Source of the DNA: Escherichia coli
Lineage (GTDB): Bacteria; Pseudomonadota; Gammaproteobacteria; Enterobacterales; Enterobacteriaceae
Assembly (NCBI RefSeq): GCF_013122565.1
Contig: NZ_CP053258.1
Reading direction: 5' to 3' (one strand)
Length of the DNA stretch: 64,000 nucleotides
Shown: positions 1 through 64,000 of the stretch, piece after piece
Layout: the number at the start of each line of letters is the position of its first letter
Numbering within the stretch: the first letter of the stretch is position 1
Program-made: the position numbers and the translations under genes
Notes under the pieces: model-generated
Seen by the model: only the letters and a program-made list of their open reading frames with translations
What the model was told of the DNA's origin: nothing
Database searches by the model: none

Positions 1-7
1 TTGGGCA

Positions 8-763
8 ATGGCAGTCGGCGCGCCTTATGCCATTGCGGGTAACAATCACTGGGCGCGACGAGTCGTTAATGATGATTCCGAGGAAGCAGAGAATGATTGC
101 AAAAGTGAAGTTGAGTCCCTTGCTGACATGTGGGGCGTCTTTGATCGGGATTCGTTACTTGAGCAACTCTTAGCTTTGTTTGTTGCAGGGCATCGTTCAG
201 TTTATGAAGAACAGATCAAAAACGATAGCGAAATGCCGGATGCTGAATATCGCGCGTTCGCTCAGCAATTAGCCCAGAACGCGAAATCAAGTAGCGAAGC
301 GAAAGAGCGTTTGTGGCAGCTACAGATGGTCAGAAAAAATCGACGTAAAATATGCGATATAGATTTTTGTGCCTGGGATATGGTGCGTTTTGTCATGCTA
401 TGTAATAGCGGGGCGCAAGTGGGATACATTACCCAGCGTGAAATGGTCGATTTTTCGATGCTGGCAGCCAGACGCGTACAGCAACATTACAGAAGCTGGC
501 GCGAATTGGCCGGGCATTTTTTGCTGGCCCGTTGGTACTGGAAAGCAACGGATAAACGGCACCTGATTACCCATATTCTTTTTAAGAAAGCCATTACATC
601 TTTATTAAAAGAGCAGGGGAGTCCGTGGCGTACTTTACCCTGGGATACTCCATTACCTGAAGGAACAGAGACGGCTTTTGCCTGGGCTTGTGGCGTAAGC
701 ACTGCCGATGTAGTAGAGGTGCGATTGGATACACCAGATAAAGCAATCTACGAAGCGAATTGA
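8..763 (+). CDS. DUF1266-family protein (YbeU/YbeR-like); may be 5'-incomplete at window edge
   Basis: 251-aa ORF; reading frame stays open to position 2 so true start may lie upstream; sequence resembles DUF1266 proteins by eye; no gene recalled at this position in K-12. Confidence 0.5.
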   Translation: MAVGAPYAIAGNNHWARRVVNDDSEEAENDCKSEVESLADMWGVFDRDSLLEQLLALFVAGHRSVYEEQIKNDSEMPDAEYRAFAQQLAQNAKSSSEAKERLWQLQMVRKNRRKICDIDFCAWDMVRFVMLCNSGAQVGYITQREMVDFSMLAARRVQQHYRSWRELAGHFLLARWYWKATDKRHLITHILFKKAITSLLKEQGSPWRTLPWDTPLPEGTETAFAWACGVSTADVVEVRLDTPDKAIYEAN

Positions 764-811
764 TGCTCCAAATGATTGAACTTGTTTAATGACTGTGGCC
801 GGCTCTGAATG

Positions 812-842
812 AAAATTTCTCCGACATTCCTGTCGGAGAAAT
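812..842 (-). terminator. hairpin plus U-run downstream of loiP (intrinsic terminator candidate)
   Basis: inverted repeat tttctccgaca/tgtcggagaaa followed on minus strand by ttttcattc. Confidence 0.5.
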
Positions 843-848
843 ATGAAA

Positions 849-1607
849 TTACTTAACCCCATCCGCGCTCATGCGATCGCGAATATGCTGGGCGCGTTCG
901 GCGGATGCCGGGTGGTCGTCAAACATTGAGCTTTGACGGCCTTCTTCCAGCTTCGCCAGTTTTTCAAAGCTGGTGGCAAGACCTGCCGGGCTGATGCCGC
1001 GTTGGCGCAGAAGATCGTAAGAATAATCATCGGCTTCTGCTTCCTGGCGCTGGGAGAATTGCGAATTGACTAATTTCTCGCCCAGATCACCAAGTTGTGA
1101 TTGAGATAAACTGCCGACAATCCCGCCCGCAGAGGCCGCAGCTACTCGCACGGCATTTGTACCAAGCGCTACCTGCATCCCTTTCTTCACATGGCCTAAC
1201 GCCACGTGCCCCATTTCGTGACCGATCACCGCTTCGACTTCGTTATCCGTCATCATATCCATCAGCCCGCTATAGACGCGGATACAGCCGTTAGCCATTG
1301 CAAAGGCGTTCACATCCTTCGCCATATACACTTTGTAATTTACCGGCTGACCGTTGATATTGTTGCCTAGCGCATTGGCAATAGTTGTCAGACGTTTAGC
1401 ATATTCGCTATTGGCTGGCGCAATCGTCGCCTTGCTGTCCATCTCCTGACATGCCTGATCGCTCAGGGCTTTCACCTGCGCATCACTCAAACTGTAAGCC
1501 TGAAAAGCTTCCGCTCCTGATGAAAGCAGTCCGTTGGAGTCCATATTCTGGCAACCGGTCAGTACCGTTGCCACGCTCATTGCTACCAATAAGGCGCGAA
1601 TTTTCAT
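849..1607 (-). CDS. loiP: metalloprotease LoiP (M48 family, HEMGH motif)
   Basis: ORF track 849..1826; start moved to MKIRALLVAMS (signal peptide, 252 aa); HEMGHVALGH zinc motif. Confidence 0.9.
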   Translation of the reverse strand: MKIRALLVAMSVATVLTGCQNMDSNGLLSSGAEAFQAYSLSDAQVKALSDQACQEMDSKATIAPANSEYAKRLTTIANALGNNINGQPVNYKVYMAKDVNAFAMANGCIRVYSGLMDMMTDNEVEAVIGHEMGHVALGHVKKGMQVALGTNAVRVAAASAGGIVGSLSQSQLGDLGEKLVNSQFSQRQEAEADDYSYDLLRQRGISPAGLATSFEKLAKLEEGRQSSMFDDHPASAERAQHIRDRMSADGVK

Positions 1608-1884
1608 GTTTTCTCTTCCGCACAAGGTCAGGATTATTCTAAAAATGCGCCGTTTGCAGGTGAATCGACGCTCAGTCTCAGTATAAGGAAAAGCGCAGCA
1701 GACGGGCGAGAAGATTGCGCAACATGCGAGCATGATCCAGAGATTTCTGAAGCGGCAAAAGGATGTTCCATGTACATGACGCGCGGCTTGCGGTAAATTG
1801 TTGGCAAATTTTCCGGCGTAGCCCAAAACGCGCTGTCGTCAAGTCGTTAAGGGCGTGCCCTTCATCATCCGATCTGGAGTCAAA

Positions 1885-3876
1885 ATGTCCTCACGTAAAG
1901 AGCTTGCCAATGCTATTCGTGCGCTGAGCATGGACGCAGTACAGAAAGCCAAATCCGGTCACCCGGGTGCCCCTATGGGTATGGCTGACATTGCCGAAGT
2001 CCTGTGGCGTGATTTCCTGAAACACAACCCGCAGAATCCGTCCTGGGCTGACCGTGACCGCTTCGTGCTGTCCAACGGCCACGGCTCCATGCTGATCTAC
2101 AGCCTGCTGCACCTCACCGGTTACGATCTGCCGATGGAAGAACTGAAAAACTTCCGTCAGCTGCACTCTAAAACTCCGGGCCACCCGGAAGTGGGTTACA
2201 CCGCTGGTGTGGAAACCACCACCGGTCCGCTGGGTCAGGGTATTGCCAACGCAGTCGGTATGGCGATTGCAGAAAAAACGCTGGCGGCGCAGTTTAACCG
2301 TCCGGGCCACGACATTGTCGACCACTACACCTACGCCTTCATGGGCGACGGCTGCATGATGGAAGGCATCTCCCACGAAGTTTGCTCTCTGGCGGGTACG
2401 CTGAAGCTGGGTAAACTGATTGCATTCTACGATGACAACGGTATTTCTATCGATGGTCACGTTGAAGGCTGGTTCACCGACGACACCGCAATGCGTTTCG
2501 AAGCTTACGGCTGGCACGTTATTCGCGACATCGACGGTCATGACGCAGCATCCATCAAACGCGCAGTAGAAGAAGCGCGCGCAGTGACTGACAAACCGTC
2601 CCTGCTGATGTGCAAAACCATCATCGGTTTCGGTTCCCCGAACAAAGCCGGTACCCACGATTCCCACGGTGCGCCGCTGGGCGACGCTGAAATTGCCCTG
2701 ACCCGCGAACAGCTGGGCTGGAAATACGCGCCGTTCGAAATCCCGTCTGAAATCTATGCTCAGTGGGATGCGAAAGAAGCAGGCCAGGCGAAAGAATCCG
2801 CATGGAACGAGAAATTCGCTGCTTACGCGAAAGCTTATCCGCAGGAAGCCGCTGAATTTACCCGCCGTATGAAAGGCGAAATGCCGTCTGACTTCGACGC
2901 TAAAGCGAAAGAGTTCATCGCTAAACTTCAGGCTAATCCGGCGAAAATCGCCAGCCGTAAAGCGTCTCAGAATGCTATTGAAGCGTTCGGCCCGCTGTTG
3001 CCGGAATTCCTCGGCGGCTCTGCTGACCTGGCACCGTCTAACCTAACTCTGTGGTCTGGTTCTAAAGCAATCAACGAAGATGCTGCGGGTAACTACATCC
3101 ATTACGGTGTTCGCGAGTTCGGTATGACCGCGATTGCTAACGGTATCTCCCTGCACGGTGGTTTCCTGCCGTACACCTCCACCTTCCTGATGTTTGTGGA
3201 ATACGCACGTAACGCCGTACGTATGGCTGCGCTGATGAAACAGCGTCAGGTTATGGTTTACACCCATGACTCCATCGGTCTGGGCGAAGATGGCCCGACT
3301 CACCAGCCGGTAGAGCAGGTTGCTTCTCTGCGCGTGACCCCGAACATGTCTACATGGCGTCCGTGTGACCAGGTTGAATCCGCGGTTGCGTGGAAATACG
3401 GTGTTGAGCGTCAGGACGGCCCGACTGCGCTGATCCTCTCCCGTCAGAACCTGGCGCAGCAGGAGCGTACCGAAGAGCAGCTGGCAAACATCGCGCGCGG
3501 TGGTTATGTGCTGAAAGACTGTGTCGGTCAGCCGGAACTGATCTTCATCGCGACCGGTTCTGAAGTTGAACTGGCTGTCGCTGCCTACGAAAAACTGACT
3601 GCTGAAGGCGTGAAAGCGCGCGTGGTTTCCATGCCGTCTACCGACGCATTCGACAAGCAGGACGCGGCTTACCGTGAGTCTGTCCTGCCGAAAGCGGTTA
3701 CTGCACGCGTTGCGGTAGAAGCGGGTATTGCTGACTACTGGTACAAGTATGTTGGCCTGAACGGTGCTATCGTCGGCATGACCACCTTCGGTGAATCTGC
3801 TCCGGCAGAGCTGCTGTTTGAAGAGTTCGGCTTCACCGTTGACAACGTTGTTGCGAAAGCCAAAGCGCTGCTGTAA
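1885..3876 (+). CDS. tktA: transketolase 1
   Basis: 663 aa from [12 protein letters not shown]; RBS ggagt upstream; matches TktA as recalled. Confidence 0.95.
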
Positions 3877-3895
3877 TCAGTAAGACGTTTTGTGA

Positions 3896-4243
<348 letters not shown>

Positions 4244-4245
4244 CA

Positions 4246-4270
4246 AGGGCCGCAAATGCGGTCCTTTTTT
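4246..4270 (+). terminator. hairpin plus T-run (third, degenerate copy of the BIME hairpin)
   Basis: aagggccgcaaatgcggtcc followed by ttttttatt. Confidence 0.5.
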
Positions 4271-5177
4271 ATTTAGTTGAGATAAACGGAACGGTGCTGC
4301 CGGGGATCATGGTATCGGGCAGTTTACCGTCCCAACGTTCGGCAGTGGTGAGGGCTACAAGTCCGGGATTATCCCGCAGAGCTTCACCGCGCAGGCGGAT
4401 TGCTTCTGCTTCAGCCGCACTTTTTAAACGAATAGTTTCAGCCTCTGCCGCGCCTCTTACGCGAATAGTTTCCGCTTCTGCTTTGGCTGCCGCCAGTTTA
4501 CTGTCTGCTTCTGCCTGGGCCTGAGTTACCGCTATTTGCGCCTGGATTTTCTCTGTTTCCAGATTTTGCTTACGCGTGGCAATGGCGACTTCTGCTTTCA
4601 TTCGGTCTTCAATCGACTTTTCATAAGCGTCAGAAAAATCAATATTTTCAATCTGGACCCCGTCAATTACCACTGGCCCAACAACCGCTTTGCGCATCGC
4701 ATTTTGCAGATCCTGAACCAGTTTTGTACGATCCTGTACGGCGCTGATGGCGGTATATTGGCCGAAAACGTTCTCCAGTTGAGTTGGCAACTGACGGACA
4801 ATCAGACGATCTTTTAATGCTTCAATGGTGTTGTAGGTGGTATAAACCGCGCCTGCTTCTGAAGGTTTAATGTGGAAGCTGACTGATACTGTCATTTGTG
4901 CCGGTTGCTGGTCGCGGCTGTAGGCCTGTAATCCCTGATAGACCACAGCCTGATTACGCGTGGAAATTTTCTCCACGCTTTCCATAAACGGGATCTTAAA
5001 ACCCAGACCCGGCTCGGCAACTTTTACGATTTTTCCGTAGCGCAGCAAAATGCCGCGTTCACCTTCATTAACGGTGTAATACGAGAGAAATGGCAGCACA
5101 ACCACGGCAAGCACGCCAATGGCGATAGCAATAGATTTTTGAGGGCGAAATGAGGTTATAGAAACAGGTGCTTTCAT
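4269..5177 (-). CDS. SPFH/band-7 (prohibitin/HflC-like) membrane protein
   Basis: 302 aa; N-terminal TM helix, SPFH core, Ala/Glu-rich C-terminal repeats; not YqiK/QmcA/HflKC by sequence recall. Confidence 0.75.
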   Translation of the reverse strand: MKAPVSITSFRPQKSIAIAIGVLAVVVLPFLSYYTVNEGERGILLRYGKIVKVAEPGLGFKIPFMESVEKISTRNQAVVYQGLQAYSRDQQPAQMTVSVSFHIKPSEAGAVYTTYNTIEALKDRLIVRQLPTQLENVFGQYTAISAVQDRTKLVQDLQNAMRKAVVGPVVIDGVQIENIDFSDAYEKSIEDRMKAEVAIATRKQNLETEKIQAQIAVTQAQAEADSKLAAAKAEAETIRVRGAAEAETIRLKSAAEAEAIRLRGEALRDNPGLVALTTAERWDGKLPDTMIPGSTVPFISTK

Positions 5178-5554
5178 GACAATCTTCCTTGAGTAAAGTG
5201 TGGGAATATGTCACATGAGATGAGGAGAAAACAGCCGACAGGTGAGAATTCAGAATCTATAAAGGGGTATAGCGAAAAAACATTGCATTAGAAAAGTATG
5301 TTTTCGAACATTCAATAAATAAATAGAGACATGCATCACAAATACAATAACAAACAAAGCGTTGATTTTGTGATAAACATAACAAATACAAAGTCGACTT
5401 TAAAAATATCAATTTCATATTGTTGTTATTTAAGCTTTTATTATTTTGGTTTGTGGGGTTTTTCTTCTCGCGTACCCAATTGCTTTCATTAAATCGCACG
5501 AGTATTTTATTTTTACCGCCGGACGGTACCCTAAAAATAAAATAAGGATAATTT

Positions 5555-5998
5555 ATGCGGCTTAGTGATTATTTTCCAGAATCATCAATCTCAGTTATAC
5601 ATTCAGCAAAAGATTGGCAGGAAGCTATCGATTTCTCGATGGTATCATTGCTGGATAAAAACTATATCAGCGAGAATTACATTCAGGCAATTAAAGATTC
5701 CACTATTAACAATGGCCCTTATTATATTCTCGCACCAGGCGTGGCAATGCCTCATGCGCGACCGGAATGTGGGGCGCTTAAAACCGGGATGTCTTTGACG
5801 TTACTTAAACAAGGCGTTTATTTCCCGGAGAATGACGAACCGATTAAATTACTCATCGGACTTTCTGCTGCCGATGCCGATTCGCACATTGGCGCTATTC
5901 AGGCGTTAAGTGAATTACTGTGCGAAGAAGAAATACTCGAACAACTCTTAACAGCATCATCAGAAAAACAATTAGCGGACATTATCAGCCGCGGATAA
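5555..5998 (+). CDS. cmtB: PTS mannitol-like IIA component
   Basis: 147 aa, matches CmtB as recalled. Confidence 0.9.
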   Translation: MRLSDYFPESSISVIHSAKDWQEAIDFSMVSLLDKNYISENYIQAIKDSTINNGPYYILAPGVAMPHARPECGALKTGMSLTLLKQGVYFPENDEPIKLLIGLSAADADSHIGAIQALSELLCEEEILEQLLTASSEKQLADIISRG

Positions 5999-6025
5999 TT
6001 ACTCTCTCCTCTACAGGATAATATT

Positions 6026-7414
6026 ATGGAAAACAAGTCTGCTCGTGCAAAGGTCCAGGCTTTTGGGGGCTTTTTGACGGCAATGGTCATCCCCAATATC
6101 GGTGCTTTTATTGCCTGGGGCTTTATAACTGCGTTATTTATTCCCACCGGTTGGCTGCCGAATGAACATTTCGCCAAAATTGTCGGCCCGATGATTACCT
6201 ATTTATTGCCCGTGATGATTGGTTCTACCGGTGGTCACCTGGTCGGCGGTAAACGCGGGGCGGTCATGGGCGGAATAGGTACTATTGGTGTGATCGTCGG
6301 CGCTGAAATCCCGATGTTCCTTGGCTCGATGATTATGGGGCCGCTCGGTGGTCTGGTGATTAAATATATCGACAAGGCGCTGGAAAAACGCATACCTGCC
6401 GGTTTTGAGATGGTTATCAATAACTTCTCATTAGGTATCGCGGGGATGCTCCTTTGTCTGCTGGGTTTTGAAGTGATCGGCCCGGCGGTGTTAATTGCCA
6501 ATACTTTCGTCAAAGAGTGTATCGAGGCGCTGGTACATGCGGGTTATCTGCCTCTGCTGTCAGTTATCAATGAACCGGCGAAAGTGCTTTTCCTCAATAA
6601 TGCGATCGATCAGGGCGTCTATTATCCGCTGGGAATGCAACAGGCTTCTGAAACGGGTAAATCCATCTTCTTTATGGTGGCGTCCAATCCGGGGCCTGGA
6701 TTAGGGCTGCTGCTGGCGTTTACCTTGTTTGGTAAAGGGATGAGTAAACGTTCTGCGCCCGGGGCGATGATTATTCACTTCCTCGGTGGGATCCACGAAC
6801 TGTATTTCCCGTATGTGCTGATGAAGCCGCTGACCATTATTGCCATGATTGCGGGCGGTATGTCTGGCACCTGGATATTTAACTTACTGGACGGTGGTCT
6901 GGTGGCTGGCCCAAGTCCGGGGTCTATCTTTGCGTACCTGGCACTGACGCCGAAAGGCTCGTTCCTGGCGACAATTGCTGGTGTTACGGTAGGTACCCTG
7001 GTGTCCTTTGCTATCACTTCGCTGATACTGAAGATGGAAAAAACGGTGGAAACGGAGAGCGAAGATGATTTTGCTCAGTCAGCCAATGCGGTTAAGGCGA
7101 TGAAACAAGAGGGTGCATTCTCATTAAGCCGTGTTAAGCGTATCGCTTTTGTTTGCGATGCAGGGATGGGATCGAGTGCGATGGGCGCGACCACCTTCCG
7201 TAAACGCCTGGAAAAAGCGGGGCTGGCAATAGAAGTAAAACATTACGCGATAGAAAACGTGCCTGCGGATGCGGATATCGTCGTTACTCATGCCAGTCTG
7301 GAAGGGCGCGTGAAACGTGTGACGGATAAACCGCTGATATTGATTAATAACTATATTGGCGATCCAAAACTCGACACTTTATTTAATCAATTAACCGCCG
7401 AACATAAACACTGA
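6026..7414 (+). CDS. cmtA: PTS mannitol-like IICB component
   Basis: 462 aa polytopic membrane protein. Confidence 0.9.
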   Translation: MENKSARAKVQAFGGFLTAMVIPNIGAFIAWGFITALFIPTGWLPNEHFAKIVGPMITYLLPVMIGSTGGHLVGGKRGAVMGGIGTIGVIVGAEIPMFLGSMIMGPLGGLVIKYIDKALEKRIPAGFEMVINNFSLGIAGMLLCLLGFEVIGPAVLIANTFVKECIEALVHAGYLPLLSVINEPAKVLFLNNAIDQGVYYPLGMQQASETGKSIFFMVASNPGPGLGLLLAFTLFGKGMSKRSAPGAMIIHFLGGIHELYFPYVLMKPLTIIAMIAGGMSGTWIFNLLDGGLVAGPSPGSIFAYLALTPKGSFLATIAGVTVGTLVSFAITSLILKMEKTVETESEDDFAQSANAVKAMKQEGAFSLSRVKRIAFVCDAGMGSSAMGATTFRKRLEKAGLAIEVKHYAIENVPADADIVVTHASLEGRVKRVTDKPLILINNYIGDPKLDTLFNQLTAEHKH

Positions 7415-7428
7415 TTACAGAGGTAAAA

Positions 7429-8706
7429 ATGAAAACCAAAGTTGCTGCTATTTATGGCAAGCGGGATGTCCGTCTGCGCGAATTTGAACTGCCAGAAATT
7501 ACCGATAATGAACTGCTGGTGAGTGTAATTTCTGACAGCGTCTGTTTATCGACCTGGAAAGCGGCGTTACTCGGTAGTGAACATAAACGCGTACCCGACG
7601 ATTTAGAAAATCATCCGGTCATTACCGGGCATGAATGTGCCGGGGTTATTGTCGAAGTGGGTAAAAATCTCACTGGCAAATATAAAAAAGGCCAGCGTTT
7701 TGTATTGCAACCGGCGATGGGGTTACCAAGCGGATATTCAGCGGGCTACAGCTACGAATATTTTGGCGGCAATGCCACTTATATGATTATTCCCGAAATC
7801 GCCATTAATTTGGGCTGCGTATTACCGTATCACGGCTCTTATTTTGCTGCGGCGTCGCTGGCAGAGCCTATGTGCTGCATTATTGGTGCTTATCATGCCA
7901 ATTATCACACCACGCAATATGTTTATGAGCATCGCATGGGCGTCAAACCTGGCGGCAATATTGCACTGCTGGCGTGTGCAGGTCCGATGGGCATTGGCGC
8001 TATCGATTACGCCATTAACGGCGGCATACAACCGTCGCGGGTGGTGGTGGTCGATATCGACGACAAACGCCTGGCGCAGGTACAGAAGCTGCTGCCGGTG
8101 GAACTGGCGGCCAGTAAAGGCATTGAGCTGGTGTATGTGAATACCAAAGGGATGAGCGATCCAGTCCAGATGCTGCGGGCGCTTACAGGAGATGCCGGGT
8201 TCGATGACATTTTTGTTTATGCGGCGGTGCCTGCTGTCGTTGAGATGGCTGACGAATTACTGGCGGAAGATGGCTGTCTGAACTTCTTTGCTGGTCCGAC
8301 GGATAAAAACTTCAAAGTGCCGTTTAATTTCTACAACGTCCATTACAACAGCACGCACGTCGTCGGTACATCCGGCGGTTCAACAGACGACATGAAAGAG
8401 GCGATTGCCCTTAGCGCCACAGGGCAGTTACAGCCGTCGTTTATGGTGACCCATATCGGTGGCCTGGATGCGGTGCCAGAAACCGTGCTCAATCTGCCGG
8501 ATATCCCTGGCGGAAAAAAACTCATTTATAACGGCGTGACTATGCCGCTCACTGCCATTGCCGATTTTGCCGAAAAAGGCAAAACCGATCCGCTGTTTAA
8601 AGAGTTGGCGCGGCTGGTTGAGGAAACGCACGGCATCTGGAATGAGCAGGCCGAGATATATCTGCTGGCGCAATTTGGCGTTGATATCGGGGAGGCCGCG
8701 CAATGA
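7429..8706 (+). CDS. yggP: zinc-dependent sugar-phosphate dehydrogenase (sorbose-1-P reductase-like)
   Basis: 425 aa. Confidence 0.85.
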   Translation: MKTKVAAIYGKRDVRLREFELPEITDNELLVSVISDSVCLSTWKAALLGSEHKRVPDDLENHPVITGHECAGVIVEVGKNLTGKYKKGQRFVLQPAMGLPSGYSAGYSYEYFGGNATYMIIPEIAINLGCVLPYHGSYFAAASLAEPMCCIIGAYHANYHTTQYVYEHRMGVKPGGNIALLACAGPMGIGAIDYAINGGIQPSRVVVVDIDDKRLAQVQKLLPVELAASKGIELVYVNTKGMSDPVQMLRALTGDAGFDDIFVYAAVPAVVEMADELLAEDGCLNFFAGPTDKNFKVPFNFYNVHYNSTHVVGTSGGSTDDMKEAIALSATGQLQPSFMVTHIGGLDAVPETVLNLPDIPGGKKLIYNGVTMPLTAIADFAEKGKTDPLFKELARLVEETHGIWNEQAEIYLLAQFGVDIGEAAQ

Positions 8707-9668
8707 TGTCCCTGGCGTGGCCATTATTTCGCGTTACGGAACAGGCAGCGTTGGCTGCCTGGCCGCAAACCGGATGTGGCGACAAAAATAAAATTGATGG
8801 CCTGGCGGTCACCGCGATGCGCCAGGCATTAAACGACGTTGCTTTTCGTGGGCGAGTGGTTATCGGCGAAGGAGAAATTGACCATGCGCCGATGTTGTGG
8901 ATTGGCGAAGAGGTGGGCAAAGGCGATGGGCCAGAAGTCGATATCGCGGTTGACCCGATCGAAGGCACGCGAATGGTGGCGATGGGGCAGAGCAATGCGC
9001 TGGCGGTCATGGCTTTCGCCCCTCGGGATAGCCTGTTACATGCGCCCGATATGTATATGAAAAAGCTGGTTGTTAATCGGCTGGCGGCGGGCGCGATTGA
9101 TCTGTCTTTGCCTCTGACGGACAACCTGCGCAACGTAGCGAAAGCGTTAGGCAAACCGCTGGACAAGCTGCGCATGGTTACGCTGGATAAACCGCGCCTG
9201 AGTGCCGCAATTGAGGAAGCAAAGCAACTGGGCGTGAAGGTTTTCGCTCTGCCGGATGGCGATGTCGCCGCCAGCGTGCTGACCTGCTGGCAGGATAATC
9301 CTTACGACGTGATGTACACCATCGGCGGTGCGCCAGAAGGCGTGATTTCTGCCTGTGCCGTTAAAGCATTAGGCGGGGATATGCAGGCCGAGCTGATTGA
9401 CTTTTGTCAGGCTAAAGGGGATTACACGGAAAATCGGCAGATTGCAGAGCAGGAGCGCAAGCGTTGCAAGGCAATGGGCGTTGACGTTAACCGTGTGTAC
9501 TCGCTCGATGAACTGGTGAGGGGGAACGATATCCTCTTTAGCGCTACGGGCGTGACGGGCGGTGAGCTGGTGAACGGTATCCAACAGACGGCGAATGGGG
9601 TGCGGACGCAGACATTACTGATCGGCGGCGCGGACCAAACGTGTAATATAATAGACTCCCTGCATTGA
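8703..9668 (+). CDS. yggF: fructose-1,6-bisphosphatase class II (GlpX-like)
   Basis: 321 aa; ATG overlaps yggP stop (caATGa). Confidence 0.85.
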   Translation: MMSLAWPLFRVTEQAALAAWPQTGCGDKNKIDGLAVTAMRQALNDVAFRGRVVIGEGEIDHAPMLWIGEEVGKGDGPEVDIAVDPIEGTRMVAMGQSNALAVMAFAPRDSLLHAPDMYMKKLVVNRLAAGAIDLSLPLTDNLRNVAKALGKPLDKLRMVTLDKPRLSAAIEEAKQLGVKVFALPDGDVAASVLTCWQDNPYDVMYTIGGAPEGVISACAVKALGGDMQAELIDFCQAKGDYTENRQIAEQERKRCKAMGVDVNRVYSLDELVRGNDILFSATGVTGGELVNGIQQTANGVRTQTLLIGGADQTCNIIDSLH

Positions 9669-9689
9669 TGGTGATCTATCGGAAGACCA

Positions 9690-10199
9690 ATGGCGACGCT
9701 GACAGAAGATGATGTGCTTGAGCAACTGGATGCACAGGACAATTTATTTTCATTTATGAATACTGCGCATTCTATTTTGCTCCAGGGGATACGCCAGTTT
9801 CTGCCGTCGCTGTTTGTCGATAACGATGAAGAGATCGTCGAATATGCAGTGAAGCCGTTACTCGCCCAAAGCGGCCCGCTTGACGATATTGATGTTGCAC
9901 TGCGTTTGATTTATGCGCTGGGGAAAATGGATAAATGGCTGTACGCCGATATCACGCATTTTTCCCAGTTCTGGCATTACCTGAACGAACAGGATGAAAC
10001 GCCCGGATTTGCCGATGTCATGACCTGGGATTTTATCAGCAACGTCAATAGCATAACCTGCAATGCGACGCTCTATGACGCGTTGAAAGCGATGAAGTTC
10101 GCCGATTTCGCCGTCTGGTCAGAGGCGCGTTTTAGCGGAATGGTCAAAACGGCGCTGACGCTGGCAGTAACGACCACCTTAAAGGAATTAACGCCGTGA
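9690..10199 (+). CDS. yggD: MtlR-like regulator
   Basis: 169 aa. Confidence 0.85.
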   Translation: MATLTEDDVLEQLDAQDNLFSFMNTAHSILLQGIRQFLPSLFVDNDEEIVEYAVKPLLAQSGPLDDIDVALRLIYALGKMDKWLYADITHFSQFWHYLNEQDETPGFADVMTWDFISNVNSITCNATLYDALKAMKFADFAVWSEARFSGMVKTALTLAVTTTLKELTP

Positions 10200-10909
10200 A
10201 AATTGAATTAACGGTGAATGGGCTGAAGATACAGGCACAGTACCAGAACGAAGAGATTGAAAATGTACATAAACCGTTGCTGCGTATGCTGGCGGCCTTA
10301 CAGACGGTAAATCCGCAGCGGCGTACGGTGGTTTTTCTTTGCGCTCCGCCGGGGACGGGTAAATCTACCCTAACTACCTTCTGGGAATATCTCGCGCAAC
10401 AAGACCCGGAACTGCCCGCTATTCAGACGCTGCCGATGGATGGTTTTCACCATTACAATAGCTGGCTGGATGCGCATCAATTGCGCCCCTTCAAAGGCGC
10501 ACCAGAGACATTTGACGTTGCGAAACTGGCGGAAAATCTGCGCCAGGTCGTGGAAGGGGATTGTACGTGGCCGCAGTACGATCGACAAAAGCATGATCCT
10601 GTTGAAGATGCGTTGCACGTTACCGCACCACTCGTCATCGTCGAAGGAAACTGGTTGTTGCTGGACGACGAGAAGTGGTGCCAGCTAGCGCAGTTTTGTG
10701 ATTTCTCGATCTTTATCAATGCGCCAGCTACTGCGTTGCGGGAACGACTGGTGGGGCGCAAGCTGGCGGGAGGGTTATCGCTGGCAGACGCAGAAGCTTT
10801 TTATGACCGTACCGACGGGCCGAATGTTCGCCGGGTGCTGGAAGAGAGTCTGCCTGCAAATTTGACCTTAATGATGACCGCTACGGGTGAATATCGTCTG
10901 GTGGATTAA
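10196..10909 (+). CDS. yggC: P-loop kinase (uridine/pantothenate kinase-like)
   Basis: 237 aa, GTG start overlapping yggD stop (GTGA); Walker A APPGTGKST. Confidence 0.85.
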   Translation: MKIELTVNGLKIQAQYQNEEIENVHKPLLRMLAALQTVNPQRRTVVFLCAPPGTGKSTLTTFWEYLAQQDPELPAIQTLPMDGFHHYNSWLDAHQLRPFKGAPETFDVAKLAENLRQVVEGDCTWPQYDRQKHDPVEDALHVTAPLVIVEGNWLLLDDEKWCQLAQFCDFSIFINAPATALRERLVGRKLAGGLSLADAEAFYDRTDGPNVRRVLEESLPANLTLMMTATGEYRLVD

Positions 10910-11558
10910 CGTTCCTGATTAGACCATCTTCCAGTCGCACCACACGAGAGAAATGACGCCGGGTAAATGCGGCGTCATGACTGATTGCTACGACGCTCGT
11001 GCCTCGCTGGCGGCACTTCTCCAGCCAGCTTTCAAACACGCTCAACCAATTTTCGTCAAAATCCCGACTCGGCTCGTCCAGCAGCAATAGTGGCGGAGAG
11101 AGTGCTTCCAGGCAGGCGACGGCGACCATCCGTCGCTGCGCACTATGCAGATCCAACGGGTGCGCGCTGGCAGTGTCTGCTAACTGACAGCATTGCAGGG
11201 CAGCATGGGTACGTTGAGTGATTTCATCCGCCGGGCATTTTTGCAGTTTCAAACCAAATGCGATCTCGTCAGCGACGGTGCTGTGAAAAAGTTGGTTTTC
11301 CGCTTCCTGAAACAGTACGCCAACCTTTGCCGCGCGCTGGCGGTTTTTCAGGTTTTTCACCGCCTGTTGTTGCAGCATAACCGTACCGGCTGTGGGCGTA
11401 AGAAGACCTGCCATTACTCGTAACAGCGTCGATTTCCCTGCGCCATTGTCGCCGGTCAGCGCCAACCATTCACCTTGTTTGAGTTGCAGAGAAATGTCGC
11501 AAAGACAATCCGTTGCCGCGTCAGGCCAGCGATAAGTTATCTGATTTAACGTTAACAT
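10881..11558 (-). CDS. ABC-type ATPase, ECF transporter A' component
   Basis: Walker A GDNGAGKST, LLLLDEP Walker B; start taken at MLTLNQITY (225 aa); 3' end overlaps yggC 3' end by 29 nt. Confidence 0.75.
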   Translation of the reverse strand: MLTLNQITYRWPDAATDCLCDISLQLKQGEWLALTGDNGAGKSTLLRVMAGLLTPTAGTVMLQQQAVKNLKNRQRAAKVGVLFQEAENQLFHSTVADEIAFGLKLQKCPADEITQRTHAALQCCQLADTASAHPLDLHSAQRRMVAVACLEALSPPLLLLDEPSRDFDENWLSVFESWLEKCRQRGTSVVAISHDAAFTRRHFSRVVRLEDGLIRNVNPPDDIHP

Positions 11559-12229
11559 AGTGGCTGGAGCGCTCCGTTTTGCAATTGCCACGCTTGCTGG
11601 CAGTAGTTCAGGAAAGGTGTGCGATGACGTTCAAAAAGAATAATCAGCGAACCACGTTCAAGCGCCCAGTGTTGTAAGCGCTGCAACAGCATTTCGCTGG
11701 CCTGCGGCGTCAGGCGGCTAAAGGCTTCATCAAGAATTAATAGCTTTGGCTGCATCGCGATAGCGCAGGCGATGACCACGCGCTGTGTCTCTCCACCGGA
11801 GAGTGTTGCCGGGTGACGATGGCGCAACGGCTGGCACTCGGTCAGAGTCAGGGCGGCATCAATCCGCGCCATAATCTCTGCTTCAGCAAGACACAGATTT
11901 TCTGGCCCAAAGGCAACTTCTTCTTCCACGCTAAAGGTACAGCCGGATAGCTGCAAATAGGGCGATTGCTGGACGAGCTGGATGGTGGCGGATTGTTCAT
12001 TAAGCGGGAGATGCCCAATGGGCGTACCGAGGAGCGTCCCCGTGCCTGTTATATCTCCTGGCAGAAAGTCCGGATACCAGCCCGCCATCAGTTGCGCCAG
12101 CGTACTTTTGCCACTGCCGTTGTCACCAAAGATGGCGACCATCCCCGGTTTGACATAGTGAAAGTCATAACAGAACGGAGGATTTGTTGAGTGTGTCGGG
12201 CAATAGCGAAACTGTTCTAACGTAACCAT
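11552..12229 (-). CDS. ABC-type ATPase, ECF transporter A component
   Basis: 225 aa; Walker A GDNGSGKST, signature LSGGETQR, Walker B LLILDEA. Confidence 0.8.
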   Translation of the reverse strand: MVTLEQFRYCPTHSTNPPFCYDFHYVKPGMVAIFGDNGSGKSTLAQLMAGWYPDFLPGDITGTGTLLGTPIGHLPLNEQSATIQLVQQSPYLQLSGCTFSVEEEVAFGPENLCLAEAEIMARIDAALTLTECQPLRHRHPATLSGGETQRVVIACAIAMQPKLLILDEAFSRLTPQASEMLLQRLQHWALERGSLIILFERHRTPFLNYCQQAWQLQNGALQPLC

Positions 12230-12924
12230 ATCCAGGCTCCGAATTCAGCCAGCATCAGCAAGATCATGGTATAACGCGCTACGCGTTGTAGGGTGCTATC
12301 GGCTGGTGCCCACAACGTTGTTCGTCGGTTGTGGATCCGAAATGCCCGCATATCCAGCGCCGCACCGCGGACAGCCAGATCGTTAAGCGCATTGTGTGTT
12401 AGCGGAATAATTAATGCGGGCATCGCGCGTAAACGCTGATACCAGCCTTCATCAAGCGGCACGCCGCGGGCGCGCTGCGCTTCATGGATAATCGCTAATT
12501 GCCGTTTTAATTGCTCAACGACCAATAACGGCCCGGCAAACAGATAAGCGACGCCTGGCGGTAGACGAGAAGCAAACAAAGCGCGGATAAAACATTGCAC
12601 GGGGACGTACTGCATCCACAACTGTGAGGTTGAAACGATAGCCATAATGCGCAACCAGAGTGTAATGGCATACGTCCACCGTTCAGGCGAGCGTGGCGTG
12701 CCGCTAAGCCATTCTGTCAGCCAGCCACCGTGCACCAGCCACAGCCCGGCTCCCAGCGAGAACATCAGCCAGGCGACATATTTTGCCCGCCGCCGCGTGG
12801 CCTTAAGCGCGATAAGGCAGAAAAAGGTCGCCGCGCTATAGACCGGCAAAAGGGTCTGCGCGGGCAGAATAAGCGTGGTGCAGGCCGCCAGCGCCCACAG
12901 CGTTAAGGATGTAAACGGATGCAT
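12217..12924 (-). CDS. ECF transporter transmembrane T component (CbiQ/EcfT family)
   Basis: 235 aa polytopic; conserved ...EAQRARG... coupling motif; ATG directly abuts upstream stop. Confidence 0.75.
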   Translation of the reverse strand: MHPFTSLTLWALAACTTLILPAQTLLPVYSAATFFCLIALKATRRRAKYVAWLMFSLGAGLWLVHGGWLTEWLSGTPRSPERWTYAITLWLRIMAIVSTSQLWMQYVPVQCFIRALFASRLPPGVAYLFAGPLLVVEQLKRQLAIIHEAQRARGVPLDEGWYQRLRAMPALIIPLTHNALNDLAVRGAALDMRAFRIHNRRTTLWAPADSTLQRVARYTMILLMLAEFGAWIWLR

Positions 12925-13503
12925 TTAGCGCACGGCAGCCATTGCCGGAAAATGGCGCGTGGTGCGAATCGGTAGCTGTCGCAGTAAAAGCCAGACAATC
13001 ACCGCTGTAAGAATTTTATCGACCAGGTTTGCGCCTATCACCGTAATCGCCACCGACTCCAACAGGTTTTGCCCCATCGAGTGCATCCAGGCAACGAACA
13101 AATCGGCTCCGCTACCGGTGACACCGCCGAACAGCGCAGTACGCAGCGGTACAGCGACGACCGTTACCGCAAGCGTAATAATCACGCCGCTGACAACGAC
13201 TTTTGGCAGGGTGCGGAACCAACCCGCTCGCGCCAGCCAACCAGCGACCAGGCCTATGACCATCGCGACGGGCGTAAATGCGGCGGCGATCGGGTCGGTC
13301 AGCAATCCCCAAAGTAAATTGGTCAGTAAGCCGGTCAGCATCCCGATCACCGGACCAAGCAGTACCGCGCTAATAAGTGTGCCGATGGAATCGAGAAATA
13401 TAGGTAATTTGACCATGCTGGCCAGTTGCCCGCCGATCATATTGATGGCGATAGATATAACGATTAACACCAGCGCCTGACTGGAAAAGTGGCGACGCGC
13501 CAT
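12925..13503 (-). CDS. small polytopic membrane protein, putative ECF substrate-capture (S) component
   Basis: start chosen at MARRHFSS (192 aa) with RBS gagagg; hydrophobic Gly-rich helices; position in operon. Confidence 0.55.
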   Translation of the reverse strand: MARRHFSSQALVLIVISIAINMIGGQLASMVKLPIFLDSIGTLISAVLLGPVIGMLTGLLTNLLWGLLTDPIAAAFTPVAMVIGLVAGWLARAGWFRTLPKVVVSGVIITLAVTVVAVPLRTALFGGVTGSGADLFVAWMHSMGQNLLESVAITVIGANLVDKILTAVIVWLLLRQLPIRTTRHFPAMAAVR

Positions 13504-13525
13504 ATGAAAACCTCTCTGAAAATAG

Positions 13526-13957
13526 TTATTTAACGGGGGAAATATGCAACTCGTCGTAACCAGAAAGCGCGCAAGGCTGGCGGCTAAACGCCAGTTCCTC
13601 AAGGCAGCCGATCACCAGTTCAAGCGTGGTCCGCACGGTACAGCCGGGCATCATATGACCGCCAAGCATCGTGCCGTGTGGATCGGAAACGCAGAGATGA
13701 AGATGTTCACCACTCTGTTCCAGCGTGCCGTTCAATGCGATGACTTCGAACTTACCGCTTAGTAGGGCCGTGTTTTCTTGCCCGGCATAGCGTAAGGCGA
13801 CGTCAGTCAGACTGCCGGTACAACCTGCAATCCACGCGGCGTGGAGTTGTTGTTGCTGCGCGAAGGCGCGCAATAGGGAGAGAACTTCCTGCCCGGGGAG
13901 CAGGCGCAGCGCGTAAAAGCGTGCGGAGGAAGAATATAGGTAGGGCAATGCCATCAT
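13526..13957 (-). CDS. PCC/DUF296-like protein, first gene of the ECF operon
   Basis: 143 aa; N-terminal ...ARFYALRLLPGQEVLSLL... pattern typical of PPC/DUF296 by recall. Confidence 0.5.
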   Translation of the reverse strand: MMALPYLYSSSARFYALRLLPGQEVLSLLRAFAQQQQLHAAWIAGCTGSLTDVALRYAGQENTALLSGKFEVIALNGTLEQSGEHLHLCVSDPHGTMLGGHMMPGCTVRTTLELVIGCLEELAFSRQPCALSGYDELHISPVK

Positions 13958-14191
13958 TGGAGTACTCCGAAACTCGGACGTATTGCGGATAATATCGACG
14001 CTGCATCAGTCATATTCTGATATAAGTCAGGGTTTGTGACGGCACAACGAAAAGATTTTGCTACGCTTATTCGTGATTCTGCAAAGTGGAATAAATTCCA
14101 CAGGGGCGGGGCTGAAAACGTGACGTAAGTCAGATAATTGTCTTCTTTGACTGGACAATCATTCCTTTTATTCCATGTTTCGCTTATCCTA

Positions 14192-14208
14192 GCTGAAGCG
14201 TTTCAGTC
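14192..14208. promoter_or_regulatory. Cra (FruR)-type operator in the epd promoter region
   Basis: gctgaagcgtttcagtc, a near-palindrome matching the Cra half-sites TGAA-N-CGTTTCA, about 120 bp upstream of epd ATG. Confidence 0.45.
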
Positions 14209-14328
14209 GATTAAATGTTCGACAATTAACCAATCAGTCGCAGTTTGCGACAGGTAAGGTTTCCCCGGACGATTTGCTGGATTACTCTGTCTGGCAAATT
14301 TGCTCAGGGAAAACCTTGCAGGAGATCT

Positions 14329-15348
14329 ATGACCGTACGCGTAGCGATAAATGGCTTCGGTCGCATCGGGCGTAATGTGGTTCGTGCTTTGTATGAATCC
14401 GGACGCCGGGCGGAAATTACCGTGGTGGCAATCAACGAACTGGCGGATGCTGCGGGCATGGCGCATTTGTTGAAATATGACACCAGCCATGGCCGTTTTG
14501 CATGGGAAGTACGACAGGAACGCGATCAGCTTTTTGTTGGTGATGACGCCATCCGCGTATTGCATGAACGTTCACTGCAATCGCTCCCCTGGCGTGAACT
14601 TGGCGTTGATGTAGTCCTCGACTGCACCGGCGTATATGGCTCCCGCGAGCATGGCGAAGCGCATATTGCCGCCGGGGCCAAAAAAGTGCTCTTTTCACAT
14701 CCTGGCAGTAACGATCTCGACGCGACCGTTGTTTACGGCGTCAATCAGGATCAACTTCGTGCGGAACACCGCATCGTTTCTAACGCTTCCTGTACCACGA
14801 ATTGCATAATTCCCGTCATCAAATTGTTAGATGATGCGTACGGTATTGAGTCCGGCACTGTGACCACAATTCACTCCGCCATGCACGATCAACAGGTTAT
14901 TGATGCATACCATCCTGACCTGCGTCGCACCCGGGCAGCCAGCCAGTCGATCATTCCGGTCGATACTAAACTGGCCGCCGGTATCACACGATTTTTTCCG
15001 CAATTTAACGATCGCTTTGAAGCGATTGCGGTACGTGTGCCAACCATAAATGTGACGGCAATCGATTTAAGCGTGACGGTGAAGAAACCTGTAAAAGCCA
15101 ATGAAGTCAACCTGTTGCTGCAAAAAGCAGCACAAGGTGCATTTCATGGTATAGTTGACTATACGGAATTGCCGTTGGTCTCTGTAGATTTTAACCACGA
15201 TCCGCACAGTGCCATTGTCGATGGCACCCAAACCCGGGTCAGTGGCGCACACCTGATCAAAACGTTGGTCTGGTGCGATAACGAATGGGGCTTTGCTAAC
15301 CGAATGCTCGACACGACGTTAGCTATGGCTACTGTTGCTTTCAGGTAA
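14329..15348 (+). CDS. epd: erythrose-4-phosphate dehydrogenase
   Basis: 339 aa from [15 protein letters not shown]. Confidence 0.95.
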
Positions 15349-15397
15349 GACGCAAGCAGCGTCTGCAAAACTTTTAGAATCAACGAGAGGATTCACC

Positions 15398-16561
15398 ATG
15401 TCTGTAATTAAGATGACCGATCTGGATCTTGCTGGGAAACGTGTATTTATCCGTGCGGATCTGAACGTACCAGTAAAAGACGGGAAAGTAACCAGCGACG
15501 CGCGTATCCGTGCTTCTCTGCCGACCATCGAACTGGCCCTGAAACAAGGCGCAAAAGTGATGGTAACTTCCCACCTGGGTCGTCCTACCGAAGGCGAGTA
15601 CAACGAAGAATTCTCTCTGCTGCCGGTTGTTAACTACCTGAAAGACAAACTGTCTAACCCGGTTCGTCTGGTTAAAGATTACCTCGACGGCGTTGACGTT
15701 GCTGAAGGTGAACTGGTTGTTCTGGAAAACGTTCGCTTCAACAAAGGCGAGAAGAAAGACGACGAAACCCTGTCCAAAAAATACGCTGCACTGTGTGACG
15801 TGTTCGTAATGGACGCATTCGGTACTGCTCACCGCGCGCAGGCTTCTACTCACGGTATCGGTAAATTCGCTGACGTTGCGTGCGCAGGCCCGCTGCTGGC
15901 AGCTGAACTGGACGCGCTGGGTAAAGCACTGAAAGAACCTGCTCGCCCGATGGTGGCTATCGTTGGTGGTTCTAAAGTATCTACCAAACTGACCGTTCTG
16001 GACTCCCTGTCTAAAATCGCTGACCAGCTGATTGTTGGTGGTGGTATCGCTAACACCTTTATCGCGGCACAAGGCCACGATGTGGGTAAATCCCTGTACG
16101 AAGCTGACCTGGTTGACGAAGCAAAACGTCTGCTGACCACCTGCAACATCCCGGTTCCGTCTGATGTTCGCGTAGCAACCGAGTTCTCTGAAACCGCTCC
16201 GGCTACCCTGAAATCTGTTAACGATGTGAAAGCTGACGAGCAGATCCTGGATATCGGTGATGCTTCCGCTCAGGAACTGGCTGAAATCCTGAAGAATGCG
16301 AAAACCATTCTGTGGAACGGTCCGGTTGGCGTGTTCGAATTCCCGAACTTCCGCAAAGGTACTGAAATCGTGGCTAACGCTATCGCAGACAGCGAAGCGT
16401 TCTCCATCGCTGGCGGCGGCGACACTCTGGCAGCAATCGACCTGTTCGGCATTGCTGACAAAATCTCCTACATCTCCACTGGCGGCGGCGCATTCCTCGA
16501 ATTCGTGGAAGGTAAAGTACTGCCTGCAGTAGCGATGCTCGAAGAGCGCGCTAAGAAGTAA
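15398..16561 (+). CDS. pgk: phosphoglycerate kinase
   Basis: 387 aa from [15 protein letters not shown]. Confidence 0.95.
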
Positions 16562-16611
16562 AAAATCACAGGGCAGGGAAACCTGCCCTTGTTTCAGCGC
16601 GCTTTTAGAGC

Positions 16612-16750
16612 ACGCATTTTTTCATACTCTAAATAATTCGAGTTGCAGGAAGGCGACAAGAGAGTGAATCCCCAGGAGCTTACATAAGTAAGTGACCGGG
16701 GTGAGCGAACGCAGACGCAGCACATGCAACTTGAAGTATGACGAGTATAA
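16612..16750. repeat. ERIC/IRU element
   Basis: contains gagtgaatccccaggagcttacataagtaagtgaccggggtgagcg; inverted copy at 31477-31609. Confidence 0.8.
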
Positions 16751-16775
16751 GGCCCGACGATACAGGACAAGAGAC

Positions 16776-17855
16776 ATGTCTAAGATTTTTGATTTCGTAA
16801 AACCTGGCGTAATCACTGGTGATGACGTACAGAAAGTTTTCCAGGTAGCAAAAGAAAACAACTTCGCACTGCCAGCAGTAAACTGCGTCGGTACTGACTC
16901 CATCAACGCCGTACTGGAAACCGCTGCTAAAGTTAAAGCGCCGGTTATCGTTCAGTTCTCCAACGGTGGTGCTTCTTTTATCGCTGGTAAAGGCGTGAAA
17001 TCTGACGTTCCGCAGGGTGCTGCTATCCTGGGGGCGATCTCTGGTGCGCATCACGTTCACCAGATGGCTGAACATTATGGTGTTCCGGTTATCCTGCATA
17101 CCGACCACTGCGCGAAGAAACTGCTGCCGTGGATCGACGGTCTGCTGGACGCGGGTGAGAAACACTTCGCTGCTACCGGTAAGCCGCTGTTCTCTTCTCA
17201 CATGATCGACCTGTCTGAAGAATCTCTGCAAGAGAACATCGAAATCTGCTCTAAATACCTGGAGCGCATGTCCAAAATCGGCATGACTCTGGAAATCGAA
17301 CTGGGTTGTACCGGTGGTGAAGAAGACGGCGTGGACAACAGCCACATGGACGCTTCTGCACTGTACACCCAGCCGGAAGACGTTGATTACGCATACACCG
17401 AGCTGAGCAAAATCAGCCCGCGTTTCACCATCGCTGCGTCCTTCGGTAACGTACACGGTGTTTACAAGCCGGGTAACGTGGTTCTGACTCCGACCATCCT
17501 GCGTGATTCTCAGGAATATGTTTCTAAGAAACACAACCTGCCGCACAACAGCCTGAACTTCGTATTCCACGGTGGTTCCGGTTCTACTGCTCAGGAAATC
17601 AAAGACTCCGTAAGCTACGGCGTAGTGAAAATGAACATCGATACCGATACCCAATGGGCAACCTGGGAAGGCGTTCTGAACTACTACAAAGCGAACGAAG
17701 CTTATCTGCAGGGTCAGCTGGGTAACCCGAAAGGCGAAGATCAGCCGAACAAGAAATACTACGATCCGCGCGTATGGCTGCGTGCCGGTCAGACTTCGAT
17801 GATCGCTCGTCTGGAAAAAGCATTCCAGGAACTGAACGCGATCGACGTTCTGTAA
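16776..17855 (+). CDS. fbaA: fructose-bisphosphate aldolase class II
   Basis: 359 aa from MSKIFDFVKPG. Confidence 0.95.
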   Translation: MSKIFDFVKPGVITGDDVQKVFQVAKENNFALPAVNCVGTDSINAVLETAAKVKAPVIVQFSNGGASFIAGKGVKSDVPQGAAILGAISGAHHVHQMAEHYGVPVILHTDHCAKKLLPWIDGLLDAGEKHFAATGKPLFSSHMIDLSEESLQENIEICSKYLERMSKIGMTLEIELGCTGGEEDGVDNSHMDASALYTQPEDVDYAYTELSKISPRFTIAASFGNVHGVYKPGNVVLTPTILRDSQEYVSKKHNLPHNSLNFVFHGGSGSTAQEIKDSVSYGVVKMNIDTDTQWATWEGVLNYYKANEAYLQGQLGNPKGEDQPNKKYYDPRVWLRAGQTSMIARLEKAFQELNAIDVL

Positions 17856-17877
17856 GTCATTCCTTTCTGCTTATCTC

Positions 17878-17905
17878 AAGGCCCGCTCTGCGGGTCTTTT
17901 TTTCG
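17878..17905 (+). terminator. fbaA intrinsic terminator
   Basis: gcccgctctgcgggtc followed by ttttttt. Confidence 0.6.
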
Positions 17906-18045
17906 CCAAAAGCAAGGTGATACAGATGAGAAATCTGTGATCTATTTGGCAAAATTATGCTTTATTGTTTACCCTTGTCAGACTGCCCGTCATAAGGCGG
18001 CGGAGTGTATTTCTCCATTTTGAGTCAGTTGAAAAGGAATATTGA

Positions 18046-18906
<861 letters not shown>

Positions 18907-19044
18907 TCAACGCTGAGGCCAGATAATACTCTCTGGCCTCTCTCTTATTAGTTTTTCTGATTGCCAATTAATATTATCAATTTCCGCTAATAACAATCCC
19001 GCGATATAGTCTCTGCATCAGATACTTAATTCGGAATATCCAAC

Positions 19045-19680
19045 GTGTTTTCTTATTACTTTCAAGGTCTTGCTCTTGGGGCAGCTATGATTCTGCCGCT
19101 CGGCCCACAAAATGCTTTTGTGATGAATCAGGGCATTCGTCGTCAGTACCACATTATGATTGCCTTACTTTGCGCTATCAGCGATTTGGTCCTGATTTGC
19201 GCGGGGATTTTTGGTGGCAGCGCGTTATTGATGCAGTCACCGTGGTTGCTGGCGCTGGTCACCTGGGGCGGCGTAGCCTTCTTACTCTGGTATGGTTTTG
19301 GCGCTTTTAAAACAGCAATGAGCAGTAATATTGAGTTAGCCAGTGCCGAAGTCCTTAAGCAAGGCAGATGGAAAATTATCGCCACCATGCTGGCAGTGAC
19401 CTGGCTGAATCCGCATGTTTACCTGGATACTTTTGTTGTACTGGGCAGCCTCGGCGGGCAACTTGATGTGGAACCAAAACGTTGGTTTGCGCTCGGGACA
19501 ATTAGCGCCTCTTTCTTGTGGTTCTTTGGTCTGGCTATTCTCGCAGCCTGGCTGGCACCGCGTCTGCGCACGGCAAAAGCACAGCGCATTATCAATCTGG
19601 TAGTGGGATGTGTGATGTGGTTTATTGCCTTGCAGCTGGCGAGAGACGGTATTGCTCATGCACAAGCCTTGTTCAGTTAG
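19045..19680 (+). CDS. argO: arginine exporter
   Basis: 211 aa LysE-family; GTG start. Confidence 0.9.
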
Positions 19681-19772
19681 GCGCTATCTGATGGAAAAAT
19701 AAAACAGAGGCGCTAAGCTTGCCTCCAGAGGTCCTGAATTTTAGGCAAGTCAAATAACACGGAGAGACTAAC

Positions 19773-20513
19773 GTGAAGTTCAAAGTTATCGCCCTGGCGG
19801 CATTAATGGGTATTAGCGGGATGGCAGCGCAGGCTAACGAATTGCCGGATGGACCGCATATTGTCACCTCCGGTACGGCAAGCGTGGATGCGGTGCCAGA
19901 CATTGCCACTCTTGCGATTGAAGTCAACGTGGCCGCGAAGGATGCCGCTACTGCCAAGAAACAGGCAGATGAGCGCGTCGCACAATACATTTCCTTCCTT
20001 GAACTCAATCAGATCGCGAAAAAAGATATCAGCTCAGCGAACTTACGCACCCAGCCAGATTATGATTATCAGGATGGTAAAAGTATCCTGAAAGGCTACC
20101 GTGCTGTGAGAACGGTGGAAGTCACGCTCCGTCAGTTAGACAAACTGAATTCCTTGCTGGATGGCGCGCTGAAGGCGGGTCTTAACGAAATTCGTTCTGT
20201 GTCGCTGGGCGTGGCGCAGCCGGATGCCTATAAAGATAAAGCGCGTAAGGCAGCGATTGATAACGCGATTCATCAGGCGCAGGAACTGGCGAACGGCTTT
20301 CATCGCAAACTGGGGCCGGTATATAGCGTGCGCTACCATGTTTCCAACTATCAGCCCAGCCCAATGGTGCGGATGATGAAAGCCGATGCCGCGCCGGTCT
20401 CAGCCCAGGAAACTTACGAGCAGGCCGCTATTCAGTTTGATGATCAGGTCGATGTGGTCTTCCAGTTAGAACCTGTGGATCAACAACCCGCTAAAACACC
20501 TGCCGCACAATAA
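19773..20513 (+). CDS. yggE: DUF541 periplasmic/oxidative-stress protein
   Basis: 246 aa with signal peptide; GTG start. Confidence 0.9.
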   Translation: MKFKVIALAALMGISGMAAQANELPDGPHIVTSGTASVDAVPDIATLAIEVNVAAKDAATAKKQADERVAQYISFLELNQIAKKDISSANLRTQPDYDYQDGKSILKGYRAVRTVEVTLRQLDKLNSLLDGALKAGLNEIRSVSLGVAQPDAYKDKARKAAIDNAIHQAQELANGFHRKLGPVYSVRYHVSNYQPSPMVRMMKADAAPVSAQETYEQAAIQFDDQVDVVFQLEPVDQQPAKTPAAQ

Positions 20514-20520
20514 TACTTGT

Positions 20521-20553
20521 AGCCCGACGTATTTGTCGGGCTAATGCTTTTAC
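20521..20553 (+). terminator. yggE intrinsic terminator
   Basis: tagcccgac gtattt gtcgggcta followed by atgctttt. Confidence 0.55.
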
Positions 20554-20680
20554 CCGATATTGCCTCCTTTTTCTGTAATTTTCTGTAAAACCATGACGTA
20601 ATCACCTATCTTTGCCCGCAATTTCATCAAGGATAGGCTGACTGAAACGGTTAAGCGGACAAGGATGCGGGGGAGGGAGT

Positions 20681-21577
20681 ATGGACATTTTTATTTCGAA
20701 AAAGATGCGCAATTTCATTTTATTAGCGCAAACCAATAATATTGCCCGGGCGGCAGAAAAAATCCATATGACGGCTTCGCCATTTGGCAAAAGCATTGCT
20801 GCGCTGGAAGAACAAATTGGCTATACGCTATTTACCCGCAAAGATAATAATATCAGCCTCAATAAAGCCGGACAGGAACTGTATCAAAAGCTGTTCCCGG
20901 TTTATCAACGACTTTCTGCGATTGATAATGAAATACATAACTCAGGACGTCGTTCACGAGAAATTGTGATAGGCATAGATAATACTTATCCGACAATTAT
21001 TTTCGATCAGTTGATTAGTCTCGGGGATAAGTATGAAGGCGTGACCGCCCAGCCAGTTGAGTTCAGCGAAAACGGCGTTATCGATAATCTTTTTGACCGT
21101 CAGTTAGATTTTATTATCTCCCCACAGCATGTATCTGCACGAGTTCAGGAACTGGAAAACCTGACTATCAGTGAATTACCACCGCTGCGATTGGGCTTTC
21201 TCGTTTCTCGCCGTTATGAAGAGCGTCAAGAGCAAGAGCTGCTTCAGGAGCTGCCCTGGCTACAAATGCGCTTTCAGAACCGGGCCAACTTCGAAGCAAT
21301 GATTGATGCGAATATGCGACCTTGTGGGATCAATCCAACCATTATTTATCGTCCCTACAGTTTTATGGCCAAAATCAGCGCCGTGGAGCGCGGACATTTT
21401 CTGACGGTGATCCCGCATTTTGCCTGGCGACTGGTGAATCCGGCAACGCTGAAATATTTTGATGCACCGCACAGGCCGATGTATATGCAGGAATATCTTT
21501 ATTCAATCAGAAATCATCGTTATACCGCCACGATGCTTCAGCATATTGCTGAAGATCGTGACGGGACGAGTCATTAA
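20681..21577 (+). CDS. ygfI: LysR-family transcriptional regulator
   Basis: 298 aa, N-terminal HTH. Confidence 0.85.
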   Translation: MDIFISKKMRNFILLAQTNNIARAAEKIHMTASPFGKSIAALEEQIGYTLFTRKDNNISLNKAGQELYQKLFPVYQRLSAIDNEIHNSGRRSREIVIGIDNTYPTIIFDQLISLGDKYEGVTAQPVEFSENGVIDNLFDRQLDFIISPQHVSARVQELENLTISELPPLRLGFLVSRRYEERQEQELLQELPWLQMRFQNRANFEAMIDANMRPCGINPTIIYRPYSFMAKISAVERGHFLTVIPHFAWRLVNPATLKYFDAPHRPMYMQEYLYSIRNHRYTATMLQHIAEDRDGTSH

Positions 21578-23052
21578 CCCAGCATCGAGCCGGTTGCAAT
21601 TAAATTACGGTGTAAGTCGAAGACGTGGCTAAGATCGTGGTGAATATGTCCGCCAGGCGCATTTTCCAGATAGCGATGCAGATAATCCCGATACATAGGA
21701 TGTGCACAATTATCAATGATCGTGCGGGCGCGTTGAAGCGGGGAAAGACCGCGCAGATCGGCGATCCCTTGTTCGGTGATGATCACTTTGACGCTGTGTT
21801 CGCTGTGATCAACATGGCTGCACATTGGCACGACGGTTGAGATCTTGCCTTCTTTAGCAATCGACGGGGCCATAAAGATCGACAGATACGCGTTGCGTTC
21901 AAAATCACCGCTGCCGCCGATGCCGTTCATCAGATCGACCCCGGCTACGTGCGTTGAGTTGGCATGCCCGTAAATATCAAACTCCAGGCCGACGTTCAGA
22001 GCGATGACGCCCAGACGACGGATGATTTCCGGGTTATTGGAAATCTCCTGCGGACGCAACACAATGCGGCTGGCAAAGTAATCCATATTGTCGTAAATCT
22101 TGCGCAGGGAATCGGCCGAGATTGTCAGGCTGGAGGCGCTGGCCCCGCTGATTTTGCCGGTTTCCAGTAAATGCACCACCGATTCCTGTAGCACTTCCGA
22201 ATACATCATAAACGGAGGAATTTCCGGGTTTTCCCCCAGACGCGCCATTACCGCATTATTGATATTGCCCACGCCACTTTGCAGCGGCAGAAATTCCGGC
22301 GGAATACGCCCATGCGCCATTTCCTGCAATAAGAACGTGACCACGTTATCGGCAATCTGCTGGCACATGGGATTTTGCTTATCCAGCATATTACCGGCGT
22401 CGGGCAAGTTGGTTTCCACGACGGCGACAATCTTTTTCGGATCGATTTGCACATAGCGGGTACCGACGCGATCCATTGCATGGAAGATCGACACGCTATT
22501 GCGCCGCGGTGGCGCGCCAGGAATCACAATATCCGCCAGTTCTGCAACGCGCGGATCGTGATAGTGATTGAGTTCAATGATCACTTTCTTCGCTCGCAGC
22601 AGCCAGGTCGGCGCATTACCGATCCCGCTGGTTAACCAGACTCGACCATCTGGTGCCAGTGCCGATGCTTCAATGACGGCAACATCAATGTCGCCGAAGA
22701 AACCGTAATTGACCATTTGCGCCACTTCGCTCAAATGCAGGTCAACGAAACTCACCGCGCCCTGATTGATCTTTTTACGTAAACCGGACGATGTTTGATA
22801 TGGCGCACGCCAGGAAACAGCATCGGCGTCAGAAAGTACATCGTCAGCGGCGGCGCTGATTGACGCCCCCGTCAGCAGGCGAATTTGATACGGCTTTTTG
22901 GCCTCATGCTGTTCGTTAGCTCTGCGGGCAATCGCGGTCGGTAGGGCTTTCGGCGAACCCGCTGGGGTAAAGCCGCTAAATGCCACCATGTCGTTATGCT
23001 GGATAATTTCTGCCGCTTCATCGGCGGTCATCCTTGTCCATTGAGTTTCCAT
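21574..23052 (-). CDS. scpC: propionyl-CoA:succinate CoA transferase
   Basis: 492 aa. Confidence 0.9.
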   Translation of the reverse strand: METQWTRMTADEAAEIIQHNDMVAFSGFTPAGSPKALPTAIARRANEQHEAKKPYQIRLLTGASISAAADDVLSDADAVSWRAPYQTSSGLRKKINQGAVSFVDLHLSEVAQMVNYGFFGDIDVAVIEASALAPDGRVWLTSGIGNAPTWLLRAKKVIIELNHYHDPRVAELADIVIPGAPPRRNSVSIFHAMDRVGTRYVQIDPKKIVAVVETNLPDAGNMLDKQNPMCQQIADNVVTFLLQEMAHGRIPPEFLPLQSGVGNINNAVMARLGENPEIPPFMMYSEVLQESVVHLLETGKISGASASSLTISADSLRKIYDNMDYFASRIVLRPQEISNNPEIIRRLGVIALNVGLEFDIYGHANSTHVAGVDLMNGIGGSGDFERNAYLSIFMAPSIAKEGKISTVVPMCSHVDHSEHSVKVIITEQGIADLRGLSPLQRARTIIDNCAHPMYRDYLHRYLENAPGGHIHHDLSHVFDLHRNLIATGSMLG

Positions 23053-23075
23053 TTTTACTCCTTCGTTCGCAGGGA

Positions 23076-23861
23076 TTAATGACCAACGAAATTAGGTTTA
23101 CGTTTTTCGAGGAAAGCGTTCATCCCTTCCTGGTAATCTTCGCTGTCATAAACCGCGCGGCGCATCCCCTGAATACGTTCAAATTCATCGGAGTTCATGG
23201 TGTGTGCTTCGCCCAGTACACGCAGCTCTTCTTTGATAACGGCAATGGCTAACGGCGCTTTCTCAGAGATGTGGTGCGCCATTTGTAAGGTGAAATCTTC
23301 CAGTTCTTCCACTTCCACAACATGGTTGAGGATGCCGACAGCCAGCGCGCGCTGGGCGGTGATTGGCGAAGCGGTAAAAATCAGCTCTTTGACAATGTGG
23401 AAGCCCGCGTCGCGGGTCAGGTTGTGAATGCCGACCAGGTTATACGGGACGCCGAGGTTTACAGGCGTCATTGAGAAGGTTGAGGTACTGGCGGCGATGA
23501 TCAGATCGGAACTCATGATCATTTCAAATGCGCCACCCCAAACACTACCTTCCACCATCGAAATGATCGGTTTCGGGAATTTTTGGATCATGCGGGTGAT
23601 TTGACGCAATGGATCATCATAGGAGAGCGGATCGCGACCGCCAGACGGCAGTTCGTGAATATCGTGACCTGCGGAGAAGACTTTGGATCCACTCGGCGCG
23701 CGCAAAATGATACAGCGAATTTCCGGCCGGTTGAGATCGCTTAACGCCTGCATAAGATCATCAATAAAGACTTTACTTAAGGCATTAAGTTTTCGGCCAT
23801 AGTTAAACTCAATGACCGCCACTTTGTTGATAGTGGCAACGTTCACATACTGATAAGACAT
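23076..23861 (-). CDS. scpB: methylmalonyl-CoA decarboxylase (crotonase fold)
   Basis: 261 aa from MSYQYVNVATINK. Confidence 0.9.
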   Translation of the reverse strand: MSYQYVNVATINKVAVIEFNYGRKLNALSKVFIDDLMQALSDLNRPEIRCIILRAPSGSKVFSAGHDIHELPSGGRDPLSYDDPLRQITRMIQKFPKPIISMVEGSVWGGAFEMIMSSDLIIAASTSTFSMTPVNLGVPYNLVGIHNLTRDAGFHIVKELIFTASPITAQRALAVGILNHVVEVEELEDFTLQMAHHISEKAPLAIAVIKEELRVLGEAHTMNSDEFERIQGMRRAVYDSEDYQEGMNAFLEKRKPNFVGH

Positions 23862-23871
23862 AAAAATTCCT

Positions 23872-24867
23872 TTAATCAAAATATTGCGTCTGGATAAATT
23901 CACTGAGCTGCCGCAGGCCGGTGCGCGGTGAGAGCGTATTGTTTTTGACCGCTAAAAGCGTCTGGCGGTAATAGCGATCGAAATCTTCATTCGCGAACAG
24001 GTGATTCAGTACTTCTTCTTCGGTCTGCTTACGCAGCCATTCCACCGATTGTTGTTGCCGCACTTGTTGTAAACGACCACTGGCAGTTAGCGCGGTTTTG
24101 AAGTCGATGATGGCGTGCCAGATCTCATCGATTCCACGTTTTTCCAGTGCGCTACAAGTCAGAACCCGTGGCTGCCATTCGTCGTATTTACGTCGCAGAA
24201 TATGCAGGGCACTCTCGTACATATGCCGGGCAATGGCGACATTGGTATGGTTATCGCCATCGTCTTTGTTGATAACGATCAGATCAGCCACTTCCATCAG
24301 CCCTTTTTTAATGCCCTGCAGATCATCGCCGCCACCGGCAATTTGCAACGAGATAAAACAGTCCACCATGCGGGCGACTTCCGTTTCCGACTGCCCGACG
24401 CCAACCGTTTCGACAATCACTACGTCATAACCCGCCGCTTCGCATAACAGCATTAATTCCCGCGCTCGCTGACTGGCACCGCCCAGATGACCGGAGGATG
24501 GTACCGGGCGAATAAACGCCGTCTCGGCACGCGCCAGGTCATTCATGCGGGTTTTATCCCCGAGAATGCTACCGCCAGTGACCGGACTGCTGGGATCGAC
24601 CGCAATAACCGCAACCTTTAATCCATCACGAATCAACAACATGCCAAAGGCTTCAAGAAAGGTACTTTTCCCCGCGCCGGGTGTGCCGGTAACGCCCAGT
24701 CGCAGGGCGTTACCGCAGTACGGCATAATGGCATCAAGCAGTTGCGTACTTAGCGCCTGATGACGCGGGTGACGGCTTTCCACCAGCGTCATGGCCTGGG
24801 CGAGTGTGGCACGCTCACCCTGACGTAAGCGGCGAATACTTTCTGCCAGCGTGGCTTCATTAATCAT
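23872..24867 (-). CDS. argK: MeaB/ArgK-type GTPase of methylmalonyl-CoA mutase
   Basis: 331 aa; P-loop GTPGAGKST. Confidence 0.9.
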
Positions 24868-27004
24868 GATGCTGGCTTATCAGATTCAGTACGTCGCGCA
24901 CGCTGTCGAGCATAGGTGTACCTGGACCATAAATCGCCGCCACGCCGCGCTCTTGCAGGAAGGCGTAATCCTGCGGCGGAATGACGCCACCCGCGACCAC
25001 GCAGATATCTTCGCGTCCCCATTTTTTCAGCGCTTCGACCAGTTCCGGGATCAGCGTTTTATGACCGGCAGCCAGTGAGGATGCGCCCACTACGTGAACG
25101 TCGTTTTCTACGGCCAGGCGGGCGATCTCTTCAGGTGTAGAGAACATCGGGCTTAAATCTACGTCGAAACCGAGATCGGAATAGGCGCTGGCGATCACTT
25201 TCGCGCCGCGATCGTGCCCATCCTGGCCCATTTTAGCGATCAGAATGCGCGGGCGACGACCATTGTCGGCAAGGAACTGCTCCGTTTGCGCAACAATGGC
25301 ATCGAACTCGGAGGCCGATTTCTCAGACTGATGATAGCTTTGCGCAATCACGCCGGTAACACACTGGCTTGGCACCAGATAACGGTCGAAAGCGGCTTCC
25401 AGCGCATCGGAAATTTCACCCAGGGTGGCGCGAACGCGAGCGGCATTAACAGCGGCAGCCAGCAGGTTTTCGTTATGCTGTGCGGCGTGAGTCAGGGCGT
25501 TCAACGCGGCGGTTACGGCGGCATCATCACGGGTGGCGCGAATGCGTTCCAGCGAAGCAATTTGCTCGTTACGCACCATCACGTTGTCGATCTCAAGTAC
25601 ATCGGTTTCGTCTTCGTGATCCAGTTTGTACTTGTTGACACCAACGATGACACGCTTGCCCTGGTCGATCAGCGACTGTTCGCGCGCTGAGGCCTCTTCG
25701 ATCATTCGTTTTGGCAGACCTGCTTCGATCGCTTTCGCCATGCCACCGGCTTCGTCGATCTGTTGGATAATAGCTCTGGCTTGTTTGACGATTTGATCGG
25801 TCAGCGACTCAATGTAATAGGATCCGGCCAGTGGATCGACGGTGCGGCAGAGTTCTGATTCTTCCTGGATGATGATCTGGGTGTTGCGGGCAATGCGTGC
25901 TGAGAAATCGGTAGGCAAACCAAGCGCTTCGTCAAAGGCGTTGGTATGCAGTGACTGAGTACCGCCCAGCGTCGCAGCCAGTGCTTCAATGGTGGTGCGG
26001 ATAACGTTGTTATACGGATCCTGTTCAGTCAGGCTCCAGCCTGAGGTCTGGCAGTGGGTACGCAGCGCCAGTGATTTCGGATCCTGTGCGCCAAATCCAC
26101 TGACCGCTTCGCTCCATAAATAACGTGCCGCACGCAACATGGCGACGTTCATAAACAGATCCATGCCGATGCCGAAGAAGAACGACAGGCGAGGAGCGAA
26201 GTCATCAATTTTCAGTCCGGCAGAGATTGCTGCTTTGATGTACTCAATCCCATCGGCGAGCGTAAATGCTACCTGCTGCACGCAGTTGGCACCCGCTTCA
26301 CCCATGTGGTAACCGCTGATACTGATGGTATTAAATCGCGGCATGTTGCCGGAACACCAGGCGATGATGTCGGCGATAATGCGCATTGACGGTTTTGGCG
26401 GGTAAATATAGGTGTTGCGGCAAAGATACTCTTTGAGGATATCGTTCTGAATGGTGCCGGTCAGTTTATCAGGTGTAACACCTTGCTCTTCTGCGGCGAC
26501 GATATAAAACGCCAGTACTGGTAGCACTGCGCCATTCATGGTCATCGAAACCGACATTTTATCCAGCGGGATCTGGTCGAACAGGACTTTCATATCTTCC
26601 ACGGTGTCGATAGCGACGCCCGCTTTGCCTACGTCGCCCGCCACTCGTGGGTTATCGGAGTCGTAGCCTCGGTGGGTGGCAAGGTCAAACGCAACGGAAA
26701 GACCTTTTTGCCCGGCGGCCAGGTTACGGCGATAAAAAGCGTTGGACTCTTTTGCTGTCGAGAAACCAGCATACTGACGGATGGTCCACGGTTGGGCGGT
26801 ATACATAGTGGCACGCGGGCCACGAACGTAGGGCGGCAAACCAGGAAGGGTACCTGTCACCTCCAGATTATCGAGATCGGCTTCGGTATACAGCGGCTTG
26901 ATGGCGATCCCTTCCGCGGTTTGCTGAACCAGCGAGTCGACAGTTTTCTCCCGACGGCTCAATTCCTTGTTGGCAAGCTGTTGCCACTCCTGCACGTTAG
27001 ACAT
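24860..27004 (-). CDS. scpA: methylmalonyl-CoA mutase (sleeping beauty mutase)
   Basis: 714 aa from [15 protein letters not shown]. Confidence 0.9.
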
Positions 27005-27207
27005 TATTTGCTCCGTAAAACGCAATCAAAATGAGGGTATTTGCGCCTACGGTGAGCTTTTTACGTGGGTTTGTCGCCAGCAAAAAAAATGCATTCAGAC
27101 GTCGTTTTTTGCCGCCTGAGATTTGTCTATTTTGTGATGTGATTCAAGGAATATAAAAAGAAGTGAGGATAACGCCTGATATGTGCTATCAGGCATTATT
27201 TGATGGA

Positions 27208-28101
27208 TTAATCCTGACGAAGGACTTTGTGACCATAATCGAGTAACGCATCAGTGACTTTACGCATCATGCGGCTTTCAGGAGCAAAGCGGTGCCAGTA
27301 GAGCATCCGTCGTTGAAATAGCCCAGGCGTTAAGTCAATCAGTTCGCCGCTGGCCAGCTCTTTCTCTATTTGCAGGTGCGGAATCATACAGCAGGTGGTG
27401 CCCTGGCGAGCAAGTTGCACGAACGCTTCTGAAGAATTAACGATATGGCAGGGTACGCTGCCAGGAGGCAGATCGAAGTTTTGCTGCAAAAAGGCCTGGT
27501 GCATATCGTCAAGATGGTCAAACGCGACCACTGGCGCTTTTAATAATGCCGAACGCGTTACGCCGTTAGGGAAATATTTTTCGGCAAACGGTTTTGAGCT
27601 GACGAACAGATAGTCGAGCGCACCAAGTTTATCGACAAGACAACTCGGCAGCGCCTGATGTTGAATACTCACCGCGCCGACCACTTCGCCGCGACGCAGA
27701 CGTTCCTGAGTGCGGGTTTCATCTTCTACCTGCAAGTTGAGGCGGATAGGCGAGTCAGCCAACACAGGAGCCAGTGCCGGAAGCAACCACGTCGCCAGAC
27801 TGTCGGCGTTGACCGCCAGTGAAAGCAGCAGCGGAGTCGAACCGGTTTGTTCATCACCCAGCCACTCTTCTTCCAGCAACTCCACCTGGCGCAGCAGTGC
27901 CAGCAGTTTTTGCCCTTGTTCCGTCGGGCGCGGCGGTACGGTACGCACCAACAGCGGCTGCCCGAACATATTTTCCAGTTGCTTAATGCGCTGTGAGACG
28001 GCTGATTGTGTAATGCACAGCTTTTGTGCCGCGCGCTCAAATCCTCGTTCACGTATCACCGCATCCAGTGCCTGTAATGTTCTGTAGTCCGGGCGTTTCA
28101 T
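27208..28101 (-). CDS. argP: LysR-family regulator ArgP/IciA
   Basis: 297 aa. Confidence 0.95.
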
Positions 28102-28170
28102 TGCTGTTGTCTGCTCCTGGTAAATGCTTTTTCCGCACTATGACACAATTTTGCGTTGGGTACAGAGCAT

Positions 28171-29496
28171 TTAACGCATACAAAAGCGGTCGTAATGGAA
28201 GTTTTGGCTGGCAATCCCATTTTCATATAACCCTTTGCTGAGCGCTTTGGCAAAACTCTGTGGGCCGCAAAACCAGAAATGGGTGTCACCTTTATTTGCT
28301 ATTTTATCAGCAAGATAGTGCGACTGTAGGCGCTCACCTTTATGCGCATCAAGCAGATGCAGTGTGACACTGGCCAGGGCACAAAGTGAGGTAAGTTTAT
28401 CAACATACCATGCATCCTCGCTTCGGCTGACGCAATACCAGAGATCCACAGGAACACGGGACGCGCCATGCTGGTTCAGATACTCAAGCTGGGCGATAAA
28501 GGGGGTAATGCCGATGCCTCCAGCTATCCATACCTGGCGGGAGCAAGGGAGAGTAAAATCAAACTTTCCCCATGGCCCTTCAACGATGGCGGACTGGCCG
28601 ATTTTTATCGAGGATGCAAGGGTAGAGGTATAATCCCCTAAATTTTTGATGGCAAAGCGCAACGTGTTCTTCTCTATTGCATATGAAGCGATAGTAAAAG
28701 GGTGAGATTCTTTACTGTGTGCGAACGTTAAGAATGCAAACTGACCCGGAGAATAGTCGATGGCATGTTCCAGCTCCAGTATGACTTCGGTAATTTGTCC
28801 CGGATGGTTAACAATACTTTTAATGGTGGCCTGATGCTTGTTTTTATTACCGTTTAATTTCAGCAGCGAAATGAAAGCCGCAAAGACGCCTGGGATGGTA
28901 ATTAAAATTAATAAATACGCCGCAGGAGTTTCCCACCAATATGATTTAAACAAAGCAGTAAACACATGAAAGGCAATTGCCAGATAAAAAACAGGGAACA
29001 AACGGTGAACAAGATGAAATAAATGATAGGGAACCTTTTTGCTTAGAGACACGAAAACCATCGCTATCATAATAAACATTGCACATTCACCCGCTAACAG
29101 TCCCGCATGAAGCCAATTTTCTTGTACTGGCGTCAGGTTAATATCAACGATTTTACCAGGGTGAGTAAGCCAGCAAAAGGCGACGAATAACTGGGGTAAT
29201 TTTTCATCCAGCCAGTGGGTGAAAGCAAAAGCTATGGCGCATATTCCTGCCCACTTATGTAATCGCCACGCTTTATCCAGACCGCCCAGCACTTTGTTAA
29301 ACCATGATGAACGCAGCGATAAACACATCGTCAGCGTCATCAGACACCACGCAAGGGTTCCCGTAAAAAAGAGTATGTTTTGTCGAAGGAACCATATTAG
29401 CGCGATTGGCTTTTCACGAAAAATATCACCGGACGACAAAAAAATAAGGCATGTGACAAAGCAAACCAATGTACCTGTAAGATTAGCTTTTTTCAT
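28171..29496 (-). CDS. ferric-reductase-like membrane flavocytochrome (TM domain plus FAD/NAD(P)-binding domain)
   Basis: 441 aa; N-terminal polytopic His-containing helices, C-terminal ferredoxin-reductase-like fold; AT-rich by eye. Confidence 0.6.
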   Translation of the reverse strand: MKKANLTGTLVCFVTCLIFLSSGDIFREKPIALIWFLRQNILFFTGTLAWCLMTLTMCLSLRSSWFNKVLGGLDKAWRLHKWAGICAIAFAFTHWLDEKLPQLFVAFCWLTHPGKIVDINLTPVQENWLHAGLLAGECAMFIMIAMVFVSLSKKVPYHLFHLVHRLFPVFYLAIAFHVFTALFKSYWWETPAAYLLILITIPGVFAAFISLLKLNGNKNKHQATIKSIVNHPGQITEVILELEHAIDYSPGQFAFLTFAHSKESHPFTIASYAIEKNTLRFAIKNLGDYTSTLASSIKIGQSAIVEGPWGKFDFTLPCSRQVWIAGGIGITPFIAQLEYLNQHGASRVPVDLWYCVSRSEDAWYVDKLTSLCALASVTLHLLDAHKGERLQSHYLADKIANKGDTHFWFCGPQSFAKALSKGLYENGIASQNFHYDRFCMR

Positions 29497-29557
29497 TTTT
29501 TATTTCATTTTGGCAGAGGAGCATAGAATAGTTCCATGCTCCCGTTAAACAGGGTGA

Positions 29558-29818
29558 TTATTTATAGAAAATTACAGTGGCGTGGATATAATTTTTACCG
29601 GAGAAAGAACTGATGTAGTAATTACTGGCTTGCAATTCTTCCGCTTTCTCTTTGATTTGACTTTCAACGCCCGCTGGATTGCTATTGTGTGTGGAAATAC
29701 TCACTTTTGATATCTGTTCAAGATTATTGTCCGGTTTTTGTATCTCGGTTGCTGCAAATACGTGTCCTGTGAGAGTGCAAAGAAATAACGCGGCAAATAA
29801 ATTTTGCTTAATAGACAT
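29558..29818 (-). CDS. DUF1471 (YdgH/BhsA/McbA-family) secreted small protein
   Basis: 86 aa with signal peptide MSIKQNLFAALFLCTLTGHVFA. Confidence 0.6.
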   Translation of the reverse strand: MSIKQNLFAALFLCTLTGHVFAATEIQKPDNNLEQISKVSISTHNSNPAGVESQIKEKAEELQASNYYISSFSGKNYIHATVIFYK

Positions 29819-29834
29819 AATAACTCCTTTTATA

Positions 29835-30464
29835 TTAAAGAAAATGATTAAATACTTGTGTAATAAGATCAGGGATTTGCGCTAATGCATTTTGCTCGGC
29901 GAGTTCGCGTCCCGGTTGGGTTTTGTCGACGCCTTCCGCACGTAAAATATGTGTATTGGTAATGCCCATTAATTTCAGCGTGGCTTGCAGGTAACTTTCC
30001 TGATGATCCAGCGCCAGATGTGCTTTATCGCAATAGATACCGCCGCGCGTCGAGACAATAAACGTCGGTTTATCCGTCAGTAACCCAACGGCACCAGCGG
30101 AAGTAAAACGAAACGTTAAACCAGCCTGACAGACCTGATCTATCCAGGTTTTGAGGCCAGATGAAACGCTGTGATTAATCATCGGCGCGCCAATAATGAG
30201 CACATCGCACGATGCCAGTTCTTCAATAGCGGCGTGAATCCCATTCACCTCCTGCTGAATTTGTGCGTTCTCGCACTCCGCTTTACCGCAAAGCGCCAGA
30301 AAGGTTTCTTCACGCAAATGGGGCGGCGGCGTCAGGCCGACGTCGCGATGAATAATTGTGGCTTGCGGAAAGTGTTGGCAAAGCGCTTCTACCAGCGCCT
30401 GGCTTAATTTCCGCGAACTTGAATGCTTAAGCATTGGGCTGCTGTCGATATGGAGAATTTTCAT
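29835..30464 (-). CDS. FMN-dependent NAD(P)H azoreductase/quinone reductase-like flavoprotein
   Basis: 209 aa; flavodoxin-like fold pattern MKILHIDSSP...LIIGAPM.N. Confidence 0.65.
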   Translation of the reverse strand: MKILHIDSSPMLKHSSSRKLSQALVEALCQHFPQATIIHRDVGLTPPPHLREETFLALCGKAECENAQIQQEVNGIHAAIEELASCDVLIIGAPMINHSVSSGLKTWIDQVCQAGLTFRFTSAGAVGLLTDKPTFIVSTRGGIYCDKAHLALDHQESYLQATLKLMGITNTHILRAEGVDKTQPGRELAEQNALAQIPDLITQVFNHFL

Positions 30465-30564
30465 GGGCTTGCTCTCGTTTCTGCGATGAGAGAAGTTTAA
30501 CTGTTGTTGATATGGTGATTAAATAGACATAATTGAACTTCATTGTTGTGAAAATAGAACAATC

Positions 30565-31461
30565 ATGATCGACTGGAATGATTACTACTACTTTGCCCTG
30601 ATTGCCGATGAAGGCAGCTACAGCCAGGCGGCGCTGCGTGCGGGCGTGTCGAAATCGGTATTAAGCCGACGAATGGCTGCGCTGGAGGAGCGCCTTGGCG
30701 TACGGCTTATTCAGCGAACTACGCGGCGTCTGGCCCTGACGGCGGAAGGCGAACAGTTTGCCGTCGAATGTCGGGCGCTGGTGGCGCAGGGGGAACGGGC
30801 CAGAGCGGTGGTGATGGCCGCCCAGGAAAGCCCACAGGGAATGCTGCGCGTCAGCGCACCGGTATTTATGGCTGAAACATGGTTTGGTGAGTTTGTCAGT
30901 GAGTTTATCGCCCGCTGGCCCCTGGCGAAGGTGCAACTGCTGGCAATTAATCGCCCGGTGGATATGGTCGCTGAAGGCATTGATATTGCGCTGGTTACGG
31001 CTTCCGGCGCGCTTGCGGACTCGACGCTGCATTATAAAAAATTACATACCCAGGCCGATATTTTAGTTGCCAGTTCGCAGTGGCTGGCCCGCCATCCGCA
31101 GGTGAAGGTCATTGACGATCTTAACCGCGTTGACGGGATCCTCCGCCTGACGAACAATGGCGGGAGCCAGTGGCAGTTAATTAATGGCGAACAGGAGATT
31201 ACGCTGCAACCCGAGGCTCGTTTGCAGACGAATAACATTCGCGTCATGTTGCAGGCAGTGCTTGGTGGGAATGGCGTGGCGTTATTGCCTCAATTTGCCT
31301 GTAAACAGGGGCTTGCGAACGGTGAATTGGTGCGCCTGTTTGCACCGTGGAGCGGCATACCCAGACCGTTGTATGCTTTATTTGCGGGGCGAAAGGGGAT
31401 GCCCGCCATTGCGCGATATTTTATGGATGAGTTATCTGTACGGCTTGCCAACGGGGTCTGA
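30565..31461 (+). CDS. LysR-family transcriptional regulator (divergent from the redox operon)
   Basis: 298 aa; likely intact counterpart of K-12 pseudogene yqfE (from memory). Confidence 0.7.
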   Translation: MIDWNDYYYFALIADEGSYSQAALRAGVSKSVLSRRMAALEERLGVRLIQRTTRRLALTAEGEQFAVECRALVAQGERARAVVMAAQESPQGMLRVSAPVFMAETWFGEFVSEFIARWPLAKVQLLAINRPVDMVAEGIDIALVTASGALADSTLHYKKLHTQADILVASSQWLARHPQVKVIDDLNRVDGILRLTNNGGSQWQLINGEQEITLQPEARLQTNNIRVMLQAVLGGNGVALLPQFACKQGLANGELVRLFAPWSGIPRPLYALFAGRKGMPAIARYFMDELSVRLANGV

Positions 31462-31476
31462 CTCGCTTTTTTTGTA

Positions 31477-31609
31477 TATACTCGTCATACTTCAAGTAGC
31501 ATGTGCTGCGTCTGCGTTCGCTCACCCCAGTCACTTACTTCTGTAAGCTCCTGGGGATTCACTCTCTTGTCGCCTTCCTGCAACTCGAATTATTTAGAGT
31601 ATAATGCGT
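31477..31609. repeat. ERIC/IRU element, inverted relative to 16612-16750
   Basis: reverse complement aligns nearly base-for-base with the pgk-fbaA copy. Confidence 0.8.
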
Positions 31610-31639
31610 CTGAAATTTCATACCACAGGCGAAACGATC

Positions 31640-32299
31640 ATGACGCAGGATGAATTGAAAAAAGCAGTAGGATGGGCGGCACTTCAATATGTTCAGCCCG
31701 GCACCATTGTTGGCGTAGGTACAGGTTCTACCGCCGCACACTTTATTGACGCGCTCGGCACGATGAAAGGCCAGATTGAAGGGGCGGTTTCCAGTTCGGA
31801 CGCTTCCACTGAAAAACTGAAAAGCCTCGGCATTCACGTTTTTGATCTCAATGAAGTAGACAGCCTTGGCATCTACGTCGACGGCGCAGATGAAATCAAT
31901 GGTCACATGCAGATGATCAAAGGCGGCGGCGCGGCGCTGACCCGTGAAAAAATCATTGCTTCGGTTGCAGAAAAATTTATCTGTATTGCAGACGCTTCCA
32001 AGCAGGTTGATATTCTGGGTAAATTCCCGCTGCCAGTAGAAGTTATCCCGATGGCACGTAGTGCAGTGGCGCGCCAGCTGGTGAAACTGGGCGGTCGTCC
32101 GGAATACCGTCAGGGCGTGGTGACCGATAATGGCAACGTGATCCTCGACGTCCACGGCATGGAAATCCTTGACCCGATAGCGATGGAAAACGCCATAAAT
32201 GCGATTCCTGGCGTGGTGACTGTTGGCTTGTTTGCTAACCGTGGCGCGGACGTTGCGCTGATTGGTACACCTGACGGTGTCAAAACCATTGTGAAATGA
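31640..32299 (+). CDS. rpiA: ribose-5-phosphate isomerase A
   Basis: 219 aa from [12 protein letters not shown]. Confidence 0.95.
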
Positions 32300-32554
32300 T
32301 CTGACGGGGGAACCTCCCCCGTTAAAAAAATTCTCTTCATTAAATTTGGTGACATGTGTCACGTTTTTACCTGGCTATTGTCGATTGCTCTAAATAAATC
32401 CTCTAAACCAGCATATTCATCCAAGAAATACCTTTGCGTGATATTTCCTCAACATCGCGACGCAAACGTTCATATTGCCGCAATATTATTTTTTGATATG
32501 TTGAAAGGCGGATGCAAATCCGCACACAACATTTCAAAAGACAGGATTGGGTAA

Positions 32555-33787
32555 ATGGCAAAGGTATCGCTGGAGAAAGACAAGATTAAGTTTCTGCTGG
32601 TAGAAGGCGTGCACCAAAAGGCGCTGGAAAGCCTTCGTGCAGCGGGTTACACCAACATTGAATTTCACAAAGGCGCGCTGGATGATGAACAATTAAAAGA
32701 ATCCATCCGCGATGCCCACTTCATCGGCCTGCGATCCCGTACCCATCTGACTGAAGACGTGATCAACGCCGCAGAAAAACTGGTCGCTATCGGCTGTTTC
32801 TGTATCGGAACAAACCAGGTTGATCTGGATGCGGCGGCAAAGCGCGGGATCCCGGTATTTAACGCACCGTTCTCAAATACGCGCTCTGTTGCGGAGCTGG
32901 TGATTGGCGAACTGCTGCTGCTATTGCGCGGCGTACCGGAAGCCAATGCTAAAGCGCACCGTGGCGTGTGGAACAAACTGGCGGCGGGTTCTTTTGAAGC
33001 GCGCGGCAAAAAGCTGGGTATCATCGGCTACGGTCATATTGGTACACAATTGGGCATTCTGGCTGAATCGCTGGGAATGTATGTTTACTTTTATGATATT
33101 GAAAACAAACTGCCGCTGGGCAACGCCACTCAGGTACAGCATCTTTCTGACCTGCTGAATATGAGTGATGTGGTGAGTCTGCATGTACCAGAGAATCCGT
33201 CCACCAAAAATATGATGGGCGCGAAAGAAATTTCACTAATGAAGCCCGGCTCGCTGCTGATTAATGCTTCGCGCGGTACTGTGGTGGATATTCCGGCGCT
33301 GTGTGATGCGCTGGCGAGCAAACATCTGGCGGGGGCGGCAATCGACGTATTCCCGACGGAACCGGCGACCAATAGCGATCCATTTACCTCTCCGCTGTGT
33401 GAATTCGACAACGTCCTTCTGACGCCACACATTGGCGGTTCGACTCAGGAAGCGCAGGAGAATATCGGCCTGGAAGTTGCGGGTAAATTGATCAAGTATT
33501 CTGACAATGGCTCAACGCTCTCTGCGGTGAACTTCCCGGAAGTCTCGCTGCCACTGCACGGTGGGCGTCGTCTGATGCACATCCACGAAAACCGTCCGGG
33601 CGTGCTAACTGCGCTGAACAAAATCTTCGCCGAGCAGGGCGTCAACATCGCCGCGCAATATCTACAAACTTCCGCCCAGATGGGTTATGTGGTTATTGAT
33701 ATTGAAGCCGACGAAGACGTTGCCGAAAAAGCGCTGCAGGCAATGAAAGCTATTCCAGGTACCATTCGCGCCCGTCTGCTGTACTAA
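32555..33787 (+). CDS. serA: D-3-phosphoglycerate dehydrogenase
   Basis: 410 aa. Confidence 0.95.
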   Translation: MAKVSLEKDKIKFLLVEGVHQKALESLRAAGYTNIEFHKGALDDEQLKESIRDAHFIGLRSRTHLTEDVINAAEKLVAIGCFCIGTNQVDLDAAAKRGIPVFNAPFSNTRSVAELVIGELLLLLRGVPEANAKAHRGVWNKLAAGSFEARGKKLGIIGYGHIGTQLGILAESLGMYVYFYDIENKLPLGNATQVQHLSDLLNMSDVVSLHVPENPSTKNMMGAKEISLMKPGSLLINASRGTVVDIPALCDALASKHLAGAAIDVFPTEPATNSDPFTSPLCEFDNVLLTPHIGGSTQEAQENIGLEVAGKLIKYSDNGSTLSAVNFPEVSLPLHGGRRLMHIHENRPGVLTALNKIFAEQGVNIAAQYLQTSAQMGYVVIDIEADEDVAEKALQAMKAIPGTIRARLLY

Positions 33788-33807
33788 TTCCCCTTCTCTG
33801 AAAATCA

Positions 33808-33839
33808 ACGGGCAGGTCACTGGCTTGCCCGTTTTTTTA
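33808..33839 (+). terminator. serA intrinsic terminator
   Basis: cgggcaggtcactggcttgcccg followed by ttttttt. Confidence 0.75.
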
Positions 33840-33959
33840 TCCCTTCTCCACACTGTTGCCGCGTTGCGCATTCTACTTTGCGAGTCTGCTCCAGAAAATA
33901 AATCAAAGTCAGATCAATGCGTTGTGTTTATTTAATGGGGATTTACGATGGCAGGACAG

Positions 33960-34100
33960 CACAGGGCTGTAACGGTAAAGCCCTCACCGAAGCGAGGGCT
34001 TGAAGGAGAAGGGTTATGATGCGACTTGTCATCATACTGATTGTACTGTTACTGATAAGTTTCGGAGCTTATTAACAGTCAGTCTCAGGGGAGGAGTCAT
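33960..34100 (-). ncRNA. sibC: Sib-family antisense sRNA (approximate boundaries)
   Basis: inferred from Ibs ORF position and family architecture; ends not mapped. Confidence 0.35.
34016..34075 (+). CDS. ibsC: Ibs-family type I toxin (19 aa, MMRLVIILIVLLLISFGAY)
   Basis: below ORF-track size cutoff; near-identical to recalled IbsC. Confidence 0.8.
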   Translation: MMRLVIILIVLLLISFGAY

Positions 34101-34352
34101 CCTCCCTTACCCTTACTCACTAAATTAGGTCAAAGAATCAACGATGTCAATCAGGGCGATGCGGGGTGCATCGCCCTGAACCGATCTTTTTGATAGCCAC
34201 ATCATCGCCCGCGTTTACTGCTGCAATAAATCCCTTTTCCCTGCAATGTATGTCTGCCTTACATGACGTTTTACGAGTGCACTCGAAGAAAAGATTTAAA
34301 GGCAGATCAATGCGTTGTGTTTATTTAATGGGGATTTACGATGGCAGGGCAG

Positions 34353-34493
34353 CATGGGGCTGTAACGGTAAAGCCCTCACCGAAGCGAGTGCTTGAAGGA
34401 GAAGGGTTATGATGCGACTTGCCATCATACTGATTGTACTGTTACTCATAAGTTTCCCAGCTTATTAACAGTCAGTCTCAGGGGCGGAGTCAT
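34353..34493 (-). ncRNA. Sib-family antisense sRNA, second copy (approximate)
   Basis: by analogy with copy 1. Confidence 0.3.
34409..34468 (+). CDS. Ibs-family type I toxin (19 aa, MMRLAIILIVLLLISFPAY)
   Basis: small ORF in second repeat copy; three residues differ from copy 1. Confidence 0.75.
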   Translation: MMRLAIILIVLLLISFPAY

Positions 34494-34568
34494 CCTCCCT
34501 TACCCTTACTCACTAAATTAGGTCAAAGAATCAACGATGTCAATCAGGGCGATGCAGGTGTGTCGCCC

Positions 34569-35117
34569 TCACCACTCCCAGACTTTCGACGGTGTAACCA
34601 CCGCAGGAAGAGGGATATCCCACTCTTCAACGGGGAGTTTTTCCACCAACTGACAATCATGCGCATAACCCACCGGTTGCATTTTATAGTGCTGCCAGTT
34701 TTGTAAGGTCCGATCATAAAAACCACCGCCCATTCCCAGGCGCTGGCCGTACTCATCAAAGGCGACCAGCGGTGTGATCAACACGTCTAATCGGGAAAGG
34801 GGTAGCACGTCACGCACATCCAATTTTGGCTCATGGATCTTCAACCTGTTCATCACCAGTTCGCTTTGCGGATGGTAATTCAGGAACAGCAAATTACCGG
34901 CACTAAAGGGATGCAAAACTGGAAGATATACGCGCTTACCGGCGCGCCAGAGTTGTTCTATGAGTGGCTGGGTGTCGAGTTCGCCATCAAAAGAGAGGAA
35001 TACAGCGACCGTATGTGCCATCACCACCGGGGGATAAGTCATCATCCGGGTAGCGGCTTGTTGACCCATTTCCTGCTGTTGTTCCGGCGTTAACGTACGA
35101 CGACGTTGCCGAATCAT
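34569..35117 (-). CDS. ygfA: 5-formyltetrahydrofolate cyclo-ligase
   Basis: start at MIRQRRRTL gives 182 aa as recalled for K-12; an in-frame ATG at 35171 (MTQLPEL) is an alternative. Confidence 0.85.
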   Translation of the reverse strand: MIRQRRRTLTPEQQQEMGQQAATRMMTYPPVVMAHTVAVFLSFDGELDTQPLIEQLWRAGKRVYLPVLHPFSAGNLLFLNYHPQSELVMNRLKIHEPKLDVRDVLPLSRLDVLITPLVAFDEYGQRLGMGGGFYDRTLQNWQHYKMQPVGYAHDCQLVEKLPVEEWDIPLPAVVTPSKVWEW

Positions 35118-35190
35118 TTTGCGGATTTCTTGTCGGGATAATGTCAGTGGGAGTTCTGGTAGTTGCGTCATGGCTGGTGCCAGATAAGAA

Positions 35191-35374
35191 GGGAATCTCC
35201 GAGATGCCGCCGCAGGCTGTAACCCTTGAACCCTTGGTTCAAGGTGAATGTGTCGTCGCAGTTTTAAGGCTTCTCGGACGGACCGAGCATGCTCACCAAC
35301 CGCGGAGCGCCACATTCTTGTGGTATGAAATATCGGCTCAGGGGACTGGCCCGCTTGCGAACATCTCAGAGAAA
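35191..35374 (-). ncRNA. ssrS: 6S RNA
   Basis: reverse complement reads ATTTCTCTGAGATGTTCGCAAGCGGGCCAGTCCCCTGAGCC...CGGAGATTCCCT, matching 6S RNA as recalled. Confidence 0.9.
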
Positions 35375-35416
35375 TTTTGTCTTCACGGTTACTCTACCAC
35401 AGTAAACCGAAAAGTG

Positions 35417-35812
<396 letters not shown>

Positions 35813-35913
35813 CTATAGCTACCCTGATGAGAAGAGACAAGCCCTTTTCTGGTCCACCAGGGCCCAAAGTGGTAGCATATCATGAATATTCCTCCCTTTG
35901 ACGACGAATGCTT

Positions 35914-36492
35914 ATGTCTATACAGAACGAAATGCCTGGTTACAACGAAATGAACCAGTATCTGAACCAACAAGGGACGGGTCTGACCCCTGCCGAGATG
36001 CATGGTTTAATCAGTGGGATGATATGTGGCGGTAACGATGACAGCTCATGGCTGCCGCTACTTCACGACCTGACGAACGAAGGCATGGCTTTCGGTCATG
36101 AGCTGGCACAGGCACTGCGTAAAATGCACTCTGCCACCAGCGATGCCCTGCAGGATGACGGCTTCCTTTTTCAGCTTTATCTGCCTGATGGCGATGATGT
36201 CAGCGTTTTCGATCGGGCTGATGCACTGGCAGGTTGGGTCAATCACTTCCTGCTTGGTCTTGGCGTTACGCAACCGAAGCTGGACAAAGTGACCGGAGAA
36301 ACCGGTGAAGCCATCGACGATCTGCGTAACATCGCGCAGCTGGGCTACGACGAAGACGAAGATCAGGAAGAGCTTGAAATGTCGCTTGAAGAGATCATCG
36401 AATACGTTCGTGTTGCCGCGCTGTTATGCCACGACACCTTTACTCATCCGCAACCGACCGCGCCAGAAGTACAAAAACCGACTCTACACTAA
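35914..36492 (+). CDS. ygfB: UPF0149 protein YgfB
   Basis: 192 aa from [10 protein letters not shown]. Confidence 0.9.
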
Positions 36493-36517
36493 AAACAAAA
36501 AACGTAAGGAGAGTGTT

Positions 36518-37843
36518 ATGAGTGAGATATCCCGGCAAGAGTTTCAGCGTCGCCGTCAGGCCCTGGTGGAGCAAATGCAACCCGGCAGCGCTGCGCTGAT
36601 TTTTGCTGCACCAGAAGTAACACGTAGCGCCGACAGCGAATACCCCTATCGTCAGAACAGTGACTTCTGGTACTTCACCGGCTTTAACGAACCGGAAGCG
36701 GTGCTGGTGCTGATTAAAAGCGATGACACTCATAACCACAGCGTTCTGTTTAACCGCGTTCGCGACCTGACGGCGGAGATCTGGTTTGGCCGTCGCTTAG
36801 GCCAGGATGCCGCGCCAGAGAAACTGGGCGTTGACCGCGCACTGGCATTCAGCGAAATCAATCAGCAACTTTATCAACTACTTAACGGCCTGGATGTGGT
36901 TTACCATGCCCAGGGCGAATATGCATATGCTGATGAAATCGTGAACAGTGCGCTGGAAAAACTGCGTAAAGGTTCGCGGCAAAATCTCACCGCACCGGCA
37001 ACGATGATCGACTGGCGTCCCATTGTTCATGAAATGCGCCTGTTCAAATCACCAGAAGAGATTGCCGTACTCCGCCGCGCGGGTGAAATCACCGCCCTGG
37101 CGCATACCCGGGCGATGGAAAAATGTCGTCCGGGAATGTTCGAGTACCATCTGGAAGGCGAAATTCACCACGAATTTAACCGCCACGGCGCGCGCTATCC
37201 TTCCTATAACACCATTGTCGGCAGCGGTGAAAACGGCTGCATTCTGCATTACACCGAAAACGAGTGTGAACTGCGCGACGGCGATCTGGTGTTGATTGAC
37301 GCGGGTTGCGAATACAAAGGTTACGCTGGCGATATTACCCGCACCTTCCCGGTCAACGGCAAATTCACTCAGGCTCAGCGTGAAATCTACGACATTGTGC
37401 TGGAGTCTCTCGAAACCAGCCTGCGCCTGTATCGTCCGGGAACTTCCATTCAGGAAGTCACCGGTGAAGTGGTGCGCATCATGGTTAGCGGCCTGGTAAA
37501 ACTCGGCATCCTGAAAGGTGATGTTGATGAACTGATCGCTCAGAACGCCCATCGTCCTTTCTTTATGCATGGCCTTAGCCACTGGTTAGGACTGGATGTC
37601 CATGACGTGGGTGTTTATGGTCAGGATCGCTCGCGCATTCTGGAACCGGGGATGGTACTGACCGTAGAGCCTGGTCTGTATATCGCGCCGGATGCGGATG
37701 TGCCGGAACAATATCGCGGTATCGGCATTCGTATTGAAGACGACATTGTGATTACCGAAACCGGCAACGAAAATCTCACCGCCAGCGTGGTGAAAAAGCC
37801 GGAAGAAATTGAAGCGTTGATGGCTGCTGCGAGAAAGCAATGA
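36518..37843 (+). CDS. pepP: Xaa-Pro aminopeptidase
   Basis: 441 aa from MSEISRQEFQ; RBS aaggagag. Confidence 0.95.
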   Translation: MSEISRQEFQRRRQALVEQMQPGSAALIFAAPEVTRSADSEYPYRQNSDFWYFTGFNEPEAVLVLIKSDDTHNHSVLFNRVRDLTAEIWFGRRLGQDAAPEKLGVDRALAFSEINQQLYQLLNGLDVVYHAQGEYAYADEIVNSALEKLRKGSRQNLTAPATMIDWRPIVHEMRLFKSPEEIAVLRRAGEITALAHTRAMEKCRPGMFEYHLEGEIHHEFNRHGARYPSYNTIVGSGENGCILHYTENECELRDGDLVLIDAGCEYKGYAGDITRTFPVNGKFTQAQREIYDIVLESLETSLRLYRPGTSIQEVTGEVVRIMVSGLVKLGILKGDVDELIAQNAHRPFFMHGLSHWLGLDVHDVGVYGQDRSRILEPGMVLTVEPGLYIAPDADVPEQYRGIGIRIEDDIVITETGNENLTASVVKKPEEIEALMAAARKQ

Positions 37844-39018
37844 GCGTAATCATCGTCGGTGGCGGCATGGCGGGCGCGACGCTGGCGCTGGCTATTTCCC
37901 GGTTAAGTTACGGGGCGCTGCCGGTACATTTGATTGAAGCGACCGCGCCAGAGTCACATGCTCATCCGGGCTTTGATGGACGAGCGATTGCGCTGGCGGC
38001 GGGTACCTGTCAGCAACTGGCGCGCATCGGCGTCTGGCAATCTCTGGCTGATTGCGCAACCGCCATCACCACCGTGCATGTCAGCGATCGTGGTCATGCT
38101 GGATTCGTCACCCTCGCCGCAGAAGATTACCAACTGGCGGCGCTGGGGCAGGTTGTTGAGTTGCACAATGTCGGGCAACGGCTGTTTGCATTGCTGCGCA
38201 AAGCACCTGGCGTAACGCTGCATTGCCCTGATCGCGTGGCTAACGTTGCCCGTACTCAGAGTCACGTTGAAGTGATGCTGGAGAGTGGCGAGACGCTGAC
38301 GGGCTGCGTGCTGGTAGCCGCTGATGGCACCCATTCAGCGTTAGCCACTGTGTGCGGCGTTGACTGGCAGCAGGAGCCTTACGAACAACTGGCCGTGATT
38401 GCCAACGTTGCGACTTCCGTTGCGCACGAAGGCCGCGCTTTTGAACGCTTTACGCAACATGGCCCGCTGGCGATGTTGCCGATGTCTGACGGACGCTGTT
38501 CGCTGGTCTGGTGTCATCCACTGGAACGGCGCGAAGAGGTGCTGTCGTGGAGTGACGAGAAGTTTTGCCGTGAGCTCCAGTCTGCCTTTGGCTGGCGACT
38601 GGGGCAAATTACCCACGCCGGTAAACGCAGTGCTTACCCGCTGGCATTAACCCGCGCCGCCAGACCGATTACCCATCGCACTGTGCTGGTGGGCAATGCG
38701 GCGCAAACCCTGCACCCCATCGCCGGGCAAGGGTTCAACCTCGGTATGCGAGATGTGATGAGCCTTGCGGAAACCCTGACTCAGGCGCAGGAGCGCGGAG
38801 AAGACATGGGTGATTACGGCGTATTGTGTCGTTATCAGCAGCGTCGACAGAGCGATCGCGAAGCAACCATTGGCGTCACGGACAGCCTTGTACATCTTTT
38901 TGCCAACCGTTGGACGCCGCTGGTTGTCGGGCGCAACATCGGGCTGATGACGATGGAATTATTTACCCCGGCACGCGATGTGCTGGCGCAGCGCACTCTC
39001 GGTTGGGTGGCGCGTTGA
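37840..39018 (+). CDS. ubiH: 2-octaprenyl-6-methoxyphenol hydroxylase
   Basis: 392 aa; start overlaps pepP stop. Confidence 0.95.
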   Translation: MSVIIVGGGMAGATLALAISRLSYGALPVHLIEATAPESHAHPGFDGRAIALAAGTCQQLARIGVWQSLADCATAITTVHVSDRGHAGFVTLAAEDYQLAALGQVVELHNVGQRLFALLRKAPGVTLHCPDRVANVARTQSHVEVMLESGETLTGCVLVAADGTHSALATVCGVDWQQEPYEQLAVIANVATSVAHEGRAFERFTQHGPLAMLPMSDGRCSLVWCHPLERREEVLSWSDEKFCRELQSAFGWRLGQITHAGKRSAYPLALTRAARPITHRTVLVGNAAQTLHPIAGQGFNLGMRDVMSLAETLTQAQERGEDMGDYGVLCRYQQRRQSDREATIGVTDSLVHLFANRWTPLVVGRNIGLMTMELFTPARDVLAQRTLGWVAR

Positions 39019-39040
39019 AGGCGGTTTTAAGGAATAAACA

Positions 39041-40243
39041 ATGCAAAGTGTTGATGTAGCCATTGTTGGCGGCGGCATGGTGGGGCTGGCGGTTGCCTGC
39101 GGCTTACAGGGGAGCGGCTTACGCGTTGCCGTACTGGAGCAGCGCGTACCGGAACCTCTGGCGGTAGATGCACCACCACAACTGCGCGTTTCGGCTATCA
39201 ATGCCGCCAGCGAAAAATTACTCACCCGTCTTGGCGTCTGGCAGGACATTCTCTCTCGTAGGGCCAGTTGCTATCACGGTATGGAAGTGTGGGACAAAGA
39301 CAGTTTTGGTCACATTTCGTTTGACGATCAAAGCATGGGCTATAACCATCTTGGGCATATCATTGAAAACTCAGTGATTCACTACGCGCTGTGGAACAAA
39401 GCGCAGCAGTCGTCAGATATCACTCTGTTGGCCCCCGCAGAATTACAGCAGGTCGCCTGGGGAGAAAATGAAACCTTCCTGACGTTGAAAGATGGCAGTA
39501 TGTTAACGGCGCGTCTGGTGATTGGCGCGGACGGCGCTAATTCCTGGTTGCGCAACAAAGCCGATATTCCGCTGACTTTCTGGGATTATCAGCATCACGC
39601 GCTGGTGGCGACCATTCGCACGGAAGAACCGCATGATGCGGTGGCGCGGCAGGTTTTCCATGGCGAAGGCATTCTGGCCTTTTTACCGCTTAGCGATCCG
39701 CATCTTTGCTCGATTGTCTGGTCACTGTCGCCAGAGGAAGCGCAGCGGATGCAGCAGGCAGGGGAAGACGAATTTAATCGCGCGTTAAATATCGCTTTTG
39801 ATAATCGCCTGGGCTTATGCAAGGTTGAGAGCGAGCGTCAGGTGTTCCCGCTAACGGGGCGTTATGCGCGCCAGTTTGCCGCGCACCGTCTGGCGCTGGT
39901 GGGCGACGCCGCGCATACCATTCACCCGCTGGCGGGGCAGGGGGTAAATCTCGGCTTTATGGATGCTGCAGAGCTGATTGCTGAACTGAAACGGTTGCAT
40001 CGTCAGGGTAAAGACATCGGGCAGTACATTTACCTGCGTCGCTATGAACGTAGCCGCAAGCACAGCGCGGCGCTGATGCTGGCTGGTATGCAGGGATTCC
40101 GCGATCTGTTTTCCGGTACCAATCCGGCGAAAAAACTGCTGCGTGATATTGGTCTGAAACTGGCCGACACGCTTCCTGGCGTTAAATCACAACTTATCCG
40201 CCAGGCAATGGGATTAAACGATTTGCCTGAATGGCTGCGTTAA
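39041..40243 (+). CDS. ubiI: 2-octaprenylphenol hydroxylase
   Basis: 400 aa. Confidence 0.95.
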   Translation: MQSVDVAIVGGGMVGLAVACGLQGSGLRVAVLEQRVPEPLAVDAPPQLRVSAINAASEKLLTRLGVWQDILSRRASCYHGMEVWDKDSFGHISFDDQSMGYNHLGHIIENSVIHYALWNKAQQSSDITLLAPAELQQVAWGENETFLTLKDGSMLTARLVIGADGANSWLRNKADIPLTFWDYQHHALVATIRTEEPHDAVARQVFHGEGILAFLPLSDPHLCSIVWSLSPEEAQRMQQAGEDEFNRALNIAFDNRLGLCKVESERQVFPLTGRYARQFAAHRLALVGDAAHTIHPLAGQGVNLGFMDAAELIAELKRLHRQGKDIGQYIYLRRYERSRKHSAALMLAGMQGFRDLFSGTNPAKKLLRDIGLKLADTLPGVKSQLIRQAMGLNDLPEWLR

Positions 40244-40286
40244 AAATTTCTCTTCTGCTGTTTATTTGATACCCATCACACTTTCA

Positions 40287-40322
40287 TCTCCCGGTTTTTT
40301 CGCCGGGAGATTTTCCTCATTT
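40287..40322 (+). terminator. ubiI intrinsic terminator
   Basis: tctcccgg ttttttcg ccgggaga followed by ttttcctcattt. Confidence 0.65.
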
Positions 40323-40689
40323 GAAATAAACTAATTTCACCTCCGTTTTCGCATTATATTTTCTAATGTCACGAATTTTTGATTTAGTGTTTTTTGACAT
40401 TTTTTCAGCTCTTAATATTGCCTTATTCAAATTAACTCTCTCATCACATCATCTTTATATAGAAATTGGTGTGTTTTTTGGTTTTTTATTCCGTTGCGAT
40501 TTTGGCGTTTTTTAACCATAAGCTAATGTGATGATCAATTTTACCTTATGGTTAACAGTCTGTTTCGGTGGTAAGTTCAGGCAAAAGAGAACGATTGCGT
40601 TGGGGACCGGGAGTGGCTCCGATGCTGGGTTTCGTGGTGATAATTTCACCATGAAAAGTTGTCAGCCCCGCTTATTCAATGAGGACAAG

Positions 40690-41784
40690 ATGGCACAACA
40701 GACTCCTTTGTACGAACAACACACGCTTTGCGGCGCTCGCATGGTGGATTTCCACGGCTGGATGATGCCGCTGCATTACGGTTCGCAAATCGACGAACAT
40801 CATGCGGTACGTACCGATGCCGGAATGTTTGATGTGTCACATATGACCATCGTCGATCTTCGCGGCAGCCGCACCCGGGAGTTTCTGCGTTATCTGCTGG
40901 CGAACGATGTGGCGAAGCTCACCAAAAGCGGCAAAGCCCTTTACTCGGGGATGTTGAATGCCTCTGGCGGTGTGATAGATGATCTCATCGTCTACTACTT
41001 TACTGAAGATTTCTTCCGCCTCGTTGTTAACTCCGCCACCCGCGAAAAAGACCTCTCCTGGATTACCCAACACGCTGAACCTTTCGGCATCGAAATTACC
41101 GTTCGCGATGACCTTTCCATGATTGCCGTGCAAGGGCCGAATGCACAGGCAAAAGCTGCCACACTGTTTAATGACGCCCAGCGTCAGGCGGTGGAAGGGA
41201 TGAAACCGTTCTTTGGCGTGCAGGCGGGGGATCTGTTTATTGCCACCACTGGTTATACCGGTGAAGCGGGCTATGAAATTGCGCTGCCCAATGAAAAAGC
41301 GGCCGATTTCTGGCGCGCGCTGGTGGAAGCGGGCGTTAAGCCATGCGGCCTGGGCGCGCGTGACACGCTGCGTCTGGAAGCTGGCATGAATTTGTATAGT
41401 CAGGAGATGGACGAAACCATCTCTCCTTTAGCCGCCAACATGGGCTGGACCATCGCCTGGGAACCGGCAGATCGTGACTTTATCGGTCGTGAAGCTCTGG
41501 AAGCGCAGCGTGAACATGGCACAGAAAAACTGGTTGGTCTGGTGATGACCGAAAAAGGCGTGCTGCGTAATGAACTGCCGGTACGTTTTACCGATGCGCA
41601 GGGCAACCAGCATGAAGGCATTATCACCAGCGGGACTTTCTCCCCGACGCTGGGTTACAGCATTGCGCTGGCGCGCGTGCCGGAAGGTATTGGTGAAACA
41701 GCGATTGTGCAAATTCGCAACCGTGAAATGCCGGTTAAAGTGACGAAACCTGTTTTTGTGCGTAACGGCAAAGCCGTCGCGTGA
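40690..41784 (+). CDS. gcvT: glycine cleavage T protein (aminomethyltransferase)
   Basis: 364 aa from [11 protein letters not shown]. Confidence 0.95.
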
Positions 41785-41807
41785 TTTACTTTTTTGGAGA
41801 TTGATTG

Positions 41808-42197
41808 ATGAGCAACGTACCAGCAGAACTGAAATACAGCAAAGAACACGAATGGCTGCGTAAAGAAGCCGACGGCACTTATACCGTTGGCATCACCGAA
41901 CACGCTCAGGAGTTGTTGGGCGATATGGTGTTTGTTGACCTGCCGGAAGTGGGCGCGACGGTTAGCGCGGGCGATGACTGCGCGGTTGCCGAATCGGTAA
42001 AAGCGGCGTCAGACATTTATGCGCCAGTAAGCGGTGAAATCGTGGCGGTAAACGACGTACTGAGCGATTCCCCGGAACTGGTGAACAGCGAACCGTATGC
42101 AGGCGGCTGGATTTTCAAAATCAAAGCCAGCGATGAAAGCGAACTGGAATCACTGCTGGATGCGACCGCATACGAAGCATTGTTAGAAGACGAGTAA
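41808..42197 (+). CDS. gcvH: glycine cleavage H protein
   Basis: 129 aa from [10 protein letters not shown]. Confidence 0.95.
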
Positions 42198-42314
42198 CGG
42201 CTTTATTCCTCTTCTGCGGGAGAGGATCAGGGTGAGGAAATTTACGCCTCACCCTCACTCTCTTCGTAAGGAGAGAGGTTCACAATTCACTGCACGTTTC
42301 AGGAACCATCGCTC

Positions 42315-45188
42315 ATGACACAGACGTTAAGCCAGCTTGAAAATAGCGGCGCTTTTATTGAACGCCATATCGGACCGGACGCCGCGCAACAGCAAGAAAT
42401 GCTGAATGCCGTTGGCGCACAATCGTTAAACGCGCTGACCGGCCAGATTGTACCGAAAGATATTCAGCTTGCGACCCCGCCGCAGGTTGGCGCACCGGCG
42501 ACCGAATACGCCGCGCTGGCGGAACTCAAGGCTATTGCCAGTCGCAATAAACGCTTCACGTCTTACATCGGCATGGGTTACACCGCCGTGCAGCTACCGC
42601 CGGTTATCCTGCGTAACATGCTGGAAAATCCGGGCTGGTATACCGCGTATACTCCGTATCAACCTGAAGTCTCCCAGGGCCGCCTTGAGGCACTGCTCAA
42701 TTTCCAGCAGGTAACGCTGGATTTAACCGGGCTGGATATGGCCTCTGCTTCTCTTCTTGACGAAGCCACCGCTGCCGCCGAAGCAATGGCGATGGCGAAA
42801 CGCGTCAGCAAACTGAAAAATGCCAACCGCTTCTTCGTGGCTTCCGATGTGCATCCGCAAACGCTGGATGTGGTACGTACTCGTGCCGAAACCTTTGGTT
42901 TTGAAGTGATTGTCGATGATGCGCAAAAAGTGCTCGACCACCAGGACGTCTTCGGCGTGCTGTTACAGCAGGTCGGCACTACTGGTGAAATTCACGACTA
43001 CACCACGCTTATTAGCGAACTGAAATCACGCAAAATTGTGGTCAGTGTCGCCGCCGATATTATGGCGCTGGTGCTGTTAACTGCGCCGGGTAAACAGGGC
43101 GCGGATATTGTCTTTGGTTCGGCGCAACGTTTCGGCGTGCCGATGGGCTACGGAGGCCCACACGCGGCATTCTTTGCGGCGAAAGATGAATACAAACGCT
43201 CAATGCCGGGCCGTATTATCGGTGTATCGAAAGATGCAGCTGGCAATACCGCACTGCGCATGGCGATGCAGACTCGCGAGCAACATATTCGTCGTGAGAA
43301 AGCGAACTCCAACATTTGTACTTCCCAGGTGCTGCTGGCAAACATCGCCAGCCTGTATGCCGTTTATCACGGCCCGGTTGGCCTGAAACGTATCGCTAAC
43401 CGCATTCACCGTCTGACCGATATCCTGGCGGCGGGCCTGCAACAAAAAGGTCTGAAACTGCGCCATGCGCACTATTTCGACACTCTGTGTGTGGAAGTGG
43501 CCGACAAGGCGGGCGTACTGGCGCGTGCCGAAGCGGCTGAAATCAACCTGCGTAGCGATATCCTGAACGCGGTTGGGATCACCCTTGATGAAACCACCAC
43601 GCGCGAAAACGTGATGCAGCTTTTCAGCGTACTGCTGGGGGATAACCACGGCCTGGACATCGACACGCTGGACAAAGACGTGGCTCACGACAGCCGCTCT
43701 ATCCAGCCTGCGATGCTGCGCGACGACGAAATCCTCACCCATCCGGTGTTTAATCGCTACCACAGCGAAACCGAAATGATGCGCTATATGCACTCGCTGG
43801 AGCGTAAAGATCTGGCGCTGAATCAGGCGATGATCCCGCTGGGTTCCTGCACTATGAAACTGAACGCCGCCGCCGAGATGATCCCCATCACCTGGCCGGA
43901 ATTTGCTGAACTGCATCCGTTCTGCCCGCCGGAGCAGGCCGAAGGTTATCAGCAGATGATTGCGCAGCTGGCTGACTGGCTGGTGAAACTGACCGGTTAC
44001 GACGCCGTTTGTATGCAGCCGAACTCTGGCGCACAGGGCGAATACGCGGGCCTGCTGGCGATTCGTCATTATCATGAAAGCCGCAACGAAGGGCATCGCG
44101 ATATCTGCCTGATCCCGGCTTCTGCGCACGGCACTAACCCTGCTTCTGCACATATGGCAGGAATGCAGGTGGTGGTTGTGGCGTGTGATAAAAACGGAAA
44201 TATCGATCTGACTGATCTGCGCGCGAAAGCCGAACAGGCAGGTGATAATCTCTCCTGCATCATGGTGACCTATCCTTCCACCCACGGTGTGTATGAAGAA
44301 ACGATCCGTGAAGTGTGTGAAGTCGTGCATCAGTTCGGCGGTCAGGTTTACCTTGATGGCGCGAACATGAACGCCCAGGTTGGCATCACCTCGCCAGGCT
44401 TTATTGGCGCGGACGTTTCGCACCTCAACCTGCATAAAACTTTCTGCATTCCGCACGGCGGTGGTGGTCCGGGTATGGGACCGATCGGCGTGAAAGCGCA
44501 TCTGGCACCGTTTGTACCGGGTCATAGCGTGGTACAAATTGAAGGCATGTTAACCCGTCAGGGCGCGGTTTCTGCGGCACCGTTCGGTAGCGCCTCTATC
44601 CTGCCAATCAGCTGGATGTACATCCGCATGATGGGCGCAGAAGGGCTGAAAAAAGCAAGCCAGGTGGCAATTCTTAACGCCAACTATATTGCCAGTCGCC
44701 TGCAGGATGCCTTCCCGGTGCTGTATACCGGTCGTGACGGTCGCGTGGCGCACGAATGTATTCTCGATATTCGTCCGTTGAAAGAAGAAACCGGCATCAG
44801 CGAGCTGGATATTGCCAAGCGCCTGATCGACTACGGTTTCCACGCGCCGACGATGTCGTTCCCGGTGGCGGGTACGCTGATGGTTGAACCGACTGAATCT
44901 GAAAGCAAAGTGGAACTGGATCGCTTTATCGACGCGATGCTGGCTATCCGCGCAGAAATTGACCAGGTGAAAGCCGGTATCTGGCCGCTGGAAGACAACC
45001 CGCTGGTGAACGCGCCGCACATTCAGAGCGAACTGGTCGCCGAGTGGGCGCATCCGTACAGCCGTGAAGTTGCGGTATTCCCGGCAGGCGTGGCAGACAA
45101 ATACTGGCCGACAGTGAAACGTCTGGATGATGTTTACGGCGACCGTAACCTGTTCTGCTCCTGCGTACCGATAAGCGAATACCAGTAA
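42315..45188 (+). CDS. gcvP: glycine dehydrogenase (decarboxylating) P protein
   Basis: 957 aa. Confidence 0.95.
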
Positions 45189-45210
45189 TTCACTGATTCG
45201 ACTATCTTCT

Positions 45211-45232
45211 AAAGGCGCTTCGGCGCCTTTTT
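45211..45232 (+). terminator. gcvP intrinsic terminator
   Basis: aaaggcgcttcggcgccttttt. Confidence 0.8.
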
Positions 45233-45314
45233 AGCTTGTTAATAAAGTGCGCTTTGTGTGTCGGATGAAGCGTAAATATAAAATCCTGGAGTTCAATATA
45301 TGACAGGAGCGCCA

Positions 45315-45340
45315 GGCCTGATGAGCGGGGCGCATCAGGC
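45315..45340. repeat. REP-like palindrome in the gcvP-bglA spacer
   Basis: gcctgatg agcggggcg catcaggc. Confidence 0.5.
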
Positions 45341-45351
45341 ACATCGGGTAA

Positions 45352-46812
<1,461 letters not shown>

Positions 46813-46829
46813 TTACAGGAAATAGTACC

Positions 46830-47141
46830 ATGCAGCCAAACGACATCACTTTTTTTCAACGTTTCCAGGATGACATTCTGGCTGGGCGTAAAACCATCAC
46901 CATCCGCGACGAGTCTGAATCGCACTTCAAAACGGGTGATGTGCTTCGTGTCGGGCGTTTTGAAGATGACGGTTATTTTTGCACGATTGAAGTCACCGCA
47001 ACCTCAACCGTAACGCTGGATACGCTGACGGAAAAACATGCAGAGCAGGAAAATATGACCCTGACTGAACTGAAAAAGGTCATTGCCGACATCTATCCCG
47101 GTCAGACACAGTTTTATGTGATTGAATTTAAATGTCTTTAA
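46830..47141 (+). CDS. yqfB: ASCH-domain protein
   Basis: 103 aa. Confidence 0.9.
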
Positions 47142-47301
47142 ATTGAACTCACGCCTGTTAGTTGAAATTTCGCATTTAATTTCATGATTTTTAGGGGATT
47201 AGTCTCAAATCAGAATTTATTTTAGCTAACAGGTGTTCACTGGAACTATTCTCAGTTACGCTGGAGAGGTATACATGTGCGTGTACGTTTCTCCGGAGTA
47301 A

Positions 47302-47964
<663 letters not shown>

Positions 47965-47981
47965 TGGGTATGCCTTTGTAG

Positions 47982-48013
47982 GCCTGATAAGACGCGCCAG
48001 CGTCGCATCAGGC
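47982..48013. repeat. REP element
   Basis: gcctgataagacgcgccagcgtcgcatcaggc between yqfA and ygfZ. Confidence 0.8.
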
Positions 48014-48040
48014 GATAAATGCGTGATGCGACACAGAGAT

Positions 48041-49021
48041 TTACTCTTCGAGCGAATACGGCAGCGGCTCGATATGCAATGTATTCGCATCGTCACGTAC
48101 GCGGAAGATGCTGTCCGGTTCCATATCGTTATTCATGACGACCTGTACCACGACCTGACCATCTTCCAGTTTTACCGCAGCCAGCACCGTACCAGTACGA
48201 CGCCAGTTCTCGCCCATTTTCAGCTCTAAGTCTTCACCAGCTTCCGGCAGTCGGCTGGCACTACCTGTCAGCAACCAGAGCGCGCGTTTGTTGGCACCAC
48301 GGAATTTTGCTCGCGCCACCATCTCTTGTCCGGTATAGCAGCCTTTCTTAAAGCTGATACCGCCCAGCGCCTGGAGATTGGTCGCCTGTGGAATAAACTG
48401 CCCGCTGTTGGCGGCATCAATCACCGGGAAACCCGCTTCAATGTTTAATGCCAGCCACTGTTGGCTATTGTTCAGTTCCGCTTCACCGCGCAGTTTGTCG
48501 GTCAGCATATTGGCAGTAGCTTCATCGGTTACGATCAGGAAACGTTCTGCCGGGTGTTCAAACCATAGCAAAGTGGTCGCGCCTTCTTTAACTACCTGTT
48601 TTTCTTTCGAAGGCAGTTCACTAAAGAGATTGGCCAGTGCGGCGCGCGCCTGAAAACCGGCAACACCAAGCAGCACACGCTCGTCGTCTGGCGCGATGGT
48701 CACTTTAGAGAATACCGCATATTTTTTCAGTTCAGTCAGCTGCGGTTCACGCACGCTGCGCCGTTCAATCCACGCAAAGCCATCGCCGTCGCGGAACAGA
48801 CGTAAATTGCTCCACATTTTACCTTTGGCGTCGCAATGGGCGGCCAGCAGGTGCTGATCTTCTGTCATCTGGCTGACGTCTGCTGTCACCTGACCCTGCA
48901 TATATTTTTCGCTGTCCGCGCCAGTAATGGTGGCAAGCGCCCAGTCATCAAGCGTCATCAGTGTCAGTGGCAAACGGGCAGAAGCCGTAGGCTGACGGGG
49001 AGGAAAAGGTGTAAAAGCCAT
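48041..49021 (-). CDS. ygfZ: folate-binding Fe-S cluster repair protein
   Basis: 326 aa. Confidence 0.9.
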
Positions 49022-49251
49022 AATAGAGTCCTGAGTTGCTTAACGGCGTATTAATCACTAATGGTAAAAGAGCTATGAGGCAATGCAAGTGCTTTCACTA
49101 CGCGATCTGTGCCTTCTGCGAGGCGACTTCCAAAAAAATGAAGCCCTTGAATTGTTGTGAATTAATTTCGCGATCGCGATGGTGTTTACTGATATTCCCG
49201 TAAAAGAAGTCGAAAAACACGTTACAATAGCGGGGTACTGGATTTTCGTGA

Positions 49252-49918
<667 letters not shown>

Positions 49919-49957
49919 AGATGACGGCAAAGCATATGCGCTAAGCCGTCAGTGACA

Positions 49958-50479
49958 TCAGGCGTAATGCTCTGCCATTTCGTTGAGGATTTGCTCGCAC
50001 CAGCTCTGAATACGCTCGTCGCTAAGGTCATACTGGTTAGTTTCGTCCAGCGCCAGCCCCACGAACAGTTGCCCGTCAGCAATCACCGGTTTCGGGCTGG
50101 TAAATTCATATCCTTCCGTTGGCCAGTAGCCGACGAACTTCACGCCTTTGGTCGAGAGTTTGTCATGCAGCATACCGAGCGCATCGAGGAACCACTCGCC
50201 GTATCCCAGTTGATCGCCAAGCCCATACAGCGCAACAATTTTACCTTCAAGGTTCAGGTCGTCGAGCTGATCCCAGACGGCTTCCCAGTCTTCCTGGATT
50301 TCACCAAAATCCCAGGTCGGGATACCCAGAATGAGCACATCGTACTGCTCCATTAATTTCGGGGAGTCGTCCTTGAGGTTATGTAAGGTCACCAGTTCTG
50401 GGCCGATAATATCGCGGATTTTTTCTGCCGCCATTTCGGTGTAACAGGTGCTGGAACCGTAAAAAAGACCCATATTCAT
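49958..50479 (-). CDS. fldB: flavodoxin 2
   Basis: 173 aa. Confidence 0.9.
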
Positions 50480-50590
50480 AACGTAAGCTTCTCGATTCTG
50501 CTGTGGCTTTTGCAGCTAGTGTATCAGAATCGCTTTAGTCACGGCACAATAAGGCATAATGGATCAAATGAGTGACCATAAGGGGCGCAA

Positions 50591-51487
50591 GTGAAACAGG
50601 ATCTGGCATGCATCGAGCAGTTTCTTGATGCTCTGTGGCTGGAAAAAAATCTGGCTGAAAATACGTTGAACGCTTACCGTCGCGATCTGTCAATGATGGT
50701 GGAGTGGTTGCATCACCGCGGGTTGACGCTGGCGACGGCGCAAAGTGACGATTTGCAGGCATTACTGGCAGAACGGCTGGAGGGCGGGTATAAAGCCACC
50801 AGCTCAGCGCGTTTGCTGAGTGCAGTGCGCCGATTGTTCCAGTATCTTTATCGCGAAAAGTTTCGTGAAGACGATCCCAGTGCGCATCTCGCTTCACCGA
50901 AATTGCCCCAGCGTTTGCCAAAAGATTTAAGCGAAGCGCAGGTCGAACGTTTATTACAGGCACCATTAATTGATCAGCCACTGGAGCTACGCGATAAAGC
51001 CATGCTTGAAGTGTTGTATGCTACCGGGCTGCGTGTCTCTGAACTGGTCGGGCTGACAATGAGTGATATCAGCCTGCGTCAGGGCGTAGTGCGGGTCATT
51101 GGTAAAGGCAACAAAGAGCGCCTGGTGCCGTTAGGTGAAGAGGCGGTTTACTGGTTGGAGACCTATCTGGAACATGGGCGTCCGTGGCTGCTGAATGGTG
51201 TGTCAATTGACGTGTTGTTTCCCAGCCAGCGTGCGCAGCAGATGACGCGACAGACCTTCTGGCACCGCATTAAACATTATGCCGTGCTGGCGGGTATCGA
51301 CAGCGAAAAGCTGTCCCCGCATGTGTTGCGTCACGCTTTTGCCACTCATTTATTAAATCATGGTGCGGATTTACGCGTGGTGCAGATGCTACTGGGCCAC
51401 AGCGATCTCTCCACCACGCAAATTTATACGCATGTCGCTACCGAGCGTCTGCGGCAACTTCATCAACAGCATCACCCGCGGGCGTGA
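50591..51487 (+). CDS. xerD: tyrosine recombinase XerD
   Basis: 298 aa; GTG start; core context with dsbC-recJ. Confidence 0.95.
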   Translation: MKQDLACIEQFLDALWLEKNLAENTLNAYRRDLSMMVEWLHHRGLTLATAQSDDLQALLAERLEGGYKATSSARLLSAVRRLFQYLYREKFREDDPSAHLASPKLPQRLPKDLSEAQVERLLQAPLIDQPLELRDKAMLEVLYATGLRVSELVGLTMSDISLRQGVVRVIGKGNKERLVPLGEEAVYWLETYLEHGRPWLLNGVSIDVLFPSQRAQQMTRQTFWHRIKHYAVLAGIDSEKLSPHVLRHAFATHLLNHGADLRVVQMLLGHSDLSTTQIYTHVATERLRQLHQQHHPRA

Positions 51488-51511
51488 TGTCTGAAAAGAA
51501 CGGGAAGATTT

Positions 51512-52222
51512 ATGAAGAAAGGTTTTATGTTGTTTACTTTGTTAGCGGCGTTTTCAGGCTTTGCTCAGGCTGATGACGCGGCAATTCAACAAACGTTAGC
51601 CAAAATGGGCATCAAAAGCAGCGATATTCAGCCCGCGCCCGTAGCTGGCATGAAGACAGTTCTGACTAACAGCGGCGTGTTGTACATCACCGATGATGGT
51701 AAACATATCATTCAGGGGCCAATGTATGACGTTAGTGGCACGGCTCCGGTCAATGTCACCAATAAGATGCTGTTAAAGCAGTTGAATGCGCTTGAAAAAG
51801 AGATGATCGTTTATAAAGCGCCGCAGGAAAAACACGTCATCACCGTGTTTACTGATATTACCTGTGGTTACTGCCACAAACTGCATGAGCAAATGGCAGA
51901 CTACAACGCGCTGGGGATCACCGTACGTTATCTTGCTTTCCCGCGCCAGGGGCTGGATAGCGATGCTGAGAAAGAAATGAAAGCTATCTGGTGTGCGAAA
52001 GACAAAAACAAAGCGTTTGATGATGTGATGGCAGGTAAAAGCGTCGCACCAGCCAGTTGCGACGTGGATATTGCCGACCATTACGCACTTGGCGTCCAGC
52101 TTGGCGTTAGCGGTACTCCGGCAGTTGTGCTGAGCAATGGCACACTTGTTCCGGGTTACCAGCCGCCGAAAGACATGAAAGAATTCCTCGACGAACACCA
52201 AAAAATGACCAGCGGTAAATAA
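51512..52222 (+). CDS. dsbC: thiol:disulfide interchange protein DsbC
   Basis: 236 aa, signal peptide, CGYC active site. Confidence 0.95.
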   Translation: MKKGFMLFTLLAAFSGFAQADDAAIQQTLAKMGIKSSDIQPAPVAGMKTVLTNSGVLYITDDGKHIIQGPMYDVSGTAPVNVTNKMLLKQLNALEKEMIVYKAPQEKHVITVFTDITCGYCHKLHEQMADYNALGITVRYLAFPRQGLDSDAEKEMKAIWCAKDKNKAFDDVMAGKSVAPASCDVDIADHYALGVQLGVSGTPAVVLSNGTLVPGYQPPKDMKEFLDEHQKMTSGK

Positions 52223-52227
52223 TTCGC

Positions 52228-53961
52228 GTGAAACAACAGATACAACTTCGTCGCCGTGAAGTCGATGAAACGGCAGACTTGCCCGCTGAATTGCCTCCCT
52301 TGCTGCGCCGTTTATACGCCAGCCGAGGAGTACGCAGTGCGCAAGAACTGGAACGCAGTGTTAAAGGTATGTTGCCCTGGCAGCAACTGAGCGGCGTCGA
52401 AAAGGCCGTTGAGATCCTTTACAACGCTTTTCGCGAAGGAACGCGGATTATTGTGGTCGGTGATTTCGACGCCGACGGTGCCACCAGCACGGCTCTAAGC
52501 GTGCTGGCGATGCGCTCGCTTGGTTGCAGCAATATCGACTACCTGGTTCCAAACCGTTTCGAAGACGGTTACGGCTTAAGCCCGGAAGTGGTCGATCAGG
52601 CCCATGCCCGTGGCGCGCAGTTAATTGTCACGGTGGATAACGGTATTTCCTCCCATGCAGGGGTTGAACACGCTCGTTCGTTGGGCATTCCGGTTATTGT
52701 TACCGATCACCATTTGCCGGGCGACACATTACCCGCGGCGGAAGCGATCATTAACCCTAACTTGCGCGACTGCAATTTCCCGTCGAAATCACTGGCAGGC
52801 GTGGGGGTGGCGTTTTATCTGATGCTGGCGCTGCGCACCTTTTTGCGCGATCAGGGCTGGTTTGATGAGCGCGGCATCGCAATTCCTAATCTGGCAGAAC
52901 TGCTGGATCTGGTCGCGCTGGGGACAGTGGCGGACGTCGTGCCGCTGGACGCTAATAATCGCATTCTGACCTGGCAGGGGATGAGTCGCATCCGTGCCGG
53001 AAAGTGCCGTCCGGGAATCAAAGCGCTGCTGGAAGTGGCGAACCGCGATGCGCAAAAACTCGCCGCCAGCGATTTAGGTTTTGCGCTGGGGCCACGTCTC
53101 AATGCTGCCGGGAGACTGGACGATATGTCCGTCGGTGTGGCGCTGTTGCTGTGCGACAACATCGGCGAAGCGCGCGTGCTGGCAAATGAACTCGATGCCC
53201 TAAACCAGACGCGAAAAGAGATCGAACAAGGAATGCAGGTTGAAGCCCTGACCCTGTGCGAGAAACTGGAGCGCAGCCGTGACACGCTACCCGGCGGGCT
53301 GGCAATGTATCACCCCGAATGGCATCAGGGCGTTGTCGGTATTCTGGCTTCGCGCATCAAAGAGCGTTTTCACCGTCCGGTTATCGCGTTTGCGCCAGCA
53401 GGTGACGGTACGCTGAAAGGTTCCGGTCGCTCCATTCAGGGGCTACATATGCGTGATGCGCTGGAGCGATTAGACACACTCTACCCCGGCATGATGCTCA
53501 AGTTTGGCGGTCATGCGATGGCGGCGGGTTTGTCGCTGGAAGAGGATAAATTCGAACTCTTTCAACAACGGTTTGGCGAGCTGGTTACTGAGTGGCTGGA
53601 CCCTTCGCTATTGCAAGGCGAAGTGGTGTCAGACGGTCCGTTAAGCCCGGCCGAAATGACCATGGAAGTGGCGCAGCTGCTGCGCGATGCTGGCCCGTGG
53701 GGGCAGATGTTCCCGGAGCCGCTGTTTGACGGTCATTTCCGTCTGCTGCAACAGCGGCTGGTGGGCGAACGTCATTTGAAAGTCATGGTCGAACCGGTCG
53801 GCGGCGGTCCGCTGCTGGATGGTATTGCTTTTAATGTCGATACCGCCCTCTGGCCGGATAACGGCGTGCGCGAAGTGCAACTGGCTTACAAGCTCGATAT
53901 CAACGAGTTTCGCGGCAACCGCAGCCTGCAAATTATCATCGACAATATCTGGCCAATTTAG
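52228..53961 (+). CDS. recJ: ssDNA-specific exonuclease RecJ
   Basis: 577 aa; GTG start. Confidence 0.95.
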   Translation: MKQQIQLRRREVDETADLPAELPPLLRRLYASRGVRSAQELERSVKGMLPWQQLSGVEKAVEILYNAFREGTRIIVVGDFDADGATSTALSVLAMRSLGCSNIDYLVPNRFEDGYGLSPEVVDQAHARGAQLIVTVDNGISSHAGVEHARSLGIPVIVTDHHLPGDTLPAAEAIINPNLRDCNFPSKSLAGVGVAFYLMLALRTFLRDQGWFDERGIAIPNLAELLDLVALGTVADVVPLDANNRILTWQGMSRIRAGKCRPGIKALLEVANRDAQKLAASDLGFALGPRLNAAGRLDDMSVGVALLLCDNIGEARVLANELDALNQTRKEIEQGMQVEALTLCEKLERSRDTLPGGLAMYHPEWHQGVVGILASRIKERFHRPVIAFAPAGDGTLKGSGRSIQGLHMRDALERLDTLYPGMMLKFGGHAMAAGLSLEEDKFELFQQRFGELVTEWLDPSLLQGEVVSDGPLSPAEMTMEVAQLLRDAGPWGQMFPEPLFDGHFRLLQQRLVGERHLKVMVEPVGGGPLLDGIAFNVDTALWPDNGVREVQLAYKLDINEFRGNRSLQIIIDNIWPI

Positions 53962-54051
53962 CGTCATCTTCTCTATAAAAAAGAGCGTGGATTGGGTACA
54001 ATCCCGCTCTTATCACCGCATTTTGACTAGCTCAATAAAAGAAATCAGACC

Positions 54052-55150
54052 ATGTTTGAAATTAATCCGGTAAATAATCGCATTCAGGACCTCACGGAAC
54101 GCTCCGACGTTCTTAGGGGGTATCTTTGACTACGACGCCAAGAAAGAGCGTCTGGAAGAAGTAAACGCCGAGCTGGAACAGCCGGATGTCTGGAACGAAC
54201 CCGAACGCGCACAGGCGCTGGGTAAAGAGCGTTCCTCCCTCGAAGCCGTTGTCGACACCCTCGACCAAATGAAGCAGGGGCTGGAAGATGTTTCTGGTCT
54301 GCTGGAACTGGCTGTAGAAGCTGACGACGAAGAAACCTTTAACGAAGCCGTTGCTGAACTCGACGCCCTGGAAGAAAAACTGGCGCAGCTTGAGTTCCGC
54401 CGTATGTTCTCTGGCGAATATGACAGCGCCGACTGCTACCTCGATATTCAGGCGGGGTCTGGCGGTACGGAAGCACAGGACTGGGCGAGCATGCTTGAGC
54501 GTATGTATCTGCGCTGGGCAGAATCGCGTGGTTTCAAAACTGAAATCATCGAAGAGTCGGAAGGTGAAGTGGCGGGTATTAAATCCGTGACGATCAAAAT
54601 CTCCGGCGATTACGCTTACGGCTGGCTGCGTACAGAAACTGGCGTTCACCGCCTGGTGCGTAAGAGCCCGTTTGACTCCGGCGGTCGTCGCCATACGTCG
54701 TTCAGCTCCGCGTTTGTTTACCCGGAAGTCGATGACGATATCGATATCGAAATCAACCCGGCGGATCTGCGCATTGACGTTTATCGCGCGTCCGGCGCGG
54801 GCGGTCAGCACGTTAACCGTACCGAATCTGCGGTGCGTATTACCCACATCCCGACCGGGATCGTGACCCAGTGCCAGAACGACCGTTCCCAGCACAAGAA
54901 CAAAGACCAGGCCATGAAGCAGATGAAAGCGAAGCTTTATGAACTGGAGATGCAGAAGAAAAATGCCGAGAAACAGGCGATGGAAGATAACAAATCCGAC
55001 ATCGGCTGGGGCAGCCAGATTCGTTCTTATGTCCTTGATGACTCCCGCATTAAAGATCTGCGCACCGGGGTAGAAACCCGCAACACGCAGGCCGTGCTGG
55101 ACGGCAGCCTGGATCAATTTATCGAAGCAAGTTTGAAAGCAGGGTTATGA
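54052..55150 (+). CDS. prfB: peptide chain release factor 2, with programmed +1 frameshift
   Basis: frame 0 ATG at 54052 runs 25 codons to CTT TGA (54124-54129) preceded by SD-like AGGGGG; +1 frame continues from 54128 to 55150; combined 365 aa. Confidence 0.9.
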
Positions 55151-55159
55151 GGAACCAAC

Positions 55160-56677
55160 ATGTCTGAACAACACGCACAGGGCGCTGACGCGGTAGTCGA
55201 TCTTAACAATGAACTGAAAACGCGTCGTGAGAAGCTGGCGAACCTGCGCGAGCAGGGGATTGCCTTCCCGAACGATTTCCGTCGCGATCATACCTCTGAC
55301 CAATTGCACGCAGAATTCGACGGTAAAGAGAACGAAGAACTGGAAGCGTTGAACATCGAAGTCGCCGTTGCTGGCCGCATGATGACCCGCCGTATTATGG
55401 GTAAAGCGTCTTTCGTTACCCTGCAGGATGTGGGTGGCCGCATTCAGCTGTACGTTGCCCGTGACGATCTGCCGGAAGGCGTTTACAACGAGCAGTTCAA
55501 AAAATGGGACCTCGGCGACATCCTCGGCGCGAAAGGTAAACTGTTCAAAACCAAAACCGGCGAACTGTCTATCCACTGTACCGAGCTGCGTCTACTGACC
55601 AAAGCACTGCGTCCGCTGCCGGATAAATTCCACGGCTTGCAGGATCAGGAAGCGCGCTATCGTCAGCGTTATCTGGATCTCATCTCTAACGATGAATCCC
55701 GTAACACCTTTAAAGTGCGCTCGCAGATCCTCTCTGGTATTCGCCAGTTCATGGTGAACCGCGGCTTTATGGAAGTTGAAACGCCGATGATGCAGGTGAT
55801 CCCTGGCGGTGCCGCTGCGCGTCCGTTTATCACCCACCATAACGCGCTGGATCTCGACATGTACCTGCGTATCGCGCCGGAACTGTACCTCAAGCGTCTG
55901 GTGGTCGGTGGCTTCGAGCGTGTATTCGAAATCAACCGTAACTTCCGTAACGAAGGTATCTCCGTACGTCATAACCCAGAGTTCACCATGATGGAACTCT
56001 ATATGGCTTACGCAGATTACAAAGATCTGATTGAGCTGACCGAATCGCTGTTCCGTACTCTGGCACAGGATATTCTCGGTAAGACGGAAGTGACCTACGG
56101 CGACGTGACGCTGGACTTCGGTAAACCGTTCGAAAAACTAACCATGCGTGAAGCGATCAAGAAATATCGCCCGGAAACCGACATGGCGGATCTGGACAAC
56201 TTCGACTCTGCGAAAGCGATTGCTGAATCTATCGGTATCCACGTTGAGAAGAGCTGGGGTCTGGGCCGTATCGTTACCGAGATCTTCGAAGAAGTGGCAG
56301 AAGCACATCTGATTCAGCCGACCTTCATTACTGAATATCCGGCAGAAGTTTCTCCGTTGGCGCGTCGTAACGACGTTAACCCGGAAATCACAGACCGCTT
56401 TGAGTTCTTCATTGGTGGTCGTGAAATCGGTAACGGCTTTAGCGAGCTGAATGACGCGGAAGATCAGGCGCAGCGCTTCCTGGATCAGGTTGCCGCGAAA
56501 GATGCAGGTGACGACGAAGCGATGTTCTACGATGAAGATTACGTCACCGCACTGGAACATGGCTTACCGCCGACAGCAGGTCTGGGGATTGGCATCGACC
56601 GTATGGTAATGCTGTTCACCAACAGCCATACCATCCGCGACGTTATTCTGTTCCCGGCGATGCGTCCGGTGAAATAA
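55160..56677 (+). CDS. lysS: lysyl-tRNA synthetase (constitutive)
   Basis: 505 aa. Confidence 0.95.
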
Positions 56678-56695
56678 GCATTACGTTATGCTCAC

Positions 56696-56721
56696 AACCC
56701 CGGCAAATGTCGGGGTTTTTT
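56696..56721 (+). terminator. lysS intrinsic terminator
   Basis: aaccccggcaaatgtcgggg followed by ttttttatt. Confidence 0.75.
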
Positions 56722-57268
56722 ATTTAAGCTGGGTAAATGCAGATAATCGTATTCTGGCTTCGCGATTTGTCGCCTGCATCACCATCCACGGACTGAACGC
56801 CCACGGCGTGGCATCAATACCGCGTAATACATCAGCTAAATCACACCATTGATAATCCATCACTTCATCATCGTTGATCTGTAACGCACTGGTGGTGCGT
56901 GCGGCAAATACCGGACACACTTCATTTTCCACAATGCCATTCGGATCGGTGGCGCGATAGCGAAAGTCAGGATAGATAGATTCAGGAGGCGTAATTTCCA
57001 CGCCAAGCTCATAACGGCAACGGCGGATCACCGCGTCTTCGTTGCTTTCTCCCAGTTGTGGGTGCCCACAAACCGAGTTAGTCCACACGCCAGGCCATGC
57101 TTTTTTGCTCAGTGCGCGGCGGGTAACTAATAATTGTCCTTTGGCATTAAACAGCCAACTGGAGAACGCGAGATGTAAGCGGGTGTCTGCCGTGTGTGCG
57201 GCATACTTTTCCAGCGTACCCGTGGGAACTCCCTGTGCATTCAATAAAATGACGTGTTCCGTTTGCAT
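56720..57268 (-). CDS. idi: isopentenyl-diphosphate delta-isomerase
   Basis: 182 aa. Confidence 0.9.
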
Positions 57269-57517
57269 AATTTCTCACATGTAATTCTGATCACTCATCA
57301 TTATAGATAATTGAAGAGTGAAATGATTAACCAAGTGAGCGTTTATCGACAACCGCCCGTTTTGAGCGGATGTCGACAGGTAAAAACCATTTAAAAAAGT
57401 AGCATCATATATTTGAAGCGACTTTCAATGGCCATTGCAACACAGTCAGAAATGACAGGAATAGAGAGAGTAAAAAGCAACAGCAGACTGAATATAGCGC
57501 GCATTAAAAAATTCATA

Positions 57518-58966
57518 TTATTCTCCATGCTCATTTTTCTTCAGCTTGCGCATCAGAAGCCACATACGTACTGTCCTGACTTTTAAATCTTTATCAGAGA
57601 CGGATTCCTTCACCAGGTCAGCATGATGCTGGTAGCCATTAAAGAAGACATTCAGCACAACGGCGCTAAGGGTTGCGAGCATAATGCCGCTATGCAGCAG
57701 CGGTTGCAGTACGGCCGGTAACTTAGAAAAGAAATCGTGAGAGAGCGTTGGAGTCATGCCAACGCCGAGACTGATCGCCACAATATAGAGGTTGTAACGG
57801 TTGGTGGTGTAGTTACAGCGCGACAGAATTCGAATCCCTGTCGCCAGTACCATGCCGAACATCACCAGCCCAGCGCCGCCCAGCACAAATTGCGGAATGG
57901 AGGCTACCAGCACCGCCATTTTTGGCACCATGCCAAACAGGATTAATATAATTCCCGAAGAAATACACACCCAGCGGCTATGAACGCGCGTCACGCTAAC
58001 CAGGCCAACGTTTTGAGAAAATGACGTATGGGGGAAGCTGTTAAACGTTCCGCCTATCATTGTCCCTACGCCATCGACACGCAGCCCGCGAATAATATCG
58101 TGTGAAGAGAGTTTACGACCAACTATTTCACCCAGTGCCAGGAACATCCCCATCGACTCGATAAACACGATGATTAACACGGCAGTCATGGTCAGAATGG
58201 AAACGGGATCAAAAATCGGCATACCAAACGACATCGGCGTAACAATCGCAAACCATGAAGCATCATGTAGCCCGGATAAATTGACTTCATTCATCATCCA
58301 CGAAAGTAAAAAGCCAAATACAATCCCCAGTAATACGGCGACGTTGGACATAAATCCTTTCGCATAGCGAGTAATGAGCAAGATAAAAATTAAGACGGCA
58401 AAGGAGATACCTAAATAAACGGGATTACCATATTGCGGATTCCCTTTACCTCCGGCGGCCCAGTCAATACCCACCTGAATGATGCTAAGCCCGATAGAAG
58501 TAATAACCACACCGGTAACCAGTGGCGGAAATAAAGGCATCAAGCGACCGATAAGTGGCGCTAATAATGTGGTGATAAAACCCGCGGCGATAGTGGCACC
58601 AAATATCCCCAGCAGGCCGATATCCGGGTTCATCCCAATGGCTATCATTGGTGTTACAGCAGCAAAGGTCACCGACATAATCACCGGCAGGCGGATCCCC
58701 ATAAAGCGGCCGATACCGATACATTGCAATAATGTGACGATCCCGCAGCAAAAGAGATCCGAGCTAATGAGCATCGCAATAGCATCTTTTGAGAGGCCCA
58801 GTCGGTCACCAATCATAAGAGGAACAGCGACTGCACCTGCGTACATGACAAGGACGTGTTGCAGACCGAGTATGATCAGCTTTCCTGGTGATAATATGCG
58901 GTCAACCTCATCAGTTGGGCGGTCTTGCCCAGAAGATGAGGGAAGTTGGGAATCTATGGCGCTCAT
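57518..58966 (-). CDS. uacT: uric acid/xanthine permease (NCS2 family)
   Basis: 482 aa from MSAIDSQLPSSSG. Confidence 0.85.
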   Translation of the reverse strand: MSAIDSQLPSSSGQDRPTDEVDRILSPGKLIILGLQHVLVMYAGAVAVPLMIGDRLGLSKDAIAMLISSDLFCCGIVTLLQCIGIGRFMGIRLPVIMSVTFAAVTPMIAIGMNPDIGLLGIFGATIAAGFITTLLAPLIGRLMPLFPPLVTGVVITSIGLSIIQVGIDWAAGGKGNPQYGNPVYLGISFAVLIFILLITRYAKGFMSNVAVLLGIVFGFLLSWMMNEVNLSGLHDASWFAIVTPMSFGMPIFDPVSILTMTAVLIIVFIESMGMFLALGEIVGRKLSSHDIIRGLRVDGVGTMIGGTFNSFPHTSFSQNVGLVSVTRVHSRWVCISSGIILILFGMVPKMAVLVASIPQFVLGGAGLVMFGMVLATGIRILSRCNYTTNRYNLYIVAISLGVGMTPTLSHDFFSKLPAVLQPLLHSGIMLATLSAVVLNVFFNGYQHHADLVKESVSDKDLKVRTVRMWLLMRKLKKNEHGE

Positions 58967-59401
58967 CAGTGTTTCTCCTTTCGCCCGCCAGAGTAAAAAG
59001 CAACCGTTTACGTTAATGAAACTGTCTAAACACATGCTCGTGGAGTGCCAGTTTTTGCGAGGAAGGGGAGTTAGAGACAGGAATTGCGGAGGCAATCACA
59101 TAATCGTGCTTAAACCACGAAAATGACAAGAGAACCTGACAATGGAATTATCTGTAATTTTCTCATATTGATATTTCATTAATCATTCTGGCATGTCGCA
59201 CTCTCGCATTTAATCGTTTTTATCTGGATAGCGCTCTTTTGATCGGCAATGTTGAAATAATGAAAGCGGCATAGATTGAGGGGCAATAATTTGAACTCAG
59301 TCGCAAAATTATAATTAAAACGGTCATGCTACCTAATATATGCCCGTTTATTGCATCGCGAAATTTGAGAAGACATAACTCATTAAATGAAAGGGATGCA
59401 A

Positions 59402-61321
59402 ATGAATAAGTTTATCGCTGCTGAAGCTGCGGAATGTATAGGCTGTCATGCTTGTGAAATTGCCTGTGCGGTGGCACACAATCAAGAAAACTGGCCGCTG
59501 AGTCACAGTGACTTTCGACCACGTATCCACGTTGTAGGGAAAGGCCAGGCTGCGAATCCGGTGGCCTGCCATCACTGCAACAATGCCCCTTGCGTTACGG
59601 CTTGTCCGGTTAATGCTCTGACTTTCCAGTCCGATAGCGTACAACTGGACGAGCAAAAATGTATTGGTTGTAAAAGATGCGCAATCGCTTGCCCCTTTGG
59701 CGTCGTTGAGATGGTCGATACGATTGCGCAGAAATGCGACCTTTGTAACCAGCGCAGTTCCGGCACGCAAGCCTGTATTGAAGTTTGCCCAACACAGGCG
59801 TTACGACTGATGGACGATAAAGGGTTACAGCAGATAAAGGTGGCCCGCCAGCGCAAAACGGCAGCAGGAAAAGCGTCATCAGACGCTCAGCCATCTCGCA
59901 GTGCAGCGTTGCTCCCCGTTAACTCGCGTAAAGGCGCAGATAAAATTTCAGCAAGTGAACGGAAAAACCACTTTGGCGAAATCTATTGCGGGCTGGATCC
60001 ACAACAAGCGACTTATGAGAGTGACCGCTGTGTTTATTGTGCCGAAAAAGCTAACTGCAACTGGCATTGCCCGCTGCATAACGCTATTCCGGATTACATC
60101 CGTCTGGTACAGGAGGGAAAGATTATTGAAGCGGCAGAACTTTGCCACCAGACCAGTTCCTTACCAGAAATCTGCGGCAGGGTATGTCCACAGGACCGTC
60201 TTTGTGAAGGTGCATGTACTTTGAAAGATCACTCTGGCGCAGTCTCTATCGGTAATCTGGAACGCTACATCACCGATACCGCGCTGGCGATGGGCTGGCG
60301 TCCCGATGTCAGCAAAGTTGTTCCCCGTATCGAGAAAGTGGCGGTGATTGGCGCTGGGCCTGCAGGGTTAGGGTGTGCTGATATTCTGGCGCGCGCAGGA
60401 GTTCAGGTCGATGTCTTTGATCGCCATCCAGAAATTGGCGGTATGCTGACTTTTGGCATTCCTCCTTTCAAACTCGATAAAACGGTATTAAGCCAGCGGC
60501 GAGAGATATTCACCGCAATGGGAATCGACTTTCATCTTAACTGTGAAATTGGCCGCGATATTACCTTTAGCGATTTAACTTCTGAATATGATGCAGTTTT
60601 CATCGGCGTGGGGACTTACGGGATGATGCGAGCAGATCTGCCACATGAAGATGCGCCCGGTGTCATTCAGGCTCTACCGTTCCTGACTGCCCATACCCGC
60701 CAGCTCATGGGATTGCCGGAGTCTAAAGAGTATCCGCTGACGGACGTGGAAGGTAAGCGAGTCGTGGTATTGGGCGGTGGCGATACGACAATGGATTGTT
60801 TGCGGACTTCCATTCGCCTCAATGCTGCCAGCGTGACCTGCGCGTATCGTCGTGATGAAGTCAGTATGCCGGGCTCGCGCAAAGAGGTGGTCAATGCGCG
60901 CGAGGAAGGTGTCGAGTTTCAATTCAATGTTCAGCCGCAATATATCGCTTGTGACGAAGATGGGCGTTTAACTGCGGTGGGCCTGATTCGTACCGCCATG
61001 GGTGAGCCGGGGCCGGATGGTCGCCGTCGTCCTCGTCCGGTAGCGGGTTCAGAGTTTGAATTGCCCGCCGATGTTCTCATTATGGCCTTTGGTTTCCAGG
61101 CGCATGCCATGCCGTGGTTGCAGGGCAGCGGAATTAAACTCGATAAATGGGGCCTGATTCAAACCGGCGACGTTGGGTATTTACCTACCCAGACGCATCT
61201 GAAAAAAGTCTTTGCTGGTGGTGATGCAGTTCATGGCGCGGATCTGGTTGTCACTGCAATGGCCGCAGGAAGGCAGGCGGCGCGCGATATGTTAACTCTG
61301 TTTGATACGAAGGCATCGTGA
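59402..61321 (+). CDS. ygfT: Fe-S/FAD oxidoreductase (ferredoxin domain fused to glutamate-synthase-beta-like domain)
   Basis: 639 aa from [15 protein letters not shown]; several CxxCxxCxxxCP motifs. Confidence 0.9.
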
Positions 61322-61809
61322 TGAAATCGTTAATTATCGTTAATCCGGCTGACTGTATTGGCTGCCGTACTTGTGAAGTAGCCTGTGTGGTCGCTCACCC
61401 TTCAGAACAGGAGTTGAATGCCGATGTCTTTTTACCCCGGCTGAAGGTACAGCGATTGGACAGCATCAGTGCGCCGGTGATGTGCCATCAGTGTGAAAAC
61501 GCCCCTTGTGTTGGCGCTTGCCCCGTGGGGGCGCTGACGATGGGCGAGCAGGTGGTGCAGACCAATTCTGCCCGTTGTATTGGCTGTCAGAGTTGCGTCA
61601 GTGCGTGCCCGTTTGGAATGATCACCATTCAGTCGTTGCCGGGGGATACCCGGCAACAAATCGTGAAATGCGATCTCTGTGAACAGCGGGAAGAGGGGCC
61701 AGCCTGCGTTGAATCTTGCCCAACACAGGCGCTGCAGTTGCTTACTGAAAGAGAACTCAGGCGAGTCCGCCAGCAGCGTATTGTTGCCAGCGGTGAGAAT
61801 CCTCTGTGA
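61321..61809 (+). CDS. ygfS: 4Fe-4S ferredoxin-like protein
   Basis: 162 aa; ATG overlaps ygfT stop (TGATG). Confidence 0.85.
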
Positions 61810-61813
61810 AAGA

Positions 61814-61842
61814 AATCTCCGCGCTGAAAGGCGCGGAGAATC
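61814..61842 (-). terminator. hairpin between convergent ygfS and ygfQ
   Basis: tctccgcgc tgaaag gcgcggaga; U-run on minus strand side. Confidence 0.5.
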
Positions 61843-61844
61843 TA

Positions 61845-63212
61845 TTAGATTGCCCAACCACCCGCGTAAAATGCGACCAGTGCGGCAGTAATGATCACCG
61901 TACCAATATTCAGCTTTTGCCATTCGCGTGCAAAGACGCGGCCTACGACCAGTGTCACAAAGCCCAGCATAATACCGGTAACGATATTACAAGTCAGAAC
62001 GATGAACACGGCACACACCAGGCCAGCCATAGCGTCAATAAAATCATTGAAATCCAGCTTCGAGACGTTACTTAACATCAGCAAACCCACGTACATCAGA
62101 GCGGGTGCAGTGGCGTAACCAGGGATCAAAAATGACAGCGGTGATAAGAACAGAATCAGCAGGAATAACGCCCCCACTACGGTTGCGGTTAACCCTGTTT
62201 TACCCCCGGCGGCGGTTCCTGCCGCTGATTCGATATAAACCGCTGCGGGCGCTGCGCCCACCAGACCGGAGAATATTGAACTTACTGAGTCACTGGTCAG
62301 GGCTTTGCCGCCGTTGATGATCTGGTTGTCTTTATCCAACAAATTCGCCTGACCGGCGACAGCACGGATGGTGCCAGTAGCGTCGAACACTGCGGTCATC
62401 ACCAATGCCAGTACACTCGGAAGTACAGTTGGCTGGAGTGCGCCCATAATATCGAGGCTGAAAATCAGAGACTTACCATCTTCGCCAGTCAGGCTTGGCA
62501 TCGCCACCAGACCGTGGTATTTCACCGCTGGGTCAAAGATTAAGCCGATGATCGAAATTGCAATAATCACCAACAAGATCCCGCCGGGTACGCGACACTT
62601 CTCCAGACCGAAGATGACCGCCAGCCCCAGCAAGCTCATCATCACCGGGAAGGAGGTAAACGCACCGAGCGCCACTGGCAAGCCTTCAATCGGGTTTTTG
62701 ATAACCATACCCACACCGTTAGCAGCAATCAGCAGCAGAAACAGCCCGATACCGATACCTGTACCGTGAGCGATACCCATCGGCAAATTACGTAAGATCC
62801 AGGTACGCACACCGGTTACGGAAATGGCGGTGAAGATGACGCCCATCAGAAAGACCGCGCCCAGTGCGACAGGAACGCTAATTTGTTGCCCGAGTACCAG
62901 ACTGAATGCGGTAAACGCCGTCAGGGAAATCGCGCAACCAATCGCCATTGGCAAATTGGCCCATAACCCCATCAGCAACGAGCCGAAGCCCGCGACCAGA
63001 CAGGTGGCAACAAACACAGCTGCGGGAGGAAAACCTGCTTTGCCCAGCATTCCCGGAACAACGATAACGGAATAAACCATGGCCAGAAAGGTCGTTAAGC
63101 CAGCCAGTACTTCCTGACGAACGGTACTGCCACGAGCGGTAATTTTAAAATAATTATCCAGCGCGCCCTGTGGCTTTGGTGCGTCCGGTGTTTGTAGGAT
63201 GTCTCCAGACAT
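61845..63212 (-). CDS. ygfQ: purine permease (NCS2 family)
   Basis: 455 aa. Confidence 0.85.
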
Positions 63213-63247
63213 AATGATGTCCTCACGAGGATGTTAAAGTTTTATTA

Positions 63248-64000
63248 TTAGTTGCGTTCGTACACCAGACGACCATCAACGTAGGTGCGGTAGATCGAAC
63301 GGTCATCGCCCAACGTCATCATCACGAACAATTTGTCGACTAAAGAAACAGAGTTGTCATAGCGCAGCTGCTGTAGCGGAGTGGCGGTGGGTTCCATCAC
63401 CACGAAATCAGCCTCTTTGCCAGGTAAAAAGTTGCCAATCAAATCGTCAAGGCCCAGAGATTTCGCTCCGCCGAGCGTGGCCAGGTAAAACGCTTCATAT
63501 GCCGAGAGGCGATAGCCTTGTAATTGCAATACTTTGTAGGCTTCGTTCAGCGTTTGCAGCATGTTGAAAGTGGTTCCGGCACCAATATCCGTTCCCATGC
63601 CCACTTTGACTTTCTTCTGCCATGCTTTTTTCAGGTTGAATAAGCCGCTGCCGAGGTAAAGGTTGGAGGTCGGACAGAAAGCAATGCTGGATTTGGTTTC
63701 GCTGAGACGATCCCACTCTTTTTCTTCGAGATGGACGCAGTGAGCAAAGACACAGTTTTTACCGGTCAGGCCGTACTGATGGTAAACATCCAGATAACCA
63801 TCATGGTCAGGATAAAGCGATTTCACCCAGGCAATTTCATCTTTGTTTTCACAGAGATGGGTATGTACCCACGTATCCGGATATTCCTCTTTCAGGCGTT
63901 GCGCCATCGCCATCTGTTCAGGAGAAGAAGTAGGGGCGAAGCGTGGTGTAATCGCATATAGCAGACGACCATTTTTGTGCCAGCGTTCAATCAGTTCTTT
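63248..64000 (-). CDS. guaD: guanine deaminase, 3' part only (5' end beyond window)
   Basis: amidohydrolase C-terminal region ending ...YRTYVDGRLVYERN. Confidence 0.8.
   Translation of the reverse strand, partial: KELIERWHKNGRLLYAITPRFAPTSSPEQMAMAQRLKEEYPDTWVHTHLCENKDEIAWVKSLYPDHDGYLDVYHQYGLTGKNCVFAHCVHLEEKEWDRLSETKSSIAFCPTSNLYLGSGLFNLKKAWQKKVKVGMGTDIGAGTTFNMLQTLNEAYKVLQLQGYRLSAYEAFYLATLGGAKSLGLDDLIGNFLPGKEADFVVMEPTATPLQQLRYDNSVSLVDKLFVMMTLGDDRSIYRTYVDGRLVYERN

Follow-up and report, generated by a model that had tools for sequence, protein, structure and literature searches.

Positions 2 to 763 of the window, the whole stretch of 64,000 nucleotides that was analyzed, are the distal half of a chromosomal accessory DUF1266 gene located between speB and loiP. 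The identity of the gene and the polymorphism of its locus, taken jointly, are nearly certain. The result is mainly an ordinary pan-genome observation: a minority of E. coli have a DUF1266 gene in the speB-loiP spacer, and the remaining strains carry REP elements there. The gene product is predicted to be a 520-aa bitopic inner-membrane lipoprotein, and the explanation as a whole, which combines identity, topology, mechanism and the history of the locus, has the balance of probability slightly on its side. A summary of the features at the left end of the window is shown in Table 1.

Table 1. Features in the first bases of the window and at the loiP border
Feature	Position	Strand	Basis or remark
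3' part of the accessory DUF1266 gene (codons 268-520 and TGA at 761-763)	2..763	+	5' 801 bp outside the window
Pfam DUF1266 (PF06889) core, whole model matched	116..643	+	Pfam search
Codons of W392-D393-M394-V395-R396 ('AWDxxR' motif); D393 and R396 are two of the four invariant residues	374..388	+	Codons read in the window
Spacer between the convergent stops of the DUF1266 gene and loiP	764..848	.	Part of the variable segment, whose place is taken by REP elements in K-12
Terminator-like hairpin of loiP	815..842	-	Terminator scan of the orthologous locus; same letters in the window
loiP, M48 metalloprotease, core gene, right edge of the variable segment	849..1607	-	Peptidase_M48; MKIRAL...DGVK-stop

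The frame of the DUF1266 gene is free of stop codons from window base 2 through its TGA and leaves the window at its start, with no stop upstream within the window. The original prediction had described a 251-aa open reading frame that possibly extends past the window start; the frame does run off the edge, but the 253 codons in the window are only half of a gene of 520 codons. A full orthologue was found in NZ_CP033635 (1563 bp, 520 aa), with speB on one side and loiP on the other, and the window aligns without gaps to nucleotides 801-1563 of that gene at 98.7% identity. Membership in DUF1266, previously suggested from resemblance, was established by a Pfam search, in which the 253-aa translation matched the complete PF06889 profile (positions 1-175 of 175, residues 39-214 of the translation) with an E-value of 1.7e-30 and 106.9 bits, the gathering cut-off being 27 bits. 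The match was also obtained with the full-length orthologue. All invariant and nearly invariant columns of an alignment of 97 DUF1266 sequences are present in the query, which contains the family-wide residues W, GH, AWD..R, G..GY..E, R..W and P..W. In full-length numbering, W311, D393, R396 and W433 are invariant among the 97 proteins, and H331, E414, R444 and several tryptophans are invariant or nearly so across this diverse set. The sequence is already deposited in RefSeq under the generic name 'DUF1266 domain-containing protein' (e.g., WP_023141973.1). The gene is convergent with loiP, as had been proposed; loiP was identified by its Peptidase_M48 match (E 5.4e-26) and is followed by tkt (1885..3876, +).

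The distribution of the gene was determined by megablast with window positions 1-850 as query against 5426 complete E. coli genomes. The gene was found in 210 of them (3.9%), as a single chromosomal copy and always beside loiP, with 181 carriers at 95-99% identity and 29 at 90-95%. The same carrier count was obtained with the 5' half of the gene. The annotation in the 210 genomes is 'DUF1266 domain-containing protein', and loiP is annotated in all matches. Isolates of O103:H2 and O121:H19 are among the carriers. At least 3659 genomes have the full K-12-type junction, and shorter REP variants occur in others, which bears out the expectation that the gene is strain-specific content. The gene is also isolated, as stated earlier: it lies between loiP and, upstream, speB, which was seen in all the orthologous loci that were read, and neither a J-domain nor an Hsp70 gene adjoins it.

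The ends of loiP and speB in K-12 are at 3082671 and 3082877. The two genes are adjacent, as had been stated, but the gap is 205 bp of REP/BIME-type repeats and not the few tens of bp given at that time. An alignment shows this spacer to be unlike the gene, and no trace of the gene is present at the locus in K-12. When the first 6 kb of the window were compared with the K-12 locus by blastn, matches began only at base 849; similarity between the gene-bearing form and K-12 ends just past the speB stop codon and returns where loiP has its stop codon. Across genomes, the K-12 spacer sequence has tens of thousands of matches, in agreement with a make-up of REP-type repeats. One form of the locus, about 1.8 kb long, consists of the gene with its flanks; the other, of about 0.2 kb, is made up of REP/BIME repeats. 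The alignments show, and we infer as the way in which presence and absence arise, an exchange of the entire speB-loiP spacer. A deletion scar in K-12 was also considered and is ruled out, as the K-12 spacer consists of REP units without similarity to the gene. Among 100,044 species-representative genomes the family was found in two species only, Klebsiella spallanzanii and Leminorella grimontii.

The architecture of the full-length protein was studied in the orthologue, as the window encodes the DUF1266 part, predicted to be cytoplasmic, and the lipoprotein signal, the periplasmic domain and the transmembrane helix are all encoded upstream of it. Models and sequence patterns make it likely that a lipid-anchored periplasmic N-terminal domain is followed by a single transmembrane pass and a cytoplasmic, all-alpha DUF1266 domain. 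The N-terminus, MERTLPWKPLLCLLFLLSTG-C21-D22, fits the PROSITE PS51257-type lipoprotein pattern. Asp at position +2 of a lipoprotein is the classical inner-membrane retention signal. The orthologue carries both the lipobox and this Asp, the sequence pattern of an inner-membrane-retained lipoprotein, and its lipidation is predicted. Ten homologues, the most distant at 39% identity, were aligned, and T19, C21 and D22 proved invariant, with C52 and C92 close to it; the lipobox of E. coli (L-S-T-G-C) is less canonical than the L-T-A-C of the homologues. The AlphaFold2 model of the full-length orthologue, based on the ten-homologue alignment, has a pLDDT of 74.9 and shows an alpha+beta region (about 30-178), a disordered linker (183-207), a long helix (208-243) and an all-alpha region (264-505). 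The hydrophobic stretch 208-243 is modeled as one helix with acidic residues before and basic residues after it, from which a cytoplasmic DUF1266 domain and a periplasmic N-terminal domain are predicted. Residues 254-520, modeled on the 97 diverse DUF1266 sequences, reached a pLDDT of 93.2 and a pTM of 0.90.

The periplasmic alpha+beta domain (about 150 aa) is probably disulfide-bonded and, judged from its model, possibly NTF2-like. The domain was modeled with a pLDDT of 72-90, and Foldseek returned weak hits to 3kzt (E 0.07) and to Tai3 (4hz9, E 0.5, TM-target about 0.5). With these NTF2-/Tai3-like domains it shares a predicted arrangement of three helices on a four-stranded sheet and a periplasmic location, but the matches are non-significant (E 0.07-0.6) and the N-terminal domain is without a sequence relative outside the family. 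No relative of it was found in Pfam, NCBIfam or PDB, and a profile of its alignment retrieved only fragments of the same gene. The combination of lipoprotein signal, orphan periplasmic domain, transmembrane helix and DUF1266 is rare, with about five clusters at 50% identity among 1.8 billion representatives.

A phmmer search of 1.84 billion representatives returned 1196 proteins at E < 0.001. The N-terminal domain is common to only about five clusters of these matches; the rest match the DUF1266 part alone. Homologues at 39-53% identity retain the full architecture and all motifs. The orthologues P0006-P0011 (Klebsiella spallanzanii, Leminorella grimontii and metagenomes; 39-62% identity) have the same architecture and an invariant lipobox Cys-Asp, but their genes lie elsewhere: that of Klebsiella spallanzanii (51% identity) with marRAB/marC and an MFS transporter, others in a selAB context, unlike the speB-loiP locus. 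The Leminorella grimontii homologue (62% identity) keeps lipobox, transmembrane helix and DUF1266 domain, but the periplasmic domain is absent.

Outside the family, the closest domains (30-38% identity) are those of single-pass DUF1266 proteins of other bacteria (300-350 aa, e.g., P0017-P0049). These have a transmembrane helix and basic residues directly upstream of the domain and are predicted to be cytoplasmic and membrane-tethered, as here, but they have few residues beyond the membrane and neither lipobox nor periplasmic domain. Most of the nearest DUF1266-only relatives likewise have one N-terminal transmembrane helix followed by Arg/Lys, which makes a membrane-tethered cytoplasmic DUF1266 domain a common theme. 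A minority have N-termini that resemble secretion signals; the domain may therefore not always be cytoplasmic. A metagenomic contig (L011) carries two DUF1266 genes 2.4 kb apart (222-785 and 3196-4131), with an ISL3 transposase and a fragment of an HTH transposase on their flanks, which hints that some DUF1266 genes move with IS elements.

The proposed likeness to YbeU and YbeR of K-12 applies at the level of the family. The gene is a genuine PF06889 member, yet not of the YbeU/YbeR type found in the hscC cluster. Both share PF06889 and the motifs WG..R, GH, AWD..R, GY..E.E and R.YW with the protein described here, but they are only 23% (YbeU) and 21% (YbeR) identical to it and are thus distant paralogues. 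They are soluble proteins of 235 aa with neither signal peptide nor transmembrane segment, whereas the protein here has 520 aa, with a predicted lipoprotein signal, periplasmic domain and transmembrane helix (208-243). Their genes overlap downstream J-protein genes by 4 bp and are accompanied by Sel1-repeat genes and hscC, whereas the gene here stands alone between speB and loiP. The layout attributed to K-12, in which the ybeQ-hscC cluster combines DUF1266 genes with genes for J-domain and Hsp70 proteins, was found as described; the order is ybeQ-ybeR-djlB-ybeT-ybeU-djlC-hscC, where ybeQ and ybeT are Sel1-repeat genes. For hscC/djlBC, a Cd2+ phenotype is known. Within this cluster (L008, 4712-9664) ybeR-djlB and ybeU-djlC each overlap by 4 bp, a sign that the DUF1266/J-protein pairs may be translationally coupled; no discussion of these overlaps was found in the literature. 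The Hsp70 HscC, believed to act at the membrane, is stimulated by DjlC, a tail-anchored J-protein of the inner membrane (PMC8215388).

Outside this group, in unrelated taxa, fusions join DUF1266 to Ank repeats or to long arrays of TPR, and some DUF1266 genes adjoin or overlap TPR genes; TPR, Sel1 and Ank recur as fusion or adjacency partners. NCBIfam, PADLOC and PHROGs gave nothing beyond DUF1266 for the protein. Searches for relatives of solved structure (phmmer, and profiles of DUF1266 and of the N-terminal domain) gave noise only (E >= 0.03, calmodulin-binding helices of SK channels), and no solved structural relative of the DUF1266 fold was found. In the literature collection that was searched, the name DUF1266 was found in one paper only, in an expression table of the H-NS regulon, for another locus tag, and nothing functional was found on ybeU or on HscC in connection with phage defense. 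The all-alpha fold of DUF1266 is predicted with confidence and lacks a solved relative, and no member of the family has been studied; a membrane-tethered, stand-alone member with a defined (predicted) topology is a convenient entry point to the function of DUF1266.

The role that we favor for the DUF1266 domain, by analogy, is that of a protein-interaction module on the cytoplasmic side of the inner membrane. In the protein here, the domain would be tethered to the membrane directly, and the periplasmic domain may couple it to envelope conditions. This role is suggested because DUF1266 pairs elsewhere with TPR/Sel1 scaffolds and, in K-12, with the tail-anchored DjlB and DjlC of the Hsp70 HscC. 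As a whole, a membrane-tethered interaction role coupled to a periplasmic domain is tentative and is given a minor share of the probability. In none of the contexts examined does the gene have a TPR/Sel1, J-domain or Hsp70 neighbor, which counts against an interaction role, and the bitopic family has no common neighbor in the eight genomic contexts that were read. That the protein is a one-component transmembrane link from the periplasm to the cytoplasmic proteostasis machinery is quite improbable. The orphan periplasmic domain would then sense an envelope cue and reposition the cytoplasmic DUF1266 domain, which, with a fold absent from PDB, would recruit TPR/Sel1 or J-protein/Hsp70 (DjlB/DjlC-HscC) partners to the inner membrane. 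Were this true, it would be the first function for DUF1266 and would offer a natural handle on the unexplained HscC system.

The conserved polar residues H331, D393, R396, E414 and R444 could equally well form a catalytic or ligand site or an interaction surface. DUF1266 could accordingly be an enzyme or a small-molecule-binding domain, with an all-alpha fold not solved to date and a substrate at the inner face of the membrane. Such a function, which we regard as unlikely, would be in line with the near-invariance of these residues and of several tryptophans in the 97 sequences, with a compact and confident model (pLDDT 93, pTM 0.90) that no structural relative contradicts, and with the membrane tethering that is common in the family. 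The all-alpha domain resembles no catalytic family in sequence or fold, however, and its recurrent partners are the repeat scaffolds TPR, Sel1 and Ank, not metabolic genes.

Selection on the gene was estimated from dN/dS between alleles, which is 0.14-0.27 for the half in the window and 0.29-0.34 for the N-terminal half; over the full gene it is 0.19-0.24. These values indicate purifying selection; with 0.00-0.07 in the flanking core genes, the DUF1266 gene is under more relaxed selection than its neighbors. Some alleles are interrupted: codon 90 is a stop in the allele of NZ_CP086662 (94% group), which the annotation splits into two ORFs, and codon 462 is a stop in that of GCA_946060805.1. 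Synonymous divergence between lineages is 0.12-0.20 for the gene and 0.10-0.25 for speB, loiP and tkt when identical pairs of genomes are compared, with loiP above that range against GCA_946060805.1 (L006). We infer that the gene is an old resident of the locus that is repeatedly lost, rather than a recent import, which fits both a divergence similar to that of the flanking core genes and the nonsense alleles in some lineages. Its G+C content is 0.45-0.48, compared with 0.53-0.57 in the flanks. No true copy was found in plasmid and phage collections, where the 'plasmid' matches are 4-Mb Proteus records at 29% identity; neither an integrase nor repeat borders were seen at the insertion, which is bounded by the speB and loiP stop codons. 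An origin from a mobile element is ruled out by the lack of plasmid and phage copies and of an integrase, and by a dS of the gene similar to that of its flanks.

The same gene could be a decaying remnant, i.e., an old accessory gene that has ceased to be of use to E. coli and is disappearing through nonsense mutations and deletions. The low carrier frequency, the two interrupted alleles, the many truncated protein clusters (P0003-P0005, P0158-P0162) and a dN/dS several-fold above that of the flanking core genes all agree with decay. Against it, dN/dS stays well under 1 across a dS of up to 0.2, the dominant cluster (675 member sequences) is that of the intact 520-aa form, and the 39-53% identical homologues have kept architecture and motifs; decay is given a small probability.

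The last alternative is a protein of a conflict system, in which the periplasmic domain would neutralize a cell-wall toxin in the manner of Tai3, or the protein would be a membrane-bound anti-phage component. It draws on the weak Foldseek match of the N-terminal model to the T6SS immunity protein Tai3 (prob 0.97) and on similarly weak matches to other small alpha+beta periplasmic proteins, on the patchy, strain-variable distribution and low G+C content, and on integrases or transposases that adjoin some DUF1266 homologues, but it is very unlikely, as none of the contexts examined has an adjacent effector or toxin gene, PADLOC gave 0 families and PHROGs no meaningful match, the gene is not on phages or plasmids, the fold matches are far from significance for a fold common among periplasmic lipoproteins, and the Leminorella homologue lacks the periplasmic domain entirely.

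On the loiP side, a perfect hairpin with a 12-bp stem, ATTTCTCCGACA-GGAA-TGTCGGAGAAAT, followed by a T-run, lies 7 bp past the loiP stop codon. The terminator scan placed it at 9842-9815 of the orthologous locus (L001), and from its sequence it looks like the intrinsic terminator of loiP. The gene-bearing form has its own spacer, hairpin included, whereas K-12 has REP/BIME units instead; the hairpin is absent there, and the 3' end of loiP thus differs between the two forms of the locus.

Further differences in gene content were observed nearby. A gene for a 302-aa SPFH/Band_7 ('prohibitin family') protein lies between tkt and cmtB (4269..5177, -), where K-12 has a mere 313-bp gap. This segment is covered to at least 80% in 1368 of the 5426 genomes; the presence or absence of a second gene thus varies within 5 kb of the DUF1266 gene. 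Just upstream of the window start, the orthologous locus (L001, 6263-6994) encodes a predicted lipoprotein of 243 aa (...LLAGC) between speA and speB. It has no Pfam match, occurs in 3550 of the 5426 genomes independently of the DUF1266 gene, and is missing in K-12, whose speA and speB are 137 bp apart. In GCA_946060805.1, a more distant Escherichia-like genome with 94% flank identity, a GntR regulator and an MR_MLE enolase-family gene (L006, 114-4851) are located upstream of the lipoprotein gene and speB, where E. coli has speA. Among the 5426 complete E. coli genomes, the best match to the loiP-tkt part of the window (764..3900) reaches 97.6% identity, and that to the 20 kb at 40000..60000 (gcvP-recJ-lysS) 98.8%; with core genes at these identities, the window appears to come from an E. 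coli-like lineage that is thinly represented in this set.

Follow-up and report, generated by a model that had tools for sequence, protein, structure and literature searches.

The 377-bp tract at positions 5178-5554 of the Escherichia coli DNA analyzed here (the window, 64,000 nucleotides of contig NZ_CP053258.1) is probably a CRP-activated, H-NS/StpA-bound divergent control region that serves both the cmt operon and an SPFH gene, and this, rather than the flank of an insertion, is the label for cmtBA-yggPFDC and its divergent neighbor that we consider correct. The tract fills the entire space that separates the divergently transcribed SPFH gene (minus strand) and cmtB (plus strand) (Table 1); its borders are exact, and the same 377-bp spacer is annotated by RefSeq in matching E. 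coli genomes. cmtB heads the cmtBA-yggPFDC cluster, and RefSeq genomes with the same DNA show tkt upstream and cmtA downstream. We propose that the spacer would regulate the SPFH gene leftward and cmtBA-yggPFDC rightward. Two cAMP-CRP operators in its AT-rich core would allow CRP to activate cmtB, as has been shown for the K-12 allele and as conservation suggests here. The AT-rich spacer, together with the AT-rich cmtB gene, would form a high-affinity patch for H-NS and StpA, as has been shown in uropathogenic E. coli (UPEC) CFT073 and is expected here, and expression of the operon would stay low unless silencing is overcome by CRP and, probably, a specific signal, much as in bgl. The last 78 bp would provide a conserved leader or core-promoter block with a palindrome. 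In these respects the spacer is ordinary and largely already described, and the polymorphism of its haplotypes is the only, modest, new point.

Table 1. Coordinates of the spacer elements and of the genes on either side (positions in the window)
Feature	Position	Strand	Description
SPFH/Band 7 gene	4269..5177	-	302 aa; Pfam PF01145, E = 5.6e-32; RefSeq 'prohibitin family protein'; transcribed away from the spacer
SPFH-proximal part of spacer	5178..5290	-	absent from K-12-type genomes
AT-rich hypervariable core	5291..5476	.	~75% AT; 186 bp; homologous between E. coli haplotypes at only 61-74% identity
Conserved block GTTTTCGAACATTCAATA (GTTTTCG and TTCAATA)	5300-5317		immediately 5' to the distal CRP operator; conserved in every haplotype, K-12 type and E. 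albertii among them
Distal CRP-like operator AGAGACATGCATCACA (predicted)	5325-5340	.	11.0 bits, 7th-best match in 64 kb
Proximal CRP-like operator TGTGATAAACATAACA (predicted)	5369-5384	.	15.4 bits, 2nd-best match in 64 kb
Conserved block T(T/C)GACTTT	5394-5401
Conserved block TTGTTATTTAA	5423-5433
Conserved cmtB-proximal block	5477..5554	+	78 bp; 98.7% identical to K-12-type genomes
13-nt perfect A/T inverted repeat TATTTTATTTTTA / TAAAAATAAAATA	5503..5544	.	flanks a G+C mini-hairpin, TACCG-CCGGA-CGGTA; just upstream of the cmtB ribosome-binding site
cmtB	5555..5998	+	147 aa; PTS EIIA, mannitol family (EIIA-2); Pfam PF00359, E = 4.2e-30; GC 42%

The spacer contains 31.8% GC (68.2% AT), compared with 51.5% GC for the window as a whole, and an AT content this high occurs in only 0.23% of 377-bp windows across the 64 kb. 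The minimum for windows of this length, 30.2% GC, overlaps the spacer itself. Among the 30 intergenic regions of at least 40 bp, which have a median of ~45% GC, the spacer ranks second lowest, after 40244-40527 (31.3%). Within it, the segment 5287-5470 reaches 75-79% AT per 100 bp, which occurs at three places in the window, and if cmtB (58% AT) is counted in, the AT-rich patch extends over ~800 bp. The strong AT-richness claimed in the initial annotation agrees with the measurements; the A/T runs mentioned there are present but modest, numbering five, each of 5-6 bases.

What the initial annotation missed was specific regulatory content, in the form of two conserved CRP operators and a published CRP activation of the cmtB promoter. 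We scanned the window with a CRP weight matrix built from 104 ChIP-seq sites in the table for enterotoxigenic E. coli (ETEC; PMC4287617), excluding the cmtB site, and the spacer is predicted to carry both operators, of the TGTGA-N6-TCACA type, in the present allele. The score of the proximal site was reached by none of 2000 dinucleotide shuffles of the spacer. The proximal site is centered 178.5 nt and the distal site 222.5 nt upstream of the cmtB ATG, at a spacing of 44 bp, and the distal operator is homologous by position to the site, CGTGTTGTAGATCACA, published for K-12 and ETEC. The distal offset is the same in every Escherichia lineage examined, with a 6-nt shift in E. albertii, and the proximal offset is kept in six of the eight alleles compared and is 172.5 in E. 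albertii, where the shift results from a 6-nt indel nearer the gene. CRP-like sites are found at both offsets in the K-12 type (14.0 and 12.8 bits), E. whittamii (16.1 and 16.4 bits), Escherichia sp. MOD1 (14.6 and 14.8 bits) and strain SCPM (8.5 and 8.8 bits), and at the shifted positions in E. albertii (16.8 and 13.5 bits); in F11 and CFT073, two B2 strains with near-identical alleles, only the distal site is present and the proximal site is lost. The distal site of the window, with the half-site AGAGA, is weaker than in other lineages; relative to K-12, the window combines a weaker distal site with a stronger proximal one.

This register is maintained in DNA that otherwise diverges considerably, since a comparison of E. 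albertii, the K-12 type and the remaining alleles gives only ~60% identity around the CRP sites. Invariant columns number 10 among the 20 half-site positions, 2 among the 12 of the site spacers and 38 among the 154 in the rest of the core, and a conservation template test for the CRP sites was borderline (p ~0.05). From a distance of 178-222 nt upstream of the ATG, CRP may activate from class I/II positions or may counteract silencing from afar.

For the K-12 allele, CRP activation of the cmtB promoter region is already known, because SELEX, ChIP-seq and crp-mutant fusion data have been published. Shimada et al. (2011) listed cmtB as a new CRP target in Genomic SELEX, placed the CRP site in the cmtBA-yggPFDC/tktA spacer, and found that the activity of a K-12 cmtB promoter fusion was lost when crp was mutated (PMC3105977). 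In ETEC H10407, Haycocks et al. (2015) reported a CRP ChIP-seq peak for cmtB at the same site, with a FAT value of 16 that is among the five highest in the rows of their Table S3 examined here (PMC4287617). The peak coordinates in that study are ~188-196 bp lower than those of RefSeq NC_017633.1 at three sites in the same part of the chromosome, and after correction by ~195 bp, the offset given by two neighboring sites, the cmtB peak center falls ~7 bp from the distal site. The proximal site is reported in neither study. The K-12 and ETEC regions resemble that of the window in locus, downstream operon, 78-bp proximal block and distance of the CRP sites from the ATG; they differ in that the window has the SPFH gene on the other side and a 186-bp core that is only 61% identical to the K-12 type.

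The initial annotation had also described the tract as a typical H-NS nucleation site. This idea is supported for the orthologous locus of UPEC CFT073, because cmtB is strongly occupied there, and we infer similar binding for the window allele. CFT073 has the same tkt-SPFH-spacer-cmtBA layout, and its spacer resembles that of the window in length and AT content, but the two are only ~79% identical, and in CFT073 the proximal CRP-like site has been lost. Occupancy was scaled from 0 to 1, with a cut-off of 0.07, and is given as per-gene averages rather than as a footprint of the spacer; CFT073 cmtB shows values of 0.585 for H-NS and 0.54 for StpA (Dataset S1E, PMC9765446), and a higher H-NS occupancy is found in 10 of the 84 rows of this dataset examined. 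H-NS values in the same dataset are 0.176 for c3523, listed beside cmtB and taken to be the SPFH open reading frame (ORF), 0.108 for cmtA and 0.103 for yggP. CFT073 cmtB is still flagged as bound in the hns stpA double mutant, as are only 12% of bound genes; this residual signal is ascribed to the paralogue Hfp, and such genes are regarded as the highest-affinity sites (PMC9765446). The searched main texts yielded no direct link of cmtB or cmtA to H-NS, the searched literature no data on cmtB expression in hns mutants, and the IPOD-HR supplements no mention of the locus.

A minor observation concerns the annotation of this CFT073 locus. In its RefSeq record (NC_004431.1), the SPFH gene is annotated as a frameshifted pseudogene (positions 3093-3996 of the extracted locus), and Hustmyer et al. 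(2022) placed several single-base insertions in the gene among suspected record errors (PMC9765446). The CFT073 SPFH gene is therefore probably intact.

The DNA features that can accompany such binding, without being obligatory, do not add support. Curvature, which the initial annotation had proposed to compute, is not predicted by a wedge model: the end-to-end/contour ratio of the spacer is 0.96-0.99 (no better than the 34th percentile), compared with 0.69-0.77 for other AT-rich spacers in the window. Nor does the spacer contain a strong match to the high-affinity H-NS motif TCGATAAATT, its best being a single 8/10 match, with no meaningful enrichment. Both results speak for the alternative that the AT-richness is ordinary promoter composition, with no meaningful H-NS binding here and regulation by CRP (plus a specific regulator) alone. 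Several promoter spacers in the window are indeed nearly as AT-rich (31-38% GC), and the K-12 promoter fusion was active enough to reveal its dependence on CRP. We nevertheless consider this explanation unlikely: the CFT073 orthologue is among the strongest targets of the H-NS paralogues, and the AT-rich patch continues through cmtB well beyond the length of the spacer.

A second alternative is that the tract is mainly a flank of foreign, AT-rich DNA brought in by an SPFH insertion, and that it keeps cmt cryptic by plain H-NS nucleation and silencing, without specific regulatory content. Its high AT content and the strong H-NS/StpA occupancy of CFT073 cmtB are compatible with such an origin, as is the distribution of the SPFH gene, which some two thirds of E. 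coli genomes lack: the gene with the full spacer is present in about 1815-1825 of 5426 complete genomes, whereas the others (K-12, BL21, O157 etc.) have tkt, a 313-bp spacer and cmtB. The gene order in relatives, however, largely refutes it. The SPFH gene is flanked by tkt and cmtBA in E. whittamii (100% amino-acid identity), Escherichia sp. MOD1-EC7003 (99%) and E. albertii (96%), and it adjoins tkt in Pseudocitrobacter (85% identity), so that the SPFH insertion assumed in the initial annotation has to be abandoned. Moreover, the K-12-type spacer is equally AT-rich without the SPFH gene (32.3% GC) and is homologous to that of the window; mobile-element hallmarks were not seen at the SPFH border, where the only repeats are REP/BIME units; the GC content of the SPFH gene, 49.3% compared with 51.5% for the window, is not deviant; and the conserved CRP operators, with the published activation by CRP, constitute specific content. 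Taken together, these points make a foreign flank very improbable.

The simplest reading of these comparisons is that the tkt-SPFH-cmtB order is ancestral in Escherichia, and that the K-12 layout would have arisen by deletion of the SPFH gene and ~113 bp upstream of it, because E. albertii and E. whittamii have the SPFH gene at this same position. The structure of the K-12-type spacer fits this expectation, since it retains the corresponding terminator: it opens with a hairpin whose homologue is the bidirectional terminator between tkt and SPFH, a pair having changed in a compensatory manner, and after the hairpin it is homologous to the window from position 5292 onward (local alignment z = 6.7 relative to shuffles). 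High identity between K-12-type genomes and the window is confined to 5477-5554. In the part of the spacer that these genomes do not have, the SPFH Shine-Dalgarno sequence is the reverse complement of 5186-5197, and a conserved extended -10-like element, TGACATATT, is found on the minus strand as the reverse complement of 5205-5213; we read it as a putative SPFH promoter element.

On the far side of the SPFH gene, the interval from the tkt stop to the SPFH stop holds two tandem 174-bp composite REP/BIME copies (3896-4266) that are 98% identical. They match Rfam family ES036/CssrF above the gathering score and naRNA4 below it, and their number varies by strain, with none in CE-O153, none in TCM3e1 and about one in F11.

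The control region we propose also contains an unusually polymorphic segment. Relative to the window, the core is 96.8% identical in PapM-32-1, about 90% in CE-O153 and WGS1363, 74.2% in SCPM, 73.7% in F11 (B2) and 61.3% in the K-12 type, compared with 97.6% for SPFH and 97.3% for cmtB in F11 and 98.2% for cmtB in the K-12 type. Thus within E. coli the core ranges from 61 to 97% identity between flanks that are 97-98% identical, and the junction to near-identity is sharp, at 5477 (query base 300 in blastn). In contrast, 5425 of 5426 genomes carry the equally AT-rich control spacer at 40244-40527 in full length, with 93-99% identity. This polymorphism could result from recombination or from accelerated change in H-NS-bound DNA. 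A stronger formulation, which we offer only tentatively and regard as somewhat doubtful, is that 5291-5476 may be a recombining, fast-evolving regulatory cassette, present as at least four haplotypes (61-82% identical) in E. coli and its closest relatives, set between near-identical flanks with a sharp junction at 5477, and carrying the distal CRP operator in all haplotypes and both operators in most, in exact register.

It is instructive to compare the core with the switched intergenic regions described with Piggy (Thorpe et al. 2018, PMC5890482), which are likewise divergent spacers at one locus between conserved flanking genes. As in those regions, the cmt spacer alleles are less than 90% identical between conserved flanks in one species. 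Unlike them, the cmt alleles are detectably homologous, their CRP sites are in register, and one class is without a whole gene. If the haplotypes tune H-NS silencing against CRP activation differently, cmt expression would be lineage-specific. The polymorphic core, with its distal site (and mostly both sites) in register, offers a convenient natural series for studying competition between CRP and H-NS at a silent sugar operon. Beyond annotation the importance of the spacer is small; the ancestral tkt-SPFH-cmtB order may interest specialists.

Several observations bear on the strains themselves. In E. coli B2C, an IS1 element (positions 2804-3571 of the extracted locus, equivalent to ~5483 of the window) lies in the spacer between the CRP sites and the 78-bp block. 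Across the collection, 5438 places in 5404 records match the spacer, which leaves at most 34 records with an additional place, and such interruptions may account for some of these. At the loci tested, the window is 93-98.6% identical to complete E. coli genomes, and its SPFH protein matches the E. whittamii protein at 100% identity, while the DNA there is about 92-94% identical to that species; the lineage of the window seems to be a divergent or mosaic Escherichia.

Downstream of the core, the proximal block contains TTGCTT-17-TATTTT, which may be promoter-like, as well as the palindrome and a Shine-Dalgarno sequence, AAGGA. A sigma-70 and terminator consensus scan of the spacer gave no plus-strand promoter and fewer sites than in shuffles, and candidate -10 elements are ambiguous in sequence so AT-rich. 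The 13-nt inverted repeat arises in none of 500 shuffles, and the palindrome is shared by the E. coli alleles and retained in part by E. albertii. We considered an RNA-structure reading of this leader and dropped it, because the fold is no better than shuffles (z = -0.36) and the covariation is unconvincing, the covariation term of the alignment being positive (unfavorable). The palindrome could instead serve as a protein operator.

The remaining explanation, that the spacer encodes a product of its own, either a small protein of 80 or 41 aa or a small RNA, is the least credible: both ORFs exist, and a plus-strand ORF of 41-42 aa is kept in most E. coli-like alleles. The 80-aa ORF (5257..5499, minus strand, GTG start) is broken in five of eight other alleles (E. 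whittamii, Escherichia sp. MOD1, E. albertii, SCPM and CFT073), and since it is split by stops in relatives we do not regard it as a gene. The initial annotation had seen no convincing ORF in the tract, and we concur. The hydrophobic 41-aa ORF (5420..5545, plus strand; LLLFKLLLFWFVGFFFSRTQ...TLKIK) stops 9 nt short of the cmtB start codon. E. albertii and SCPM lack it, and in the window it has a TTG start and no Shine-Dalgarno sequence; its Phe/Leu-rich product is probably a chance outcome of T-rich DNA. A Pfam search of the spacer ORFs gave no match, and an Rfam search over 3700-5800 at E values up to 1 gave none in the spacer, the only matches being the REP-derived ES036/CssrF and naRNA4 in 3894-4251.

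One parallel to the proposed control region is the bgl operon, a 'cryptic' operon for a PTS sugar that H-NS silences through an AT-rich element upstream, that carries a CRP site and that is activated by IS insertion. Both are PTS sugar operons that have been called cryptic, with an AT-rich upstream region, activation by CRP and binding of H-NS, and the IS1 inside the cmt spacer in at least one strain recalls the IS activation of bgl. In contrast to bgl, an antiterminator/RAT element was not found at the cmt spacer by the Rfam search. A second parallel is the operon of the paralogous mannitol PTS, mtlADR, which also has multiple CRP sites far upstream of the ATG, with neighbors 43-44 bp apart, and whose peaks are among the strongest CRP ChIP signals in the part of the published table considered (PMC4287617). 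It differs in having five CRP sites rather than two and a control region that is not AT-rich (42.5% GC). Homology between the cmt and mtl control regions beyond the CRP sites was sought and was not significant (z = 1.0-1.7).

Some other stretches of the window share individual features with the spacer. The strongest predicted intrinsic curvature is located at ~20586 (wedge-model ratio 0.69). The region 40244-40527, which is annotated with a small protein (YqfI or hypothetical) in E. coli genomes, combines strong predicted curvature with the highest-scoring CRP-like sequence of the 64 kb, TTTGATACCCATCACA at 40265 (15.6 bits). The region 29497-29834 is AT-rich and contains a small gene of the DUF1471 (YdgH/BhsA/McbA) family; it is an accessory segment, because only 240 of 5426 E. 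coli genomes carry it.

Follow-up and report, generated by a model that had tools for sequence, protein, structure and literature searches.

Gene organization of the locus

The window, a 64,000-nt stretch of an Escherichia coli genome, contains a real five-gene ECF-type operon on the minus strand, already annotated, in the order PPC-S-T-A1-A2 (Table 1). An ORF check located all five co-directional, closely packed ORFs at the coordinates given in an earlier note on this DNA. The Pfam/HMM search proposed in that note yielded PCC, ECF_trnsprt, CbiQ and ECF/CbiO ATPase matches, confirming that a PPC gene heads an ECF-type (S/T/A/A') operon, with every ATPase and S score lying below the NCBIfam equivalog cutoffs. 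PPC and S are separated by a 22-nt gap (13504-13525), S and T abut with 0 nt between them, and T overlaps A1 by 13 nt. The overlap between A1 and A2 is 7 nt with the ATG start at 11558, which is the RefSeq choice in strain CFT073, and 40 nt if the GTG at 11591 is used. The 3' end of A2 overlaps that of the convergent yggC gene by 29 nt (10881-10909).

Table 1. Coordinates of the operon genes, predicted leader elements and haplotype-specific segments in the window
Feature	Position	Strand	Remarks
PPC/PCC-domain protein	13526..13957	-	143 aa; RefSeq orthologues use second ATG, 13954
ECF S (substrate-capture) component	12925..13503	-	192 aa; CD3073-like superfamily
ECF T (coupling) component	12217..12924	-	235 aa; A-Q-x-A-R-G coupling motif conserved
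ABC ATPase A1	11552..12229	-	225 aa
ABC ATPase A2	10881..11558	-	225 aa; alternative GTG start 11591
Predicted FNR-type box core	14018..14029	-	TGACTTATATCA; TGATTTATATCA in other genera
Predicted -10 hexamer TATTAT	13989..13994	-	conserved as GATATTATC across genera
Palindrome TCCGAGTTTCGGA	13965..13978	-	predicted mRNA 5' end
Segment without counterpart in K-12-type genomes	10841..14107		3.27 kb; 132 nt there instead
yggC 3' part, codons 161-237	10676..10909	+	belongs to cluster-bearing haplotype

Leader region and predicted promoter

An alignment of 11 Enterobacteriaceae leaders revealed a conserved block, TGAyTTATATCA, which corresponds to the predicted FNR-type box. From the centre of this box to the conserved TATTAT downstream is 29.5 nt, a spacing that matches class II (-41.5) geometry. 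Compared with the 14-nt consensus TTGAT-N4-ATCAA, the box in the window deviates at three positions, and its core motif by itself is a frequent one, with 8 occurrences per 64 kb against ~4 expected. A simple sigma-70 scan did not report TATTAT because no -35 match is present, which is what an activator-dependent promoter would show. The operon is predicted to have a class II FNR-type promoter. The Salmonella operon is activated anaerobically, alongside the nik genes, according to PMC11481890. Downstream, the 3' arm of the palindrome overlaps the Shine-Dalgarno sequence GGAG (13965-13968), and the sequence ACGTCCGAGTyTCGGAGT is nearly invariant across the 11 aligned leaders. The palindrome is a candidate for either an RNA hairpin that masks the Shine-Dalgarno sequence or an operator.

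S and T components and the nature of the substrate

The S protein matches Pfam ECF_trnsprt (PF12822, E=1.2e-8) and has five to six hydrophobic segments, in agreement with its earlier description as a small polytopic membrane protein. Its closest family is NF045596, the CD3073 family of putative ECF S components (E=1e-39); because the score of 136 bits falls short of the cutoff of 180, the window S represents a sister subfamily rather than a member. Within the operon, S is under the strongest constraint (dN/dS 0.02-0.05), and its family counts 737 representatives at E<1e-10. The assignment of T as a CbiQ/EcfT-like component with an Ala-Arg-Gly coupling motif also held, with the Pfam CbiQ match being weak (PF02361, E=1.7e-4). 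In 74 orthologues the conservation of this motif (residues 151-153) reaches 90% or more, and a second motif, R-x-F, is conserved there too. Some members of the family are S-T fusion proteins.

In sister S-T-A-A operons, whose S proteins are 34-45% identical to that of the window, the gene for a cytoplasmic salvage enzyme replaces PPC. This enzyme is a nucleoside hydrolase at loci L085, L090 and L096, sometimes accompanied by ribokinase, GntR or 5'-nucleotidase, and a CD3072-family TudS-related desulfidase at locus L093. The neighbourhoods of the PPC-containing operon are heterogeneous, with sulphur- or selenium-related genes in five lineages and unrelated genes elsewhere. As a best guess, the substrate belongs to the nucleobase- or nucleoside-like compounds and may contain sulphur or selenium.

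A rather improbable alternative is that the operon encodes an importer of Co2+ or Ni2+, in which a three-histidine site of PPC would act as a cytoplasmic metallochaperone or as a sensor of the imported ion. The legacy 'cobalt transport' annotation implies this reading, as does a thesis on the Salmonella PPC protein STM3071. The T protein and the ATPases do match the CbiQ and CbiO families, but all ECF modules share such a resemblance. The S protein, which is of the PF12822 and CD3073-like type, gave no CbiM or CbiN match in Pfam and NCBIfam searches, is not of the NikM type, and carries no conserved N-terminal metal-binding motif, its N-terminus being variable across the family. Zinc binding by PPC relatives through a conserved His triad and the presence of a heavy-metal P-type ATPase gene downstream of the operon at two Synergistaceae loci would fit a metal importer, whereas in the sister subfamilies the association is with enzymes of nucleoside and thiouracil salvage. 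E. coli, moreover, does not make B12 de novo and would not need Co2+ for this purpose. Neither the window leader nor nine diverse loci contained a cobalamin, NiCo or other riboswitch; the earlier note had found no THI-box, B12 or FMN riboswitch that could tell the substrate, and the Rfam search of the leader likewise gave no riboswitch. PMC11481890 reports the anaerobic induction with nik genes, which would favour a metal, and cites the thesis for the suggestion of Co2+ import with STM3071 as regulator. The sequence evidence obtained here offers no backing for that suggestion, and Co2+ is an unlikely, poorly supported substrate.

The PPC protein and its association with the transporter

The first gene encodes an acidic (pI 5.8), cytoplasmic protein that matches Pfam PCC (PF03479, E=2.3e-26). 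The order PPC-S-T-A1-A2, with PPC immediately upstream of S, is found in 78 of 80 loci from Pseudomonadota (alpha, beta and gamma), Desulfobacterota, Synergistota, Spirochaetota and Chloroflexota, with genes separated by small gaps or overlapping by 4 nt. PPC and S are fused in frame in one Citrobacter genome, and PPC also lies upstream in a metagenomic relative with an S protein 47% identical. PPC was not found beside S homologues of 45% identity or less, and no further gene family is common to these loci across phyla. Because the same gene order is kept at 78 of the 80 loci in five phyla, the PPC-ECF partnership is real and not incidental, and PPC is an integral member of the operon.

The invariant residues of PPC comprise the triad His85-x-His87...His101 together with R18, R56, E71, T110-T111, E113, R126 and E136. 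The triad aligns with the histidines of AF0104/2H6L that bind zinc, in a cleft that also holds acetate (PMC1933227), and the fold resembles acetolactate decarboxylase. PPC looks like an enzyme or a ligand-binding protein, although its 3-His site could equally serve in metal sensing or delivery.

A role for PPC as a DNA-binding transcriptional (auto)regulator of the operon is quite unlikely. PPC is encoded by the first gene, the conserved palindrome TCCGAGTyTCGGA at the transcript start is a possible operator, and the thesis title treats STM3071 as a potential regulator. RefSeq names the protein 'PPC domain-containing DNA-binding protein', but this name stems from plant AHL proteins, in which the AT-hook and not the PPC domain contacts DNA. 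The window PPC sequence contains no AT-hook or DNA-binding features, it is acidic, and its invariant residues resemble a metal or ligand site. Furthermore, the paralogue VCA0587 of V. cholerae is co-transcribed with a TetR regulator of its own, beside GST genes, and a divergent LysR regulator is present at some loci of the operon. Another paralogue, in Cyanobium, is co-transcribed with GNAT.

An asymmetric ATPase pair

A1 and A2 gave their top NCBIfam scores against ECF/CbiO ATPase families, TIGR04520/TIGR01166 for A1 and TIGR04521 for A2. Of the intact motifs ascribed earlier to these two short ABC ATPases, Walker A and B are present in both, but the signature only in A1. A1 is canonical in Walker A, Q-loop, signature (LSGGETQR) and Walker B and lacks the H-loop histidine (ILFERH in the window; ILFER-H/N/T across the family, 72 orthologues). 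A2 is canonical in Walker A, Q-loop, Walker B and H-loop (SHD), whereas its signature is degenerate (LHSAQRRM), a form conserved as LH[TASV][AG]QRRM in 73 orthologues. Because the A2 signature is degenerate and A1 lacks the H-loop histidine, one of the two ATP sites is degenerate, a feature that holds family-wide in these alignments.

A C-terminal extension of A1 (~53-60 aa) is present outside Enterobacteriaceae and missing within (72 orthologues). In Enterobacteriaceae, ~55 C-terminal residues have been lost from A1 and about 10-20 from A2. Since in characterised EcfA proteins this region contributes to dimerisation, the Enterobacteriaceae ATPase complex may work differently. The shortened A1, confined to Enterobacteriaceae and Wohlfahrtiimonas, the degenerate ATP site, the absence of the operon from ~39% of complete E. 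coli genomes and an A1 that is broken into two ORFs in the type strain of E. albertii might together suggest a decaying or functionally crippled relic. We consider this very unlikely: all five genes are under purifying selection, with dN/dS of 0.02-0.19 in comparisons with E. whittamii, Citrobacter, Klebsiella and Atlantibacter, over a between-genera synonymous divergence that is saturating (dS 1.5-3); about a dozen Enterobacteriaceae genera retain intact ORFs; the degenerate site is conserved across the family and is not a local decay; and expression of the Salmonella orthologue is regulated, as stated in PMC11481890.

Distribution and history of the locus

The operon is accessory in E. coli, as stated in the earlier note: RefSeq annotates it in 3318 of the 5426 complete genomes, and in K-12 MG1655, where it is absent, yggC directly adjoins epd. 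The bounds of the segment without a K-12 counterpart were set by blastn of the window against one E. coli genome without the cluster and by the K-12 annotation. The last 77 codons of yggC show 64% amino-acid identity to the K-12-type allele, compared with 97% for the first 160 codons. The cluster-type 3' allele recurs in E. albertii and E. whittamii and most resembles that of Citrobacter, which leaves the K-12-type allele as the outlier. Because the K-12 haplotype differs also in the end of yggC, these comparisons point to a recombinational replacement of ~3.3 kb and the last ~77 yggC codons that removed the operon. The junction within the yggC terminal codons is therefore not the insertion junction that it had been taken for.

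The block adjoins epd at all 25 Enterobacteriaceae loci recovered, from about a dozen genera, with yggC on its other side at 12 of them; E. albertii, E. whittamii and Citrobacter share the convergent A2/yggC overlap. On this comparative evidence, the operon is ancestral at epd in Enterobacteriaceae and was lost from K-12, which contradicts its proposed insertion between yggC and epd. The block is richer in GC (55.3%) than the window (51.5%), as had been judged by eye, but the excess is weak, ranking only in the top 4.6% of equal-sized windows and below the core neighbour yggF (56.5%). A recently acquired genomic islet in some E. coli, to which the absence from K-12 and the slightly raised GC content could be attributed, is scarcely credible beside this conserved position, the shared yggC end and the GC content of yggF, and given that divergence within the operon parallels that of the flanking core genes, that no tRNA gene or flanking repeats were found at the block, and that no mobility-gene family recurs around the 25 loci, where the recurring families reflect core-gene synteny (neighbours not individually annotated).

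Proposed function

We propose, with a probability of roughly 0.55, that the operon encodes a dedicated (group I style) ECF-type ABC importer, whose substrate is a small organic compound, either a micronutrient or a salvaged metabolite, together with a cytoplasmic partner protein specific to it, under anaerobic FNR control and at an ancestral locus. S would capture the substrate in the inner membrane, and T would couple S to the asymmetric A1/A2 pair, with transport presumably directed inward. The catalytic ATP site would be formed by Walker A/B and the H-loop of A2 with the LSGGE signature of A1, and the degenerate site by A1, lacking the H-loop histidine, with the LHSAQ signature of A2. The soluble PPC, with its 3-His zinc-type site, most likely converts or traps the imported compound; by analogy, the salvage enzymes that replace it in sister operons argue for PPC acting on the import. 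Transcription under anaerobiosis would probably start from the class II FNR-dependent promoter. From this ancestral Enterobacteriaceae locus beside epd, the ~39% of E. coli that lack the operon, including K-12, would have lost it by allelic replacement.

Comparison with known systems

The operon is not undescribed, as it has a RefSeq annotation, a crystal structure from Salmonella and a mention in the literature. STM3071-STM3075 of Salmonella enterica are direct orthologues in the same position beside epd and in the same five-gene order, and the PPC protein STM3071 (PDB 2HX0/2NMU) is ~78% identical to that of the window. RefSeq E. coli operons, such as C_RS16650-C_RS16670 of CFT073, are likewise orthologous in order and position; neither differs structurally from the window operon. 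PMC11481890 describes the Salmonella genes as forming a putative ECF operon of five genes, one that pathogenic E. coli also conserves.

The closest prokaryotic PPC/DUF296 proteins are AF0104 (2H6L), PH0802 (2DT4) and VCA0587 (2P6Y); VCA0587-type paralogues have no ECF link, their neighbours being TetR and GST genes. We know of no PPC protein with a known biochemical function. Alpha-acetolactate decarboxylase is a two-domain enzyme whose sequence similarity to PPC is not significant. Plant AHL transcription factors share PF03479 and the core motif G-x-F-E-I/V-x-S-L with the window PPC, which, unlike them, lacks an AT-hook, has an acidic pI and belongs to a transporter operon; the bacterial subfamily, in contrast to AHL proteins, keeps the His triad.

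Systems with NF045596 and NF045597 (CD3072 TudS-related putative desulfidase), and their relatives linked to nucleoside hydrolase, likewise combine S-T-A-A with an operon-embedded cytoplasmic enzyme, which is a TudS-like desulfidase or a nucleoside hydrolase where the window operon has PPC. Group I ECF transporters (BioMNY, CbiMNQO/NikMNQO and QrtTUVW) also encode S, T and two ATPases in one operon, and share with the window the Ala-Arg-Gly motif of T and a small, polytopic S. The window operon differs from them in that its S is neither CbiM/NikM nor BioY, the Enterobacteriaceae ATPases are only 225 aa long and lack a C-terminal extension, one composite ATP site is degenerate family-wide, and a fifth gene, for the soluble PPC protein, is conserved at the operon head.

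Organization of the operon and family assignments

The five minus-strand genes located between yggC and epd (listed in the table) encode, in operon order, a PCC/DUF296-like protein (PPC), the membrane components S and T of an energy-coupling factor (ECF) transporter, and two ABC ATPases (A1 and A2). The successive junctions consist of a 22-nt gap, 0 nt, a 13-nt overlap and a 7-nt overlap (range −13 to +22 nt), and the 3′ end of the convergent yggC gene shares 29 nt with A2. These coordinates agree with the tight packing of co-directional ORFs, the spacing and the yggC overlap described in an earlier note on this sequence.

The profile match of PPC to PF03479 spans the whole domain, and the protein has the PPC fold. 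The S protein (192 aa) contains 5–6 hydrophobic segments, and PPC contains none. The top NCBIfam match of S is NF045596 ('CD3073 family putative ECF transporter S component', E=1e-39), and its score of 136.1 bits, which is below the cutoff of 180, makes it a relative outside this equivalog. In the T component, the motif A-Q-x-A-R-G (ARG at residues 151–153) and a second R-x-F are at least 90% conserved among 74 orthologues. The Pfam and NCBIfam matches and the hydrophobic segments of S bear out the earlier description of an ECF operon headed by PPC. The locus is best classed as a genuine ECF operon in which a soluble protein is the constant fifth component of the transporter, and import itself is predicted.

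The S superfamily comprises 737 representatives (E<1e-10) and includes S-T fusion proteins. In three representatives (P0225, P0239 and P0233), an S-component-like membrane domain forms the N-terminus of histidine kinases (447–935 aa), which suggests that the ECF S fold may have been recruited as a sensor domain in these fusions.

Genes of the operon, flanking genes and leader elements in the window
Feature	Position	Strand	Remarks
yggF	8703-9668		intact; core gene next door
yggC	10196-10909	+	convergent neighbour of A2
A2	10881-11558 (ATG) or 10881-11591 (GTG)	-	best NCBIfam matches: ECF/CbiO ATPase families
A1	11552-12229	-	best NCBIfam matches: ECF/CbiO ATPase families
T component	12217-12924	-	CbiQ PF02361, weak match, E=1.7e-4
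S	12925-13503	-	PF12822 ECF_trnsprt, E=1.2e-8; start is an internal ATG of a longer TTG ORF
PPC	13526-13957	-	Pfam PCC PF03479, E=2.3e-26
Palindrome ACGTCCGAGTyTCGGAGT	13965-13978 region		candidate hairpin TCCGAGTTTCGGA; nearly invariant
TATTAT	13989-13994		operon-specific side; conserved
FNR-type core TGAyTTATATCA	14018-14029		operon-specific side; conserved; candidate
Perfect 16-bp palindrome GTGGAATTTATTCCAC	14086-14101		near right edge of the segment missing from K-12
CRP-like site TCTGACTTACGTCACG	14119-14134		epd side; shared with K-12
Cra-type (FruR) box ACTGAAACGCTTCAGC	14192-14207		near-consensus; epd side; shared with K-12
epd	14329-15348	+	other flank of the operon

Conservation of the PPC-ECF module among phyla

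One genome per species was scanned with an alignment of nine S sequences; the 80 loci thus obtained were derived from Proteobacteria (alpha, beta and gamma), Desulfobacterota, Synergistota, Spirochaetota and Chloroflexota. When the window proteins were compared with all ORFs of these loci by phmmer, 78 of the 80 showed the order PPC-S-T-A1-A2, with PPC as the immediate upstream neighbour of S; the other two, both in Kaistia, have a solitary S gene. The same order in five phyla establishes the partnership between PPC and the ECF transporter that the earlier note had described from a single sequence. Clustering of the flanking genes of the 80 loci revealed no cross-phylum family beyond the five genes and only lineage-specific synteny. 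The dN/dS values, 0.02–0.19 against four other taxa, show that purifying selection acts on all five genes and constrains S the most.

The 78 loci include a read-through in-frame fusion of PPC to S in Citrobacter sp. R56 (locus L082, 7428-8579), which is the sole case, none being present among 150 S-family representatives. A metagenomic relative with a 47%-identical S also has PPC upstream, and no PPC gene was found beside the S homologues of ≤45% identity that were examined. Other gene fusions were also observed: in Synergistaceae (L050, L060, L067 and L068), S is followed by one ORF of 690–830 aa that presumably comprises T and the ATPases, and A1 and A2 are fused in Paracoccus (L065).

A conserved asymmetry of the two ATPases

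The ATPase motifs had been described as intact. This holds for the Walker A and B motifs of both proteins and for the signature of A1 but not for the signature of A2, which reads LH[TASV][AG]QRRM. A1 combines canonical Walker A, Q-loop, LSGGE-x-QR and Walker B motifs with an H-loop in which the His is replaced (ILFER followed by N/H/T), and A2 has canonical Walker A, Q-loop and Walker B motifs and an SHD H-loop. Both deviations are kept in approximately 72 orthologues from all of the phyla. Because ABC dimers have a head-to-tail geometry, the defects of A1 and A2 fall in the same composite site, leaving one consensus and one degenerate site.

The two proteins score 120–151 bits against the NCBIfam ECF ATPase families, the cutoffs of which are 315–330. 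A C-terminal extension of 53–60 residues in A1 is absent in Enterobacteriaceae and Wohlfahrtiimonas and present in every other lineage, and A2 is shorter by 10–20 residues in Enterobacteriaceae and several other lineages.

Distribution and origin of the locus in E. coli

A megablast search of 5426 complete E. coli genomes detected the entire block in 3318 (∼61%), and yggC directly adjoins epd in K-12 MG1655, confirming the expectation that the operon is accessory in E. coli and missing from K-12. In cluster-bearing genomes, the RefSeq names of the products are 'PPC domain-containing DNA-binding protein', 'ECF transporter S component', 'energy-coupling factor transporter transmembrane component T' and, twice, 'ABC transporter ATP-binding protein'. 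In a cluster-less genome, 132 nt stand for window positions 10841-14107 (3267 nt).

The earlier note had regarded the block as an insertion between yggC and epd, but the operon occupies the same site, divergent from epd-pgk, in all 25 Enterobacteriaceae loci among the 80 (Escherichia, Citrobacter, Klebsiella, Kluyvera, Atlantibacter, Silvania, Pseudescherichia, Superficieibacter, Phytobacter and other genera), which points in the reverse direction, to a loss. Approximately half of these loci (12 of the 25) also have yggC-fumE-yggF-yggP on the far side with the identical convergent overlap. No tRNA gene is present at the block, flanking repeats are of chance length only, and a family-level comparison identified no recurrent mobility-gene family around the 25 loci, the recurring families reflecting core-gene synteny.

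Comparison of the window with two other loci (L002, the cluster-less genome, and L086) showed that codons 1–160 of yggC are 97% identical between the haplotypes with and without the operon, whereas the last 77 codons (161–237; window 10676-10909) are only 64% identical. E. albertii (95% identity) and E. whittamii (90%) possess the cluster-type 3′ end of yggC, which otherwise comes closest to that of Citrobacter (74–75%). K-12-type yggC is a mosaic, its C-terminal 77 codons being as divergent as those of other genera. This divergence indicates that the 3′ segment of the K-12-type gene was imported. The most parsimonious reading of these sequences is that the operon was ancestral at the epd site and that the K-12-type allele would have arisen by recombination, which imported the divergent yggC 3′ end together with operon-free intergenic DNA.

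The block is indeed richer in GC than its surroundings, as had been noted by eye (55.3% versus 51.5% for the window), but the signal is weak: 4.6% of windows of the same size rank as high, and the neighbouring core gene yggF reaches 56.5%. A foreign origin deduced from the GC content was rejected.

The window is Escherichia DNA. Its identity is only 97–98% to the nearest of the 5426 complete genomes of E. coli and ∼93.7% to E. albertii, suggesting that it may represent a divergent E. coli lineage or a cryptic clade. In the E. albertii type strain, NBRC 107761 (L003), A1 is split into two ORFs (9269-9739 and 9749-9952), which may reflect a pseudogene or an assembly error. In strain CFT073 (L001, 2854-3169), the annotation shows yggF (class II fructose-bisphosphatase), the gene upstream of fumE, as a partial pseudogene accompanied by a short fragment.

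Leader region and a predicted FNR promoter

The epd-PPC intergenic region was aligned for 11 Enterobacteriaceae. The Cra-type box and the CRP-like site are kept across the family and presumably serve epd-pgk-fbaA. On the PPC side, the Shine-Dalgarno sequence GGAG lies within the 3′ arm of the nearly invariant palindrome. The FNR-type core reads TGAC-N4-ATCA here, with three mismatches to the 14-mer consensus TTGAT-N4-ATCAA, and has TGAT in place of TGAC in other genera. The centre of this box is 29.5 nt upstream of TATTAT, which corresponds to a position of −41.5, as in FNR promoters of class II; the predicted transcription start lies near 13981-13983. Because the core motif by itself is common by chance (eight occurrences versus ∼4 expected per 64 kb), support comes from its conservation, from this geometry and from the anaerobic activation reported for the orthologous Salmonella operon, STM3071-STM3075 (PMC11481890). 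We predict from these features that a class II FNR promoter lies upstream of the operon.

The intragenic sigma-54 site of Salmonella STM3072 was rejected as a shared element: its counterpart in the window (13070-13087, plus strand) is not conserved and has lost the −24 GG (TGCCCC). Of the two halves of the perfect palindrome GTGGAATTTATTCCAC, only TTTATTCCA is conserved in other genera, and K-12-type genomes carry TTTATTCCAG and CTGGAATAAA, approximately 25 nt apart, downstream of yggC.

PPC as a putative metal-dependent protein

The residues that are invariant among 79 PPC orthologues are R18, P21, G48, S49, R56, A58, E71, H85, H87, G95, H101, T110, T111, E113, R126, E136 and L137; D92 is 99% conserved, and cysteines vary. 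A profile search of the PDB, which contains at least seven solved PPC/DUF296 structures, retrieved the Salmonella orthologue STM3071 (2HX0/2NMU, E=6e-64) and, in addition, Vibrio cholerae VCA0587 (2P6Y), PH0802 (2DT4) and AF0104 (2H6L). H85, H87 and H101 align with the H-x-H...GGH motif of AF0104. In the AF0104 trimer, each monomer binds zinc via three conserved His and a Tyr, acetate occupies the same cleft, and an acetolactate-decarboxylase-like protein is one distant zinc-binding template (PMC1933227). A score of 5.9 was obtained for the zinc protein PTD012, and no DNA-binding fold scored comparably high. An apparent kinship with the tRNA adenosine deaminase 2B3J was attributed to chance, the phmmer E-value of 0.009 rising to 0.43 with a profile.

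Paralogues of PPC occur in other contexts, beside a regulator of their own or small-molecule enzymes, such as a GNAT-PPC in Cyanobium and a TetR-PPC beside two GST genes in V. cholerae. The latter gene, VCA0587 (region 4408-5393 of L098), overlaps a TetR-family gene by 4 nt and has two divergent glutathione S-transferase genes as neighbours; it shows no linkage to an ECF transporter. Unlike AHL-type AT-hook/PPC proteins, which carry an R-G-R-P AT-hook, the PPC protein here has no RGRP and is net acidic (pI 5.8). The zinc-type His triad, the acidic pI, the absence of an AT-hook and the neighbours of the paralogues together argue that the label 'DNA-binding protein' was inherited from the plant AHL factors. 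PPC is more likely to be a metal-dependent small-molecule enzyme or binding protein than a DNA binder, as judged from these sequence features.

Clues to the substrate

The earlier note had found no riboswitch in the leader. Consistent with this, an Rfam E-value scan of window 10500-14600 returned nothing credible, and a scan of nine phylogenetically diverse loci at the gathering threshold detected two tRNAs only and no cobalamin or metal riboswitch; these scans therefore offer no riboswitch clue to the substrate.

Sister S subfamilies (34–45% identity) form S-T-A-A operons together with a cytoplasmic salvage enzyme. This enzyme is a RihA/RihC-like nucleoside hydrolase in three independent contexts, some of which also contain ribokinase, GntR or 5′-nucleotidase, and another sister operon encodes a protein that exceeds the cutoff of NF045597 ('CD3072 family TudS-related putative desulfidase'). 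Enzymes of the TudS type remove sulphur from thiouracil and 4-thio-UMP (PMC10611767). By analogy, PPC may fill the slot of the embedded enzyme in its own subfamily.

NCBIfam annotation of approximately 30 immediate neighbours of the operon gave a heterogeneous picture, from which the sulphur- and selenium-related items were kept as a lead. In seven Chloroflexota (at a distance of ∼10 nt) and two betaproteobacterial loci, the gene immediately upstream of PPC belongs to the DsrE family and corresponds to the C-terminal half of YedF, and YedE/YeeE-family membrane proteins adjoin the operon in Morganella and Brucella. A LysR gene of the selenium-metabolism type (246 bits; cutoff 250) is divergent to the operon in one spirochaete, and TehB and a taurine-binding-protein gene are adjacent in Limnobaculum and Rhizobium, respectively. 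Two Synergistaceae loci contain a heavy-metal P-type ATPase, and the remaining neighbours are unrelated. A SelD query sequence yielded no match in any locus.

A nucleobase- or nucleoside-like substrate, maybe one bearing sulphur or selenium, is a lead rather than a finding. Taken together, the TudS-like and nucleoside-hydrolase genes of the sister operons and the DsrE, YedE/YeeE, LysR, TehB and taurine neighbours may point to a module that takes up and processes a nucleobase or nucleoside containing sulphur or selenium (of the thio- or seleno-uracil type), or a small S/Se compound related to these. In such a module, PPC would take the part of the [4Fe-4S] TudS-like desulfidase but depend on zinc, and FNR would switch the module on in anaerobiosis. 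We consider this reading improbable as it stands, with a probability of roughly 0.12. If it is true, it would provide the first biochemical function for the prokaryotic PPC/DUF296 domain and define a novel salvage pathway in Salmonella and in the majority of pathogenic E. coli.

ECF transporters are usually viewed as importers of vitamins or metals in Gram-positive bacteria, and to our knowledge K-12 has none. The present operon encodes a predicted ECF importer that is native to Enterobacteriaceae, occurs in ∼61% of complete E. coli genomes and in Salmonella, and is apparently induced without oxygen. We also know of no biochemistry for the PPC/DUF296 domain, which has a large plant branch (the AHL factors), and the fixed PPC-ECF partnership offers an experimental handle on its prokaryotic members. 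The degenerate ATP site, which is found throughout the family, makes these transporters a natural test case for the asymmetric use of ATP by ECF modules. Until the substrate is found, the practical yield will be modest.

Comparison with known systems

The locus itself already has an annotation and is not a new kind of system, and published work mentions it; the literature found on the module and its orthologues consists of a mention in mBio (2024), an entry in a sigma-54 ChIP table and a firestar note on 2H6L. What is new beyond annotation is the cross-phylum conservation of the module, the conserved degenerate ATP site and the Enterobacteriaceae-specific truncation of the ATPases, the tie of the sister families to nucleoside and thiouracil salvage, the putative enzyme-like zinc site of PPC and the predicted FNR promoter.

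Co2+ has been suggested for the Salmonella operon (PMC11481890), a suggestion that rests on the generic names CbiQ and CbiO. The matches of S in Pfam and NCBIfam include no CbiM or NikM family, and the operon contains neither CbiN nor a sixth small membrane gene. CbiMNQO and NikMNQO systems are defined by a CbiM/NikM S component, CbiN/NikN and regulation linked to Co/Ni or B12, and the operon lacks these hallmarks. PPC differs from alpha-acetolactate decarboxylase, which has a two-domain Zn(His)3 architecture and to which it does not belong by sequence. As in group I (dedicated) ECF modules, S, T, A and A′ are encoded here in one operon.

Follow-up and report, generated by a model that had tools for sequence, protein, structure and literature searches.

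Two oppositely oriented ERIC (IRU) elements in the pgk-fbaA and LysR-rpiA spacers of Escherichia coli, most probably with separate histories

The ERIC/IRU pair

Two ERIC (IRU) elements were found in opposite orientations in the 64-kb window of this study, that is, in the whole stretch of E. coli DNA that was analyzed. One of them, copy A, is located in the pgk-fbaA spacer, and the other, copy B, in the spacer between a LysR-family regulator gene and rpiA. With little doubt, the two are best explained as canonical MITE copies that share only their family membership, have separate histories and lie in opposite orientations incidentally. The element family is already known and the arrangement of the pair is incidental. 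As such, the pair is of little significance, because ERICs have been known since 1990–91 and copy A is the resident K-12 copy. The results add three points. Population-scale evidence allows a plausible-sounding inversion hypothesis to be put aside, two ORF calls running into the ERICs can be flagged as spurious, and copy B illustrates how a MITE can lie in nature within the core promoter of rpiA, a housekeeping gene, where it would rebuild the −10 hexamer.

A repeat search of the whole window identified a single long inverted pair, whose arms of 126 nt each were 98% complementary and 14,727 nt apart. The arms were copy A at 16624–16749 on the + strand and copy B, in its short 127-nt form, at 31477–31602 on the − strand. 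When copy A was compared directly with the reverse complement of copy B, 123 of 126 bases were identical. The three mismatches, at element positions 62, 74, and 105, divide the arms into perfect runs of 61, 11, 30, and 21 nt. When the element was searched against the whole window with a sensitive blastn, no third ERIC copy was identified. The other matches were all 25 nt or shorter with E > 0.2, and the pair is therefore a real repeat rather than a product of chance. The initial annotation had described nearly identical ERIC/IRU elements in opposite orientations in these two spacers and had proposed their alignment as a check; the alignment (123/126 identical, longest perfect run 61 nt) and the ERIC core sequences of both copies bear this description out. 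The extents given there, 16612–16750 and 31477–31609, were slightly too wide, as the alignment placed 16612–16623 and 31603–31609 in unique flanking DNA (~12 nt at copy A and 7 nt at copy B).

The ERIC, IRU or RU-1 elements of Enterobacteriaceae (Sharples & Lloyd 1990; Hulton et al. 1991) are summarized in a review as small units with terminal inverted repeats, TA termini, target duplication and a highly paired transcript (PMC2229807). The ERIC unit size of ~127 bp was matched by the shared arms of 126 nt and by the net 123 nt that the filled site of copy B has over the empty one inside a TA run. Copy A contained an exact ERIC1R site at 16664–16685 and an ERIC2 site with one mismatch at 16686–16707. 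Conversely, copy B contained an exact ERIC2 site at 31519–31540 and an ERIC1R site with one mismatch at 31541–31562. In both copies, the two core sites were adjacent and arranged as expected for ERIC. The ERIC1R and ERIC2 sequences used were those of the standard ERIC primers, which was confirmed against the literature, where the two appear jointly in 246 papers.

In RNA folding, both copies formed a single long imperfect hairpin in both orientations, with free energies ranging from −35.5 to −46 kcal/mol and z-scores ranging from −4.3 to −5.9. None of 200 shuffles folded as well in any of the four strand/copy combinations. The hairpin of copy A had a free energy of −44.2 kcal/mol (z = −5.9), and the z-scores for copy B were −4.3 to −5.9. 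The element ends were TATACTC...GAGTATA. The empty site of copy B was GTATATAATG, which fits insertion at TA with duplication, the (TA)n target leaving the break point ambiguous; for copy A, there was no empty allele to compare. Both copies are intergenic. Co-transcription of copy A follows from the absence of a transcription start site in its spacer (PMC2759082), and for copy B we infer transcription. A scan of the window at the Rfam gathering thresholds returned nothing over either copy, and the copies were therefore assigned to the family by their primer/core sequences, their fold and their insertion-site structure.

The two copies share with ERIC/IRU/RU-1 the length of ~127 bp, the ERIC1R/ERIC2 core, an imperfect palindrome with a long stem-loop and probably, as far as the (TA)n target lets the ends be placed, the TA termini. 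They also share the intergenic location within or beside transcription units, the occurrence of filled and empty alleles between strains and the existence of longer variants, with ~70 nt inserted internally, that other strains have at this locus. Nothing substantial was found to differ. Long ERIC variants with ~70-nt inserts at fixed internal positions are reportedly a known feature, said to have been described by Sharp & Leach in 1996 and by Wilson & Sharp in 2006.

Three ORFs that run into the elements were also examined. ORF 31184–31546 overlaps the LysR gene out of frame and continues into copy B. ORF 16680–17654 lies antisense to fbaA, with its end within copy A, and ORF 16622–16906 is similar to it. 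No Pfam match was found for any of the three. The initial annotation had regarded 31184..31546 and part of 16680..17654 as spurious ORFs created by the ERICs. That they run into the elements was correct, but the ERICs are not their main source, as they supply the last ~23 codons only. The three ORFs are spurious, and ERIC adds only their last codons.

Copy A in the pgk-fbaA spacer

Copy A is located between the stop codon of pgk (16561) and the ATG of fbaA (16776). The upstream gene, pgk, was placed at 15398..16561 on the + strand from an ORF ending at 16561 and from the length and annotation of the collinear K-12 locus. The downstream gene, fbaA, was placed at 16776..17855 on the + strand from sequence and annotation; it relies on promoters farther up the operon. 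Of 5,426 complete E. coli genomes, 5,414 matched a 251-nt query centered on copy A in a single collinear stretch, and the element of K-12 differed from copy A by a single SNP. Copy A is the copy that K-12 also has; it is old and fixed in the pgk-fbaA spacer.

Olvera et al. found no transcription start within the 214-nt pgk-fbaA spacer, and fbaA relies on promoters further upstream (PMC2759082). Because the spacer has no promoter, copy A should be transcribed within the epd-pgk-fbaA mRNA. When the RNA of the whole spacer was folded, the hairpin of copy A was kept and lay between a G+C-rich hairpin and the ribosome-binding region of fbaA. The G+C-rich hairpin, at 16570..16589 on the + strand right after the pgk stop and seen both in the sequence and in the spacer fold, looks like a terminator or attenuator. 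In a terminator scan, its stem scored as terminator-like on the opposite strand, which was the sole terminator-like call around both copies.

Within this mRNA, the hairpin of copy A could alter the stability or processing of the flanking segments. Reports on Yersinia summarized in PMC2229807 and PMC10969869 describe ERICs that change the stability of flanking mRNA segments via RNase E in an orientation-dependent manner. Similar to the mRNA-decay ERICs of Yersinia enterocolitica (De Gregorio et al. 2005, as given in PMC2229807 and PMC10969869), copy A is located between co-transcribed genes and would form a hairpin in the mRNA. By analogy with these elements, the most likely role of copy A is in the stability or processing of the flanking mRNA. 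In the Yersinia accounts, orientation is reported to decide the effect, and copies A and B of the window would enter their transcripts in opposite orientations. Different from the Yersinia model as outlined in these sources, in which an RNase E site becomes accessible when the ribosome completing the upstream gene melts the stem, the pgk stop is 62 nt upstream of copy A and another hairpin intervenes. Ribosome unmasking of the Yersinia type is therefore an unlikely trigger at copy A. A literature search returned no E. coli experiment on copy A.

Copy B, the rpiA promoter and the accessory redox module

Copy B is located between the stop codon of the LysR gene (31461) and the ATG of rpiA (31640), and it starts 16 nt after the LysR stop. 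The LysR-family regulator upstream of it (298 aa; 30565..31461, + strand; Pfam HTH_1 and LysR_substrate) is encoded by the last gene of an accessory redox module. The downstream gene, rpiA (31640..32299, + strand), was assigned from sequence, ORF and annotation. With a 281-nt query centered on copy B and a coverage of at least 80%, the site was filled in 66 of the 5,426 complete E. coli genomes. In the remaining genomes, the query matched as two pieces with 123 nt less between them, so that the site is cleanly empty. For instance, the empty site of K-12 reads TTTTTTTGTATATAATGCG and the corresponding window sequence reads TTTTTTTGTA[TATACTCG...TTTAGAG]TATAATGCG, which fits insertion at TA with duplication, with a break point that is ambiguous within (TA)n. 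The locus was empty in K-12, O157:H7 and a relative of CFT073. The comparison with K-12 proposed in the initial annotation thus showed copy A to be present in that strain and the copy B site to be empty.

Outside the 66 genomes, Escherichia sp. MOD1-EC7003 had copy B at the same site and equally oriented; this lineage is distinct at the species level and ~95–96% identical to the window over the locus. The site was also filled in one metagenome contig. At this one site and in one orientation, the element occurred in three nested sizes, which were 127 nt, 127 nt plus 71 nt, and 127 nt plus 78 and 71 nt. The 127-nt form was that of the window, SCU-172 and MOD1-EC7003. Strain 06-00048 had one internal insert of 71 nt, and E2348/69 had inserts of 78 and 71 nt on either side of the core. 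The loci compared were 31477–31605 of the window, 16060–16325 of L002, 340–700 of L004, and 1390–1620 of L003. The three size forms suggest one old insertion at the rpiA site that was followed by internal deletions or insertions. In addition, the neighbors of copy B varied. They included an intact LysR gene, a 231-nt remnant of the yqfE type and shorter remnants, such as the truncated LysR gene of E2348/69. As copy B occurs beside both intact and truncated LysR genes, it is either older than the LysR deletions or has been moved between lineages by homologous recombination. Thus, copy B is an old and rare presence/absence polymorphism, and its insertion was separate from that of copy A.

The (TA)n run in which copy B lies overlaps a TATAAT hexamer 34 nt upstream of the rpiA start codon. 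This hexamer, at the right junction of copy B (31600..31605, + strand), is presumed to be the rpiA −10. It is common to the empty and the filled rpiA alleles and was kept by the insertion. For rpiA, Hove-Jensen & Maigaard (1993) reportedly described a −10 region that is well conserved and located 34 bp ahead of the start codon, and TATAAT at 31600–31605 matches that position. When filled and empty alleles were aligned, a TATACT hexamer (31477..31482, + strand; a 5/6 match to the −10 consensus) was found at the left junction; measured from the upstream DNA, it takes exactly the place of the TATAAT of the empty allele. A consensus scan found no sigma-70 consensus promoter at either junction of copy B or around either copy, and the native upstream region of rpiA is without a recognizable −35.

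The insertion of copy B may have been tolerated because the TATA end of the element would rebuild TATAAT at the right junction and leave TATACT at the left. Two outcomes can be envisaged. The old rpiA promoter could fire into the element and produce a structured leader that would be ~125 nt longer, or the retained −10 could work together with upstream DNA derived from the ERIC. As a promoter −10, TATACT at 31477–31482 is putative, its function being read from the sequence. That an ERIC in the rpiA core promoter measurably changes rpiA expression, via either a hybrid promoter or a structured 5′ UTR that is ~125 nt longer, is more likely than the presence of an inverted subpopulation, which is considered below. 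As an old polymorphism in three nested sizes, copy B could also serve as a small test case for effects of ERIC on expression.

The accessory redox module consists of four genes between argP and rpiA (28171–31461). The first encodes a protein of 441 aa with ferric-reductase-like, FAD-binding and NAD-binding domains. The second encodes a small DUF1471 protein and the third a flavodoxin-fold, FMN azoreductase-like protein of 209 aa, and they are followed by the LysR gene. The full module was present in 232 of the 5,426 complete E. coli genomes. Only a minority of E. coli genomes carry an intact LysR gene; in K-12, all that is left of the module is the yqfE pseudogene, a remnant of this gene. The module allele of the window was at most ~97% identical to that of any complete genome, and MOD1-EC7003 was found to be without the DNA corresponding to 28664–29698 of the window.

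The initial annotation had also emphasized that the second ERIC directly flanks the redox module. The adjacency itself is real, whereas a link between the two is not apparent, because each is commonly found without the other. Of the 232 genomes with the module, about 224 had an empty ERIC site (97% coverage in two pieces), and about 58 of the 66 genomes with copy B, such as E2348/69 and 06-00048, were without an intact module. The adjacency of copy B and the module is therefore positional and not functional. It could be argued from the distance of 16 nt to the LysR stop that copy B is part of the module, being either a scar at its boundary from the time when the module was gained or lost or an element that regulates the LysR gene. 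The module and copy B also occurred together in ~8 among the genomes listed, where ~3 would be expected if they were independent. Such an excess, however, is small and is what shared ancestry would produce, and no ERIC was found at the other edge of the module, at argP. Given also the two sets of genomes that carry one without the other, membership of copy B in the module is very unlikely.

The enclosed segment and its orientation

The segment between the two copies (16750..31476; no strand assigned) was annotated from its ORFs, Pfam matches and the annotation of the collinear loci of K-12 and SCU-172. It contains fbaA, mscS, argO, yggE, srsR/ygfI, scpC-scpB-argK-scpA and argP, followed by the redox genes, which encode the ferredoxin-reductase-like, DUF1471, FMN azoreductase-like and LysR proteins. 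The order and orientation of the genes matched those of K-12, SCU-172 and the metagenome contig L007. The identity between the window and K-12 was 96.0–100% per 1-kb bin across the shared genes of the 14–46 kb region, which identifies the DNA as E. coli. On the K-12 map, the locus is at 3.06–3.07 Mb, with epd, pgk and fbaA on the minus strand.

Some smaller differences were observed along the way. In SCU-172 (L005 3146–4558), argO is interrupted by an IS1 within the segment and srsR is frameshifted; the segment of this strain thus tolerates disruptive events, yet no inversion was seen. The window also contains two tandem 174-nt repeats at 3896–4243, which are 98% identical and each match the ES036/CssrF sRNA model. 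A 131-nt relative of these repeats (88% identity) is present in the fbaA-mscS spacer of K-12 (L001 5339–5469) and missing from that spacer in the window. It represents another small repeat with presence/absence polymorphism.

As two inverted MITE copies enclose a block of genes, the pair could be viewed as the borders of a composite, transposon-like mobile unit, comparable to segments that are enclosed by two MITEs. Gene-mobilizing composites bounded by two MITE copies have been described for Tn3-derived elements, according to PMC13367494. However, the enclosed genes are core genes found in the same place and order in K-12, which is without copy B. Moreover, copy A is fixed and copy B is rare, and no second location of the segment was found in any search. 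The block was neither variably present nor at several locations but belongs to the core genome at a fixed position. The probability that the pair bounds a mobile unit is close to nil, and the composite-transposon reading was rejected, as the enclosed genes are core and fixed in place.

The initial annotation had further proposed the inverted repeats as a potential substrate for recombination-mediated inversion. Recombinant junctions were searched for with two queries, one joining the reverse complement of the fbaA 5′ region, the ERIC and rpiA and the other joining the pgk 3′ region, the ERIC and the reverse complement of the LysR 3′ region. In an uninverted genome, these queries can reach a coverage of at most 58% and 67–68%, respectively, in one place; in an inverted genome the coverage would be 100%, and the cut-off was set at 80% or more. 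At this cut-off, neither query found a recombinant junction in any of the 5,426 complete E. coli genomes, which are consensus assemblies and blind to rare inverted subpopulations. The parental junctions were found in 5,414 genomes for copy A and in 66 for copy B. The true test of inversion is therefore 0 of the 66 genomes with both copies and not 0 of 5,426. The inverted junction was also not found among 100,044 GTDB species representatives or in metagenome contigs in gapped exact-pattern scans, whose positive controls recovered one locus each and which had little power. Hence, only one orientation was found among genomes (0/5,426 for either junction; none in the representatives or the metagenome contigs), and, for fixed arrangements, this is the outcome that the initial annotation had named as refuting the inversion.

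Whole-segment alignment gave the same result. SCU-172, which has both copies and the module and is the sole genome with both copies that was aligned over the whole segment, was collinear with the window from 15.9 to 45.1 kb. The metagenome contig L007, which covers the copy B side, was likewise collinear. Inverted repeats are present at both ends of the segment (126-nt arms, 98% complementary). No recombinase or invertase gene was found in or beside the segment, where all genes are annotated as housekeeping or redox genes.

The minimum homology for RecA-dependent exchange is ~25–30 bp, and 61 nt is above this minimum and far below efficient lengths. RecA-dependent recombination between the copies, whose longest perfect run is 61 bp, is thus chemically possible. 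With break points in the ERICs, epd-pgk would read into the antisense strand of the LysR gene. The inverted fbaA would be divergent from rpiA, with only the ERIC and the rpiA leader upstream of it. Inversion would therefore part fbaA, an essential gene, from the epd/pgk promoters, which are its only known ones. In experimental data sets, fbaA has been scored as essential (PMC4086706).

An inversion would also bear on the direction of transcription relative to replication. Judging from the positions of oriC and the terminus, epd, pgk and fbaA are presumably co-directional with replication, and inversion would then turn fbaA, mscS, argO and yggE head-on. Because fbaA would be cut off from its promoters and co-directional genes would be turned head-on, the product of an inversion should be strongly counter-selected. 

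It could still be held that RecA does act on the ERIC pair to invert the 14.7-kb segment from fbaA to the LysR gene, so that populations contain two chromosomal isoforms. The copies are inverted and 98% identical over 126 nt, and their perfect run of 61 nt exceeds the minimal RecA homology. Moreover, inversion of segments enclosed by Correia repeats has been reported for Neisseria in a 2017 study, as cited in PMC10969869. In that system too, it has been proposed that inverted MITE copies serve as substrates for inversion and thereby change how nearby genes are expressed. According to the same source, however, both orientations were observed in Neisseria, whereas one orientation was found here in all 5,426 genomes, and the segment here comprises 14.7 kb of housekeeping genes. 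Besides, no recombinant junction was found in 5,426 genomes, including the 66 with both copies, and the window is collinear with both SCU-172 and L007. The shared stretch is short and three mismatches break it, the essential fbaA would be detached from its only known promoters and no recombinase gene adjoins the segment. A working inversion substrate is thus highly improbable. It is likewise highly improbable that, in strains with both copies, rare RecA-dependent exchange yields a minority subpopulation with the inverted segment. If such a subpopulation existed, fbaA would be transiently uncoupled from the epd/pgk promoters and the upstream region of rpiA would be changed. The opposite orientation of the two ERIC copies is incidental.

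Finally, two further features were noted in the window. A tandem duplication at 33877–34165 and 34270–34558 is 92% identical between its units, each of which contains a SIB antitoxin RNA (Rfam RF00113). Two sib/ibs type I toxin-antitoxin cassettes are therefore present between serA and fau, where K-12 has only ibsC/sibC. In addition, 6S RNA (ssrS) was identified at 35192–35375, downstream of zapA as expected, which confirms the synteny of the region with K-12.

Follow-up and report, generated by a model that had tools for sequence, protein, structure and literature searches.

An NADPH oxidase-like flavocytochrome operon with a divergent LysR regulator between argP and rpiA of Escherichia coli, and its remnant yqfE in K-12

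Between argP and rpiA, Escherichia coli MG1655 carries only the pseudogene yqfE (b2915), which raises the question of what occupies this site in other strains and what it does there. In the window analyzed, a 64,000-nucleotide stretch of E. coli contig NZ_CP053258.1, the open reading frame list places argP at 27208-28101 (minus strand) and rpiA at 31640-32299 (plus strand) on either side of a module of four ORFs. This agrees with the preliminary description of a LysR gene divergent from a three-gene redox operon, and the same unit is conserved in Salmonella. The features of the locus are the following.

28102-28170, no strand: spacer from the NOX-like stop codon to the argP start codon, 69 bp
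28171-29496, minus strand: SpNOX-like membrane flavocytochrome b, 441 aa, with an N-terminal six-helix ferric-reductase domain and a C-terminal FAD/NAD(P)H dehydrogenase domain
29558-29818, minus strand: small secreted DUF1471 protein (YdgH/BhsA/McbA family), 86 aa
29835-30464, minus strand: AzoR-family FMN-dependent NAD(P)H reductase, 209 aa, operon gene 1
29865-29922, no strand: AzoR-like 3' end, 58 bp, kept in K-12-type genomes (91% identity to MG1655 3059574-3059631)
30465-30564, no strand: divergent control region, 100 bp, holding a dyad at 30542-30563
30565-31461, plus strand: LysR-type regulator of the AphB/CrgA-like subgroup, 298 aa
31481-31604, minus strand: ERIC element between lysR and the rpiA -10 region, a lineage-specific insertion outside the module

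Every part of the module belongs to a known family, and an E. coli NOX homologue was already listed in 2017; literature searches on yqfE, on this gene combination and on the physiological role of bacterial NOX yielded no description of the cassette. Its interest lies in giving a NOX homologue of E. coli and Salmonella its own LysR regulator, with a quinone-reductase-type enzyme and a DUF1471 protein of the periplasm encoded alongside. The cassette is thereby a genetically tractable handle on the role of bacterial NADPH oxidase homologues. The mechanism of DUF1471 proteins is likewise unexplained.

Judged from sequence and predicted fold, the 441 aa make up a full SpNOX-type flavocytochrome. 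The Pfam domains anticipated in the preliminary description were recovered, namely, Ferric_reduct (45-174, 6e-14), FAD_binding_8 (226-297), and NAD_binding_1 (324-420), as was Flavodoxin_2 in the AzoR-like protein. The top PDB sequence match was SpNOX (8qq7, 1e-25). An AF2 model (pLDDT 92.5, pTM 0.90) has six helices (2-20, 33-59, 73-106, 123-151, 157-184, and 191-211), and Foldseek ranked SpNOX first (E = 3e-26, TM 0.77/0.84), followed by NOX5, DUOX1, and NOX2. Bis-His pairs lie in helix 73-106 (TM3, H80-x13-H94) and helix 157-184 (TM5, H164-x12-H177), and the motifs HPFTI (265-269), GIGITP (327-332), and FCGP are present. Across 114 homologues, H80, H94, H164, H177, P266, G327, P332, C410, and G411 are invariant. 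With the four haem histidines and the motifs for FAD and NAD(P)H all retained, the earlier flavocytochrome assignment stands, and the protein has all features, in sequence and modeled fold, for a predicted electron path that starts at cytoplasmic NAD(P)H and runs via FAD and the two b haems toward the periplasmic side.

The six-TM domain, the TM3/TM5 bis-His arrangement, HPFT, GIGITP, and the C-terminal dehydrogenase are shared with SpNOX (8qq7 and 8qt6) and the bacterial NOX family (Hajjar et al. 2017). In comparison to SpNOX, the E. coli protein is about 22% identical, 41 residues longer, and has a longer TM3-TM4 periplasmic segment; its gene stands in a LysR-controlled operon with AzoR-like and DUF1471 genes, a context undescribed for SpNOX. 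The E. coli homologue EcNOX (UniProt L2VL28, strain KTE10), which was listed and cloned in 2017 and whose haem signal was weaker than those of SpNOX and PaNOX (PMC5676040), is probably the present gene.

In the AzoR-like protein, Flavodoxin_2 (PF02525) spans residues 1-192 (4e-41), and the full-length PDB matches were the AzoR of Pseudomonas putida (4c0w, 1e-30) and that of E. coli (1v4b, 2e-22). The NCBIfam azoreductase models scored it under their cut-offs (at best 75.5 bits versus 188, NF010075), which marks the protein as a divergent member of the family and not as an AzoR equivalog. Homologues of AzoR act as quinone reductases (PMC4051601).

The 86-aa protein matched the NCBIfam models BhsA (2e-14), YhcN (6e-10), YbiJ (1e-7), and RclB (1e-6), the first three over its full length. 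All DUF1471 matches fell below the curated cut-offs (BhsA 53.7 versus 90, RclB 28.9 versus 100), scores that do not point to orthology with BhsA, RclB, YhcN, or any other named member. PF07338 is precomputed on the Salmonella ortholog, which is 93% identical, and PGAP labels the E. coli orthologs DUF1471. By eye, the protein shows a signal peptide ending VFA|A. DUF1471 proteins are periplasmic stress proteins (PMC12096828); since this one has neither a cysteine nor a cofactor motif, it is excluded as a redox acceptor in its own right.

A similar layout is found in rclABC of E. coli, which defends against reactive chlorine and hypothiocyanite. There, a divergent regulator is followed by genes for a flavin reductase of the cytoplasm, a DUF1471 protein of the periplasm, and a protein of the inner membrane, and RclB and RclC seem to act together (PMC12096828). 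RclB likewise has no cysteine. However, homology is limited to the DUF1471 component and is weak (RclB model 1e-6, 29 bits versus a cut-off of 100). RclA is a disulfide-reductase-family flavoprotein in place of an AzoR-like reductase, RclC is a DUF417 protein in place of a haem flavocytochrome, and RclR is not of the LysR type. On these comparisons, the analogy is one of layout only, and the module does not group with rclABC-type systems.

The regulator matched the NCBIfam models PRK14997 (1e-48), YafC (6e-45), and AaeR (1e-35) over its full length, and its top PDB matches were 3szp/3t1b (5e-34), which we take to be AphB, and 3hhg (3e-28), presumably CrgA. The CrgA-mdaB pair of Neisseria meningitidis is a precedent for a LysR-controlled AzoR-type quinone reductase, and AphB of Vibrio cholerae is a redox- and pH-sensing relative. 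The module resembles these systems in that its regulator is kin to AphB/CrgA and its first operon gene belongs to the FMN quinone/azo reductase family; it differs in pairing the reductase with a flavocytochrome that spans the membrane and with a periplasmic protein. A counterpart of the AphB redox cysteine was sought by alignment and rejected, because AphB Cys235 faces no cysteine and Cys245 of the LysR protein faces no AphB cysteine. Cys69 is the sole cysteine invariant among the NOX-linked LysRs.

In the divergent intergenic region, an interrupted dyad, ATTGTT-N10-AACAAT (30542-30563), abuts the lysR ATG. Six LysR-NOX pairs have the form TnGTy-N10-rACnA directly next to the lysR start, and an equivalent dyad takes the same position in loci L096, L097, and L014; this conserved element is a putative LysR operator. 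Over its first 80 columns, on the lysR-proximal side, the control region is about 80% identical to that of a paralogous cassette in Salmonella, whose proteins are 37 to 72% identical to those of the module. A sigma-70 consensus scan returned no more sites than shuffled sequences and placed no promoter with confidence.

With a little less than an even chance, in our estimate, the module acts as an inducible envelope redox or electrophile stress module. The operon would be switched on by the LysR protein once this senses a signal of redox-active or electrophilic nature, for instance an oxidant or a quinone-like compound. The AzoR-like enzyme would carry out the cytoplasmic two-electron reduction of quinones or electrophiles, and the flavocytochrome would pass reducing equivalents out to an acceptor in the periplasm, either a protein or a small molecule and not necessarily O2 or iron, with the DUF1471 protein as a periplasmic accessory or partner. 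An objection to this reading is that one-electron transfer from haem to quinones would yield semiquinones and not detoxification.

What bacterial NOX homologues do in the cell, and which acceptor they naturally reduce, are still open questions, as those who solved the SpNOX structure state explicitly; the outer haem of SpNOX is exposed, cytochrome c is reduced directly, and a non-O2 or protein acceptor could not be excluded (PMC11564096). A precedent for a protein acceptor of ferric-reductase-domain proteins is MsrPQ (YedYZ), in which MsrQ, a b-haem membrane protein with this domain, supplies electrons to a partner in the periplasm whose task is the repair of oxidised envelope proteins (PMC5676040, PMC11564096). 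MsrQ differs in having no fused FAD/NAD(P)H domain, and its partner is a molybdoenzyme, for which the E. coli module has no gene. Beta-proteobacterial relatives stand behind DUF1924 and dihaem cytochrome c genes, a context that suggests periplasmic protein acceptors in the family.

A true NADPH oxidase, releasing superoxide from O2 into the periplasm or the medium for signalling or competition while the AzoR-like and DUF1471 proteins shield the producer, is an unlikely alternative. The nearest solved relative, SpNOX, makes superoxide in vitro (PMC5676040), and the E. coli protein has the full NOX motif set. However, the SpNOX authors found no canonical O2-reduction center and doubted O2 as the physiological acceptor (PMC11564096). 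By eye, the E. coli protein (HWLDEK) has no histidine at +4 relative to the TM3 ligand of the outer haem, and deliberate periplasmic superoxide production in an enteric bacterium has no known use.

We consider it rather improbable that the cassette is a self-contained electron export system with an acceptor other than O2 or iron, in which the NOX-like and DUF1471 proteins would act on a periplasmic target (for example, a redox-active xenobiotic or an envelope protein that has been oxidised) and the LysR protein would be the sensor. If true, this would give bacterial NOX homologues, and likewise a DUF1471 protein, their first physiological function, and it would suggest that RclB and RclC work analogously.

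Very unlikely is an assimilatory ferric reductase that reduces periplasmic Fe(III) chelates for uptake. The Pfam Ferric_reduct domain and the database names ("iron reductase", also the source annotation, and "ferric reductase") would fit it, as would an architecture common to the eukaryotic FRE enzymes (PMC3591440). [quoted passage not shown]

The NOX-like gene occurs in 247 of 5,426 complete E. coli genomes (~4.5%). Of the 60 rows in a sample spread over the complete genomes, 44 (about three quarters) are indel-free copies of 1326 bp, and about a quarter of the carriers are IS1-disrupted, frameshifted, or 5'-deleted. The idea that most E. coli copies are truncated, prompted by 371- to 373-aa cluster representatives and many short members, was rejected because these are mostly contig-end fragments. 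Since the module is absent from ~95% of complete genomes and disrupted in about a quarter of carriers, it is dispensable in most niches. The dN/dS ratios of 0.07 to 0.42 across all four genes indicate purifying selection where the module is present; most strains have lost it. A decaying or functionally uncoupled cluster, neighbors by history heading for loss as in K-12, is highly improbable: the ~95% of genomes without the module and the damaged carriers would fit it, but these dN/dS ratios, the intact state of all 4 sampled full-length copies, the intact alleles each seen on at least 1,000 contigs, and the gene order and putative operator kept in a 51%-identical paralog argue against it.

Salmonella carries the same cassette at the same locus. 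Module dS (0.18 to 0.37) lies far under that of argP (1.24), which indicates an exchange after Escherichia/Salmonella speciation, and the raised identity to Salmonella fades within the flanks, as expected for homologous recombination. In the Salmonella paralogous cassette (amino acid identity 51% for NOX, 37% for DUF1471, 72% for AzoR, and 69% for LysR), gene order is kept and the control region is nearly unchanged.

GC contents are.444 for the NOX-like gene,.368 for DUF1471,.489 for AzoR, and.567 for LysR, with flanking genes at.52-.55. The preliminary description, by eye, had rightly called the NOX-like and DUF1471 genes AT-rich and LysR GC-rich; the AzoR-like gene, which it had also called GC-rich, is intermediate. 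Its suggestion of a mosaic origin was not borne out, because the Salmonella paralog, at ~30% nucleotide divergence, shows the same gradient (.505/.497/.341/.405), which makes the gradient an old property of a co-evolving cassette and no mark of recent assembly. The ORF list has no integrase or transposase in 27000-32400, and the ERIC element is no shared boundary; the module does not group with mobile genomic islands, which are marked by an integrase or IS and by tRNA or att-type boundaries. We read it as an accessory operon long established in Escherichia and Salmonella.

In a one-genome-per-species scan, AzoR/DUF1471 neighbors stood at 0 of the best 80 loci listed (34 to 43% identity), and among the matches listed, the full cassette appears restricted to the Escherichia/Salmonella clade. 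More distant lineages also have LysR-NOX pairs, some with AzoR and some without it, that bear the same dyad. An RND efflux pump follows one distant pair.

In K-12, alignment identified yqfE as the C-terminal 212 bp of the LysR gene fused to the 58-bp AzoR-like scrap. The two stretches, 31269-31480 (LysR C terminus, 96% nucleotide identity) and 29865-29922 (AzoR-like 3' end, 91%), are kept in the right order, and the last 193 coding nucleotides of lysR survive as yqfE. K-12 is therefore the deleted state, as proposed earlier, and deletion of the module explains the origin of the pseudogene. The 58-bp stretch is present in ~3,650 of the 5,426 genomes. The 65-bp filler that K-12 has between the argP upstream region and the AzoR scrap does not resemble any of the module. 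K-12 is thus a natural null background and, together with a dedicated LysR and a conserved putative operator, makes an inducer reporter screen and simple complementation directly feasible.

On the argP side, K-12 homology ends at 28156, which sets the left deletion breakpoint at 28156/28157, 55 bp upstream of the argP ATG. The DNA of the argP promoter therefore varies between strains with and without the module, in line with the preliminary description, which had put this promoter on the module boundary. It had also placed the module 70 bp from the argP start codon; the proximity holds, with a spacer of 69 bp. No terminator-like sites were found in 27900-31700, including the NOX-like/argP and lysR/rpiA gaps, and the spacer (28102-28170) has a weak fold (z = -1.8) without a U tract. 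Without a terminator ahead of argP, induction of the operon may read through into argP.

The claim that the module ends at an ERIC element had to be dropped, because the ERIC is lineage-specific and the other end of the K-12 deletion lies inside lysR. The element was missing at the locus in four other module-bearing E. coli (L010-L013), in K-12, and in Salmonella. At 31481-31604, it matches the ERIC2 primer exactly and the ERIC1R primer with one mismatch, and it folds as a long hairpin (z = -3.1). The single Rfam match, V_AS5, was sub-threshold, spans the entire element, and was rejected as a separate RNA because it reflects the ERIC. By an ERIC-core match, the element is also present at the module in VCSW7.

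The ORF list agreed exactly with the four-gene anatomy between argP and rpiA in the preliminary description, and an ERIC element was located by matching the ERIC2 and ERIC1R primer sequences:

27208-28101, minus strand, argP
28171-29496, minus strand, NOX-like flavocytochrome gene, 441 aa
29558-29818, minus strand, DUF1471 gene, 86 aa
29835-30464, minus strand, AzoR-like gene, 209 aa
30565-31461, plus strand, divergent LysR regulator gene, 298 aa
31481-31604, minus strand, ERIC element, exact for ERIC2 and with one mismatch to ERIC1R
31640-32299, plus strand, rpiA

The minus-strand module genes are separated by gaps of 16 and 61 bp, and no terminator-like sites were found on either strand of 27900-31700, compared to 4.6 expected from shuffles. 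This layout is consistent with a single predicted operon. With no terminator ahead of argP, whose ATG lies 69 bp (not 70 bp, as first given) from the NOX-like gene, transcripts of an induced module could extend into argP. The -35 region of a putative argP promoter would fall in DNA that differs between module-plus and K-12-type strains. The GC contrast among the module genes noted by eye was real on per-gene counts (NOX-like.444, DUF1471.368, AzoR-like.489, and LysR.567, compared to.52-.55 for argP, rpiA, and serA). The mosaic origin drawn from it fared less well, since the gradient recurs in a paralogous Salmonella cassette (.505/.497/.341/.405), which argues against recent assembly; an ancient chimeric origin is possible.

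In K-12 MG1655, only the pseudogene yqfE (b2915) is annotated between rpiA and argP. Alignment to this region revealed LysR and AzoR-like remnants, bearing out the suggestion that K-12 is the deleted state of the locus. The match to the window ends at 28156, 55 bp upstream of the argP ATG, and is followed by 65 bp (MG1655 3059632-3059696) without a match anywhere in the module, then by 58 bp of the AzoR-like 3' end (window 29865-29922, 91%) directly joined to 212 bp of the LysR C-terminus (window 31269-31480, 96%), so yqfE is not unrelated to this regulator. The pattern implies at least two deletions, taking out 28157-29864 and 29923-31268. Within MG1655 3059381-3059696, the annotated yqfE ORF is a chimera: the AzoR scrap, read on its antisense strand, supplies the ATG and first 38 nt, and the LysR C-terminus supplies the remainder. 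Beyond the LysR remnant, K-12 continues into the rpiA promoter region without an ERIC element.

The predicted fold of the ERIC element at 31481-31604 is a long hairpin (z = -3.1), and Rfam gave a sub-threshold match to V_AS5. At window 31470-31610, the element lies within the rpiA promoter region with an apparent TA/TATA target duplication. K-12 has GTATATAATGCG at this point, compared to GTATATA, the element, and then TATAATGCG in the window, so that the TATAAT box is rebuilt at the ERIC end. In the module-bearing strain VCSW7, the lysR-rpiA interval is ~150 bp longer than in the window and gave an ERIC-core match only. A second ERIC copy, matching both primers and oriented oppositely, is present at window 16664-16707.

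The 441-aa protein (WP_171460396.1) contains Ferric_reduct (45-174), FAD_binding_8 (226-297), and NAD_binding_1 (324-420) domains in Pfam, and among solved structures its best sequence hit is SpNOX, the NADPH oxidase of Streptococcus pneumoniae (1e-25). In alignments of 18 and 114 homologues, H80, H94, H164, and H177 were invariant, as were P266 (HPFT), G327/P332 (GGIGITPF), and C410/G411 (FCGP); neither the haem histidines nor the FAD/NAD motifs are missing. The AlphaFold2 model from the 114-sequence alignment (pLDDT 92.5, pTM 0.90, six long helices) placed H80/H94 on helix 3 (73-106) and H164/H177 on helix 5 (157-184), two candidate haem ligands in each. Foldseek with this model ranked full-length SpNOX at the top (TM 0.77/0.84), with human NOX5, DUOX1, and NOX2 next, and the 441-aa protein passes all sequence filters for bacterial NOX of Hajjar et al. 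(PMC5676040). By sequence and model, the flavocytochrome has every part required to pass electrons from NAD(P)H via FAD and two b haems to the other side of the inner membrane.

The 209-aa protein is a full-length member of the Flavodoxin_2/AzoR family (Pfam 4e-41), related to solved AzoRs from P. putida (1e-30) and E. coli (2e-22) and scoring under NCBIfam cut-offs, and is a predicted divergent AzoR-family enzyme. The 86-aa DUF1471 protein, with a signal peptide by eye and no cysteine, is nearest to the BhsA, YhcN, YbiJ, and RclB models and falls under every NCBIfam ortholog cut-off. The 298-aa regulator is an LTTR with best solved relatives 3szp/3t1b (V. cholerae AphB) and 3hhg (N. meningitidis CrgA). 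Its linker-helix Cys69, invariant in 6/6 NOX-associated LysR proteins and aligned with a Cys in 3t1b, may hint at thiol-based sensing.

In certain Salmonella enterica serovars, these four genes likewise lie at the rpiA/argP locus, and others carry a paralogous cassette elsewhere (LysR 69%, AzoR-like 72%, DUF1471 37%, and NOX-like 51% identical to the window's proteins); gene order and orientation are the same in both. The paralog, probably in a separate island, adjoins an integrase-type Arm-DNA-binding fragment and also GerE-type regulator, DUF3156, amino-acid permease, cupin, and DAO genes. The 100-bp control region is conserved far above the proteins (~80% over the first 80, lysR-proximal, columns), with a dyad ATTGTT-N10-AACAAT at 30542-30563, flush against the lysR ATG. 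An orthologous LysR (37-40% identical, Cys69 invariant) is likewise divergent from more distant NOX relatives (41-43% identical) in metagenomes and an Azonexus MAG, and all these pairs have an equivalent dyad, TCGTy-N10-rACGA, at the same position. The predicted operon has a dedicated LTTR with a conserved candidate operator. One distant relative has an AzoR-like gene between the LysR and NOX genes, with an RND efflux pump next in line.

Pairwise dN/dS of 0.07-0.42 indicates purifying selection on all four genes where present. Between the window and the Salmonella ortholog, dS was 0.18-0.37 for module genes and 1.24 for argP, and identity rose from ~80-88% in the flanks to 89-99% from roughly 28100 to 31750, which shows exchange between the genera after their split. 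As integrase and IS are absent, homologous recombination via conserved flanks is the likely route. Module dS among E. coli strains (0.05-0.14) is close to that of argP (0.04-0.13), pointing to a module old in the species and repeatedly lost. The NOX-like gene was found in 247/5,426 complete genomes, with at least 80% of its length in 228; ~3,650 have the 58-bp AzoR scrap only, and the remainder lack any sequence of the deleted interval. Among 60 rows taken as a spread sample of the 247 carriers, 44 copies were indel-free at 1326 bp, 4 were 1-2 bp short (frameshifts, as in VCSW7), 8 contained IS1, and 4 lacked the 5' half. All four module genes were intact, and the ERIC element absent, in the four full-length copies inspected. 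Intact 441-aa alleles occur in at least 1,000 contigs each.

We infer an inducible module that responds to redox or electrophile stress at the envelope, from AzoR chemistry, the DUF1471 role, the rclABC layout, the RND link, SpNOX biochemistry, and cytochrome-linked loci. AzoR-family enzymes are quinone reductases (PMC4051601) and DUF1471 proteins periplasmic stress proteins; in rclR/rclABC a reductase, a DUF1471 protein, and a membrane protein are arranged in the same layout, with RclB and RclC apparently working jointly (PMC12096828). Among the best 80 beta- and gamma-proteobacterial NOX-homologue loci, 22-32 have the NOX-like gene downstream of DUF1924 (PF09086, 5e-36), dihaem cytochrome c (PF09626, 9e-41), and PepSY-like genes, on the same strand and with a divergent two-component system (e.g., L036 3450-4432 and L060 4300-4995). 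These loci resemble a periplasmic cytochrome chain driven by NAD(P)H and point to protein acceptors in the periplasm for the wider family. In SpNOX, the outer haem is exposed, cytochrome c is reduced directly, ferric reduction is very slow, no canonical O2 site was found, and the authors left the physiological acceptor open (PMC11564096). True superoxide production by the flavocytochrome is possible. A role in iron uptake is weakened, as Fur-box-like matches in the control region do not exceed chance; the best match of the whole window (15/19, 20058-20076) is far from the module.

RefSeq gives all four genes generic names. The published bacterial NOX family includes E. coli EcNOX (UniProt L2VL28), which may be this gene and which was cloned and gave a haem signal below SpNOX and PaNOX (PMC5676040); the literature searched does not describe the four-gene cassette or its paralog, operator, relation to yqfE, or inter-genus exchange. 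The cassette belongs to known kinds, as a variant or in a different context, and offers a tractable way into the physiology of bacterial NOX and DUF1471 proteins. A second E. coli NOX-like gene (435 aa, 38% identical; loci L094 and L095), without AzoR, DUF1471, or LysR neighbours there, lies on plasmid-type DNA, with ParM/StbA partition genes on one side and a Tn3-family transposase on the other.

What the first reader, a model, noticed from the sequence alone, without database searches (positions are those of the whole stretch)
33903..34568. Two tandem Ibs/Sib type I toxin-antitoxin units in the serA-ygfA spacer
Two copies of an approximately 265-bp unit (33910-34177 and 34303-34566) each carry a 19-codon ORF, MMRLVIILIVLLLISFGAY and MMRLAIILIVLLLISFPAY. 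Both are too short for the ORF track and match the Ibs hydrophobic toxin family, whose mRNAs are fully overlapped by antisense Sib sRNAs. From memory, K-12 has a single SibC/IbsC unit at this locus, while tandem pairs occur elsewhere (sibA/B, sibD/E). The copies have diverged at several positions including three toxin residues, which matters because Sib-Ibs pairing is reported to be cognate-specific. The second unit ends 2 nt from the ygfA stop and lies about 600 bp from ssrS.
Basis: partly seen in the sequence, partly recalled or inferred. Interest (0 to 1): 0.5.

Follow-up and report, generated by a model that had tools for sequence, protein, structure and literature searches.

The report
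Two tandem IbsC/SibC toxin-antitoxin units
The serA-fau spacer really does hold two adjacent copies of the known Ibs/Sib small-toxin/antisense-RNA module, but about a third of complete E. coli genomes have the same two-copy arrangement and it is already annotated, so it is ordinary.

Summary
Observation confirmed. Two 268-bp units (33910-34177 and 34303-34570, period 393 bp, 95.5% identical) each carry a 19-codon ibs ORF on the + strand. Each also carries a full-length Sib RNA on the - strand (Rfam RF00113, 133.8 and 132.8 bits; gathering score 56). Using the curated K-12 sibC/ibsC register, Sib-1 is 34114..33974 and Sib-2 is 34507..34367. The sib promoters match K-12 sibC exactly.

The arrangement is not new. 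The two-unit junction occurs in 1,805-1,869 of 5,426 complete E. coli genomes, including O157:H7. PGAP annotates both ORFs, and both peptides are existing RefSeq proteins. K-12 and BL21 have one unit, and no genome has three.

The two Sib RNAs differ at six positions. Three are in the TRD1 recognition domain and none is in TRD2, so I predict that each Sib can repress both ibs mRNAs. This has not been tested.

The only window-specific features are two Sib-2 substitutions that open one mismatch each in stem P2 and the terminator stem (-55.3 to -44.7 kcal/mol). I found them nowhere else, and they may be sequencing errors. Already known; low interest.

The parts
33910..34177 (.). Unit 1 (serA-proximal) ibs/sib repeat core, 268 bp
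   Evidence: It aligns with unit 2 at 95.5% identity, and 20-nt windows show sharp boundaries. It is 98.1-98.5% identical to unit 1 of four two-copy E. coli genomes.
34303..34570 (.). Unit 2 (fau-proximal) ibs/sib repeat core, 268 bp. It is mosaic: the ibs promoter segment is of the unit-1/single-copy type, while the ORF and end hairpin are of the unit-2 type.
   Evidence: Segment comparison. The promoter segment is 51/51 identical to K-12, against 42-46/51 to unit 2 of the other two-copy genomes. The ORF is 60/60 identical to EC0885 and RM10740 unit 2.
33922..33949 (+). Putative ibs-1 promoter (TTGTGT, 16 nt, TACGAT). The identical copy for ibs-2 is at 34315-34342.
   Evidence: Read from the sequence. 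The segment is 100% identical between the two units, and 33910-33960 is 50/51 identical to K-12. Han et al. mapped the ibsC 5' end to conserved promoter elements and a 159-nt mRNA (PMC2943612). The exact hexamers are my inference.
34016..34075 (+). ibs-1 ORF, 19 codons plus stop: MMRLVIILIVLLLISFGAY. The Shine-Dalgarno AAGGAG lies upstream.
   Evidence: Translation. The peptide is identical to WP_071524576.1, 'type I toxin-antitoxin system toxin IbsC'. The ORF is 60/60 nt identical in every unit-1 copy examined.
33974..34114 (-). Sib-1 antitoxin RNA, 141 nt, +1 A. TRD1 is 34069-34047, TRD2 is 34016-34000, and the terminator hairpin is 34001-33978.
   Evidence: Rfam RF00113 match, 133.8 bits. 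The register was set from Han's G49CU51/C107-C113 positions and oligos, and it equals the K-12 annotation, where the ibsC ORF is SibC +40..+99. The fold is identical to K-12 SibC: -55.3 kcal/mol, z -6.75.
34122..34150 (-). sib-1 promoter (TTGACA 34150-34145, 17 nt, TAATTT 34127-34122). The identical sib-2 promoter is at 34515-34543.
   Evidence: The 45 nt upstream of +1 are identical in both units and in BL21/K-12 sibC. The Rfam model begins at this -35 element.
34409..34468 (+). ibs-2 ORF, 19 codons plus stop: MMRLAIILIVLLLISFPAY
   Evidence: Translation. The peptide is identical to WP_001387035.1, 'Ibs family toxin'. The same peptide pair occurs in 8 of 19 metagenome loci.
34367..34507 (-). 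Sib-2 antitoxin RNA, 141 nt. TRD1 is 34462-34440 and TRD2 is 34409-34393. It carries two private substitutions: 34485 (Sib +23 U>G, P2 stem) and 34390 (Sib +118 C>A, terminator stem).
   Evidence: Rfam match, 132.8 bits. The fold keeps the same architecture with two 1x1 mismatches: -44.7 kcal/mol, z -2.28. The terminator hairpin drops from -17.8 to -10.7 kcal/mol. Both substitutions are absent from the 13 other full-length units compared; the truncated SCPM-O-B-8794 unit 2, which covers only the 34390 site, has the usual G there. They are also absent from complete E. coli genomes and from metagenomes.
34154..34176 (.). GC-rich hairpin that closes unit 1 (GGGCGATGC-GGGGT-GCATCGCCC). Its unit-2 counterpart at 34547-34568 abuts the fau stop codon.
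   Evidence: Read from the sequence. It lies just upstream of each sib -35 element. Its function (a fau terminator or an insulator) is inferred only.
34178..34302 (.). Inter-unit spacer, 125 bp, found only in two-copy genomes
   Evidence: A junction query matches 1,869 of 5,426 genomes, 1,805 of them at 80% coverage or more. No RNA family matches here even at permissive thresholds.

Best explanation
The spacer carries two intact, tandem Ibs/Sib type I toxin-antitoxin modules of the IbsC/SibC type.

How each unit works:
- The + strand gives an ibs mRNA of about 160 nt. It encodes a 19-residue hydrophobic inner-membrane peptide.
- The - strand gives a 141-nt Sib RNA from a TTGACA-17-TAATTT promoter. 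This RNA is perfectly complementary to the mRNA across the Shine-Dalgarno sequence and the whole ORF.
- Pairing starts at two recognition domains. TRD1 is Sib +46-68, opposite ORF codons 11-18. TRD2 is Sib +99-115, opposite the translation initiation region.
- Pairing blocks toxin synthesis and leads to mRNA decay.
- If Ibs is made, it depolarises the membrane and lowers ATP.

This is the two-copy allele of a common and old copy-number polymorphism at serA-fau. K-12 has the one-copy allele.

TRD2, the P1 stem and the P6 GUCG are identical in the two units, so each Sib is predicted to repress both ibs mRNAs, making the antitoxins partly redundant.

Shown here: sequence identity, register, family membership, folds and population frequency. 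Inferred: expression, toxicity and cross-repression.
For: - Family: Rfam SIB_RNA matches at 133.8 and 132.8 bits, against a gathering score of 56.
- Register: it matches the curated K-12 sibC (141 nt) and ibsC annotation and Han et al.'s numbered positions and oligos.
- Promoter: the sib promoter and +1 are identical to K-12 from -45 to +16.
- Fold: Sib-1 folds exactly like K-12 SibC.
- Peptides: both are identical to RefSeq Ibs toxins. The 19-aa products at this locus are recorded as PF13956 Ibs_toxin.
- Frequency: the two-copy junction is in 1,805-1,869 of 5,426 complete E. coli genomes, and no genome has more than two units.
- Age: unit-1 copies cluster at 98.1-98.5% identity, against 92-95.5% to unit-2 copies. 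The unit-1 ORF is 60/60 nt identical even in a lineage whose flanks are about 90% identical.
- Cross-pairing: a 31-bp perfect helix spans TRD2 in both cross combinations. Han et al. found that either TRD suffices, and that engineered 22-25-bp TRD helices retarget SibC (PMC2943612).
- Toxin action: membrane depolarisation by IbsC (review PMC8309996) and FoF1 ATP synthase inhibition by Salmonella IbsA (bioRxiv 10.1101/2025.05.26.656083).
Against: - No expression or toxicity data exist for this genome.
- The generic promoter/terminator scan did not flag the sib or ibs signals.
- Sib-2 has two stem mismatches and a weaker terminator hairpin.
- Ibs-2 carries V5A. A review citing Mok 2010 reports V5 as the one N-terminal residue that matters for IbsC toxicity.
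- The primary papers Fozo 2008 and Mok 2010 could not be read.
Confidence: 0.92

Rival explanations
1. Unit 2 is a decaying copy. Its antitoxin is structurally weakened (P2 and terminator stem mismatches) and its toxin is attenuated (V5A), so only unit 1 is a fully working module.
For: - Sib-2 has an MFE of -44.7 against -55.3 kcal/mol, its z-score falls from -6.75 to -2.28, and its terminator hairpin drops from -17.8 to -10.7 kcal/mol.
- V5 is reported as important for IbsC toxicity.
- Both Sib-2 substitutions are private to this window.
Against: - The ORF, Shine-Dalgarno sequence, both promoters, TRD1, TRD2 and the overall Sib architecture are intact.
- The V5A/P17 peptide is the common unit-2 allele: it is in EC0885, RM10740, MOD1-EC7003 and 8 of 19 metagenome loci. 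That argues for its maintenance.
- Two random substitutions would both fall in paired positions 42% of the time.
- A terminator hairpin of -10.7 kcal/mol is still substantial.
Confidence: 0.12
2. The two units are functionally orthogonal: each Sib represses only its own ibs mRNA, as reported for most of the K-12 Sib family. On this reading the divergence at codon 17/TRD1 is what keeps them separate.
For: - Three of the six Sib-1/Sib-2 differences lie in TRD1 (+50, +51, +61).
- They include the exact G49CU51 discriminator triplet that Han et al. used to retarget SibC.
- Codon 17 is hypervariable across alleles (AGC, GGA, CCA).
Against: - TRD2 (+99-115), the P1 stem and the P6 GUCG are identical, giving a 31-bp uninterrupted cross-helix.
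- Han et al. showed that SibC with a foreign TRD1 still represses ibsC through TRD2; only changing both domains abolished repression.
- The TRD1 enrichment is marginal (P = 0.055).
Confidence: 0.15
3. The duplication is an assembly artefact, in which one unit was assembled twice.
For: None beyond the general risk that repeats pose for assembly.
Against: - The copies differ at 12 positions and are separated by a unique 125-bp spacer.
- The same junction is present in more than 1,800 complete genomes and in metagenome contigs.
Confidence: 0.01

Closest known systems
IbsC/SibC of E. coli K-12 (b4665/b4446), serA-fau spacer
   Same: - Same locus and the same flanking genes.
- The same 141-nt Sib register, with the ORF at Sib +40..+99.
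- Identical sib promoter, TRD2, P1 stem and P6 stem-loop (K-12 and Sib-1 are identical there; Sib-2 has one loop substitution at +86 that leaves the GUCG intact). The P7 terminator is identical in Sib-1 only; Sib-2 differs in P7 at +118. The Sib-1 fold is identical to SibC.
- 19-aa toxins that differ only at residue 17 (unit 1) or at residues 5 and 17 (unit 2).
   Different: - K-12 has one unit and the window has two.
- Codon 17 is AGC (Ser) in K-12, GGA (Gly) in unit 1 and CCA (Pro) in unit 2. This changes the TRD1 discriminator triplet.
Two-copy serA-fau allele of other E. coli (e.g. O157:H7 FRIK1989, EC0885, RM10740, PT62), annotated by PGAP as ibsC plus an Ibs family toxin
   Same: - Same architecture, period and spacer.
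- The unit-1 ORF is 60/60 nt identical.
- The unit-2 ORF is 60/60 identical to EC0885 and RM10740.
- The same peptide pair occurs in 8 of 19 metagenome loci.
   Different: - The window's whole spacer is at most 97.8% identical to any complete E. coli genome.
- Its unit 2 has a unit-1/single-copy-type ibs promoter segment.
- Its unit 2 also carries two private Sib-2 substitutions.
Tandem sibA/sibB and sibD/sibE pairs of K-12, and other tandem type I loci (ldr/rdl, zorO-orzO/zorP-orzP)
   Same: They show tandem duplication of a whole toxin/antisense unit within one intergenic region. Fozo et al. 2010 describe this as a general property of type I loci (PMC2887945).
   Different: - They lie at different loci.
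- According to Han et al., all five K-12 Sib RNAs vary at both TRD1 and TRD2. The two units here share an identical TRD2.

Membership tests
Ibs/Sib type I toxin-antitoxin (Rfam RF00113 SIB_RNA; Pfam PF13956 Ibs_toxin) | The antisense RNA matches the SIB_RNA covariance model above the gathering score. | tested here: met
   Matches of 133.8 and 132.8 bits against a gathering score of 56, both covering the full model.
Ibs/Sib type I toxin-antitoxin (Rfam RF00113 SIB_RNA; Pfam PF13956 Ibs_toxin) | An 18-19-codon hydrophobic ORF lies on the opposite strand and is wholly overlapped by the Sib RNA. | tested here: met
   The ORFs at 34016-34075 and 34409-34468 occupy Sib +40..+99, as in the curated K-12 annotation.
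Ibs/Sib type I toxin-antitoxin (Rfam RF00113 SIB_RNA; Pfam PF13956 Ibs_toxin) | The peptide belongs to the Ibs toxin protein family. | tested here: met
   - Both peptides are identical to RefSeq WP_071524576.1 (IbsC) and WP_001387035.1 (Ibs family toxin).
- The 19-aa products at this locus in other assemblies are recorded as PF13956.
Ibs/Sib type I toxin-antitoxin (Rfam RF00113 SIB_RNA; Pfam PF13956 Ibs_toxin) | The Sib promoter, +1 and intrinsic terminator correspond to the experimentally defined SibC ends. | tested here: met
   The sequence is identical to K-12 from -45 to +16 in both units. The terminator is identical in Sib-1 and has one stem mismatch in Sib-2. The generic consensus scan did not detect these signals.
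Ibs/Sib type I toxin-antitoxin (Rfam RF00113 SIB_RNA; Pfam PF13956 Ibs_toxin) | Both RNAs are expressed, and the Sib RNA is abundant. | not testable with these tools
   There are no transcript data for this genome.
Ibs/Sib type I toxin-antitoxin (Rfam RF00113 SIB_RNA; Pfam PF13956 Ibs_toxin) | Ibs overexpression is toxic, and the cognate Sib relieves the toxicity. | not testable with these tools
   This is known for K-12 IbsC/SibC (PMC2943612; review PMC8309996). It has not been tested for the G17 or A5/P17 alleles.

The most novel reading that the evidence does not exclude
In this lineage the second module may have become asymmetric. Sib-2 carries two private stem-opening substitutions, including one in its terminator. 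Unit 2 has also acquired a unit-1-type ibs promoter. As a result, ibs-2 might be held in check mainly in trans, by Sib-1 acting through the shared TRD2. That would be a natural case of one antitoxin RNA policing two tandem paralogous toxins, with TRD1/codon 17 free to diversify.
Probability: 0.08. Interest if true: 0.3.

Novelty: already known. Interest (0 to 1): 0.1.

Why it matters
It matters little beyond correct annotation. Both 19-codon toxin genes and both Sib RNAs should be annotated here, because ORF callers with length floors miss them.

There are two modest points of value:
- The differences between the copies concentrate on the TRD1 discriminator triplet (codon 17) while TRD2 stays identical. 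This makes the common two-copy allele a convenient natural test of the two-domain recognition model of Han et al.
- The locus is an old presence/absence polymorphism, with two units in about 34% of E. coli genomes. It could therefore serve as a marker, or as a case study in how tandem type I modules are maintained.

Tried and rejected
- **Generic promoter/terminator scan.** It found only a promoter-like site inside the ORF and the serA terminator, and missed the real sib and ibs signals. I did not treat this as a refutation, because the sequences equal those of K-12 sibC.
- **Tandem Repeats Finder.** It did not report the 393-bp repeat, because there are only two copies and the spacer has diverged.
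- **Primary papers.** Fozo 2008, the Fozo/Hemm/Storz 2008 review and Mok 2010 are not held. Their content is cited only through later papers.
- **Identifying the source lineage.**
  - The best match of the spacer in complete E. coli genomes is 97.8%.
  - The best match for 28000-33787 is 97.1-97.6% at 98% coverage or more.
  - The window's Fau protein is a very common allele and does not discriminate.
  - The species-representative scan returned only two loci, neither of them the source.
  - The lineage remains unidentified. It is a divergent Escherichia/E. coli lineage.
- **Search for the private Sib-2 alleles elsewhere.** There were 0 metagenome hits for the +118 variant. In the positive-control scan, 0 of 19 loci carry the +23 variant.
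- **Reading meaning into the two stem hits.** I rejected this: the chance probability is 0.42.
- **A permissive Rfam scan of the locus.** It found nothing else credible.

Full report
**1. What is in the sequence**

The serA-fau (ygfA) spacer runs from 33788 to 34568. It lies between serA (32555-33787, +) and fau (34569-35171, -), and ssrS (6S RNA) follows at 35192-35375 (-).

The spacer contains two direct repeats with sharp core boundaries, at 33910-34177 and 34303-34570. The period is 393 bp and core identity is 95.5%. A 125-bp spacer (34178-34302) separates them.

Weak similarity continues about 70 bp upstream of each core. The local alignment score is 15, against 8.9 +/- 1.6 for shuffles, and 5 of 500 shuffles reach it. 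This suggests that the original duplication was somewhat longer and is old.

Each core ends in a GC-rich hairpin (34154-34176 and 34547-34568). The second hairpin directly abuts the fau stop codon.

**2. Family assignment**

- Rfam's SIB_RNA model (RF00113) matches the minus strand of both units over its full length. The scores are 133.8 and 132.8 bits, against a gathering score of 56.
- The Rfam model is offset from the real RNA. It starts at the -35 TTGACA of the sib promoter and stops before the terminator.
- I therefore set the true register from Han et al. 2010 (PMC2943612). Their G49CU51 and C107UCCUUC113 positions and their probe oligos fix +1 and the 3' end.
- The curated K-12 annotation gives the same register: sibC is 141 nt and the ibsC ORF occupies SibC +40..+99.
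- This places Sib-1 at 34114..33974 and Sib-2 at 34507..34367, both starting with A.
- The 45 nt upstream of +1 (TTGACA, 17 nt, TAATTT) are identical in both units and in BL21/K-12.
- On the + strand, the ORFs at 34016-34075 (MMRLVIILIVLLLISFGAY) and 34409-34468 (MMRLAIILIVLLLISFPAY) each follow an AAGGAG Shine-Dalgarno sequence.
- Both peptides are identical to RefSeq proteins: WP_071524576.1 (IbsC) and WP_001387035.1 (Ibs family toxin). Homologous 19-aa products at this locus are recorded as Pfam PF13956 Ibs_toxin.

**3.

- Only two residues differ (V5A, G17P). The third differing codon, Leu13 CTG/CTC, is synonymous.
- The simple consensus scan found no sib-type promoter or terminator. That reflects its thresholds: the -10 element TAATTT matches only 3 of 6 consensus positions, and the terminator tail is UUUACC. 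The sequences themselves equal those of the experimentally characterised K-12 sibC.

**4. How common the arrangement is**

- The whole spacer matches 5,425 of 5,426 complete E. coli genomes. K-12- and BL21-type genomes show a 389-bp single-unit spacer.
- A query spanning the end of unit 1, the inter-unit spacer and the start of unit 2 matches 1,869 genomes, 1,805 of them at 80% coverage or more. That is about 34%, and it includes O157:H7.
- No genome has more than one such junction, so two units is the maximum.
- PGAP already annotates both ORFs in these genomes.
- In a positive-control metagenome scan, 8 of 19 loci were two-unit loci with exactly the window's peptide pair.
- Fozo et al. 2010 already noted that ibs-sib loci are duplicated within intergenic regions, that copy number varies between strains, and that O157:H7 Sakai has seven ibs genes (PMC2887945).
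- The arrangement is therefore a known and annotated polymorphism.

**5. Evolution of the two units**

- The window's unit 1 is 98.1-98.5% identical to unit 1 of PT62, O157 FRIK1989, EC0885 and RM10740. It is only 92-95.5% identical to the unit-2 copies.
- The unit-1 ORF is 60/60 nt identical in all of them. This holds even in strain SCPM-O-B-8794, whose flanks are only about 90% identical to the window.
- The two units are therefore distinct, long-lived lineages.
- Single-copy genomes (K-12, BL21, VCSW7, MOD1-EC7003) carry a unit with a unit-1-type left end and a unit-2-type right end. Unequal recombination between the two units would produce exactly this.
- The window's unit 2 is itself mosaic. 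Its ibs promoter segment is 51/51 identical to K-12 and to PT62 unit 1, but only 42-46/51 to the unit 2 of the other two-copy genomes. Its ORF and terminal hairpin are of the unit-2 type.
- Gene conversion or recombination is the likely cause. This is an inference.

**6. Mechanism**

Established knowledge of IbsC/SibC:
- The Sib RNA pairs with the fully complementary ibs mRNA through two independent recognition domains. TRD1 is +46-68 and lies within the ORF. TRD2 is +99-115 and lies at the translation initiation region; it needs the P1 stem and the P6 GUCG.
- Either domain alone is sufficient for repression. Swapping G49CU51 or C107-C113 retargets SibC to ibsD (PMC2943612).
- IbsC overexpression depolarises the membrane (review PMC8309996). 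Salmonella IbsA inhibits the Fo sector of ATP synthase (bioRxiv 10.1101/2025.05.26.656083).
- K-12 SibC starts with A, is NAD-capped, and is stimulated by ppGpp/DksA (PMC12956327). Both window promoters and +1 sites are identical to sibC, so the same behaviour is expected. This is an inference.

What I found here:
- Sib-1 and Sib-2 differ at +23, +50, +51, +61, +86 and +118.
- Three of these lie in TRD1, including the discriminator triplet, which is the antisense of codon 17. None lies in TRD2.
- In the cross combinations, TRD1 pairing is interrupted. However, a 31-bp perfect helix spans TRD2 (+87..+117). This is longer than the 22-25-bp helices that sufficed in Han's retargeting experiments.
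- I therefore predict mutual cross-repression rather than strict cognate specificity.
- The statistics are weak: three or more of six differences in TRD1 has P = 0.055, and none of six in TRD2 has P = 0.46.

**7. What is peculiar to this window**

- Two Sib-2 substitutions are found nowhere else: 34485 A>C (Sib +23 U>G) and 34390 G>T (Sib +118 C>A).
- They are absent from the 13 other full-length units compared. The truncated SCPM-O-B-8794 unit 2, which covers only the 34390 site, has the usual G there.
- No complete E. coli genome carries them. The best match over 34340-34570 is 98.3%.
- JGI metagenomes do not carry them either (0 of 19 loci).
- Each opens a 1x1 mismatch, one in stem P2 and one in the terminator stem P7.
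- Sib-2 keeps the SibC architecture, but its stability falls from -55.3 to -44.7 kcal/mol and its z-score from -6.75 to -2.28. The terminator hairpin falls from -17.8 to -10.7 kcal/mol.
- Because 65% of Sib positions are paired, two random changes would both hit stems 42% of the time. No functional conclusion is warranted, and sequencing error cannot be excluded.
- Ibs-2 carries V5A at the one N-terminal residue reported to matter for IbsC toxicity (citing Mok 2010, which I could not read). This allele is the common unit-2 peptide, so it is evidently maintained.

**8. Source of the window**

- The serA-zapA core is 98.5-98.6% identical to BL21 and PT62.
- The best spacer match among complete E. 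coli genomes is 97.8%.
- The best match for 28000-33787 is 97.1-97.6% at 98% coverage or more.
- The window is not one of the GTDB representative genomes returned by the pattern scan.
- It therefore comes from an Escherichia/E. coli lineage that is not closely represented in the collections searched. I could not identify it.

**9. Verdict**

The observation and its interpretation are correct apart from minor errors, but the feature is already known and routinely annotated. Interest is low. The residual, modestly interesting possibility is an asymmetric arrangement in which Sib-1 is the main repressor of both toxins.

Noticed in passing
window 3896-4266: A 174-bp unit is repeated 2.1 times in tandem at 95% identity. 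Each copy has a GC hairpin (GAAGGGCCGCGAAAGCGGCCCTTC) and two REP-like palindromes. Rfam calls ES036 (CssrF) sRNA at 3983-4025 and 4157-4199 within it. It is probably a BIME/REP cluster downstream of a gene that ends at about 3876.
   Followed up: partly
window 28171-31461: A four-gene block lies between argP (27208-28101, -) and rpiA. It encodes a ferredoxin reductase family protein, a YdgH/BhsA/McbA family protein, an FMN-dependent NADH-azoreductase and a divergent LysR regulator. Only 239 of 5,426 complete E. coli genomes cover at least 80% of 28000-33787, so the block is accessory. The best identity is only about 97%.
   Followed up: partly
window 34000-34150 and 34393-34543 (Rfam hit coordinates): The Rfam SIB_RNA model is offset from the real RNA. 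It includes the sib promoter (-35 TTGACA to +1) and omits the 3' terminator hairpin. Rfam coordinates therefore should not be used as the Sib gene boundaries.
   Followed up: yes
related loci L002-L005, L008, L012-L013, L018-L036: Codon 17 of the ibsC-type ORF, which is the antisense of the SibC TRD1 discriminator G49CU51, is hypervariable across alleles: Ser AGC, Gly GGA, Pro CCA, and Leu16-Pro17 TTG CCA. The rest of the ORF is nearly invariant. Single-copy loci can carry S17, P17, G17 or L16/P17, and some two-copy loci pair S17 with P17.
   Followed up: partly
E. coli genomes record NZ_CM135829.1 (hit H56): A 4.83-Mb genome labelled 'DH5alpha' carries the two-unit junction, although K-12 has one unit. 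This suggests a mislabelled strain. Separately, one match to the unit lies on a record classed as a plasmid.
   Followed up: no
window 33807-33833: A strong intrinsic terminator (12-bp stem, T7 tail) follows serA, 20 nt after its stop codon. It was the only terminator-like site the generic scan found in the spacer.
   Followed up: no
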